DNA of 63,692 nucleotides, counting the filler, from Octopus bimaculoides (Eukaryota), in assembly GCF_001194135.2 (NCBI RefSeq). It is 5 parts of 4 records of this genome, joined end to end, with 100 filler letters (N's around TTAATTAATTAA, not from the genome) between each part and the next. Parts side by side here need not be neighbours in the genome. Positions count along the whole stretch, not along the records: positions 1 to 24,467 come from NC_068986.1; 4 more parts are not named here. One strand, given 5' to 3'. A program made the position numbers and the translations under genes. Numbering within the stretch: position 1 is the first letter of the stretch; the number at the start of each line of letters is the position of its first letter. Below, piece after piece: positions 1-63,692 of this stretch. The notes below the pieces were generated by a model, which saw only the letters and a list, made by a program, of their open reading frames with translations, was not told where the DNA came from and ran no database searches.

Positions 1-19
1 GAGTATAATAATAATTAAT

Positions 20-480
20 AAAAGCACAAGGCCTGAAATTCTGTGGTTGGGGATTAGTCGATTACATCGATCCCAATGTTTCAGTGGTACTTAGTTTATC
101 AACCCCGAAACGATGAAAGACAAAGTTGACCTCGGCAGAATTTGAATTTAGAATGTAAAGATGACCCCTGCATGGCCACAGTCAAATTGACTGAAACAAG
201 TAAAAGAATTAAAAGAATGGATGAAATGCTGCTCAGCATTTTGCTTGGCGTTCTAATGATTCTGCCAGCTCACCTTAATAATAATTGTTTCACTTGTTGC
301 ACAAGGCCAGCAGTTTTAGGGAAGGGCTATAAATGATTACATCAATCTCAGTGGTATTGATTTTATTGACTCAGAAAGGATGAAAAGCAAAGTTGACCTT
401 GGTGAAATTTACACTCAAATTGTAAAGAACTGGAAGAAAAGCTACTAAGCATTTTGTTTCATGTGTTACCAAATCTGCCT
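20..480. mobile_element. Two copies of a common interspersed repeat (gaaaggcaaagttgacctcggcagaatttgaa family)
   Basis: The same core recurs near 19440, 41460, 56870-57220 and 57750; likely a SINE family. Confidence 0.75.
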
Positions 481-719
481 GTTCAACCTGAAGTTAGATT
501 AGGATTAGGATTATCAAACCTGGAACTACATAGCTGTTATGCAAAATTCTTAAGCACATGGCTCTTTCTCATATATATACACAAAACCCTGCTTACGAAG
601 ACCTGTTGAGGCAAGTGAAATCAAAATAGAAAATTGAACCAAATTCATTGACTGGGACATATGCCAACCTTCCTTCATTGGACACTAAACTCAGCTTGCA
701 AAGACCTGTTTGGACAAGT

Positions 720-1127
720 GAGATCGAAACTGAACCAAATTCGATGACTGGCACCCATGCCAGTGGAGCGCTAACAGCACCATCCAAGCGGGATCACTGC
801 CATAGTAGTGGTCTTGCATCCGTGCCAGTGGCACGTAAAAAGCACCATTTGAGCGGGATCGTTTCCAGCTTTGCCTACTGGCACTTGTGCCGGTGGCATG
901 TAAACAAAACATTGGACTGACTCCTGTGCAGGTGGCACATAAAAAAACACCATTTGAGCATGGCTGTTGCCAGCACTGCCGGACTGGCCCTCGTGCCGGT
1001 GGCACGTAAAAAGTACCCACTACACTCTCAGAGTGGTTGGCGTTAGGAAGGGCATCCAGCTGTAGAAACTCTGCCAGATCCATGCTAGCATAGAAAGTGA
1101 ACATTAAATGATGATGATGATGATGAT
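720..1127 (+). mobile_element. Representative RTE-tail non-autonomous retroelement ending gcatggaaagcggacgttaaacgatgatgat
   Basis: (GAT)n tail and ggatgcccttcc motif. Copies near 3940, 32070, 36620-37250, 39330, 42930, 44310, 47690-48050 and 49490. Confidence 0.8.
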
Positions 1128-1342
1128 ATATATGTATGTATGTACTCTGTAGAGGCTTCCTGGTCACTTCTTACCATCTTCTGAGGGTCTTTACCCAATT
1201 TTTGTAAGCTGTTGTCACAGCCTATTTGTGGTCAAGAATTCCTTTATTTTCTGTAGAATATTGACTCATTCAGCACTTCTAAGTTTGTTTACTATAAATA
1301 TATCCTTATAAATTATTGATAAAACCTTGTTTTCTTTTGTAG

Positions 1343-1456
1343 ATGTCATCTGACCTACCTGCGCAGTATATAATGGCATCACATAAAGATTTGTTAGAAC
1401 CTACCTCAGGTGTACCTAAAGCTCCGACTACACAGTTCTCAACAGGAATTAAAATT
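1343..1456 (+). CDS. Gene 1 (unidentified), internal coding exon, MSSDLPAQYIMASHKDLLEPTSGVPKAPTTQFSTGIKI, phase 0-0
   Basis: Polypyrimidine acceptor ttttcttttgtag|ATG and donor ATT|gttagt. The 114-nt open frame joins in frame to the exon at 3193. Confidence 0.75.
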
Positions 1457-1737
1457 GTTAGTTTATTTTCTTACTTTTACATTACATACATATATATGTA
1501 TGCACACACATAAACACTCATTTGCACATGTGAGTGGGCTCACAGCGATAAGGTTATGGGTTCAATTTCTGGTCCTTTCAGTGTATTGTGTCCTTCTCCA
1601 CTCAGCTGAAAGTGAGAACTACTCAGCTGCTGGTACATCTCTCTTTCCCTCCAGCTTCCAAAATTTCTGTTTGCAGCTAAATAGGCACTTAAAACAACTC
1701 ACAAAAGATTGTTACAAGCTTCCAGATCACACATTTG

Positions 1738-1768
<31 letters not shown>

Positions 1769-2628
1769 CAAATGATATATGAGCATATGCATGTATACAT
1801 ACATANNNNNNNNNNCCTACATCTACATGTATATATAGATACATATCCGGGTACAGGATGTCAAAAAAGGAACGGGAACATAAACAAAGCACAAAAACGG
1901 ACTTTTTTTACGGACAACAGAATGAACACATAGGGAAACAGACGAGCCACTTATGGAACTTTTCCTTCATCAGCTGCCTCTATTCTAAACTAGCGTTTCA
2001 TATATATATATACACACAGTTGGGACCAAAAGTTTGGAACATAGGTTTAATTTGCAATATATTATTACTTGGTCAAAAATTTGGAACATAGGTCTGAAAA
2101 TTTTTTTCTTTTTGATATTGAACCACTGAATCAGTTATTAGGTAAGTGTATCTCTATGTTGTATATATTTGAATTGAATCGTACTTTAATGCACAGACAA
2201 ACAGAAAAAGCATATACTGAGTGCATAAATGGACGGAAAACAAAAACAAAAGGTCACTAATTCTTCATCAGTTATCAACCAGATGGTATTACTTAGTTTC
2301 ACACCATTAATGATAAGACATGCTTCCCATGCTGGCAGTTCCCATGAGAGTTGCAAAGAATATTGGACCAAGAACAAACAATACATGGAATGCAGGCGAT
2401 ACAAAAGTAGACATACGAAAGTGAATAAATGTAATTCAAGATGATGGACGAAGGATATATATTGGGTTGGCAAGAAAGTAATTTCGTTTTTCACAAATAG
2501 TTAAATGACTTTAGACAATGTTAGAATTTTTTTCCTTTTGACATTTGATAGTCATTACTTTTAGCTTACTTTAGAAGCAAATTGCATGTAATTTTGTTTA
2601 CAGCTGTTAGCTCAGTGTCAATTTTAAC

Positions 2629-3056
2629 ATGGGAGTGTAAAAATGAACATTTTTGCCATATTTTGTTTTTTTAGTTCCGTAAAGGTAAGAAAGCTGCTGA
2701 GGCTCACAAAAAGATATATGAAGTTTATGGTGTTAATTGCTTAACAGAACACACATCAGAAATGGTTTTAAAAATTCCGATATGGAGAATTTTCACTCAA
2801 AGATGACCCAATGTTCTGGTCGACCTACTGAAATTTGATGACAGAATCAAAGCTATAATTGAATCTGATTGTCATATAACTGTGCGAAAGATTGCAGAGG
2901 GGTTAAATGTATTAAACACAAGAATTGAAAATCACTTAAAATGTCTTGGACTAATTAAGAAGCTTGATATTTGGGTTCTACATAAATTGAAAGAGATTCA
3001 CTTAACACAACAAATCAATATTTGTGATATGCATCTCAAATGCAATGAAATTGCCC
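2629..3056 (+). mobile_element. Degenerate mariner transposase fragment (N-terminal HTH region)
   Basis: Broken frames read FRKGKKAAEAHKKIYEVYG, SGRP, ITVRKIAEGLNV and LDIWVLHKL (WVPH-like), typical of mariner. Confidence 0.85.
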
Positions 3057-3192
3057 TTTTTTCTTTGCCACACTGGATTGGAACTGAGTTTATCATTGAG
3101 AATATTGTCATTGAAGCTAATGATTATGTGATTATTTTGGAGTTAAATTCTTAGATTTATGTCAATGTTGTTGTTCTTTGTTATTACAACAG

Positions 3193-3320
3193 GGCCATCA
3201 CCAAGATAAATATCTACCTATACCAGCAACAGAATCTGCTCCACTTTATCAGTACACACCTCTTCTGATTACAATGCTTGGACCCAAAGTACCAACAGTA
3301 CAAGAATTGCAGTTACATGG
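3193..3320 (+). CDS. Gene 1 penultimate coding exon, GHHQDKYLPIPATESAPLYQYTPLLITMLGPKVPTVQELQLHG, phase 0-2
   Basis: Acceptor caacag|GGC, consensus donor TGG|gtaagt, 128-nt open frame, phases match both neighbours. Confidence 0.85.
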
Positions 3321-4926
3321 GTAAGTAATATGCTAGATCTGAACTTGGATTATTAATATTTTTTTACCTTGATTAAGATTAATATTTTTAATATGAAATA
3401 TTAGCATTTTCAGACAATATTTAGTAATCGCAGTCTTTAATTTCCTCTTGAGAGTTTTTTTTTTTTTCTTAAAAGAAGGAAACTATTTTCCTTGATGTTC
3501 TACATATTGAAACAGCTTTTTAAATTTAATTATTACTGCATCTGAGAGGACACTCTTGTTCACGAAAGTGTCACAGATAAGCATATTTAATGTTCATTTT
3601 GAGTTCATTGTTTAATGTTTCGAAGGGAATTAAAAAAAATTTTTTTTGCCATTTATTTCTTTAGAAATAGACTTTGTCAAAATTCAAATTTTAGCCCTGA
3701 TCTATATGGATGAAAAACTTCCATTATGACATACTATAAGCATGGGAGGTATTAGATATTAATAAAGCATACTTCCAACTGTCTCTGGCACTATAGACTG
3801 CATATAATTGGAAGCCATTTATTTGAGTAATAAATACTCATCAGAACACTTAGGACTCTGGTTCACCAAACATTTACATTTTATTTTATATTTTTTTATC
3901 TCAACTAAATAGTAAAGTTCCTTCCTCATCATTGTCGTTTAACATGCACTTTTCCATGCTTGCATGGGTTAGACAGAATATGTTGAGGCAGATTTTCTAT
4001 GGATGGATGATCTTATTGCCAACCCTCACCTGTTTCCAAGCAAGGTAATATTTCCCCATAACCAGACATATTTTTCATGGAAACAACATCACTTGTATGA
4101 TGGTGGTGCCTACATACAATTATCACTTGATGTCAAGACAAGGGTACACACACGTCATCATCAGCCTGGGCTCTGTGTCTGTTAAGGCATGGTTGCTATG
4201 ACTGGATGCCCTTTGTAACACCAACTGAGTGCTTTTACGCAGCACCTACATGAATGCTTTTACATGGCACTAGCATGGGTGCTTTTTATGTGGCTCCAGC
4301 ACCCATGAGCCTACAAGGTTAGGATTGCTCATCTGAAGAGGTATGTAGGGGATGTCTGTATGCTAGGACAACTATGATAAGAAACTATTCTAAGAGTGCG
4401 TCCTGCCTTATCTTCAAAACTCCTAGTTTAGAATAGAGGCAGCTGATGAAGGAATAATTCCACAAGTGGCTTGTTTGTTCTCCTATGTGTTCGTTCCGTT
4501 GTCTGTAGTTCATTTTTCTAACGTCTCGTACCCGAATATGCATCTATATGCACATGTAGATGTAGGTATGTACATATATGTGTGTATACATGCATATGCT
4601 TATATATCCTTTGTATTATGATTTTACTTAGCTTGATGTAAGCTTTCTCAGTTTCCGTCTACCAAATCCACTGACAAAGCTCTAGTTGGCTGGTGGGTGT
4701 AGTAGAAGAGAACTTGTCCAAGGTGCTTTGCAGTGGTACTGAGCCCGAGATGCAAGCTTCTTAATTTCAGAGCTACACCTGCACCTTAGTAAAGCTGGAA
4801 AAAAATACCTTCAATTCAAGGCAAATGGAAATAATTTCTTTAGATTCCTACAGACTTAGAAATTTAGGCTATAATTAATTATGTGAGGAATTATGTATAA
4901 TGATTTCTTTGGATTTTGTTGAACAG

Positions 4927-5038
4927 GTACCTTAAAAATATTCGGTCAGCAACAGCAATGGAACTTGCTGGAGGATTCCATGATACTGTTGGCTGCAAGA
5001 GAGCATTGGAAGATGCATTTTGTGGACTTTATTTCTAA
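4927..5038 (+). CDS. Gene 1 last coding exon, (G)YLKNIRSATAMELAGGFHDTVGCKRALEDAFCGLYF*
   Basis: Acceptor ttttgttgaacag|G completes the phase-2 GG|G codon and the frame ends at TAA 5036-5038. Confidence 0.85.
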
Positions 5039-5092
5039 TGCAAACTTTCATCATTCAATTTACTTGTCTTTTATTCATTTTTTTTTTGTTAT

Positions 5093-5098
5093 AATAAA
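5093..5098 (+). terminator. Candidate polyadenylation signal (AATAAA) of gene 1
   Basis: AATAAA about 55 nt after the stop codon, followed by T-rich sequence. Confidence 0.45.
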
Positions 5099-6139
5099 AA
5101 CAAATTATTTTCTGATCATAAATTAGTGCTCTTTCTAATTACTCATTTAGACTTGATCCATTCCATGTTTACCCTGAGGTATCATATCATTTCTTCTCTA
5201 TTTATTATTACTACTAAACACAAAAGGTTTCTCCCTAATCTTGCCTTTCAAAAATATTTCTCAGGCGTAGAAATGACATTATTCACTAATTAATTATTTG
5301 TTTTAAGGATTCACCAATTTTGTTTTCTTGATTTCATTCTAATGTCTGCAGTGAGTGTTGTAATCCACTGGATTGAAATAGCAGTCAAATCACCCTTAAA
5401 TCACATACATTAATATTTGTAGTTCTACATATCCCTAAAAAGATGGAATGGTTATTGATCGTGAGTCTATTTGATCAGATATGACCTGGGTTGAAACAGT
5501 GTGTATTATGGGAAAATCAGCTTCATCAGTGCCCATCTCACCAAACTACTCCAACAAAAAAAGGTTGGACTTTATATTGCTAATTTTACAGTGTTGCTGC
5601 TATTTGAAAAGGTAAAAGTTATTTAGCTTCAGCTACTTGGAAAGGGCCAACTGTCTTGATCCTGAACAAAAACTACTCTTTATTGAAAACTTAGTGAATG
5701 CAATTGAAATAACATTTAATATATATAGAGAGAGAGAGAGCGAGCGGCATATGTACACTTTGTCTCTTATATGTAAGTACACATTTTTCTAAATCTTGTA
5801 TGACTCTATTTCTGTCTATCAGCCCCTTCACCCTTATTCGTTCCCCCTCGCTCACATTTCCTTGCCTTCTCTTCTCCCTCCACTTTTCACTTTACTGTGT
5901 CCCTGTCATTTTTTCTCACTACCTCTCTCTCTTCTCTCCCCATGTGACCGGTGTTCNNNNNNNNNNNNNNNNNNNNNNNNNNNNNNNNNNNNNNNNNNNN
6001 NNNNNNNNNNNNNNNNNNNNNNNNNNNNNNNNNNNNNNNNNNNNNNNNNNNNNNNNNNNNNNNNNNNNNNNNNNNNNNNNNNNNNNNNNNNNNNCCATAT
6101 ACGCCAGCTTTAATTTTATTTGTCCTTAGTCAAAAGACA

Positions 6140-6440
6140 TCTGTATTTGTGTAACATTGTTCGTTTTTTTTCCGTCCTTGTTTTTGTATATATTCGCTGC
6201 TTTCTTCCAAGGAATCTAATGTTCTTAGCTTAGTTTTTCCCTGGGGCTGGCCAGATTGGAGAAATATCGAGAATAACCAGCCGAAATTGCAAAGATAATC
6301 TGGATCTCGACTGAAGAGAGAAAACCCCGAATGACATGTCTGTGTTTTCTTTGTATCGTCTATCTGTATGTTTTGTCCCTTTCTTGTATCACTTGTCTGG
6401 ATGTTTTGCGTTCTTGTCCCATTCTGCATTATCTATATAT
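6140..6440 (+). mobile_element. Probable Penelope-like terminal fragment with decayed hammerhead core
   Basis: CTGAAGA at 6311 followed by GAAT in place of GAAA, ending in a (TA)n tract. Confidence 0.35.
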
Positions 6441-7784
6441 ATATATATATCATACTAAATGTTTTTAAACTGTTGAAAGGCAGGATGCTGTATTCTTTGT
6501 TGGAGAGGAAATGTTTTCTATATATATCAAAGATTGAATTTCATCTAGATACGTGATCAGTGCATGGCATTGGCAAACACCATGTAGGGCAAAACACTTG
6601 TTTTCTTGTGAGGCACTGCTGTAACTGTATTTGTTTCATTCTAACACACATCTATGAAGAGATTTCCTCTCAGCCAAAAATCATACCTTCCAATGGAGAA
6701 TATACATTTAGTATGATACACAGATGGCAATTTTGATTTAATGCTGTTTCAGTTGCATTCCCTGAGCTTTCTATAATATTCAGTGAATGCATTATTCGCT
6801 GTTTCCTATATATCGAAGTATAAATTTCATCTAACAAGCTGGTGCACAGCAGTAGGGCAAAATTCATGTCATTCTCATGAGTCACTGTTGTGACGATTTT
6901 TGCCTCACTCTGAGGTGAACATGTTTTCAATATGTCTATGAAGAGATTTTCTCTCAGAAATAAACTGCAGCATCATGGCAACTACTCTGTTATTTAGTTT
7001 CAGTTACTTAGACAGGGCCAATTGTCTTGACTATGGCCAGACACTATGCAGTACCACTGAGAGAATATAAATTGCCAATCTCTTGGCTTTTGTCCACTAC
7101 CTCATTCACTGACATTTTCATTCAGATTAGCTCTGACAGACTAAAGTTTCAAAATGCACATAATGCACAATTCCATTAAGGAAAAAAAAGATGTGAACAG
7201 TTGTCACATACAATCCATTTACCCAACAAAACTTGGCATTTTGCCTCACAGTTCTTGGAGCTGGTTTACCAGAAATAAGATCTTTTTCACAGGCAAACCA
7301 AAACTTTGTTATGACTGTCCTTATCCATTATCTCCTATTTTATGCTGTTCCTGACTTGTTATACTCTCATTTCTAAATTAATACATGACATGCTGGTTGA
7401 TTAAGAGATGTGCATCAAAGAAGACTTAGAAAATAATATAAAAGATTCAAGTTCAGATTAAAATGTTGAGCCTGAAAAATTAGATAATGCAAGAATGAGG
7501 TCATAGAAATATTATATTACAGAACCATTCTATCAATTACAGCACAGAGAAACAGATATAATAATGAAGATATAACTTAAAATTTTTAAGATGATACAAA
7601 CAGAGGCTCTTTGCCAAATGTTACTGTGAGTAGTAAGATTGCTGTAAACTGAAGGTGAGTCTCACAAGGTGTTATTTTTGTGTTGGAAAAAAGTATTTAT
7701 CAGTTTTGTCACCTCAAACAGAATTATTTCCAGTGATTTTCTATAAAAACTTTTAAGGCACAATGCAGTTTATATATATATATA

Positions 7785-7790
7785 TTTATT
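7785..7790 (-). terminator. Candidate polyadenylation signal AATAAA just after the RPUSD4-like stop codon
   Basis: tttatt on the + strand, 5 nt beyond the stop; may be coincidental in AT-rich DNA. Confidence 0.3.
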
Positions 7791-7795
7791 AATTT

Positions 7796-7987
7796 TTACT
7801 TGTCTGCTTTAAGCTTTAAACTCTTCATGTTCTTGCGGAAATGGTATGGTAAATCAGCTTTTATGAACAGGTTTTTACCATCAAGTAGTTGAGGGAGAAT
7901 TATAATTTTTGAATGGAGATGCATTGGTATGTAACGTACTTTACTTTGTCGAACATTTAAGCGCTGTAATATTTCTGGAAACAAACG
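7796..7987 (-). CDS. RPUSD4: RPUSD4-like exon 9 (terminal), RLFPEILQRLNVRQSKVRYIPMHLHSK...LKADK*
   Basis: Acceptor tctttttcag|CGT, SKxRYIPxHLH motif, TAA at 7798-7796. The nine exons sum to 1881 nt (626 aa + stop). Confidence 0.95.
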   Translation of the reverse strand, partial: RLFPEILQRLNVRQSKVRYIPMHLHSKIIILPQLLDGKNLFIKADLPYHFRKNMKSLKLKADK

Positions 7988-8115
7988 CTGAAAAAGACCA
8001 AAATAACATTATTAGTTAGAATGTGAAATCTTGGTTGGTCTTGATGATAAATTAAATACTTGAACACTTCACAAAAATTTCGTCAGCACTCTTAATTCAA
8101 TGTTAATTCAGAGAT

Positions 8116-8490
8116 GTGGAGGCGCAATGGCCCAGTGGTTAGGGCAGCAGACTTGCGGTCATAGGATCATGGTTTCGATTCCCAGACCGGGCATTGTGAG
8201 TGCTTATTGAGCGAAAACACCTAAAGCTCCACGAGGCTCCGACAGGGAATGGTGGCGAACCCTGCTGTACTCTTTCACCACAACTTTCTCTCACTCTTAC
8301 TTACTGATTCTGTTGTGCCTGTAATTCAAAGGGTCAGCCTTGTTACACTTTGTCATGCTGAATATCCTCGAGAACTATGTTATGGGTACACGTGTCTGTG
8401 GATTGCTCAGCCACTTGCACATTAATTTCACGAGCAGGCTGTTCCATTGATCGGGTCAACTGGAACCCTTGATGACGGAGTGCCAACAAC
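8116..8490 (+). mobile_element. tRNA-derived SINE with an 11-bp TSD
   Basis: A-box-like tggcccagtgg, B-box-like ggtttcgattcc, (aac)n tail. aattcagagat flanks both sides (8105-8115, 8491-8501). A related copy lies near 49840-50160. Confidence 0.9.
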
Positions 8491-9362
8491 AATTCAGAGA
8501 TATCATAATCTTTTACATCCATACTAGCAAAAGTTGGATCAGACTAATCAAGGCTGTTTTCAACAGCCAGATTCTCTTCCTGATGACAAATTTCTTTCAA
8601 TGGTTTTCACAAGTTATGAGATGTATTGTTTACAGGACACATACATAAAGTCTCATTGTTTTTACTCAAATGAGGACAAAGTGAACACATGGAAACAAGC
8701 ATGGATGGATGGAATATATTTAGGCAAATTTTCTACAGCTGGATGCCCTTCCTGTTGCCAACACTCACCTCTTTTCAAGCGAGATAATATTTCTGCAAGA
8801 ACATGACTAGATATGTTCTTACAAGATACTTGTAATGAATGGTATGGCTTGTATAACTGGGACAATGATTTACAACTATCACAAGACAATAGTTGGGAAG
8901 CAAATTTCTCAACCACAAAGCTATATCTGATGATATTCCATACAGTTTCCATCTATCAAATTTCACACACAATATACTGGTTGGTCTGATGCCTGTCCAA
9001 GGTAACACAGAGGGATTGATACTAAAACCACTTGGTGGTGAAAGAAATCTTACAACCACACCACCATCCCTATACTTTAGTATAAGCTATGGAAACTGAA
9101 AAGGTCAATTTAATATGTTGTTTCCTTGCACTTGTGAAAAAAAATGAACATTTTCTATACTGCACTAAAACTGGGAATTATTTTTACCAGTCAGCCACAT
9201 GAACTTTTCTTCAATCATTTATTGGTTCAAGATCTTAAATGTTTTCAGCAATATTTCATTCACAAAAGATCACTATGAATTATCAAGTCATACTTTTATG
9301 TGCTTGACCTTTTCTTAGTCTAATATGACAGACAAATTTACAGAAACACAAAGATTATTTAC

Positions 9363-9460
9363 CTGAGGAGCAAGTTTGTTAATATGTGAATATTTGTGGT
9401 CTCCAATAATAGGTGTGTTAAGACCAAATGCTAAATGAACTCGAACTTGATGCTTGACAC
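9363..9460 (-). CDS. RPUSD4: RPUSD4-like exon 8, GVKHQVRVHLAFGLNTPIIGDHKYSHINKLAPQ, phase 1-0
   Basis: Acceptor tttttcag|GT, donor CAG|gtaaat. GxxHQxRVH and PIxGDxKY motifs, closely resembling vertebrate RPUSD4 as recalled. Confidence 0.97.
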
Positions 9461-10203
9461 CTGAAAAAGAATCAGTTTTAAAGTTGCTATTAAAAAGAAA
9501 GAAAAAAACTATTAAAAAACAGTGCCATATTTTCCACATACAAGCTGAATTTTATAGACCAGAATTTACACTTGAAAAAGGTAAGCTGATTTTAGAGGAA
9601 CAAAATTTCCATGTGAAATGCAGGAAGATTTGGAAAGATAGTGATGATGTTTGAATGTTTACATGTGTTTATACAATGTATTGAGTTGACTTGTATGTCA
9701 GAAAATATGGTAAACTGTTTTCTACCAGTAATGGGGAGTGGGGGCGATACATGTAAATTTGATATAATACTCCAAGTTAATAAGTTTGTCTTCAATAAAA
9801 AATAAAGTTAACATTTTAAAACACTGTATTAATATACACAATTCTCGTGTTAAAACATATTCCCTGTCTAAGTATTTTTCTTTAAAGTCAAATTTCTATG
9901 AAGCTAGCAATAAAAATTATGGCTTCAGACAGCTATAGACTCACATTGTTAACACAGGGAAGCAAAATTTGTAAACATTAAAAAAAAAAAAAAAAAAATC
10001 AACCTTACTCTTTTACTTGTTTCAGTCAGGTGACTGTGGCCATGCTGGAGCACCGCCTTTAGTCGAGCAAATCGACCCCAGGACTTATTCTTTGTAAACC
10101 TAGTACTTATTCTATCGGTCTCTTTTGCCGAACTGCTAAGTTACGGGGACATAAACACACCAGCATCGGTTGTCAAGCAATATTGGGGGGACAAACATAT
10201 ACG

Positions 10204-10243
<40 letters not shown>

Positions 10244-10670
10244 TACATATACATGATGGGCTTCTTTCAGTTTCTGTCAACCAAATCCACTCACAAGGCT
10301 TCAGTTGGCCCGAGGCTGTATTAGAAGACACTTGCCCAAGGTGCCACGCAGTGGGAATGAACCCGGAACCTTACGAAATTAGTTTTAATGACAGCAACAA
10401 GGACTAATGTAAAAACATTAGTTTCTTCTGACTGGCATAAATGCCTCAAGTTTTATAGAAGTAGAGAAGTGAGATGTGGCATTCAAGTATTTTGTATCAT
10501 AAGATTTAAGACCAGCAACTGATCCTTGGTTACCTTAAGTGGAAGCCACTCTCTTACAAGCATGCAGACCAAATATCTAGTCTTTCCCTTGGTCTTGAAA
10601 ATATACAAAGGTACTACACTTATTCTTCTAAATCACATAAAAGAGAATTTAACCAGGAATTGAACAGTGC

Positions 10671-11054
10671 GGCTATCCTTCGTTTTAATTATAATTCTTG
10701 TCAACTGAAGCACATGCTTTTGTTTACATCTAATCGGCCTTTTCCGTAAAGGAGGGATGGGAAATGACTGGGGAAGACGGTACGGTGAGCCTTTTCTGCT
10801 TTGCATAACCATTGACTAAAGAGGAAGTTTCATAGATACAGAAGAAAGCGATGGTCGGTGACCGATAGACAAAGAGAGAGAAAGTTTCATAGATACAGAA
10901 TATATTTTTAACAAGTTATGCAAAGCAGAAAAGGCTCACCGTACCGTCTTAACCCAGTCATTTCCCATCCCTCCTTTACAGAAAAGGCCGATTAGATGTA
11001 AACAAAAGCATGTGCTTCAGTTGACAAGAATTATAATTAAAATGAAGGATAGCT
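10671..11054. mobile_element. MULE/Foldback-like MITE with about 138-bp TIRs and a 9-10-bp target-site duplication
   Basis: Arms 10672-10809 and 10915-11053 are near-perfect inverted repeats. (t)gaacagtgc is directly repeated at 10661-10670 and 11054-11063. Confidence 0.88.
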
Positions 11055-11168
11055 GAACAGTGCTTTTTGAGCTCCATTTGTTGAGATGCTACATCACTTG
11101 CATTTACAGCCTTATGAAAATATATTAAAATAAGGAGAAACTGCATCAAACAATTCAAAGAGAATTAC

Positions 11169-11310
11169 CAGTCTTTGGTTGGCATTCCACTAAAGCACTT
11201 TCATATGATTTACACAATACTTTGTAGCGAGTAACAGCTTCAAATCGTTTCACTGAACTTTTCTTCATTACCAATCGAGTTTCTTCAGTGTAGTCAGGTT
11301 TCAGAACCAT
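11169..11310 (-). CDS. RPUSD4: RPUSD4-like exon 7, MVLKPDY...EAVTRYKVLCKSYESALVECQPKTG, phase 0-1
   Basis: Acceptor ccctctaag|ATG, donor CTG|gtaatt. AxTxYxV and the start of motif III. Confidence 0.95.
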
Positions 11311-11668
11311 CTTAGAGGGAACAGTAAAAAAAAAAAACATTGGTGCAGAATAAAGGTATTTTATACACATCGTTTATAGCCAGCAGAACAAAATAAAGCT
11401 GGTAAGTGTTTAATGAATAGGACAAGCAACATACTTGATTATTTAAGATTTAATGAAGTATTTCTATTATGTTGAGTATAGTTTCAGAGTAGAAAGCAGC
11501 TATTAAAGTAAGTTATTGACTATGTGAGAAGGCTTTAGTATCCTAATATAATTGCATAGAGGAATTTGATGTAGGTAAGCATATATGTATGTTTTATATG
11601 TGTGTATATCATCATCATCGTCATCATTTAATATCCGCTTTCCATGCTGGCATGGGTTGGACCATATT

Positions 11669-12880
11669 TATTAGGCCATCCCATAAACAATGTGGTCTTT
11701 TTTATTGCATGAACTAGAAGTCAGAGAGGGATGGGATAAACTAACTGCATCAACTTGCTATAAAAGCAGATAGTAATTTCACCTTGTCCTTATTCTTAGT
11801 GCAAGTTTTGAAGAGTGTAGCTCGATTTTAAGCTATTTTTTCAAAGTTATAATGGAAGTGACAAAGGAGCATATTCAGCATATTTTGCTGAATGAGTTCA
11901 ATAAAGGCAACAATGCAACAGAAAGTGCGAGGAATATCAATGCAGTATATGGAGATCAGAGAATAAGCGTAAGCCAGTGTCAACAGTGGTTCCAGAAACC
12001 CGAGCGACAAACTACAGTGTATAAGATAAACCTCATCCTAGAAGATCTGTAGAGCTCAACAAGGATGTCCTGCAAACCCTGGTGGAACAAAATTCCATCA
12101 TAACTGTTGAGGAACTAGAAGAGAATCTTGGATTTGGTCAGTCAACCATTCATTGACACCTGCGTGCCATCGGAAAAGTCAGCAAATTGGATCAATGGGT
12201 TTCTCACAAACTTCCTGAGTCTAATTGCACACAGAGAGTGAATGTGTGCCTTTCTTTTCTGTCACATCTCACAAATGAACCTTTTTTGGACCGAATAGTG
12301 AATAGTGACGACAAATGGGTTCTCTATAAAAATGTCAAGCACTGGAGACAGTGGGTAGGGAAAGGAGGAACACCGGCACCCCAGGCTAAAGAAGGTCTTC
12401 ACCCACGTAAAGTGTTGTTATCTGTTTGGTGGGATATGAAAAGTTTAGTCCATTTTGAACTTTTGAACCCAAACCAAACGATAACAAAGGAGATCTACTG
12501 TGAGCAGCTTGAGTGGCTTAAGTCAGTGCTAGAAGAAAAACGACCATCTTTGGTTTCAAGATGAAAGGTGTTCTTTCACGAGGATAATGCTCAGCCACAT
12601 ACAGCAAGGATGACATCCCAAAGGCTGGAGCAGTTTGAATGGGAAATGACGTCCCACCTACCATATTCGCTGGACATTGCCCCATCTGATTTTCATTTAT
12701 TCTACAGTCTTCAAAATCATTTGAACAGAAAAAATATGAATTCTGTAGATGAGGTCAGAACAGTACTGGAGGAGTATTTTTCATTACAGACAAGTGAATT
12801 TCAGAAGAGGGGACTTGCAAGTCTACCAGATAGATAGATAGAAGAGCATTGTAGAAAATGAAGGAGAGTATATTTTAGAT
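11669..12880 (+). mobile_element. Near-full-length defective mariner (D,D34D) in RPUSD4 intron 6, antisense to the gene
   Basis: ATG 11852 (MEVTKEHIQHILL), DDKWVLY, FHEDNAQPH, then exactly 34 residues to APSDFHLF. Frameshifts and stops are present. 5' TIR-like tattaggccatccc; no 3' TIR seen. Confidence 0.93.
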
Positions 12881-13326
12881 TGTGGAAAAAAAAATTCCTA
12901 TCTTATTGATATGCAACATCTTCCAAGGCTATCCTTGTTCAATTCATTCTAATTAAGTACTTCATCAAAACTCTTTCCATAACCTTGCTAAATGCAATGA
13001 CTGAAGTTGGTTTTGTCTCCAAGAAGATTTGAACTTAGGAATGAAAGTGAAAGAAAAACAAGTTCTCCAACGCCCTAATGCAATAAACTGTAACTGTTTG
13101 TGGTATTTATTTACAAATAAGTGACAGTTAAGTGTTTTAGTAAGCAATACTGTGCACTGGTAGCAATGGGTTAAGTATCTTCAACCCAAGAATGGTAGGT
13201 TGGCACCTTAATAACCTAGCAAAATATCAATGGGTATTTATTATCAGCAATGAATTCCACTCATTAATTGTAATTCAATGTACTGATGTGAATTATATAT
13301 GATTAGAAGTAAAATCTTAAACTTAC

Positions 13327-13376
13327 TCTTGATTTCCCATCAATTGATCCTTCAGCGATTGGGATATCAATAATTC
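13327..13376 (-). CDS. RPUSD4: RPUSD4-like exon 6, GIIDIPIAEGSIDGKSR, phase 1-0
   Basis: Acceptor tttgtcaag|GA, donor AGA|gtaagt. GxIDxPI motif. Confidence 0.93.
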
Positions 13377-13424
13377 CTTGACAAATAAAAAGAAAGTTAT
13401 TATATAAATGGAGAAAATTAAAGC

Positions 13425-13775
13425 ACCCCTCCTCATCTCCAAAAAAAAGCCAAAGTGGTTCCATTTGCAGGGAAGGTGATGGCCTTTGGTTTCTGGGGAT
13501 GCAAAAGGCATTGTATTTATTGATTATCTTCAAAAGGGCCACACCATCAATGGAGGGTATTATGCCAGCTTGCTGTGATAGTTATGAAAGACTATCAAGA
13601 CCAAATGCCCAAGAAAACTGATGAAGGGATCTCTTTTATTTATCAGGAGTGTGATCCAGCACACAAATTCTTGGTTTCAATGGCTGCTATGCTTAACTGT
13701 GATTTTAAACTGGTTGATCATCATCCCTAATCTCTTGATTTGGTCTCATCTGACTATCATCTGTTCTCCAACATG
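13425..13775 (+). mobile_element. Second mariner catalytic-domain fragment
   Basis: Reads as KKAKVVPFAGKVM, FWDAKGIVFIDYLQKGHTINGGYYASLL and SDYHLFSNM across frameshifts. Confidence 0.85.
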
Positions 13776-15138
13776 ACAAATGATTCAGAGTAGCCAGAGG
13801 CATGTATCTGAGCAACAATGATAAGAGCATACTAAATACCATACAAAATAAATCCTAGATCACTGAAATTATCTTTGCTTCCAGAGAAGACTGAACTATT
13901 TGCTTGTTGGTAATTGAGAGCAACTCCTAATGGGAAGGGGAGAAAATCTCACAAATTCTCCAAAATTGACATGTCATTAAGGAAAAGACAGTTTGTATGA
14001 AGACGAGAAGATAGCTGTGAACAGGTGTTCCAGCCACAATAGGCATCATTAGCTCAGCAGTAGCCCTACCTTATCTCCAGCATAATGAGACATTTAGAGA
14101 AAAAAGAACAACATATTTATGGCCTACATAATTTGCATGAATAAAATGAATCAGTGACAATTAATTGTTCTAACTTAGCTGGGAACAAACATAATTTCAA
14201 TAAACCAGTGACACATATTAGAATAAAACAAAGATGATAATGATATACAAAATACCATACAAGGTATATAAAAAAAAACTGGAAGTATCACACAGGTGTG
14301 GATGGAGATTGGTATGAATGCAGAGATATCATCTTAAGCAGAAGGGTTGTGAAGAGAGGACAGTGAGAGAAAGAAACATAGGGAAGTAGTAATGAATGGA
14401 GATTTAATTAGAGAAAGAAAGGCTGGAGGTTTCCATAGTAGTAGAAGAGAGCAGAGGATGAAAGTAGAGACAGCATCCCATGTAGGGAGACAGTTGTGAG
14501 AGGATAATGAGATAGAGACAGGGGAGGAGCAGTGGGTGAATGCAGTAAGAACATCCCAGCCAACAACATTCCTCTCATTAGCATTCATTGTGCAATGCTA
14601 GATCAGGAGAGTGGGTTTTGTACACTACAGCATATCACCAGTTATTGCGGTTGGTTGTCAACAACTCTGTGAGGCTTAACATATTGGAATTGGTTTCCAC
14701 TATTCCATGTCTTTCTAAGTGTTTCTCTTCTACTGGTATCATCCACTTTGTGCATGCAGTACCTTTTTATGCAATTATCTTCACCTATGCACATTATATG
14801 CCCATACCATGATTCCCTCTATACGTAGCTTTTCTCTGGAATTGAAAGGCCTTAAAGTAAACTAGCCATCACAAAAATTATAACAAATAGAAAAAGAGAC
14901 AGGACTCTGATGCATCAGGAAAACAATCATGTTTGCCATGCAGAAAAGAAGTAGGTAAAAACTCTTTACAGCATGCTCATTGTAAATAATGGTCACATAA
15001 AATAATGATGACAATGACAGCAAATGGTACTAAGAAAATATTTTTGATTTAGAAAATGATTTTAAAAATCCACAAAAATTAAAATAAGTTTGTTTTGGAA
15101 TCTGAGATAGTCAGAAATTTTAGAGGCATAATACATAC

Positions 15139-15239
15139 CAATATCAGGATTTGGTACACCTTTAGTTATGGCCCAGTACTTTTTGATAACTTCTTGTTCT
15201 CTGAACATCTTATGAAGAACAGCTGCCATTTCTGCTGTC
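15139..15239 (-). CDS. RPUSD4: RPUSD4-like exon 5, TAEMAAVLHKMFREQEVIKKYWAITKGVPNPDIG, phase 2-1
   Basis: Acceptor ttcacatag|G, donor TTG|gtatgt. Contains the KxYWA motif (conserved Tyr of RluA family). Confidence 0.95.
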
Positions 15240-15351
15240 CTATGTGAAATATAATTTTAAAAACAAATCATTTATTATTAGCTGTCTTCTGATGAAAGAA
15301 TAACTGAATAGACAGAGAGTGGGGGAGAAGTGCCAAGGAAAATACTGTTAC

Positions 15352-15481
15352 CTTGCAAGTAAGAGAACCCCTGTGGTTTCTTTGTCAAGGCGATGGATAA
15401 GATGGAGTGTTCCTTTGTGGTAAATCTTAGCTGCAAGTTCTGGTAGTAGATCTGCTAGACTCACATGTACACCGGGACCAC
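15352..15481 (-). CDS. RPUSD4: RPUSD4-like exon 4, GGPGVHVSLADLLPELAAKIYHKGTLHLIHRLDKETTGVLLLAR, with catalytic Asp motif HRLDKETTG
   Basis: Acceptor cctttag|GT, donor AAG|gtaaca. HRLDxxTTG is the RluA/RPUSD catalytic motif II. Confidence 0.97.
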
Positions 15482-16038
15482 CTAAAGGTAAATATATTGT
15501 ATAACAAAAATGAAACATGTTCCTTCCTACCAGCAATTAAACTGAAATTCTAAATCAAAAAATTATCATAATTATTTTTAACATTAGCAAAAGTCTGTCA
15601 TGCTCCTACATGAACCACATAAAGATACCTTCATTAATTTGTTGCCAATTGTTATTGACCACAAATTAATGAAGGTGACCTTTCATGGCTCCTAGAAATA
15701 GGAACCATAAATAAGGAAAGGATATTAGATTATATAGTTTTACATTTCCTTAAATAATATTTACTAGCTGTAGACAATTTTGTCATCTCATTGAACTGTT
15801 ATTCTCAGTCCACTGGCTCTAGATAATTTAGTCCATTAATTTACTGTTTCTTTGCTCACTAGTTCTAGTTAGAAGGTGCTATGAACACACTAATAATAAA
15901 AGCATTCAGTGATGGATGATTATGTAGTCTTTCTTGAAAGTATATAACAGTTTCTTAGGCAAAAGTGAGCAAAGATAAGGGTAAGTAAAGGATATGTATT
16001 TGACTCCATAATATATATATTTCTGTTACTTTATAATA

Positions 16039-16760
16039 TACTAGCAGAAATACCCGGCTTTGCCCGGGTTAAAGAGAATAATGAAATCTAAAAACGCCGT
16101 CTAGACTACGCAACCCTCAACTGTTAGTAGCTACGATACCATATTTCTACATTAATAACTCTCCAATCCATGCCAGCATTCAACATAGACATTAAGTGGA
16201 ATGCCAGTCTCTCATCTAGGAGGGCCTTGAAATCAATGTTACCAACTGGGGACTATGTGTGTCGTAGTGATAATAAAAAGACCCAAAGGAGGTCTGCAAC
16301 GAAATAATTTTACTCAACACTTTGCAAGTGAATCAGTGGAGGCAAAGATGCGTCTCATTTACTTGACAATTTATGCACCACATTGCAGAAATNNNNNNNN
16401 NNGGTGTACATATACATGTATATGTATACATATACATCTCTCTCTCTCTCTGTGAAAGTATCTGTCACTACAGTATCGAAATGTGATTGTTTCAGTTAGT
16501 GGAATAGTTTCATTTTTAAAGTGAAAGTATTTGACATGAGTGTTTTTGTTTCACTTTTGACACTTAATACTTAAATAGTGGAGGAGATATTATGTTGCCG
16601 TGTGCTCGAACTCTGCAAGAAGTTAATAATTTTTTTTTACTAAAACACAACTGGAACCCTAAGTAAGGCATATGTAAAATTTGAATGAAATTGGTTGCGT
16701 AGTTCTCGAGTTTTAGGGATTCACACAGACAGACACACATTCTCATTTTTATATATATAG
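16039..16760 (+). mobile_element. Helentron/HINE (DINE-1-like) non-autonomous element
   Basis: 5' tactagc...cccggctttgcccggg short inverted repeat, internal microsatellite, 3' gaaattggttgcgtagtt...acagacagac...tttatatatag end. Confidence 0.65.
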
Positions 16761-16898
16761 ATATATATCCTGCATTATAGCTACATCATACTACGGGATT
16801 TTGTACTTACAGAATTATAAAGTATTATTAATATGGGGATATGGTCTGCAATAGAAACTCAAATAAATTGTAACAGTTCCTTATGGAAACTCAAACTT

Positions 16899-17100
16899 TT
16901 ACAATTATTTCATCATCGTCGTCTAACGTCCGTTTTCCATGCTGGCATGGGTTGGATGGTTTGACTGAGGTCTGGAGAACCAGCAGATTGGGCTCTGGTG
17001 TAGCCGCTGGCTCTCCAGACTGCAGTCAAACCGTCCAACCCATGCCAGCATGGAAAATGGACGTTAAACGATGATGATGATGATAATGAAATAATTGTAA
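16899..17100. repeat. Compact fold-back of two RTE-tail SINE ends in opposite orientation (RPUSD4 intron 3)
   Basis: Arms about 16899-16984 and 17006-17100 are reverse complements with a few mismatches; loop about 21 nt. Confidence 0.9.
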
Positions 17101-18237
17101 CAGTTTAAAAGTTACACTTTTCCTTCACCAAAAATGCTGTTTTATCTAACATCAAATATAGTTGATTGGAAAAACTAGTCACAATATATACATACATGTG
17201 TATATGTGTGTACACAGGTGTTTGTGCCTCTTGTGTGAGGTACATGGACAGGTGAGCGAGCAAATAAGTCTCTGTTCATTTGTCTATCTTAGATATAGTT
17301 GTCAAGAAGTGGGCTGCATGAGACCTGGCTCATAATTAGGTAGGCTAAACTGCCACAAAAATCCAAGGTAATTTTTTGTTCAGTGTGTTGTTCAGAAAGT
17401 CCTGCAGATTGCAGGTTGCCCAAATGCCCACCCATCTGCCTAGGAATGAAATGAAACCCTCAGATTTGAATGGTGTTTGGGAAAAAAAAACACGGCTAGG
17501 CTGTATCTGTGACTTTACAAATATTCCAAGAAAAGAAAGCTTACATCAAATTCACAAAGATATCATGACATTTGCAAATAAAGTAGGATGATGTGGTCGT
17601 GCTCCATAGAGAAAGTTTAAGGAGGAGCTGGTGCAAAAATACAGGTTGAGAATACAAATACTCCAAAAATTCCACTTGAATTGATTGCTAAGAGTTGGCA
17701 CTCAGAGGAACATCTGCAAATTTTTGCTGATAACAAGTCTAATTGTGAATGTAACATAGAAATCATGAGAAGTTTACCAATTTACAATGAGCAGTTCCTT
17801 TACTGAACAAAGAGATGATGCACCATAAAAATCGAACAATTTCTTCACCATTCAAGATAATGATGATGATGATGAATTATAGGATAAATAATGTCACTCA
17901 TCCTCTCAGTAACTCATTCTGCTGCTATCCTTCCTTCAGTAACCAGCACCTTTTGTGGAAAGAACATACCATACCCTTTTCTGATATGACAACTGTTATT
18001 TATTCTACAAAGTTGTTCTCAAATGTTATGTATGCATATTGTTCCATGGAACTGCCATGACATTTCCCCCAACATGAAGATAAAGGTGTACAATGCCGCA
18101 GTGCTCCCATGCCTCCTGAAAGTATTTCAACTGCAAAACATCTTCACACATTTGAATGTATGTTGAATACATCTAATATGACTTTTAACAAATATATTTC
18201 AATCCTGCTTTGTGTGACTTTAGCCAGTTTGCGTGCA

Positions 18238-18305
<68 letters not shown>

Positions 18306-18847
18306 ATGGACTTAATATGTTTACTAAATTCACTCACAAAATATTAATCAATCAGGGGCTTTAAAAGAAGACACTTACCCAAGGTGCCACATAGTGGGAC
18401 TGAACTCAAAACCAAGTAGTTGAGAAGCAAAATTCTTAACTATACAGCTCACACTGACTAATTTTAGGGTGTGACTTGTAGGAAATATGGTGACTATTTC
18501 TAGCAGGCCAAGTGATTGTGTAAAGCAGTGATTTTCAACCTTTTGCAATCCAAATACTAAAACTGGAGTAGTTTGTCATTGCCTTGCTGAAGTTATATTA
18601 CATAAGAAACAAAATTTAATTATTTTTGAAGTGGAAATGGGTAACATATTACACTTTACCACTAAACAATAAATACTTTGACATTTCTGAAATGTCTTAA
18701 AACTGTGCAGTATATTTGGAAAGCATAAGTGTCACTGGTTAGAAAAGTCAGGTGTAAAGGCTCTTTCATTAGCTTGATATATTAATGAGGTTGTTAAGGC
18801 ATTTACTGACTTTAAATAAATGATAGGTTTCATAAATATCAACTTAC

Positions 18848-18892
18848 CATGAGAAGACAGGCCATATGGCTTATTGATAGCAACAATGTCAT
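18848..18892 (-). CDS. RPUSD4: RPUSD4-like exon 3, NDIVAINKPYGLSSHG (RluA motif I), phase 1-1
   Basis: Acceptor tgttacag|AT, donor CATG|gtaagt. NKPxGL is the RluA-family motif I. Confidence 0.95.
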
Positions 18893-20255
18893 CTGTAACA
18901 TAAAATAAGGAAATACATTTCATATTCTTTCATTTTTATTATTCAACCCTTTTATTACCATATTTCTGTTGAGATGCTCTGTGTTTCTTTCAATTAATTT
19001 TATAAATATAACAAAGAATTTAGTAAAATAACTTAGTTATCATTAAGCTTGTGTTAGGAACATAAATTGTGACTAAATGTTGGTGGAAGATTTTAATTTA
19101 GAACTTTTGAGAACAAGACATTTATGTTAAAATCAAATTACGATAAACGTAAACAAACAAACAAAGTTTGCTTTTAGAAGCATTGAGATGTCTTAGAAAG
19201 TTAAAGTGATTTTAAATTCTCAAACGCAGGATAATGCTTATTATATAGCCTGAACAGGATAAACTACCCTTATTTTGCAGAAAAAAGTGTGGGCGGCCAG
19301 CCATGAGACATTTATACTAGAGCCAGAGGTGGTTTCAGCTGGGTTGGTATCAAAAGGGTTAAGAAATAAAGGTGGTGAACTAGGAAACTCATTACTGCAC
19401 CAGAAAAATTACATTTCTTCCCGCTTTATGTTCTGATTTCAAATGCCATCAAGGTTGACTTTGCCTTTCATTGTCTTGGGGTTAATTAAAAAAGAACCAG
19501 TTGAATACTGGAGTTGATGTAACCCACTAGTCCCTCCCCACCAAATTTCAGACATTGAGCCTATAATAGAAATGATTATATAAAAATAAAGAATGCAGAT
19601 TCATTAAACCAAATATTTAAAATAAATGAATAGAATATTGCATTAATTGTTAGCAATAGTATTATATAATTAGAGCCTAACGAGTAATTGAGTTTGTTTT
19701 TCATAACTTCATGAATATTAATAACATTACCTACACATTGGTAATAACATTACCAATACAATAGAATATTAATAACATTACCTAAAACTTCTATCACGGA
19801 TTAAAATAATTTTCCTAGAATTGTAATATCCATATTTTCATACCAGTATACATTGCACTGAGCTGTAATGAATTTCAATCCTGTGTTATGCTATCAACTT
19901 GACCCACCACTCAGGTCTGATCATATCACCTCCACTCAGGACCTCTGATTTACTCAGTTGACCACTCATCACCTATACTGTTTCCCTTGCAAGACTTTCA
20001 TGTCACCACTTTTCTAAATCTCCTCTCTCCAGAATATTATCCCTCTGGAATTACCTCCCTCCCAACATTGCTTCCTGCAACTGTCAGCTTTCTATTATCA
20101 AGAGAGCCAACTTTGATAGAAACAATAGTGACAATTCTCTAAACTGCATTCTTTCATTCTATCTCAATGTTAGTCAGCAGTAATGTCACCCTCTTCCAAT
20201 GTTAACCACCAAACTATTGGTAGCTCTCCATCAGCACCCATATTATCTTCTCTTT

Positions 20256-20453
20256 TTTAAATAATGTTACTCATGAATTTGCATCAGATGAAAACTTTAT
20301 CGATTCGCAATATTTCAACAAACCGATGTCCGGAACAACAGATGAGCAACCGTTGTTAGAACTAAATTCTACACATCGAGCACATTCTTTGGCAGAGAAT
20401 AAAGAAGATTTGCAAAGAGAAAATCAAAATTTTATTGATAATCAATATTTTGG
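20256..20453 (+). repeat. Inverted duplicate of part of RPUSD4 exon 1 (22017-22214) inside intron 2
   Basis: Manual block-by-block comparison gives 197/198 identity to the reverse complement of 22017-22214. The single difference is 20282 C vs 22188 A. Confidence 0.97.
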
Positions 20454-21063
20454 GTGTAATTTTAATTAATTAAATATTGTTTCTAGCTTCCTAATTTTAT
20501 GTTCACCAACTTTCTACTTTATTATATATATATATGTGTGTTTTATGCAGTGCTAATAAAGTGATTACTGTTGCAATATTTGTATCATAGCCATACAAAC
20601 TGTTCTCGATTTTGTTTTACATCCATTTTTTCATGCTAGCATGGCTTAGATGACTATGTATTGAGACAATGTTTTCCATTTTACAACTGCCCTTCCTGTC
20701 AGTATTTCACACTATTTTTCAAGTAAGGGATTTAAAGTTTTGTTTTATTCAGCAAGTTTTCAAAAGTGCAGAGCTAAATGACTCATTGGCATGGAATGAT
20801 ACCAAACTTCACTGTTACTCAACACAGAATGTAAACATTCATAGACATGCATGCACACACAAGCTTCTGTACAGTTTCTGTTTACCAAATTTACTCACAA
20901 AACATTAGTTGGTCGAAAGCTATAGTAGAAGATGTCACACAGTGAGACTGAACTAAAAGCCATATGGTTGAGAAGCAAACACCTTAACCACATAGCCAAG
21001 CCTGCACATATATATCGAATAAATATAAAGAAAACACAAAAATGCAATAAGAGTTATACTTAC

Positions 21064-21189
21064 TCTTATTATAAATAATTCTGCTTTTAATATGATTTAC
21101 AATTTCATAGCTTGTCAGTTTAGTTAAATCAGTAACTTGGTCTTTCAAAATACGGAAACCCTTACTGTCTAAAAGAGGACCGTCAGGAT
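21064..21189 (-). CDS. RPUSD4: RPUSD4-like exon 2, DPDGPLLDSKGFRILKDQVTDLTKLTSYEIVNHIKSRIIYNK, phase 1-1
   Basis: Long polypyrimidine acceptor (ccacag|AT), donor AAGA|gtaagt, 126-nt open frame. Confidence 0.88.
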
Positions 21190-21834
21190 CTGTGGTAGAA
21201 ACCGAGTAAAGAATGAGAAGAAATATCTGGAAATATCACAGTTGAAATAAGGGTAGCAATAAAATAAGAGCTACAGAAATAAATGGGACAGAAACAGAAA
21301 GGACTTAGCATATTTAGAGCCACAGTAATTTCAACCAATTCAGAAGTCCCAAGTTTAATTAACGAAGCCTAATTCGAACATGCATTTTCTGGCTACTTTG
21401 TTCATTGGTGATTTGGAAATGAAATGTAGATTTGATGCTTATAAAGAGGAATGCACAAAAAAAAAAAAAAACTATATAGAAAACTAGCTGAAAGACCTCC
21501 CCCAGGCGGTTTTCTGCTAGCCACTTGATAATATCTTCACATTTGATTCCCATTTCTAATAATTTTTATGATATTGTTTGCCGTCGTGCCTTTGCTGCTA
21601 AATGTTCTTTTTCTGTCGCACATTTTGGCATGCGGGTTCAAGCGAAAGAATACCCATATTTTTTAGACGTCCCATGTAATGCGATATTTGTGTAATAACG
21701 AAATCAAACCTGGTGTTTATGTTACAGAGACAGTGTGTTTTTATATTAGAGAGATAGTGTGTGTGTGAAAGAGAGTTGGGGAGAGAACTACTGCAAACAA
21801 TGAATGAAATAAACCCAAAGATAATGCAATTTAC

Positions 21835-22831
21835 CTCGAACATTTTCCTTCCGAAGTTTTTTTCGAATCTTCATAGCTACATTAAATGCATTCTCTGTTT
21901 CCTCCTCATGGGTAGGTGGTTTTGACTGAGCCTTTATTTCAAGAGGTTCTTCTTTAGTCAAAACAGGTTCAATCTTTTTCAGGACAGTTGATGCTCCTTC
22001 GTTTTGATCGCTAAGGCCAAAATATTGATTATCAATAAAATTTTGATTTTCTCTTTGCAAATCTTCTTTATTCTCTGCCAAAGAATGTGCTCGATGTGTA
22101 GAATTTAGTTCTAACAACGGTTGCTCATCTGTTGTTCCGGACATCGGTTTGTTGAAATATTGCGAATCGATAAAGTTTTCATCTGATACAAATTCATGAG
22201 TAACATTATTTAAATTATGATTCTGGCTTCTGTGCAAATCCTTATCTTCTAAGTCCATTAAGATATGGTTAGCAGATGACGAAGTAATTTTTTTATTATC
22301 TATTAATCCCTTCGATTCGGAAGTATATTCGGTTCGTGAAAAATATTGATTATCGATATATTCAAACTCTGAGTTCTTATTGCTGGAAGCATCTAATTTA
22401 CGAAAATTGGAAATATTACTTTCGGTCTCTGTAGAAATTCTGTTATCAAATGACGAGTCTCCTAAATGAACGTCATGTTTCTCTCTTACCATTTTATCAG
22501 CAAGGGTATGTTTATTATAAGAATCTAGTCGTATACTACCAAACGGTACTTGAAAAACTTTTTCAAGCGATGGGTCTGATATCTTATTGGTCATTTTAGG
22601 TAAATATTTTCCGTATATATAATCTTTATCTACAACTTCATCAACCTTTTCAGATGGTTGACCGAGGGAGTCCTTTTCACTGATTCCAAAGAAGTCTTCT
22701 TCCTCTGCAGAATCAACAGACGAAGAGTATTTCTTAATTAACGGTATACAATTCCAAACATTTCGACATAACTTTTTTCGCTTAAGAAAATAATGAAAAT
22801 GAAGACACTGTCGAAGCTGTGACGGGTTCAT
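21835..22831 (-). CDS. RPUSD4: RPUSD4-like coding exon 1: presequence-like N-terminus plus long acidic extension (332 codons + 1 nt)
   Basis: ATG at 22831 opens the longest clean ORF in the window (347 aa). The donor CGAG|gtaaat gives a phase-1 join to exon 2. An acceptor-like ttatcttattccag just upstream (exon start 22838) implies an upstream 5'UTR exon. Confidence 0.88.
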
Positions 22832-23289
22832 GATGTCACTGGAATAAGATAAATATATTTATATAAATCATATATATTCAGTAGAAGACAATAGAAATTC
22901 TTCGTACCGCACAAGAATATCCTATGAACACATGCTTGTAAACATAAACTTATCTCTATTTCTAGAGAGGGACATTAGTTACGTTTTTTTCTTTTTTATA
23001 GAAAAAAAGCCTCCCAAAATAAAATTAAAATTAAATCCATTAATTTGTTAACTTTCTGTGGAATTTATATAGTACAAATAATAAATTAAAATCCTATAAC
23101 AATTTGATTTCCGCTAATAACATAATTGCAGAAGCCTTTTTAAGGGAAGTAACTCTAAATTCTTTGATTTAAAGGTTATTTAACGCCCTTCGACTTCGTC
23201 GGTATTGAATGCAGGTTGCATTCGTCACCGTAAAAAGATAAGCCTGATTATTAAAAGAGCCCCAGCCAGGGGAACGTTCTCTAAGTTGT

Positions 23290-23790
23290 GGAGTTAGTGA
23301 TTTATCCCAAGATGATGTGAAGATGCCTAATTGGTTCATTCTTTGCTCCTGGGATAGAGACAGATACCATGTATTGGACATCACCGTTATCGACTTATTT
23401 GCTCTGTCTGACATACTTAATCGTGTGTGTGTAGAATAAAAGTAACTGTATGCGTAGCTGAACAAAATAGAGCTTTGAAATATCGTAATCTGTTGGTAAA
23501 TTACATATTTCAGGCTATGGTTTTTGAGACGCTGGACTGCTGACATGCAGTGGAAGTGGGGTTTGAATTTTTTTCATGTGGAGCAAGCGAGTGTCTTTTC
23601 GCGGATTTCGTTGTTGGAGAACATCAGGCTTTCCTACTTCACAGTAGTGAAGTAGGCGGGTCACTCCTGGGTGGCACAGTTGTTTGTGAAGGGTTACCAC
23701 TGTTGTAGTGTCTCTTGTGACTGCACATCAGCTCGATAAAGGACAATGGTTGACGACCCTTCCCATTGCACTATCAGCCATGAGAGGACT
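23290..23790 (-). mobile_element. Degenerate Ty3/Gypsy integrase remnant
   Basis: Frame reads TLHKQLCHPGVTRLLHY, the His-containing start of a Gypsy integrase zinc-binding region; stops and frameshifts follow. Confidence 0.6.
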
Positions 23791-24127
23791 CATACATACA
23801 TACACACACACACACACATTTACATACACAGGCCGGCATTGGTAATTGATGAGGTTGAAAAGCTGGTTAGTACTTAATCTCCCTAGGTAATAAAATCTGG
23901 AAACAAAATTCTCTCCTTACCAAAAAAAACAAAAACAAATTATATCAACATCCTTATAGGTACATATACACACACTTAAAAATGAATTCATGTATACAAA
24001 TATATAAATGTATAGCTATATACATATGTAAATGTATGTATATATGTAGATTTATATATATAAATATATATTATACACACACACAATAAATATAAAAAGC
24101 GAAAAGATGAAACATGGTATTGAATCT

Positions 24128-24366
24128 TGTGGTGCGATGGAGGAAGAAGACAACAAGAAGCAAAAGGACAATGAAGCGTTGGACCGACCGCAGCGGGGTA
24201 CACGATCGCTCCTAACCAGAACACGTCTTTCTCGTAACGTCGCTGTTTTCTCACTGGCCCCACGTGCTAGCCTTCGACCGCGTGTCGCCGACTTCCGATC
24301 TGACCCTTCCGGTTTGGCCCTTCCGGTCTGGCTTCACCTCTGTTTGCCTCACCCCTCTCCACCACA
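24128..24366. promoter_or_regulatory. CpG-rich island with TGTGGTG...CACCACA inverted ends, three ETS-type (C/T)CGGAAG sites and an E-box: solo LTR and/or promoter element
   Basis: cttccg cores at a 14-bp period (24291, 24305, 24319), CACGTG at 24261, about 1.3 kb upstream of the RPUSD4 ATG. No TSD found. Confidence 0.4.
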
Positions 24367-24511
24367 ACACATAGCTCGTCACAGTCCATAACACCACACG
24401 CCCCCCTGATCTATAGATCATTCAACCGGCTCTCCCACTCACTCCTCGCTCCCGAACTACCTTAATTNNNNNNNNNNNNNNNNNNNNNNNNNNNNNNNNN
24501 NNNNNNNNNNN

Positions 24512-24523
24512 TTAATTAATTAA
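24512..24523. other. Assembly gap marker TTAATTAATTAA inside N runs (also 50885-50896, 58694-58705, 62214-62225)
   Basis: The identical 12-mer, with stops in all six frames, sits in the middle of four N gaps. Confidence 0.9.
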
Positions 24524-24567
24524 NNNNNNNNNNNNNNNNNNNNNNNNNNNNNNNNNNNNNNNNNNNN

Positions 24568-24650
<83 letters not shown>

Positions 24651-25427
24651 TATTGTACATACATACATATATGTATATGTACGTACATACATATATATGT
24701 GTGTGTGTGTGTATACTACACACACGTTCTTTGTAGCGATGTATCCAATGCATCTCAAATGTCAATTCAGTTATAAATAGTAGTTCAAAGTACACAGGAT
24801 TAAAAAGCCCCTTGGATGGAGATAGGGTTACAAAAAGCAGAGTACCACTTATGGGAGTCAAACCACCCATCTACTGTAATCCAGTGATCTTACTTTTACA
24901 CCAAATTCAATTTCCAACCTCCATGTACCAAAATTAGACATTGTAATCTCGCAAGCGTAAAAGCAAGTTTGTTTATATTTCTAACGTACATACGAGGTGC
25001 GTTCAAAAAATATCTGACTTTATTTTTTCCTGCCAAAACTAATGATGTGCCATCAAAACCCTTTGGATGGGAGGTGATGCTGCCCTTCCTGTGCGTGCAT
25101 GAACATTTTTGAACTGGTAGGACATGTCAGTTTATAGCCATTATGCCTAGAATACAAGTGGAGGCACAATGGCTGATAGTTAGCAAGGTGAGACACACAT
25201 AAGAAAGAAAGCAAAGGACCCCTAATGAGGTCACAGAAGTGTGACGAAAGAACTCTGGCCGAAATAAGATTAATGTAATATAATGTAATATAAAGCTGAA
25301 GCAAATTAACACCAAATATACAGTGCGCGTATTTTTATTGGCTAAACTGGCAATATGACCATCCCCAAGTACAACAACATCTGTTTCAACACACGATTTC
25401 ACATCAAAAATCTTGCAAAACAAACAA

Positions 25428-25459
<32 letters not shown>

Positions 25460-26764
25460 TTGTGTGTCTGTGTTTGTCCCCCCACCATCGCTTGNNNNNN
25501 NNNNNNNNNNNNNNNNNNNNNNNNNNNNNNNNNNNNNNNNNNNNNNNNNNNNNNNNNNNNNNNNNNNNNNNNNNNNNNNNNNNNNNNNNNNNNNNNNNNN
25601 NNNNNNNNNNNNNNNNNNNNNNNNNNNNNNNNNNNNNNNNNNNNNNNNNNNNNNNNNNNNNNNNNNNNNNNNNNNNNNNNNNNCAAGTAAAAGAGCCAAA
25701 TGTTGTGCTGGCAGCCTATCTTTATTGTGATTGGTCAATCCATTTTTAATCTGACTGAATTCTATCTAACGTTGCATTTTGTTGATTCCAACTACAATGG
25801 GAATTGCATTGAGCATTGAGTTTGAAATTCCAAAAAACCCAGGAATACTGACTGACTAAACAGGTTAAATCAGCAAAACATGAGCAAGGACTCAAAATAA
25901 AATACAAAAAAAAAAAAAAAAAACCAGGAAAAGTTAAAGAAGATTTTATGAAATGACTTGATTCACCACAGGTTCCCAAGTAATTAAAATCAGAAATAAT
26001 TAATGTGGGAAGGTCGAGAAGGGATTGTCTGACTTGATCTTAGGCAGACAAAGCCAAACATATTTCGGTCTAATTATTTCTTTTGACAGGAATGAATAAA
26101 CATTAAGAATAAAATAAACATATAATTGAAAGGCAAGCAAAACATTTTAAGAACAAATTAAATGAAAATTAAAGAAACATTTTACAGACTGTTAATTTTA
26201 ATTTAACGAATAAACATTGTTGATAGAGAGCTATGACTTCTTAGAGACTGGCAGGGCTGGGCAAGGTTTGTGAAAATTCACAACAGCAACAACAGGAATT
26301 TAGAATGGGAGAACAGTAATTGATGCTGTTGAGTAGATATGAGGAAATGGCAGGTGTTTCATGTGACATTTGATTAAATTATTCAAAGGTAGACAGCTTG
26401 AAATCAACAATCAGAGAAATTCGATACTTTGCGAGGAAGATGGTGGTAGTGGTGGTGGTGGTTTAGATAGGAGGTAGCCAAGGACAACAAAGAACACTTT
26501 TATCTACACCACTACCACCACCACCACTACCATCACCACCATCATCATCATCATGTGAAAATCATGCTATGTCCAGTTTCAGCATTGGCTAGTTTGTGTT
26601 ATGAAAATTCAGGTTAGCATCAACTATCTGATATCTTTTACTTGTTTCAAAGTGTTTTAGTCAAACATTTCGACATATTCTTTTAAGCCCAATCCTTATT
26701 CTATTAGCCAAACTAAGTTACATGGATGTAAACAAACCAAGCGGCAAGGGACAAAGACACAGCG

Positions 26765-26797
<33 letters not shown>

Positions 26798-26800
<3 letters not shown>

Positions 26801-26929
26801 CGCAGGAGTGGCTGTGTGGTAAGTAGCTTGTTTACCAACCACATGGTTCCGGGTTCAGTCCTACTGCGTGCTACCTTGGGCAAGTGTCTTCTACTATAGC
26901 CTCGGGCTGACCAAAGCCGTGTGAGTGGA
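26798..26929 (+). mobile_element. Representative copy of an abundant tRNA-head SINE (aggcgcaggagtggctgtgtggtaag...)
   Basis: Pol III box-like head. The same sequence recurs more than 10 times in both orientations (e.g. near 4650, 10260, 18310, 20870, 27140, 28930, 40350, 43430, 45890, 59660, 61650). Confidence 0.88.
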
Positions 26930-27632
26930 CTGTGGCCATGTTGGGGCAGCACTTTCAAAGGTTAAATCAAACAAATTGACCCTAGTACTTATGTTTTTTT
27001 AAAGACTGCTACTTATTCTGTTGGTAACTTTTGCCAAACTGGTAAGTTATTGGGCTGTAAACAAACCAACACTGGTTATCTAGTGATGGTGGTAGTGGTG
27101 GGAACAAACACAAACACCCACCAACACATGTACACACACAATGGGGCTTCCACACAGGTTCCGTCTACTTAATTCACTTACAAAGCATGGGGTTGTAAAA
27201 GAAGACACTTGCCCTTGGTGCCATGCAGTGGGACTGAACCAGAAACCACATGGATGCAAAGCAAGCTTCTTAACCTCACAGCCACATACATATGTACATA
27301 CATACATACAGACAGACAGACAAACAGACAAGCAATTCTCATTCAACATTGTATCATTATAATGTTGAGAAATATAATAAAAACCAAACACTGTGAAAAA
27401 ATATTAATTAACAAAGTGTAAATCTCTCATCTGAAGTTTTGGTGGATTTTATTTTTCCTTCCTTTCTTTTGTCACCTGTTACATTTTTCAATATATATAT
27501 GTATATATATATATATATATTCACATTCATATATATATATATATATAAAGAATAAGCTTCAGTGAACAAAGATCATAATCGTTCAACATACGTTTTTCTT
27601 TATATCTCACGAATGTCAATACGATACGATCT

Positions 27633-27676
27633 TTATGTCTGTGCTGTTTGCTTTATGGAGATGTAATTCCTTTCAG
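27633..27676 (-). CDS. Gene 3 candidate terminal exon, (A)ERNYISIKQTAQT*
   Basis: Long pyrimidine tract and ttgttgtag|CT, phase-1 join. An alternative terminal exon near 25860 cannot be excluded. Confidence 0.45.
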
Positions 27677-28797
27677 CTACAACAATATTTGAAGCACATA
27701 AAATGTACAATGGAAAGTAGAGGAAATTGTATTTAAGAGACACAATTCAAATTAATAGACTTTAAATGTTCCTGTCGAACACAAAAAAATGTTCCCCTTT
27801 TGCCACTGAAAAGTTACTTTCCTGCAAGCCTTTTGAGCTTTGATAATTTTAATCAGTCTGAATAATAGGTGCAGGTGTGGCTGTGTGGTAAGAGGCTTGC
27901 TTCCCAACCATGTGCTCCTGAGTTCAGTCCCACTGCTAGCCTGACGATGATGATTACAGCTTGCTCTTATCTACGTTTGTTTATTTTTACTTGTTCTTTT
28001 ATCTTTTGTTTCAGTCATTACACTGTGGCTATGCTGGGGCACTGCTTGGAAGAGTCTTTTTTTTTTCAGCTGAATGAATCGACTCTGGTACTTTTTTTTT
28101 TTAAAGCCTGGTACTTATTCTATCAGCAGTTCAACGAAAGTAACTAAGTTACAGGGACATTAACATGCCAACACTGGTTATCAGGAGGTGATGGAGAATA
28201 AACACCGACACAAACACACATAAATACATACAAAGACACACATACAACAGGCTTCTTTCAGTTTCCGTCTACCAAATCCACTCACAAGGCTTTGGTTGGC
28301 CCAAGGCTATAGTAGAAAACACTTGTCCAAGAGAGAGAGAAAGAGAGGGCAGATGTGTGTGTTTTGGGAGCTTGGTTAGATTTTTTTTTCTCTCTCTCTA
28401 ACCAAACCTCCAAAAATTCACCACAGACACATCTAGATTCAAAATAACAAAGAACATTCTCTTCCCAATTCATCTCCAGATTTTCTCAACTCACTCACAG
28501 ACATATATGTAAAAGGCATGAATTTTCTGTAAATAAATCATTCATGAAGAACATCTCAAAAAGAGATGAAAGTGCTAAAAGTGTTATGCAACTATTAATT
28601 TTTTTTGCTTAGGATCCCAGGTCTGATAGAGATAAGGTTGACCAATATTCCATTTAATTTGCCTGAAAATGCAACTTTTCTTTCTTTCTGTTGTACCATT
28701 CTTTCCACCTGCTACCAAAGAACAAAATCCAACAAAAACATTCCTAAATAGACAAATAAAGAATAAAATGAAATAAAAATATCTGTAACAGTCCTAC

Positions 28798-28884
28798 CTT
28801 CTATTTTAAGCAGTTCGTATGCCTCTCTCCGTCCTAAGAAAAATCCAAGATGAAATTCTAAAGGTTCTGTGATGGAATCAGGAT
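28798..28884 (-). CDS. Gene 3 probable exon, (D)PDSITEPLEFHLGFFLGRREAYELLKIE, phase 1-1
   Basis: Acceptor ttccgtttttag|AT, donor AAG|gtagga, 87-nt open frame. Confidence 0.7.
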
Positions 28885-30346
28885 CTAAAAACGGAAAAAA
28901 ATTAAAATATAAAAATAGGTTCAAACATGGCTATGGGATTGAGAAGTTTGGTTTCCGACCACGTGGTTTCAGGTTCAGTCCCACTGTATGGTACGTTGGG
29001 CAAATGTCTTCTACTATAGCCCCAGGATGATCTCACCCTTGTGAAAGAACTTGGTAGACAGCAGTACCTGTAATTAACTCAACAAACTGAGATAGGTAGA
29101 GTCAGATAAAAACAAAAAGCGCAGGTGTGGCTGTGTGGTTAAAAAGTTTACTCCCTGACTACATGGTGTCAGGTTCAGTTCCAAAGCATGGCTTTGGGCA
29201 AGCTAGATAAAGCTTTGTGAAATAATCTGGTAGATGGAAACTAAAAGACGCCCCGTGTGTGACCACATCTCTCTCTATCTCTCTCTCTCTGTGTTTTGAC
29301 ATTGCATGATAGTTGTAAATGAATGTCACTGTCATACAAGCAGTGTCATTTATTTCCAACATTCTGTGGAAACATGTCGGGCCATGGAGAAATATTATTT
29401 TGCATGGAAACAGTTGAGAGTTAGTGACAGGAAGGGCATCCATCTGTAAAAAAATTACCCCAATATACTCCAATTGACCCATGCAAGCATGGAAAGGCAA
29501 ACATTAAAATGATGATGATGAATTTTCATTTAACACTTTGTTATCATATTTCTGTTAACACATACTACCTTGTTTCAAATTATTTTAAAAATAATGGAAA
29601 ACTTGGGAACAAATTTTTTTCTCATTATTAAGCTGGTGCCTGGAGCAAATTGACATAAGAATTTTGGCAGAAGATTATAATTTAGATCACTTAAAAACAA
29701 ATTTGCGTCATAGAACCTGGGGCAGTGTCAGGTAAGGTTGCTATCAAGGGGGTTAAATTAAGTTTCCATCGTATGAAAATGAGATCTGTTGTTGGTCATT
29801 GAGGTTCAAGCAAGTAAACTGTTTCTCTAAGATAGTGTAGTTTTTACCTGACATCCACAATGTATTGAGTGACAGTTGTATCTCGTTAAATGATCATAAT
29901 ATATGTAGTTAGTGGTTGAGCACTAATATTCTACCTGCACAGTAAACTATGCCTTGTTGGATAATATTTAATTACAAGCTAGATTTGTCTGCAATAGTTC
30001 AATGACTTCATTATAGCAATCTCAATTTTCATTGTTCCAACCTCACAATTCCATACCAAAATATTTATACAATATTCCTATTCCAGAGTTAATGAACAAC
30101 ATACACACAGACACACACATGTGCATATGCAAACACGAAGACACACAAACACACACACACACGTACATATGCATAGATACATGCAAAAGCAGACGTACAT
30201 ATGCACTGACGATTTAATCTTTGGTGAAATATAATTGCCTTGGATCCAAATATTTGTCTTTCTTCAGAGCTTCAATTAATGGAAATAGTTGAAACCTTTC
30301 ACTTGCAAAAATTTTCTACATTTTTACACCAAAAGAAAACAGACAC

Positions 30347-30408
30347 CTTCCCAACATCACCACCACCACTGAAGTCTGTTTTAAAGCCAAAAGTTTTACA
30401 AGACCTAG
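30347..30408 (-). CDS. Gene 3 probable exon, (A)RSCKTFGFKTDFSGGGDVGK, phase 1-0
   Basis: Good acceptor ctatgatttgtag|CT and an in-frame join from 37398. The donor AAG|gtgtct is weak, so the 3' boundary is uncertain. Confidence 0.55.
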
Positions 30409-31259
30409 CTACAAATCATAGGAAGTTTGAAAAATTTCAGAACAAAGCATGAATAGAAAGATAAATGATTTGTACCAACAACAACAAATATTTTAATCCT
30501 AACTGTACAAGTACCGAGTGCACTCAGTTTCATGCATGCACACTCAAAATGCAGGAACCAAATTTACTCGTTTTTTTGATAGTGAGGTACTTTCAGAAAG
30601 CTCCCACATTTCATATGACATAGTACATACATTTCATTTTTACTGGTCCATAGAAAATAGGTTCTAAGAACTGATGTGCATATGATTAGCATGTTACATC
30701 ACTAGCAAAACTTTGATTAGCACAGGAAGGGTTAAGGCCATTTTCCCCTACTGAAGTGGGCTTAACCTTGCAAACCACATGATGAGGATGATGATAAACA
30801 TGATGATGAGGAGGATGTATATATGTTAGCTAAGCCACTTCTGAAAAGCTTCAAAGTTAATATCATTATCATCATGTAATGTCCATTTTCCATGCTGGCA
30901 TGAGTTGGACCGTGGGGAGAAGCCACCCCCACTACATACAAGCGTTACCAAGATGGTTTTACAGATATTATTTCTGCTGTCCCTTATACATATGGTTTAA
31001 AGAGACAGAAATAGATGTATAGAAAGTTNNNNNNNNNNNNNNNNNNNNNNNNNNNNNNNNNNNNNNNNNNNNNNNNNNNNNNNNNNNNNNNNNNNNNNNN
31101 NNNNNNNNNNNNNNNNNNNNNNNNNNNNNNNNNNNNNNNNNNNNNNNNNNNNNNNNNNNNNNNNNNNNNNNNNNNNNNNNNNNNNNNNNNNNNNNNNNNN
31201 NNNNNNNNNNNNNNNNNNNNNNNNNNNNNNNNNNNNNNNNNNNNNNNNNNNNNNNNNNN

Positions 31260-31334
<75 letters not shown>

Positions 31335-32740
31335 AACGGACAGACAGAGTTAGACAGGTATACAGAAAAATAGATAGATAGCATTATTAAGTGTACAGCA
31401 AATCATGAAAGCAATTTAACAATAGGATTTACTGACGGAGAAATTATGTATTAATAGTCAATCGAAAATGTTGCCAAAGGCTGGAATCTTAAAAGGGTTA
31501 ACTGATTGTCAACATGATTTATACAAATCAGTAGAGATATATGTAATAGCTAATTTATAACTGTTTCCAGCAGCTATCAGATTGAAAAGGATTAACATAG
31601 TGACAACAGGATTTACATTATAATAGTGGCTACCAGCAAAACAATGAAAGACTAAAAAAAATTACTCCTGAACAGCAAGGCTGCTGTTAACAACACAATT
31701 ACAGCAGCTATCATTTGTAAGACTCAGGTAATATTAAATGGTTCTTTTCTTAGCCTTTACCCACTTGGTCATAAAATAGACATTGTACTTTCAGATTCTG
31801 GTATAAAGACAGACAGGTTATCATCAACATCATCATTCTAACGTCTACTTTTCCATGCTTGCATGGAGCAGACGGAGTTTGTTGAGGAAGATTTTCTTCA
31901 GTTGGATGCTGTTCTTGTTGCCAACTCTCAACTGTTTCCCAAGCAAGGTAATATTTCCCCATGGCCAGACATGTTTTTTATGGATGATTTGAAACAAGCA
32001 CCATTTGTATGACAGTAACACTCACAACTTTTCATGTATTGTCAAGACAAGGAGACACACACACATCATCATCATCATTTAATGTCCATTGTCCATGCTG
32101 GCATGGGTTGCACAGTTTGACTGGGCTGGCACACTGGAAGGTTACACCAGGCTCCAGTCTGATTTGCCATGGTTTGATTTGACTGGCAAGAAAGCCAGTC
32201 AGGCGGTACTGGCAACAGCCACGCTCAAAATGGTGTATTTTATGTGCCACCTGCACAAGAGCCAGTCCAGCGGCACAAACCCTTTGGTCATGAATGACCA
32301 TGGGATTGCACCTAGAAAGTTACCCTCCAAGGCACAAGTCCGGGCAAGGTTGTTTATGGAAGACCAGCAGTCGCCCATGCATACCGGCCTTTCCTCTCCA
32401 AGCCACCGATGTTATCCAAAGGGAACGGCAAAGGCCAATACAGCTTGGCACCAGTGACGTCGCAACTCATTTCTACAGATGAGTAAACTGGAGCAACATG
32501 AAATGAAGTGTCTTGCTCAAGGACACAACACGCAGCCCGGTCCAGGAATCAAACTCACAACGTTATGATTGCGAGCCAACACTCTCACCACTGAGCCATG
32601 TGCCTTCACACACACTCACACATATATATGTATGTAGTTGGTGTAGTAGTACTGGTAGTGTCTGGAGCAAATGGAAGAATGGTGAGGAGTACTGAGTATA
32701 TTTAAACAGAAGCACAGAAATGAAACAACAACAATAAACA

Positions 32741-32782
<42 letters not shown>

Positions 32783-33122
32783 TACAGTGTTGAACTGATG
32801 TAATCTGAATGAGAATTGGGACTTATTGTAATATATTTTAGTTACACAAGCAAAACTAACAATAATAAACTAACAACTGCTTCACTCTTTCTCCTTTTCT
32901 CTTTGTCTCTCTTCAGAAGATGTTGGCAGATTTTCTTTCTTTTCTTTCTAATTTTCTATGTAACTGTAATGAGGTCCCTAGCCATAGGGGTATCACCCAC
33001 GGAGGGGTGGGATATTTGCAAGGTTGGTAGAGGAAAAGTAAAGAGAAAAAAATACATACATACACACAAAATATATACATACATACATACATACATATAC
33101 ATACATATACATACATATACAT

Positions 33123-33167
<45 letters not shown>

Positions 33168-33177
33168 NNNNNNNNNN

Positions 33178-33237
<60 letters not shown>

Positions 33238-33358
33238 CATATACACACAAACATATATATATATATATATATATACACCTATATAAATATATATACATAC
33301 ATAAATACATATATATATATATATACACATATATGCACATACATATATACATGAATAC

Positions 33359-33399
<41 letters not shown>

Positions 33400-33502
33400 T
33401 ATATATACACACATAAATAGACACACAATATATACACACACACACACACATAACCAAATACTCACAATATACCTATGTGTGTGTGTAATAATAATAATGA
33501 TG

Positions 33503-33555
<53 letters not shown>

Positions 33556-33839
33556 TCTGTCCATTTTTCCAAGCTGGCATGCTTTGGATGGTCCCAAGTC
33601 TCACCACCCGCTGTAATTTTCATTATCTAGCACACACACACACACACACATGCACACGCACGCACACACACACAAAGAGGGAAAAAACCCATTCTCTTGT
33701 GTAAGTCGTAACTTTTGGTGCGTTGGTATGTGTATGCATTTATGTACAAATGTATGAGTTTGTGTCTGTGAATGAATAAATTTAAGTGTGTTTGTGTGTG
33801 TGTGGAGACAGTCAGATATATTTGCATAAACCCAAATAC

Positions 33840-34403
33840 ACCGAAAGAGAATGAGAGACAGAAAGAACAAGAGAGATGAAGGCAGCAAAGCATCAAGGGG
33901 AGGGAAGGGGGAGAGAGAGAGAGAGAGAGAGAATATGGAGGTGGGAGAAAAGGAGAGGTGAGGAAGATGGTGAAGAGGAAGAATAAAGAGTGTGGGAGGG
34001 AGAGAGTGGGAAACAAAGGAAAGAGAAAGAGAAATAAAGAAGGAAAAAAGTAAAGAAAGAGAGAAGGAAAATGAGAAAATGAAAAGCAGAGAGTGAGGAT
34101 AGAGAATGAGACATTTGGGTAGTTAGAAAGATAGAGAGAGGGGGGGGGGAAGAAGAAAGGGATATAGAGTGAAGAGAGGGAGAGAGAGAATGTGTGAGAA
34201 AAAGAGATTGTGTGTGTGTATGAGAGGGAGAGAGAGAGAAAGGGAGAGAGGGAGAGGTAGGGAAAACAGGAAAGGGATATAAAGTGAAGAGAGAGAGAGG
34301 ATATGTGTGAGAAAAAAGAGATTGTGTGTGAGAGAGGGAGAGAGAGAGAGAGAGAGACAGAGAGACTGTGTTATATGTTCATGAAAGAAAGAGGGAGATT
34401 GTA

Positions 34404-34444
<41 letters not shown>

Positions 34445-34580
34445 ACGAAGAAAAGGAAAAAAAGAAGGTAGGAAAATGGAATAAAAAAGAGAAAGAGAAG
34501 TATAAAAGATTTATAAATAAGGAAAGAGAGAAAGAAAGTGGGGGTGTAAGAAGATAGAACGAGAGAGAGAGAGAGAGCCT
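33840..34580 (+). repeat. Purine-rich (GA) low-complexity tract
   Basis: GA/GAA-dominated sequence; the long ORFs here are artefacts. Confidence 0.95.
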
Positions 34581-34964
34581 TATATGAGTGGATACAGGTA
34601 TGTCCAAAAGTAGACAGAGGTAGGGATGGCTGTGTCCGAAAGGGGATCCTGTTTCCACAGAGGATGGGGGAGAGCTGGTGAGGATAAATATTTCCCATTC
34701 CAGTACATCATCAATAGATTCCAAATGAGACCCCCCACCCCCACCACCCTGCTCCTTTCCTTCACAATTCACGGATAAATACAAACTGAGTAAATCCTGG
34801 AAGGAGTTCTTAGTATTTTTTCCCAAGAATTCTCCAAGAGAACAATAAACCCCAGCAGAGCGTAATCAAGGGAGGCTTTAAACGCAAGGGGGAAACAGGG
34901 TTTTGTCTCATTCGTGCATACAGAGCCCCCCCACCCTTCATTTATTTGTTTGTTTCCACCATTT

Positions 34965-35815
34965 ATGATGATGATGATGATGATGATGAGTGAGAGCTGG
35001 TGGTGGTGATTGAGATGATGATGATAGTGATGGCGGTAGTGGTGAAGGTGGTGGTGGTAGTGGAGGTAGTAGTGGCGATCATGATGGTGGTAGTGGTGAT
35101 AGTGAGGGTAGTAGTGGTGGTAGTAATGGTGGTAGTGGTGGTAGTAATGGTGGTAGTGGTGGTGGTAATGGTGGTGGTGGTGGTAGTAATTGTGGTGGTG
35201 GTGGTAGTAATGGTGGTGGTGGTGGTAGTGGTAGTGAAGGTGGTGACGGTGGTAATGGTAGTAGTGGTGGTGGCGATGGTGGTAGTTATGGTGGTGGTGA
35301 CGGTGGTAGTGGTGATGGTGGTAGCGATCGAAGATGTTGATGGTGGTGGTAGTGGTGGTGGTGATGATGATGATGATAATAGTGGTGGTGCTGGTGATGG
35401 TGTGGTAGTGATGGTGGTGGTGAAGGTGATGATGGTGATGGTGGTGAGGTTGGTGATGGTGGTGTGGTAGTGGCGATGGTGGTAGTGGTAGTGAAGGTGA
35501 TGGTGGTGGTGATGGTGGTAGAGGTTGTGATAGTGGTGGTGGTAGAAGTAGTGGTGGTGGTGGTAGAAGTAGTGGTGGTGCTGCCAACATTGGGTCAGAA
35601 GTGGTGATGGCAGTACTGAAAGTAGAGGCAATGATGACGATGACAATTTTTGTGGTAGTAGTGCCGGTGTTGACAGAGGGTGATAGTGACGATGATGATA
35701 GTGGTGCAGGTGATGCTGCTTACACTCAAGATGGAAGTGATGGTGATGTGGTGGTGGTGCTATAGTTACTGACAGCAGAGATGATGATGATGATGACGAT
35801 GATGATGATGATGAT
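34965..35815 (+). repeat. Degenerate (GGT)n/(GAT)n trinucleotide array
   Basis: Directly visible; source of the poly-His, poly-Thr and poly-Val ORFs. Confidence 0.95.
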
Positions 35816-37397
35816 TACAGTGATTCATGATAGAGAATCAGGAAGAAGGACAACCAAACCAGTGGAATACAAGAAATGGCCGTTATTGTAAAATTGGTTT
35901 CCTTCTCAAAAGAAATTCTGCAGAGTTAAGACTTTTTTTCTAAAACCCCTGAGAGACCATACTTGGTTTGCAACCAAACAAGAGCAACATCAACAACATT
36001 AGAAATATTTATTGATTAATTTATTTATGTTTTTTTTAAAATTTTTGTACAGAAAATAAATGAATGAAAATTGGATTTATGATATAATAACAGCATAATG
36101 TGGAACCACAGTTAACTACAGATATAGAATAATAGAAGAACAGCAAACTGGTCGAGGGGTTTAGGGTTCAGAGTTGTATGACATCATCAGAGCCAAGACA
36201 GTTCCCGCTCAAAAGCCAGTCTAATTACTGACATCACTATCGTTCAACGTTCACTTTTCCACGCTTGCATGGGTGAGACAGAATTTGTGAAGGCAGATTT
36301 GCTAGGTTAGATGTCTGCCTTGTTGCCAATCCTCACACGCTTCTAAGCAAGGTAATATTTCCCCCAAAGTTGAACATATTTCCATGGAAGATTGGGGGGG
36401 GGGGGAAACACCACTTGAATTATGACAAAAAAAAAAAAGCGCCCATCACATACAGTAGAGTTGCTGGGTTTACAAAGGATTTCCGGCCATAGAAACCAAG
36501 CTAAACATGAATCATAATCCTAGAGGTGCCATGCAGCAGGGCTGAACCCCAAGACGACAAACTTCTTAACTACAAGTAAGCTTCTTAAGTACACAGCCAT
36601 ACCTGCATCTATTCCTCCTCTTCATCATCAATTTGAGTCTGTTTTCCATGCTGGCATGGACTGGACAGTTTGACAGAAGCTGACAAGGTCAGGGTCGGGA
36701 GGACATCAGATTCCATAGTCTGATTTATGATATTAGGCACCCATGCCAACGTCATCTCCTTCATTGGAAACGAAACTAGGCTTGCGAAGACCTGCTGGGG
36801 CAAGTGAAAGCGAAATCGTGATGGTCCCTGTGCCCAGCATCGCCTTCCTGGCACTTGTAAAGACGTTCGAGCGAGATCGTTGCCAGTGCTGCCGAACTGG
36901 CTCTTGTGCAGGTGGCACGTAAAATACACCATTTGAGCGTGGCCGTTGCCAGTACCGCCTGACTGGCCTTCGTGCCGGTGGTACGTAAAAGCACCCACTA
37001 CACTTTCGGAGTGGTTGGCGTTAGGAAGGGCATCCAGCTGTAGAAACTCNNNNNNNNNNTGCCGGTGGTACGTAAAAGCACCCACTACACTTTCGGAGTG
37101 GTTGGCGTTAGGAAGGGCATCCAGCTGTAGAAACTCTGCCAAATCAGATTGGAGCCTGTTGTAGCCATCTGGTTTCACCAGTCCTCAGTCAAATCGTCCA
37201 ACCCATGCTAGCATGGAAAGTGGACGATAAACGACGATGATGATGATGATAACATAGATTATATAATAAACTGGAACAAATAAATAAATACAAATGGGTG
37301 ATAGTAGAGAAGAGCAAGAACAGAAATCGTAACGGAGCAGCTGAATACCAGAATTCTGAGAACCAGTCAGATTCAAAACTAACCAGTTTTTTCTTAC

Positions 37398-37477
37398 CGT
37401 TTGGTTTTGAACCAAGTGGTGGTAAGCAGTCATCCTTACAATTTTCATTCTGTTCATATTTGTTTCTTGATTTATAC
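37398..37477 (-). CDS. Gene 3 internal exon, (R)YKSRNKYEQNENCKDDCLPPLGSKPN, phase 2-1
   Basis: Acceptor tttgcaacag|G, donor ACG|gtaaga, 80 nt in a phase-consistent frame. Confidence 0.75.
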
Positions 37478-38528
37478 CTGTTGCAAAATGACAACTAAAT
37501 GTTGCACTGTGCACCAGAACTATTAGTGTGCACCAAAAAATAAGGGGGGGGGAGAAATGAATAAAAAAAAATAATCTAGAAAAATGTTTCTAAAATTAGA
37601 AACTAAATTAGAAAGTTATGGAGATTCAAAGATAGAGATAGAATCTGTAGATATTGGAAGAGCTCTTAGTGTGCAACCAACAACTGCATGAACAATTTGC
37701 AGCAATGCCAAAAAGAAAAAAAGGTAAAAAAATTGAAGCATCTGCTCATAAATAAAACACTCCAGTCAGCTGCTACGAAACTAAGAATAGAAGCAACATA
37801 ATGGAGAAATATATCTCTTTATAGTTTTTTTCTATCATGTTTCAGTCACTGGACTGCAGCCATGTTGTGGCACCATCATGAAAAGGTTTTAGTCAAACAA
37901 ATTGACTCAGTGTTTACGTTTTTTTTTTTCAAGTCTAGTACTTCTTATTCTATTGGTCTCATTTGTTGATCGGATAAGTTACAGCGATGTAAACAAACCA
38001 ACACTGGTTATAATATACAGTGGTGGGGACAAATATAAACACACACACACACACATATATATTTGAATTATGCAACAAAAGCAGCTCCATAGTAAAATTC
38101 TTACATAACATACTTCTGGCTTTTCAAAACACATACATGTTAATGTAAGTATGTCATACAGAGAAAGATTCTTTCTTTCTACCTACCTATGCACCTATGC
38201 GCGTATGTACCTACGCATGTACGTATGCACATACATACATACATACATACATACAGAGCAGTTTGTAGAAATACGTTTCGAGCGGAGCTCTTCATCAGAA
38301 ATATAGAAGAAGTCCAAAAAGGGAAGACGGAGAAAGAAAATCGCCAACGATACACACGCGGTCACGTGTGTGTGTGTGTGTTATATATTCATTTGTTCAT
38401 TTCATATCCATATAAACATGCTATCATGGCTTAGACAAATATAGCATCAAGGCATTGTTTTACAGTCAGATACCCTTCCTGTTGTTAACCCTTACCTGTT
38501 CTCTCAAATAAGGGCTCTCTTATTCTAC

Positions 38529-38610
38529 CTGTCATCGAAGATATGAAGACAGCAGATAATATATCCGTCATTCAGTTCCCAAGAGGGACAGCTAGCTATT
38601 CTATTGCTTA
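38529..38610 (-). CDS. Gene 3 internal exon, (V)SNRIASCPSWELNDGYIICCLHIFDD(R), phase 1-2
   Basis: Acceptor cacttcgctag|TA, donor CAG|gtagaa, phases match both neighbours. Confidence 0.75.
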
Positions 38611-41600
38611 CTAGCGAAGTGTAGATCACAAAGTGAAAAAGGCACTTTTGATCGACATCAAGGAATGTTTATGGATACAGGGGAAATAGAACTCAGTACA
38701 CAAAATAGAGTAGTTTTATTATTTTATTACAACTGAGAAGCTATAATAAGTTGGATAAATATATTTGCATGAAAATCTTGGCCTTCAAGTTGTCACTGAA
38801 GTAGCTTCTCAACCATAATAAAAGTGTGTATGCACATATATAAATATATATACATACATACATACATACATATGTATTATACATGTATACATACATATAC
38901 ACATATATACAAACTCACAGAATCATACTTTGACATGTCACCTGGACACTTCATCTCTATTATTTCTCTCTTTGCAACTACTACTAATTCATCGTCCATC
39001 TCTCCTAAACACGAGTAGTCATAACAGCTCCTCTACAAGAACCTGCCCTGCCCCATCCCCTTCTCTCATAACTTAACCCTCACCAGCTAGCATAAAGCTC
39101 ACTCCTCCCAGATTCATCCTCTTGTGAATTGCACCGGTGCGAGCAACATAGAAAAAATATAAAATAAAAAAAAAACACTCGGTATACACTGTAAATTGGT
39201 TGGCTCAAGGTGTCCAGCTGTAGAAAGCAGGCCAAAGAAGACATTGGAACTTGATGCAGTCCTTAGACCCATCAGATACTATCAAAACTGTCGAACTCAT
39301 CTAACTCATGCCAGCATGGAACATCGTCATTTAATGTCTGCTTTCCATGCTGGCATGGGTTAGATGGTTTGACTGAGAACTGGTAAGCTGGGAGGCTGCA
39401 CCGGGCCCCAATCTGATTTGGCAAGGTTTCTACAGCTAAATGCCCTTCGCAACGCCAACCACTCCAAGAGTGTGGTGGATGCTTTTTATGTACCACCAGG
39501 CATTAAATGATGAAGATGATAATATGACTTCTGTCATCTCTTTGCCTTCTCAGTCATGCTGCCTTGAACAAACATATTCTAGAAAACTGATAGTACTCTC
39601 TTTACTCCTTTCTCTTTATCATGTACCCCTCTTATCACTGTCATTCAAGCCTTTACCATTCCTCATGCTTCTCACCCTGTAAAGAGGTTGGCAAGTGAGC
39701 AGAGACGTATGGAGGACAGGGTTACCCCAATTATGCTGGTGTCATGATAAAAAGCACCCATTGCCTACAATAGAGTGGCTGGTTTTAAGAAGGATCCCCA
39801 GTCATACAAACCAAGTTAAACATGAATCATAATCCCTATTCTTTGAATGTCCACTTTTCCATGCTCGCATTGGTCAAACAGAATGCAGTGAGGCAGATTT
39901 CCCACAATCCTATGTCCTTCCTGTCACCAACCCTCACCTGTTTCCAACCATGGAAACATTTCCTCTTGACCAGATATGTTTTTTTCTGGATGTCCTTCTT
40001 GTTGCCAACCTTCACCTGTTTCTAAGTAAGGTAATATTTCCCCATGGCCAGACATGGTTTTATGAAAGATTGGAACACTGCTTCTATGGCTCACTGACAA
40101 CTATCATGTAGAGTCAAGACAAGGAGATACAAACACACACACACACACACACATGTAGAAATACCCAGTACATTTTGTAAAGTGAATGGTTTTAGGAAGA
40201 GCATCCAGCCAAAGTAACCATGCCAAAACAGACAATTGGTCAGCTCTCTAGCTTGCCAGATCTTGTCAAACCGTCCAGCCCATGCCAGCATGGAAAACGG
40301 ATTATTAAACGATGATGATGATGATGATATAATGACAGGCATTTTTCAATTTCCATCTGCCAGATCTCTTCAAAAGGCTCTACTCAACCTAAAGCTATAG
40401 CAGAAGATATTTGCCCAAGATGCCATGCAGAGGAACTGAACCCAAAACCATGTGGATGGGATGCAAACTTGTACACCAAACAGCCACACCTGCATCTAGT
40501 CACACACACATACACCCACACACATACACCACACATACAATTTTGAGTTTGATTAATGAAGGGACTATTTGAAACTTCAGATAGTTTTAATCTCATGGTA
40601 AATAAATACACCACACCATTTAATAAGTGTGAATGAACTTTACATATCTGACTGCAAGAGCTTCCTCTTTCTATGTAATGGTTAAGTATGCTAGTGCATA
40701 TGTGTACACTTCTGCATGTGTGTGCACATGCATGTGTTGTCTGTCTGTTTACCTATCTATCACTTTTTCTGACTTCTGTCTACAATGAAGACATAAAACC
40801 AGGTAGAGAATATGATATAAACTCAAGTGGATGTCATATACAGATGATTAATCTGCAAAAAAAAAAAAAGCAACAACAACATACTTGGCACCATTTAAAA
40901 GTAATTACAAAGATCAGGTTTCAAACGAGAGAGAAGAACTAACACTTTTTCATTCCTCTAATAATTCTGCTATTAATTATTCCATTATTTATTGAAACAA
41001 ATGTGATAAGAATTATTTAAAAAAATAATGTTGCAAAACTTAACATGTCTTTAAAACATTTTTTTTTATTCTTCCACACTTCTGAGGGTAGAATTTTACA
41101 AAATGGAGACAAAAATGAGATATTGAATAGAACGTGACAAAGAAAAACTAAATAGACAATATCATCAAGTTAGCAAGTAACCAGCATAATGAGATGGTTT
41201 TATTTAATTTTGATTATTTATTTCATTAATTGACTTGTCAAGTTCAACTGTCACTGTTTTATATCCATTTTTCCTATAGAAACATGGTGGTGTTAAAGTC
41301 TTCTTTTAACCCCTTCACATAGGTGAACATTTCAACTGTTTAAGCAAATTGTTTTTTATAGCTGAATAGATAAATGTATATGTATGGAAGTATGCATGTA
41401 TGCCTGCCATTCCAGTTGCTACACAATGAATAGTGATTTCTTCATCCATTTCTAATATAGGCACAAGGCCTGAAATTTGGGGAGATGGGTCTTAACTACA
41501 TTGATGCCCAATGCTGAATCGGTATTAATTTCATTGACCCCAAAAAGATTAAAAGGCAAAACTGACCTGAGCAGAATTCGAACTCAGAATGCAAAGACAG

Positions 41601-42104
41601 CCAAAATGTTGCTAAGCATTTTGTCCAGCATGCTAACGATTCTGCGAACACCCCCACCTTATAATGATTTATTAATGAAGCCAACTTTGATGGACAATTT
41701 TGTTAGCTTAGGTACATGGTAACAAGTGGAGAGTTAAACAGAGTTTCCATATACAGGTCAGCTTAAATATATATATAGATACATCAACATCATCATCATT
41801 GCTGTGATGTCCACTCTTCCATGGACTGAACAGATTTTGCTGAGGCAGATTTTCTACATTTGGATGCCCTTCCTGTTGCAGACATTCACCTGTTACCGAC
41901 CTTCATCTGTTTCCAAGCCCAGTAATGTTTCCCTGCAACCCTGTGACATGGATGATTAAAAACGACACCACTTGTATGACAGTGACACTCGTTTACAACC
42001 ATCACACAATATGAAAGCAAGGGGACACAAACCCATAAGCATGAAAATACAAACACACAAAGGTAATGGAGTAAAGCATTTAACCGAATACAATTAAAAT
42101 TTAC

Positions 42105-42227
42105 CGTATGTCTTCTTTGCAAGATTAACTATGTCGTTCAGAGTGCTTTCTCGGCCACGTTGCTCCATTTTGGTGGACAATGGGAAAAAGGACTTGCGTG
42201 TTTTCCGTAGAGATTTTTTTACATTAT
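42105..42227 (-). CDS. Gene 3 internal exon, (D)NVKKSLRKTRKSFFPLSTKMEQRGRESTLNDIVNLAKKTY, phase 1-1
   Basis: Acceptor ttttattgtag|AT, donor ACG|gtaaat, 123-nt open frame, non-repetitive. Confidence 0.8.
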
Positions 42228-44664
42228 CTACAATAAAATAAATTTTGTGAGTGTACGACAGGGAAAAGACGAGGTAAAAGGTAAATAAATGGGAGAGAAA
42301 GGTCAGAGCAGAGCAAGTGGGGTAACAAAAGTTAAAACAGGAAATTGCTTTGTTTCATTTTTGTGAAAGCAGTGCCCATCAAAACCTGTTCTTTTTACCC
42401 CACAGCCACACCTGTGAAAAAAATAAATAAATAACACACCCAGTATACCCCATAAAGTGGTTGGCATTAGGAAGGGCATCCAACAGTAGAAGCCATGCTG
42501 ACACAGATATTGGAGTTCACTGCCACCCTCTAGCTTGTGAATCCCTGTTGAACCAGTCAACCCATATCAGTATGGAAACAGGGGTGTTAAATGATGATGA
42601 TGATGATGATGATAACTACATACTTTGAATCTAACCAGTTTCAGCATTTGGAAATGCAGATTTCTTCCAGGCACCCTGATTTACACAGATTTTATTTCCA
42701 TAAATGGTTTACCTCTCAACACACTATTCTTTAACTTTTACTTGTTTCTGTCATTGGATTGTGGCCATGCTGGGGCACCACTTTGAAGGGTTTAGTCCAA
42801 AACATTGACCCCACTCCCACCCCTGCTACTTATTCTATTGATCATTTGCCGAACCTTTAAGTGATAGGGTTGAGCATAAACAAACAAACACCAGTTGACA
42901 AGCAGTGGTGGGGAACACAGCACACACATACATCATCATCGTTGTCATTTAATGTCCTCCTTCCATGCCGGCATGGTTGGATGGTTTGACAGGAGCTGGC
43001 CAGGCAGGAGCCTGTGCCATGGTTCTGTGTCTGTTTTGGTATGGTTCTTATGGCTGGATGTCCTTCCTAACACCAACCACTCCAAAGATTGGGCCGAATG
43101 CTTTTTACATGGCACTAGCACAGGTGAGGTTAGTTTTGGCATGGTTTTTACAGCTGGATGCCCTTCCAAATGCCAACCACTTTACAGTGTGGACTGGTTG
43201 CTTTTTAAGTGGCACTTATACTGGCAGGGTCACCAAGTGACTACCCAAGACAAAGAGTCTTTGAGAAGGGAGGAGGGATTGGAGGAGGTCATCTTCTGTC
43301 AGATGATGAAAGATTAGAATGTGACAAAGAAGCAGAAAAAGATGTCTTGCTGCAGAGAAGGTCTATGGTTACCCAGCCAGAGAGAGAGGGAGAGAAAGAG
43401 AGTAAGAGTTAACAAGAATGAGGGCAAGGGTTCTTTCAGTTTCTGTCTACCAAATTCACTCACCAGGCTTTGGTCAGCTCAGGGGTATAGTAGAAGACAT
43501 GTGCCCAAGGAGCCAAGCAGTAGGACTGAATCCAAGACCATATGGTTGAGAAACAAGCTTCTTAACCACAAAGCTACACTTACACCTAGTAATTTCTATA
43601 CATTTTTCAAATCATTTTAAGAAATTCAAGAACAAAACTTAAAATATTTAGATCTCGTAATTTGGAATGAAATAAAACAAAATTGTTCTTACATGCATTC
43701 AGTCTTGCTTTCTGATATTTATTATGCTTCAATTAGCTACATATGGTTTACACAAATTATGAAATATTAAATTCATATTGAATACATATCTGCAGAGCAG
43801 CTCATTAAACACCTGACTATAAATGTATTGGAAAACAATTTTATTTATTATATGAAAGATAATTTTCAAAGAAAAATCTATCAAGCTGAATATATATATA
43901 TTCATTAAAAAACAATTCTTGGACATTTGTAGCTGCTTTTCAGCCTGAGTAACACATATATACATATATATANNNNNNNNNNNNNNNNNNNNNNNNNNNN
44001 NNNNNNNNNNNNNNNNNNNNNNNNNNNNNNNNNNNNNNNNNNNNNNNNNNNNNNNNNNNNNNNNNNNNNNNNNNNNNNNNNNNNNNNNNNNNNNNNNNNN
44101 NNNNNNNNNNNNNNNNNNNNNNNNNNNNNNNNNNNNNNNNNNNNNNNNNNNNNNNNNNNNNNNNNNNNNNNNNNNNNNNNNNNNNNNNNNNNNNNNNNNN
44201 NNNNNNNNNNNNNNNNNNNNNNNNNNNNNNNNNNNNNNNNNNNNNNNNNNNNNNNNNNNNNNNNNNNNNNNNNNNNNNNNNNNNNNNATATATATATATA
44301 TATATAACCACTCTCTGAGTGGTTGGCGTTAGGAAGGGCATCCAGCTGTAGAAACTCTGCCAAATTTAGATTGGAGCCTGGTATTGCCATCCGGTTTCAC
44401 CAGTCCTCAGTCAAATCGTCCAACCCATGCTAGCATGGAAAGCGGACATTAAACGATGATGATGATATATATTAAATTCAAATTACGATGAACGTAAACA
44501 AACAAACGAAGTTTGCTTTTAGAAGCGTTTGGGAGATACATGCATGGATTGAAACAGTTTGATTCAAATTCCTTTAGTACTTTAAGTTTCAAAGCGTGAT
44601 GCTAATCCTCAGCTATTGGAAATTTCTAAGACACACACACACACACAAACAGAATGATAGATAC

Positions 44665-44829
44665 CTTTGCTTTTGTATTGTTTAGGTGCAGATAAATTAC
44701 TGGAGCTGCTTAAGTGTGGTCCCAAGATTGACTGTGCACTTATTTTGCTGGATTTGTTTGGAACCGTTTCTGTCTGTAGACCACTAGGATCATCAACACT
44801 GCTAAGGTTTCCTTCTTCTCCAACAGGTT
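44665..44829 (-). CDS. Gene 3 (unidentified) internal exon, (E)PVGEEGNLSSVDDPSGLQTETVPNKSSKISAQSILGPHLSSSSNLSAPKQYKSK, phase 1-1
   Basis: Acceptor tctcattacag|AA, donor AAAG|gtatct, 165-nt open frame joining the 42227 exon in frame. Confidence 0.75.
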
Positions 44830-45021
44830 CTGTAATGAGATATGAAATACACAGTCTGTTTATTTATAGATTCATACATACATACATACATACAGGTGTC
44901 GTTCAAAAATGTATGCACACATTGAATGATTATAAAGTCAGAGTTTACTAAACTACATTTCATTTTCATTTCCAAAATTTAATAGAATCTAACAACAGAA
45001 TTTAATCTTTTTTATGATCAC

Positions 45022-45056
45022 CTGTTTGCCAACAGAAGACCATTTTGGTCCAGGCA
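45022..45056 (-). CDS. Gene 3 candidate micro-exon, AWTKMVFCWQT(E), phase 2-1
   Basis: Acceptor attacctgcag|T, donor CAG|gtgatc. The phase-1 end fits the 44829 exon. Confidence 0.4.
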
Positions 45057-45359
45057 CTGCAGGTAATATGAAACAACAAAATCACAAACATCAAGAAACA
45101 TCTTGTCCAGTGTTTGTGCAAATTCTAATTGATTTATATCCGTGTGTATTGTTACGACCTGGTGGCCATAACTTGAATTTACACAACCAACAAAGACAGG
45201 GTGAACCCAAAACAACAACACACCATGAAGTTTTTTGTAAAATATTAACAACAATTAAGTGTCAGCATAAAAACAGCCTACATACAAAACAAATATATAT
45301 GTGAACAAAAATAAATTAATGCTACACTAGACATGCAGTCAAAATATTTATAAAGGTAA

Positions 45360-45640
45360 TATATATAGTTCGGAAATTCGGAGTCAGAAACCTGGCTTCA
45401 CCAACTTGATTTCACAAACTTGAATTCGTAACTCTGGATTCACAAATTTGGGTTTGACTCAAATTGGCCTCACAAATTTGGTTTTCAGAAAATATGGATT
45501 CCGAAAATTTGGATGTGATAAAATCTGGCTTCCCAAATTCAGTGTTCAAAACATGGATTTCGAAAATTTGGATGTCATAAAATCTGGTTTCATAAATTTG
45601 GTTTTCGAATCTTGGATTTCGAACCTTGGACCCAGATGTG
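45360..45640. repeat. Degenerate 14-15-bp minisatellite (aaatttggNtttc) with about 59-bp higher-order unit
   Basis: ggattYcgaaaatttggatgtSataaaatctgg recurs at 45496 and 45555. Confidence 0.75.
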
Positions 45641-46419
45641 ACATAGAAATTATTTTAAAACTGATAAGCAAAACGATCTGGCAAATTCCTGGAGCATAAA
45701 ATAATTCCATAAATGCCTAACACAAAGCACAAAGTGCATAAACTAAACATGCAATCATAGCTTTCAGAATCCAATTGAACCTGGTCTCACAGAAAAAAAC
45801 TGTCACAAAAAACTGGAGTACAATTATCTCTGCTTATAAAGGTTTGCTAAGGTCTAGCCAAAGCAGGAAGACAGTAACACAGACAACAGGCTTCTTTCAG
45901 ATTCTGTCCACCAAATCCATTGCCCAAAGTCCCATGCAGTGGGACTGAACACGGAACCATGTGGTTGGGAAGCAAACTTCCTACCACACACCTACATTTG
46001 TACCTAGCCACACCTGTGATTTATGTCAGTTAAAAATCAAAAGAAAACAAAATAATTGGTCCTTGCAATGGCACATATCGAAAACAGATCCTATGAGAAG
46101 ATTCAATCTGTTGTCGTTTCTGCTTGGTAGGGCAAGGGTATAACACTTGCATATTAAACCCGACACGCTACGACAACCTTACTACACTCATAAAGCTTAA
46201 CAACCTCCTGATCGCTGTCTGTGAAAATCCTCATAGAAACCAATAAGACATTCTTGCAAGTACATAAATACATATTCAGAGGTTTTATTACTCAGAGCTT
46301 TCATCTGAGATGATGATTATGAGTATAACTTGTAAAAGAGTGAAATAAGGTGCCAAGTTAGCAGCCTGGAGAGCAAGCAAAACCACTTCAAGTATATTTA
46401 TCGCTTGTGATGCATTTCA

Positions 46420-46430
46420 TATACATACAT

Positions 46431-46461
<31 letters not shown>

Positions 46462-48165
46462 TATATATATATATATTGATATATATATTAAAATATACAT
46501 ACATACATATATGAAATATATATGTATGTGTTGTTTGTGCATGTGTATAATATATCAGTATGTTTTTGTAATGTAAGTATCCCACATACATGTATAGACG
46601 TACAATCACACAATTACACACAGATATCATGTCTGTTTCATATTTTACACACACATATATACATATATGTATGCATTTTACACGTTATATATACATTAAC
46701 AAAACATGGATCTGCACAAATATGTATGTGTATACATTATATATATGTATACACGCTTTCTATGTTTTATAGATATGTGTGTGTGTGTGTGTGTGTGTGT
46801 TATGTATGATTTATAGTTTCTTTTTGTATATATATGTTCTACATGTGCATAAATGTGATATATATATACACATACATACATGCATGCATACATATAAATG
46901 GTTTACATTACAATTTTTACATGAATACATACATAAATATATAAACATATTTATGAATATTAATTTCTAAAGTTCTCATGAGAGATGTATACATACATAC
47001 ACATATATATATATATACACTGAAAATATATATGTGTGTGTATATACATATATAGACAGACAAATGCAGACACGCACATGCCCAAATTATTATTCTCACA
47101 CACATGAATAGATACAAATACATTTCTTTAGTCAGTTTTATATATATATAAAGGTCCGTATTCCTAAAATTTTTCACATGTACACACATCTCAGTACACA
47201 TGTATGTATACATGCAGTATGATATAGAAATATATTTTTGCAAGCATGTGTACTTTTGATAACACACACACACACACACACAATTTTGCAGCCCATATAA
47301 TTTGATATACATTTCACATGCATGCATAAACATGTATAAAGATTATGAATACAAACACATATATACATCTGACTGTTTATAAAAATATAGAAATACATTT
47401 CCACTAACATGCACACACACACAGATTCACATACGAATACATAATACAGACTTCCATATATATACATACATATTTCATATGCACCTCATATACATACATA
47501 TTTCTACATACACAAAACAACTCGTATATATATATGTATGATTTTCTGTATGTAAACTCATAAGTAAACACTTTTGCATGAGCACTCCTTTACTAGTTTC
47601 AGCCTGCAAGATGTGGCCATGCTGGAGCACATGCAAAAATAAAATATAATAAAAGAAAAATATATACATGTATGAAGGTCATATAGTCTGAGTAGGTGAA
47701 GTGGCTGAGTTCCTTTCGAGTGGTGGGCCTCCTGGAGGCAGAGTGGTCGAGTTCCTTTCGAGTGGTGGGCCTCATAGAGGTAATGACCAAGGACTTTGGC
47801 ATTATGTTGTGCTTGAGAAGACCCATCAAGCCAAGCAAAATCGCAGTCGTGGCAGATATCAGGGTCGTCCAGTGGCACATAAAAGCACCCATTACACTCT
47901 TGGATTGGTCGGCGTTAGGAAGGGCATCTGGCTGTAGAAAACCATGCCAAATCAGACTGGAGCCTGGTGCAGACATTCAGTGTGCCAGCCCAGTTACACT
48001 GTCCAACCCATGCCAGCATGGAAAATGGACGTTAAATGATGATGATGACATGCATGTTAACATGGAGCATGTTTCCTCCTTCGATTTGTCGAGTCTTATC
48101 AATCCTTCCAACCCATGCTAGCATCAATGTTGGGCATTAAAATGATGATAATAATGATTGTATAT

Positions 48166-48213
<48 letters not shown>

Positions 48214-48232
48214 ATATGTCTGNNNNNNNNNN

Positions 48233-48290
<58 letters not shown>

Positions 48291-48821
48291 CATGCGTGTG
48301 TGCATGTGTGTGTGTATATTATATATATACATTCACAAGCACACACATACATGCATACATATAAACACAAACATATGCACACTCATATATATATATAGAT
48401 ATATATTCACATGTTTATACACAAACATATATTCACACACACACACTTATATACAATCATTATTATCATCAGCAATTATGCATACGTTCTTTTACATACA
48501 CACACCTACATATACATATACACATTCAGCTATACATTTATTTTTTGTACTTGAACAAGCAAATATAGAAATATATTTTCGTAAATACACATTCTTGCAG
48601 TCATGTAGAAGCATGCACACACACACACACACACCCATAGTACCATTCTTTGCCAGTAATCAATTCCATTTCAATCATAGAATCATCACTGCCTCAGGGT
48701 CTTAGTTTCAACATGATTGATTGCGGTTCATTGAGACCAACAAGACAAGTAAGATACCTGAGAGATGCGTGTGCATGTGTAGGATATAGAGATGCATATA
48801 TATAGTACATATGGCAATCTA

Positions 48822-48914
<93 letters not shown>

Positions 48915-49270
48915 CTATATAAAAACGATATATGAATATTACTTGGTGTACATCATATTTGCATATATATATATATATGTATATACATATACATACATTT
49001 ATATATATATTTATATACACACACATAGGTAGATATGTATGTGTGTGCGTGCACACATACACATGTGTGTGTGTGTATGTTTGTATAGAGAAAGGCACAG
49101 ACACTCCTCCAACACCATCCACACACAGTTTCATAATCCAATTGGAAGTAATTGAAGCTAGCAAGTAAACAAGATCGATCTGATCTTCACAGTGTTCAAA
49201 CTTGCCTAACAACACATTAACTAATATGATACATATATATATATATTATATATATATATATACATATATA
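46420..49270. repeat. TA/CA/TACA-rich compound microsatellite region with a few unique islands
   Basis: Directly visible. Similar tracts occur at about 33060-33560, 54870-56220 and 62150-63330. Confidence 0.9.
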
Positions 49271-50799
49271 TATAAAACAAAAAAACCACCTGCATCAGCA
49301 CTGCATTTGTGTTACCTTCTCATGAAACAGACAATGGGACTGCCATGCCATGCTTGAGTTTACTCAGGTAATTCTGACTCCGATGGTTTCACGAATCAAG
49401 TCTTTGGATCACATGGCAGAAGGCTAAACTCAGTAGTTCTTAAACTGAGAAATACTGGGACATTCCCACAATAATCATCATCATCATCATCATCATCGTT
49501 TAACGTCTGCTTTCCATGCTAGCATGGGTTGGACAATTTGACTGAGGACTGGTGAAACCAGATGGCTACACCAGGCTCCAATCTGATTTGGCAGAGTATC
49601 TACAGCTGGATGCCCTTCCTAACGCCAATCACTCTGAGAGTGTAGTGGGTGCTTTTATGTGCCACCCGCACGAAGGCCAGTCAGGCGGTACTGGCAACGG
49701 CCATGCTCAAAATGGTGTATTTTACGTGCCACCCGCACAAGAGCCAGTCCAGCGGCACTCACTTGAAATCATGTGGGGCTCAATCCCATAACAGGTGTTT
49801 GGCAGTTCCCCAAATGACAAATACAGGTCCATCCACACAGGTAATTGGTTTAGTGGTGAGGGGTAGTCGACTCATGATCATAAAGTCTTATGTTTGAATC
49901 ACAGCGGTACATTGTGTTCTTGAGCAAGGCACTTTATTTCACATTGGTCCAGTCCACTCCACTCAGCAGGCAAAAATAAGTAAAACTTGAATTTCAAAGA
50001 GCCAGCCTTGTCACACCCTGTGTCATTGAATCTCCCTGAGAACTACATTCAGGGTATACGTGTCTGTGGAGTACTCAGCCACTTGCTTGTTAATTTCACG
50101 AGCTGGATCTTCCTTTGATCAAATCAACTGGAACACTTGTTGCCGTAAGCGACAGAGTGCTAACTATGAATCCCATAAAAGATGCTCATCAATTCTCCAA
50201 ATGACAAATACAGGCCCACCAACACAGGCAAGTGCCTTATTAGGCTCACAATAATAAGGCTGTGTGTTGTGTCCTTGAGCAAGACACTTTATTTCATAGG
50301 CATGTAACACCGTTTTTGTTGATAATCAGAGTGCAAGTATCAAGAAAAGATCACACACACACGCACACACATGATGGACTTCTTTACAGATTCTATCTAC
50401 TAAATTCATTCACAAGGCACTGGTCAGCCTGGGGCAATTGCCTAAGGTGCCCTGTACTGTGACTGAAACCCCCAAAACATCTGGTTGCAAACTTAACTTT
50501 GTAACTGAATTTGGTAGATGGAAACTGTGAGGAAGCCAATATCTATATACATCTTTTATCTTCTACTTTTTTCAGTCATCAGACTGCAGCCATACTGGGG
50601 CACTGCCTTGAAGAATTTTTAGTCAAATGAATGGACCTCATTTCCCCTACCCCTGTACTTATTTTTAAAAACCTGGTACGTATTCTATCGATCTCTTTTG
50701 CCAGACCACTAAGTTACAGGGAGGAAAAGACACCAGTACTGGTTCTAGAGTGGTGGTGGGGGCCAAACACAGGCACAAAGACTCCCCCCACACACCTAC

Positions 50800-50840
<41 letters not shown>

Positions 50841-50940
50841 NNNNNNNNNNNNNNNNNNNNNNNNNNNNNNNNNNNNNNNNNNNNTTAATTAATTAANNNN
50901 NNNNNNNNNNNNNNNNNNNNNNNNNNNNNNNNNNNNNNNN

Positions 50941-51475
50941 CCTACTGTAAAGTTTGGAGGTGGCCACATCATTGTGTAGAGGTGTTTCTCTGCAAATGGC
51001 ACTGGCAATTTACATGTGATAGATGGTAGAATGAATGCAGAGATGTACTAAAATATTTTGAACAATAATTAATGGGACTCTGTAGAAAAGCTCCAGCTTT
51101 GTGAAGGGTGGGTTTTACAACAGGACAACGACCCTAAACACACGGCGAAGTCTACCAAAAATAGATTGTCAATCACAATATAGAATTATTAGAATGGCCA
51201 AGCCAGTCACCTGACTTGAACCCCATTGAAAATTTGTGGCGTTATTTGAAAATTAAAATTCATTCAAGAGCCCCAATGTGAATTCCAGATTTGAAGAAAA
51301 TTTGTCAAGAAGAATGGGAAAAAATTCCTAAAGAAATATGCGAATCATTGATTAAGAACTACAAGAAGAGATTGGTTGAAGTGGAACTGAAAAATGGTTA
51401 TGCTACGAAGTATTAAACCAGAATTATCAGTTATTTATGTTCTGTACGAATACTCTTTTCACCCCTAATTATTTA
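50941..51475 (+). mobile_element. Tc1-family transposase remnant (C-terminal catalytic part)
   Basis: PTVKFGGG, QQDNDPKHT and [15 protein letters not shown] motifs with stops; the 5' part is lost in a gap. Confidence 0.92.
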
Positions 51476-52019
51476 TATTTATATATAAATTCATTAGTTA
51501 CTATAATTTATTANNNNNNNNNNNNNNNNNNNNNNNNNNNNNNNNNNNNNNNNNNNNNNNNNNNNNNNNNNNNNNNNNNNNNNNNNNNNNNNNNNNNNNN
51601 NNNNNNNNNNNNNNNNNNNNNNNNNNNNNNNNNNNNNNNNNNNNNNNNNNNNNNNNNNNNNNNNNNNNNNNNNNNNNNNNNNNNNNNNNNNNNNNNNNNN
51701 NNNNNNNNNNNNNNNNNNNNNNNNNNNNNNNNNNNNNNNNNNNNNNNNNNNNNNNNNNNNNNNNNNNNNNNNNNNNNNNNNNNNNNNNNNNNNNNNNNNN
51801 NNNNNNNNNNNNNNNNNNNNNNNNNNNNNNNNNNNNNNNNNNNNNNNNNNNNNNNNNNNNNNNNNNNNNNNNNNNNNNNNNNNNNNNNNNNNNNNNNNNN
51901 NNNNNNNNNNNNNNNNNNNNNNNNNNNNNNNNNNNNNNNNNNNNNNNNNNNNNNNNNNNNNNNNNNNNNNNNNNNNNNNNNNNNNNNNNNNNNNNNNNNN
52001 NNNNNNNNNNNNNTATATA

Positions 52020-52640
52020 TATACATGCATACATACTACCTTCTCACCCCCACTGTATCCCCCCTCTATCTTCTCTCATACCTCTCTACACACCTTACTA
52101 ATCTCCCTTAGTTACTGAACCAGTCACCTTATTTCCCTCAAATAATGGCCATTCCCATTTTTACTATCTCAACCTTTAACTCTATGGCCTTCATACAAAC
52201 ACAAAGGTTACCATTCACATACTATCTAAACCATCCTTTCCTCTGCCTCCCACCTTCCACTTCTACCTCTATGACTCCCTACTCACCTCATTAATAACCC
52301 CTAACTCTGAAATTTATTTTCTCCTCCCACAACTCTTTGTCTAAATACCTCCCAACTCTTCCTTCTAATACATTTAGTTCTCCACAAAATCATTCCATCT
52401 TTAATCTCCTTTCTTTCAACACCTCAAGTGTAAAACCTTTTCCCTGAAGACGGAGGCTGGCATTATCCGATGATGGAATCAATTTACAATCGCTATTTTA
52501 GACCACCAAGCCCCCAGAAACAGCTGTTGGAATTGTAAATCTCTTATTCACCCCCTTTAATTCCTGATATAATTTCTATTCTGTGTAAGTCAGACCTTTT
52601 TATATGTAAACGTTTGTACATTTCTTGTAATAAATGTATT
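52020..52640 (+). mobile_element. Probable Penelope-like element terminus carrying a hammerhead motif
   Basis: CT-rich tract followed by a CTGAAGA...GAAAC hammerhead core. Confidence 0.5.
52440..52532 (+). ncRNA. Type I hammerhead ribozyme motif with intact catalytic core
   Basis: Stem I ttcc/ggaa, CUGAAGA, stem II cggaggct/agccccca (6 of 8 pairs, about 50-nt loop), GAA, palindromic helix III ACAGCUGU, cleavage triplet GUU. Confidence 0.65.

Positions 52641-63692: not shown

What the first reader, a model, noticed from the sequence alone, without database searches (positions are those of the whole stretch)
20256..22214. Coding exon 1 of RPUSD4 has its own near-perfect inverted copy in intron 2: candidate editing-complementary sequence
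Seen in sequence: 20256-20453 is the reverse complement of 22017-22214 at 197/198 nt. In the pre-mRNA the one difference puts an intronic G opposite an exonic U (codon GUA), a wobble pair. A 198-bp uninterrupted duplex can therefore form over codons LNNVTHEF...NFIDNQYFG. The 1563-nt loop holds the exon 1 donor, intron 1 and symmetric exon 2. There is no TSD, no poly-A tail and no TE sequence in the copy, so it looks like a templated insertion rather than retroposition. Established: ADARs edit long exon-intron duplexes, and coleoid cephalopods recode mRNAs extensively by A-to-I editing. Inference: this could be a newly born editing-complementary sequence that diversifies the A-rich N-terminal extension, an endo-siRNA source, or a splicing modulator. 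It would be an RNA-modifying enzyme regulated by RNA structure.
Basis: partly seen in the sequence, partly recalled or inferred. Interest (0 to 1): 0.88.

Follow-up and report, generated by a model that had tools for sequence, protein, structure and literature searches.

The report
Young inverted exon copy in octopus RPUSD4
In the Octopus bimaculoides genome assembly, 198 bases of the first coding exon of the mitochondrial RNA-modifying gene RPUSD4 are repeated backwards in a downstream intron; the copy is real in the sequence, very recent and absent from three related species, and nothing yet shows that it has a function.

Summary
20256-20453 is the reverse complement of 22017-22214 at 197/198, and the one difference gives a G·U wobble in the pre-mRNA. 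The host gene is a nine-exon RPUSD4 orthologue on the minus strand. The window is identical to the O. bimaculoides assembly GCA_001194135.2. One arm lies in exon 1 (codons 206-272) and the other in intron 2.

Comparison with other species adds the main new result. O. sinensis, O. vulgaris and Argonauta hians each carry the exon segment once, with no inverted copy. At the orthologous intron site the flanks align at 93-94%. There the copy replaces about 8-11 nt of an A-rich stretch. It has no target-site duplication, no tail and no transposon sequence. It carries the O. bimaculoides exon alleles plus one derived change.

So this is a single, very recent inverted intragenic duplication, of the kind made by template switching or fold-back repair. 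It would let the pre-mRNA form a perfect 198-bp duplex (about -333 kcal/mol).

That duplex resembles a substrate for promiscuous hyper-editing more than an evolved, site-selective editing-complementary sequence. It covers two conserved FIDxQYF motifs. Exon-2 skipping is also annotated in O. sinensis, which lacks the copy.

Function is untested. An artefact of the single short-read assembly is not excluded.

The parts
22017..22214 (-). Exonic arm: RPUSD4 exon 1, CDS nt 618-815, codons 206-272. It includes conserved motifs NFIDSQYF and NFIDNQYFG.
20256..20453 (+). Intronic arm: copy of the exon segment. It reads in exon sense on the + strand, so it is antisense within the minus-strand pre-mRNA. 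It lies in intron 2, 610 nt after the exon 2 donor and 1363 nt before the exon 3 acceptor. Its one derived difference is at 20282.
20454..22016 (-). 1563-nt loop between the arms: 3' end of exon 1 with its donor, intron 1, exon 2 and the start of intron 2. It contains a SINE-like fragment at about 20879-20996.
20242..20255 (-). Retained part of the ancestral A/G-rich target stretch (sense AAAGAGAAGATAAT) next to the copy. The sister species have AAGCAG(A)10GA(AGA)TAAT here, so about 8-11 nt were replaced. There are 0-3 nt of possible microhomology (AAA).
20454..20470 (-). Other junction: sense ...AAAATTACAC|CCAAAA. The flank is conserved in O. sinensis and O. vulgaris up to the last C. No microhomology and no TSD.
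21835..22831 (-). RPUSD4 exon 1 (ATG at 22831; donor GAG|gtaaat).
21064..21189 (-). RPUSD4 exon 2: 126 nt, symmetric. It encodes the invariant DSKGFRILK motif and is skipped in annotated isoform X2.
18893..21063 (-). Intron 2 (2171 nt), host of the inverted copy.
7796..22831 (-). Whole RPUSD4 coding region: 9 exons, 626 aa. The model has the length of XP_014776811.1 isoform X1, and isoform X2 (P0001) reads the same as the model apart from the skipped exon 2.

Best explanation
This is a very young inverted intragenic duplication specific to O. bimaculoides. One mutational event copied 198 nt of RPUSD4 exon 1 in reverse complement into intron 2, 1.56 kb downstream, overwriting about 8-11 nt of an A-rich intronic stretch. 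The most likely mechanism is a long-range template switch or fold-back priming during replication or break repair, of the FoSTeS/MMBIR or four-point template-switch type. It is not retroposition or transposition.

The immediate consequence is inferred, not shown. Until intron 2 is removed, the pre-mRNA can pair exon 1 codons 206-272 with the intronic copy in a perfect 198-bp duplex. In an octopus such a duplex would be expected to attract ADAR and be hyper-edited promiscuously, and possibly diced. I regard it as an unselected, neutral to mildly deleterious by-product, at best raw material for a future editing-complementary sequence. I do not regard it as an evolved regulatory element.
For: Shown:
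- The repeat and its exact ends.
- Gene identity and exon structure.
- Identity of the window to the O. bimaculoides assembly.
- Absence of any inverted copy in the whole RPUSD4 locus plus 10 kb flanks of O. sinensis, O. vulgaris and A. hians.
- Orthologous intron flanks align at 93-94% right up to both junctions. The sister species show AAGCAG(A)10GA(AGA)TAAT plus a dispersed SINE-like repeat where O. bimaculoides has the copy plus AAAGAGAAGATAAT.
- There is no TSD. The A-run beside the copy is ancestral target sequence, not a tail.
- The copy shares all six O. bimaculoides-versus-sinensis/vulgaris differences of the exon. Its single difference is derived in the copy.
- The copy differs from its source by 0.5%, against about 6.7% intron divergence between the species. 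That dates it to roughly the last tenth of the time since the split.
- Duplex energy is -333 kcal/mol, and 197/198 cognate pairs appear in the minimum-energy fold.

From the literature:
- Template switching creates perfect inverted repeats and RNA hairpins in one step, often in introns (PMC5453318; PMC10710096).
- O. bimaculoides has the highest hyper-editing signal among the animals surveyed. That signal is tied to long, nearly perfect intramolecular dsRNA (PMC5625713).
Against: - Everything rests on one short-read assembly of one individual. GCA_001194135.2 has gaps at 1806-1815, 5957-6094 and 16393-16402. No independent O. bimaculoides sequence could be retrieved.
- The event is longer (198 nt) and longer-range (1.56 kb) than the short template switches catalogued in primates.
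- Microhomology at the junctions is minimal (0-3 nt), so the mechanism is inferred from the outcome only.
- A DNA template cannot be told from an RNA template, because the fragment lies within one exon.
- Gene conversion between the arms could make the copy look younger than it is.
- No RNA data were available, so duplex formation, editing and dicing in vivo are untested.
Confidence: 0.6

Rival explanations
1. Assembly artefact. The intronic copy does not exist in the animal. A gap or hard-to-assemble stretch in intron 2 was closed with reads or mates mis-projected from exon 1 about 1.5 kb away, or with a misplaced alternative-haplotype fragment. The sister species have a homopolymer and a SINE-like repeat at this site.
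For: - The assembly is short-read based and gapped (N runs).
- There is only one assembly lineage for the species.
- The copy sits exactly where O. sinensis and O. vulgaris carry an A10 run and a dispersed repeat, a typical contig-break context.
- Near-identity (197/198) is what a false duplication with one heterozygous site would look like.
Against: - Both junctions are continuous sequence, and the nearest N run is 3.8 kb away. K-mer based closure needs reads that span both novel junctions.
- The mismatch is off-centre (position 27 of 198), unlike a SNP bubble.
- The copy is inverted, sharply bounded and accompanied by a small target deletion, as real repair events are.
Confidence: 0.2
2. Functional newborn RNA element. 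The intronic arm would act as an editing-complementary sequence that recodes the N-terminal extension of RPUSD4. Alternatively it would act as a hairpin source of endo-siRNAs that autoregulate the gene, or as a structure that modulates splicing or back-splicing of exon 2.
For: - The duplex is thermodynamically overwhelming.
- The intronic arm is transcribed 1.36 kb before the exon 3 acceptor, which leaves time for pairing (coordinates; the timing is inference).
- The exon arm has 77 A, and 52 of them would recode if edited.
- Octopus has very high ADAR activity on such duplexes (PMC5625713).
- The arms bracket exon 2, and an exon-2-skipped isoform exists.
Against: - The copy is not conserved in any other species examined and is too young to have been shaped by selection.
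- A perfect long duplex predicts non-selective editing.
- The arm covers conserved FIDxQYF motifs whose N, D, Q and Y codons would be hit. The effect would therefore more likely be harmful than diversifying.
- Hyper-editing is reported as extremely rare in coding sequence (PMC5625713).
- Exon-2 skipping is also annotated in O. sinensis, which has no copy.
- No editing record for the gene was found.
Confidence: 0.08
3. Same real insertion, but templated by RNA. A break in intron 2 was repaired by extending the coding-strand 3' end on the gene's own sense transcript, through reverse-transcriptase activity of a repair polymerase or a retroelement. That would also give an antisense copy.
For: - The inverted orientation is exactly what priming of the coding strand on sense RNA would give.
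- The insertion abuts an A/T-rich target.
- The nascent transcript is physically at the locus (inference).
Against: - There is no poly-A, no TSD and no intron-spanning junction that would prove an RNA intermediate.
- The fragment lies inside one exon, so the test is uninformative.
- DNA fold-back explains the same outcome without extra assumptions.
Confidence: 0.1

Closest known systems
Template-switch mutations: four-point model of Löytynoja & Goldman 2017 (PMC5453318); TSM-born RNA hairpins and miRNAs, Mönttinen et al. 2023 (PMC10710096); long-range FoSTeS/MMBIR
   Same: - One event writes the reverse complement of nearby same-chromosome sequence over a short target stretch.
- It instantly creates a perfectly paired hairpin in a transcribed intron.
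- It is lineage-specific and shows up by comparison with sister species.
   Different: - The copy is 198 nt and the source is 1.56 kb away, much larger and farther than the short-range events catalogued.
- One arm is protein-coding exon sequence.
- Microhomology is minimal.
Intronic editing-complementary sequences of site-selective ADAR substrates (for example GRIA2 Q/R, Drosophila Syt1; reviewed in PMC5705066)
   Same: An intronic sequence downstream of a coding exon is complementary to that exon, so a duplex can exist only in the pre-mRNA.
   Different: - Known ECSs are evolutionarily conserved.
- They form short, imperfect duplexes that direct editing to particular adenosines.
- They are defined by observed editing.
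- This one is unconserved, perfect over 198 bp, and has no editing evidence.
Hyper-edited inverted-repeat dsRNA in introns (Alu pairs in human; repeat pairs in octopus; Porath et al. 2017, PMC5625713)
   Same: It is a long, nearly perfect intramolecular duplex formed by two inverted copies within one pre-mRNA, the structure class that accounts for most hyper-editing.
   Different: The arms are not a dispersed repeat family, and one arm is coding. Porath et al. describe hyper-editing in coding sequence as extremely rare.
Hairpin-RNA / endo-siRNA loci and young plant MIRNA genes born by inverted duplication of their target gene (recalled from memory; not checked here)
   Same: An inverted duplicate of genic sequence gives a long perfect hairpin with full complementarity to the parent mRNA.
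   Different: - The hairpin here lies within the parent gene's own pre-mRNA and has a 1.56-kb loop.
- No small-RNA evidence exists.
- It is not known whether octopus processes such a substrate.

Membership tests
RPUSD4 (RluA-type pseudouridine synthase), host gene | PseudoU_synth_2 catalytic domain with the HRLD...TxG motif (catalytic Asp) | tested here: met
   PF00849 at 105.5 bits, E=3.9e-30, residues 377-541. HRLDKETTG is present.
RPUSD4 (RluA-type pseudouridine synthase), host gene | Closest solved relative is RPUSD4 rather than another RluA/RluC/RluD or RPUSD1 protein | tested here: met
   Human RPUSD4 5UBA scores E=8.1e-73; the next hit, RluC, scores 8e-18. Database orthologues are named RPUSD4.
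Editing-complementary sequence (site-selective ADAR substrate) | Sequence in the same pre-mRNA complementary to the exon | tested here: met
   197/198 complementarity with one G·U; duplex energy -333 kcal/mol.
Editing-complementary sequence (site-selective ADAR substrate) | Observed A-to-I editing of the paired exon | not testable with these tools
   No read data are available. No record for this gene appeared in the searched papers or supplements. Liscovitch-Brauer 2017 is not held.
Editing-complementary sequence (site-selective ADAR substrate) | Conservation of the complementary element across related species | tested here: not met
   Absent from the O. sinensis, O. vulgaris and A. hians loci. 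The orthologous site has different sequence.
Editing-complementary sequence (site-selective ADAR substrate) | Imperfect duplex (bulges, mismatches) that confers site selectivity | tested here: not met
   The duplex is an uninterrupted 198 bp with no bulge and one wobble.
Template-switch / fold-back inverted duplication | Inserted fragment is the reverse complement of nearby sequence on the same molecule | tested here: met
Template-switch / fold-back inverted duplication | Ancestral state lacks it, and a single event replacing a short target fragment explains the difference | tested here: met
   Sister-species flanks are collinear up to both junctions, and about 8-11 nt are replaced. The copy carries O. 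bimaculoides alleles. No outgroup intron was alignable, so polarity rests on the exon being the conserved source.
Template-switch / fold-back inverted duplication | Microhomology at the switch points | tested here: inconclusive
   0 nt at the ACAC|CC junction and up to 3 nt (AAA) at the other.
Template-switch / fold-back inverted duplication | Short range (tens to a few hundred bases), as in the four-point catalogue | tested here: not met
   The source is 1563 nt away and the fragment is 198 nt. It fits only the long-range (FoSTeS/MMBIR-like) end of the class, which the four-point authors explicitly leave out.
Processed retrocopy / TPRT retroposition | Poly-A tail at the 3' end of the sense copy and target-site duplication | tested here: not met
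   No TSD. The only A-run lies at the wrong end for a sense retrocopy and is ancestral target sequence present in O. sinensis and O. vulgaris.
Transposable element / MITE | Multi-copy dispersed family with terminal repeats or TSD | tested here: not met
   There are only two copies in the window and four loci. The copy is exactly exon sequence. By contrast, the O. sinensis/vulgaris insert at the neighbouring site hits many places.
False duplication in a short-read assembly | Copy bounded by gaps, or unsupported by independent sequence | tested here: inconclusive
   The copy is not bounded by gaps; the nearest N run is 3.8 kb away. However, no independent O. bimaculoides sequence could be obtained.
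hpRNA / endo-siRNA hairpin | 21-22-nt small RNAs mapping to the arms | not testable with these tools
   No small-RNA data are available.

The most novel reading that the evidence does not exclude
The copy is real and fixed in O. bimaculoides, and it acts as a one-step-born editing-complementary sequence. The exon 1/intron 2 duplex recruits ADAR and heavily recodes the two conserved FIDxQYF motifs of mitochondrial RPUSD4, or it yields siRNAs against its own mRNA. That would be a caught-in-the-act example of how cephalopod recoding substrates can arise by template switching, in a gene that is itself an RNA modifier.
Probability: 0.07. Interest if true: 0.7.

Novelty: new member of a known kind. 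Interest (0 to 1): 0.3.

Why it matters
If real, this is a clean natural experiment. A perfect 198-bp exon-intron duplex was created in one step, with no transposon involved. The animal has the highest known ADAR activity, and sister species supply the 'before' state at single-base resolution. Public matched DNA and RNA data from O. bimaculoides could show directly what ADAR, Dicer and the spliceosome do to a brand-new coding duplex. They could also show whether such events plausibly seed cephalopod recoding sites. If it is an artefact, it is a useful warning for scans for editing substrates in this assembly. Either way it does not, on present evidence, show that RPUSD4 is regulated by RNA structure.

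Tried and rejected
- A protein search with the exon 1 N-terminal extension alone found nothing, although a 100% identical database protein exists. Negative results of that search are therefore unreliable, and I did not use it as evidence of novelty.
- Exact-protein look-ups found no independent contig for the 347-aa exon 1 read-through ORF or for the 47-aa ORF that spans the copy/intron junction. Isoform X2 entries are not indexed.
- Rfam found no known RNA family in the piece.
- Retroposition is rejected: no tail and no TSD, and the A-run is ancestral.
- A TE origin is rejected: the sequence is two-copy and exactly exonic.
- Misplacement of a haplotig or SNP bubble is judged unlikely, because there are no flanking gaps and the mismatch is off-centre. 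It is not excluded.
- 'The IR causes exon-2 skipping' is rejected as a necessary explanation, because O. sinensis has the same annotated isoform without the IR.
- I considered whether the single difference in the copy is a hard-wired editing site, since it is an A-to-G change on the transcribed strand of the intronic arm. One transition carries no weight.
- Literature searches for editing of this gene found nothing: RPUSD4 plus octopus and the supplements of Zhang et al. 2023. A search for exon-derived ECS by inverted duplication also found nothing.
Full report
**1. The observation**

The inverted repeat is exactly as described. The repeat finder reports arms 20256-20453 and 22017-22214: 198 nt, 99% complementary, 1563 nt apart. 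A self-BLAST of the whole piece ranks it first at E=3e-98. The next inverted pairs are a 147-nt pair at 95% and repeat-derived pairs at 70-80%. The homology ends abruptly on both sides.

The only mismatch is 20282 (C) against 22188, which is T in sense. This is the second base of codon 215, GTA. In the minus-strand transcript an exonic U therefore faces an intronic G. Chance is not an issue.

**2. The gene**

Stop-to-stop frames on the minus strand contain the RluA-type motifs HRLDKETTG and KKYWAITKG. I built a nine-exon model with canonical GT/AG sites:

| Exon | Coordinates |
|---|---|
| 1 | 22831-21835 |
| 2 | 21189-21064 (126 nt, phase-symmetric) |
| 3 | 18892-18848 |
| 4 | 15481-15352 |
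| 5 | 15239-15139 |
| 6 | 13376-13327 |
| 7 | 11310-11169 |
| 8 | 9460-9363 |
| 9 | 7987-7796 |

The 626-aa product has PF00849 (E=3.9e-30). Its best solved relative is human RPUSD4, 5UBA (E=8e-73).

Database orthologues identify the species:
- The O. bimaculoides entry LOC106873813 has an isoform X1 of 626 aa (XP_014776811.1), the length of the model.
- Its isoform X2, 584 aa, reads the same as the model apart from lacking exon 2.
- The window is 100% identical to GCA_001194135.2 chromosome CM046606.1.

The exon arm is CDS nt 618-815 (aa 206-272). The intronic arm lies 610 nt into intron 2 and 1363 nt before the exon 3 acceptor.

**3. Comparative evidence**

I fetched the orthologous loci, each the gene plus 10 kb on each side:
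- O. sinensis, L003
- O. vulgaris, L004
- Argonauta hians, L001
- O. bimaculoides itself, L002

The exon arm hits once, in exon 1, in O. sinensis and O. vulgaris (96.5% identity). It hits weakly once in Argonauta. Only in O. bimaculoides does it hit twice. A search with the first 1.1 kb of each gene (exon 1 and the start of intron 1) against its own locus finds no inverted copy in the three other species.

O. bimaculoides intron 2 aligns to both Octopus sister species at 93-94% on either side of the copy. The site reads as follows:

| Species | Sequence at the site |
|---|---|
| All three, left flank | ...AAAATTACAC |
| O. sinensis / O. vulgaris | AAGCAG(A)10GA(AGA)TAAT, then a 260-380-nt element, then ATGGGTGCTGATGG |
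| O. bimaculoides | the 198-nt copy, then AAAGAGAAGATAAT, then ATGGGTGCTGATGG |

The sister-species element is a dispersed SINE-like repeat with many copies in all loci. Its site is empty in O. bimaculoides.

From this I conclude:
- The copy replaced roughly 8-11 nt of an A-rich stretch.
- It has no target-site duplication.
- It shows 0 nt of microhomology at one junction and at most 3 nt (AAA) at the other.
- The A-run next to it is ancestral sequence rather than a retroposition tail.

The copy carries all six states that distinguish the O. bimaculoides exon from both sister species. At its single difference the exon base is shared by all three species, so the change is derived in the copy. 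The copy differs from its source by 0.5%, against about 6.7% intron divergence. That places the event in roughly the last tenth of the time since the split. This is inference, and gene conversion could bias it younger.

**4. How it arose**

The outcome is a reverse-complement copy of nearby same-strand sequence written over a short target fragment. It has sharp ends and no TE or retro hallmarks. That is the signature of template switching or fold-back priming during replication or break repair.

Such events are documented to create perfect inverted repeats and RNA hairpins in one step, frequently in introns (PMC5453318; PMC10710096). This one is larger (198 nt) and longer-range (1.56 kb) than the catalogued short events. 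It therefore sits at the FoSTeS/MMBIR end of the class, which those authors do not model.

An RNA-templated repair using the gene's own transcript would give the same product. It cannot be excluded, because the fragment lies within one exon.

**5. What it would do**

This section is inference. The 1959-nt pre-mRNA segment folds with 197 of 198 cognate arm pairs. The duplex energy is -333 kcal/mol, against -30 for the exon arm alone. The duplex can exist from the moment the intronic arm is transcribed until intron 2 is removed.

O. bimaculoides shows the strongest hyper-editing signal among the surveyed animals. [quoted passage not shown] A perfect 198-bp duplex is therefore expected to be deaminated promiscuously rather than at selected sites.

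The exon arm has 77 adenosines, and 52 of them would change the amino acid.

The arm is not a disposable A-rich linker. It contains two of the three FIDxQYF motifs that are conserved in RPUSD4 N-terminal extensions across cephalopods, a bivalve, a gastropod and a nemertean. Heavy editing would therefore more likely damage the protein than diversify it usefully.

The exon-2-skipped isoform X2 is annotated in both O. bimaculoides and O. sinensis. Skipping therefore does not depend on the repeat.

**6. Artefact question**

All sequence evidence for the copy comes from one short-read, gapped assembly. Its N runs are at 1806-1815, 5957-6094 and 16393-16402.

Three points argue against an artefact:
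- Both junctions are continuous, and the nearest gap is 3.8 kb away.
- The mismatch is off-centre.
- A small target deletion accompanies the insertion.

One point argues for caution. The site coincides with a homopolymer and repeat context in the sister species. I could not retrieve independent O. bimaculoides sequence. I put the artefact at about 0.2.

**7. Comparison with known systems, and verdict**

The element works like an intronic editing-complementary sequence only in geometry. It fails two defining features that I could test: conservation and an imperfect, selective duplex. A third, observed editing, is untestable here.

It fits best in two known classes:
- By origin, it is a template-switch-type inverted duplication.
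- By predicted behaviour, it is a hyper-editable inverted-repeat dsRNA, with the unusual feature that one arm is coding.

It is a new member of known kinds, not a new kind. No literature on editing of this gene was found.

Interest is moderate to low (0.3). The comparative result is clean, and a sharp test with public reads is available. Even so, this is a single, young, probably unselected variant whose very existence still needs read-level confirmation.

Noticed in passing
window 10664-10809 and 10915-11061 (intron 7 of RPUSD4): A second inverted repeat in the same pre-mRNA: 147-nt arms, 95% identical, about 105-nt spacer. The roughly 400-nt unit is absent from the O. sinensis and O. vulgaris loci. 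It looks like a lineage-specific foldback or MITE-like insertion and would also form dsRNA.
   Followed up: partly
window 16893-17106: An imperfect palindrome (about 78% over about 214 nt) made of SINE-like repeat sequence arranged head to head. It lies next to a 10-N assembly gap at 16393-16402.
   Followed up: no
L003 12882-13169 and L004 12871-13279 (orthologous to window ~20242): O. sinensis and O. vulgaris carry a dispersed SINE-like element with internal GGTGCTTTTTACGTGCCACCGGCAC tandem units. It sits 14 nt from the site where O. bimaculoides has the exon copy. The same few bases of intron 2 were therefore hit by two independent insertions in the two lineages.
   Followed up: partly
window 22831-21835 (exon 1 protein, aa 1-332): The long N-terminal extension has no Pfam domain. 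It does contain DFFG, IRLD and three FIDxQYF(G) motifs conserved across cephalopods, a bivalve, a gastropod and a nemertean. They look like uncharacterised short linear motifs of invertebrate RPUSD4.
   Followed up: partly
window 21189-21064 (exon 2): Exon 2 encodes the invariant DSKGFRILK.QV segment. Even so, an exon-2-skipped isoform X2 is annotated in both O. bimaculoides (584 aa) and O. sinensis (583 aa).
   Followed up: partly
window 18318-18448 and 20879-20996: Two direct copies (69-78% identical) of a SINE-like repeat in intron 2 and intron 3. One of them lies inside the loop between the arms.
   Followed up: no
window 1-5038 (+ strand): Part of the neighbouring MAT1/MNAT1-like gene (zf-C3HC4_5, MAT1 and CAK-anch_MAT1 Pfam hits in the locus annotation). 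It is convergent with RPUSD4. The same gene order is seen in O. sinensis, O. vulgaris and Argonauta.
   Followed up: no
tool behaviour: The word-indexed protein search returned no hit for the 332-aa exon 1 product alone. A 100% identical O. bimaculoides protein was found only when the catalytic domain was included, so negative results from that tool should not be read as absence.
   Followed up: yes
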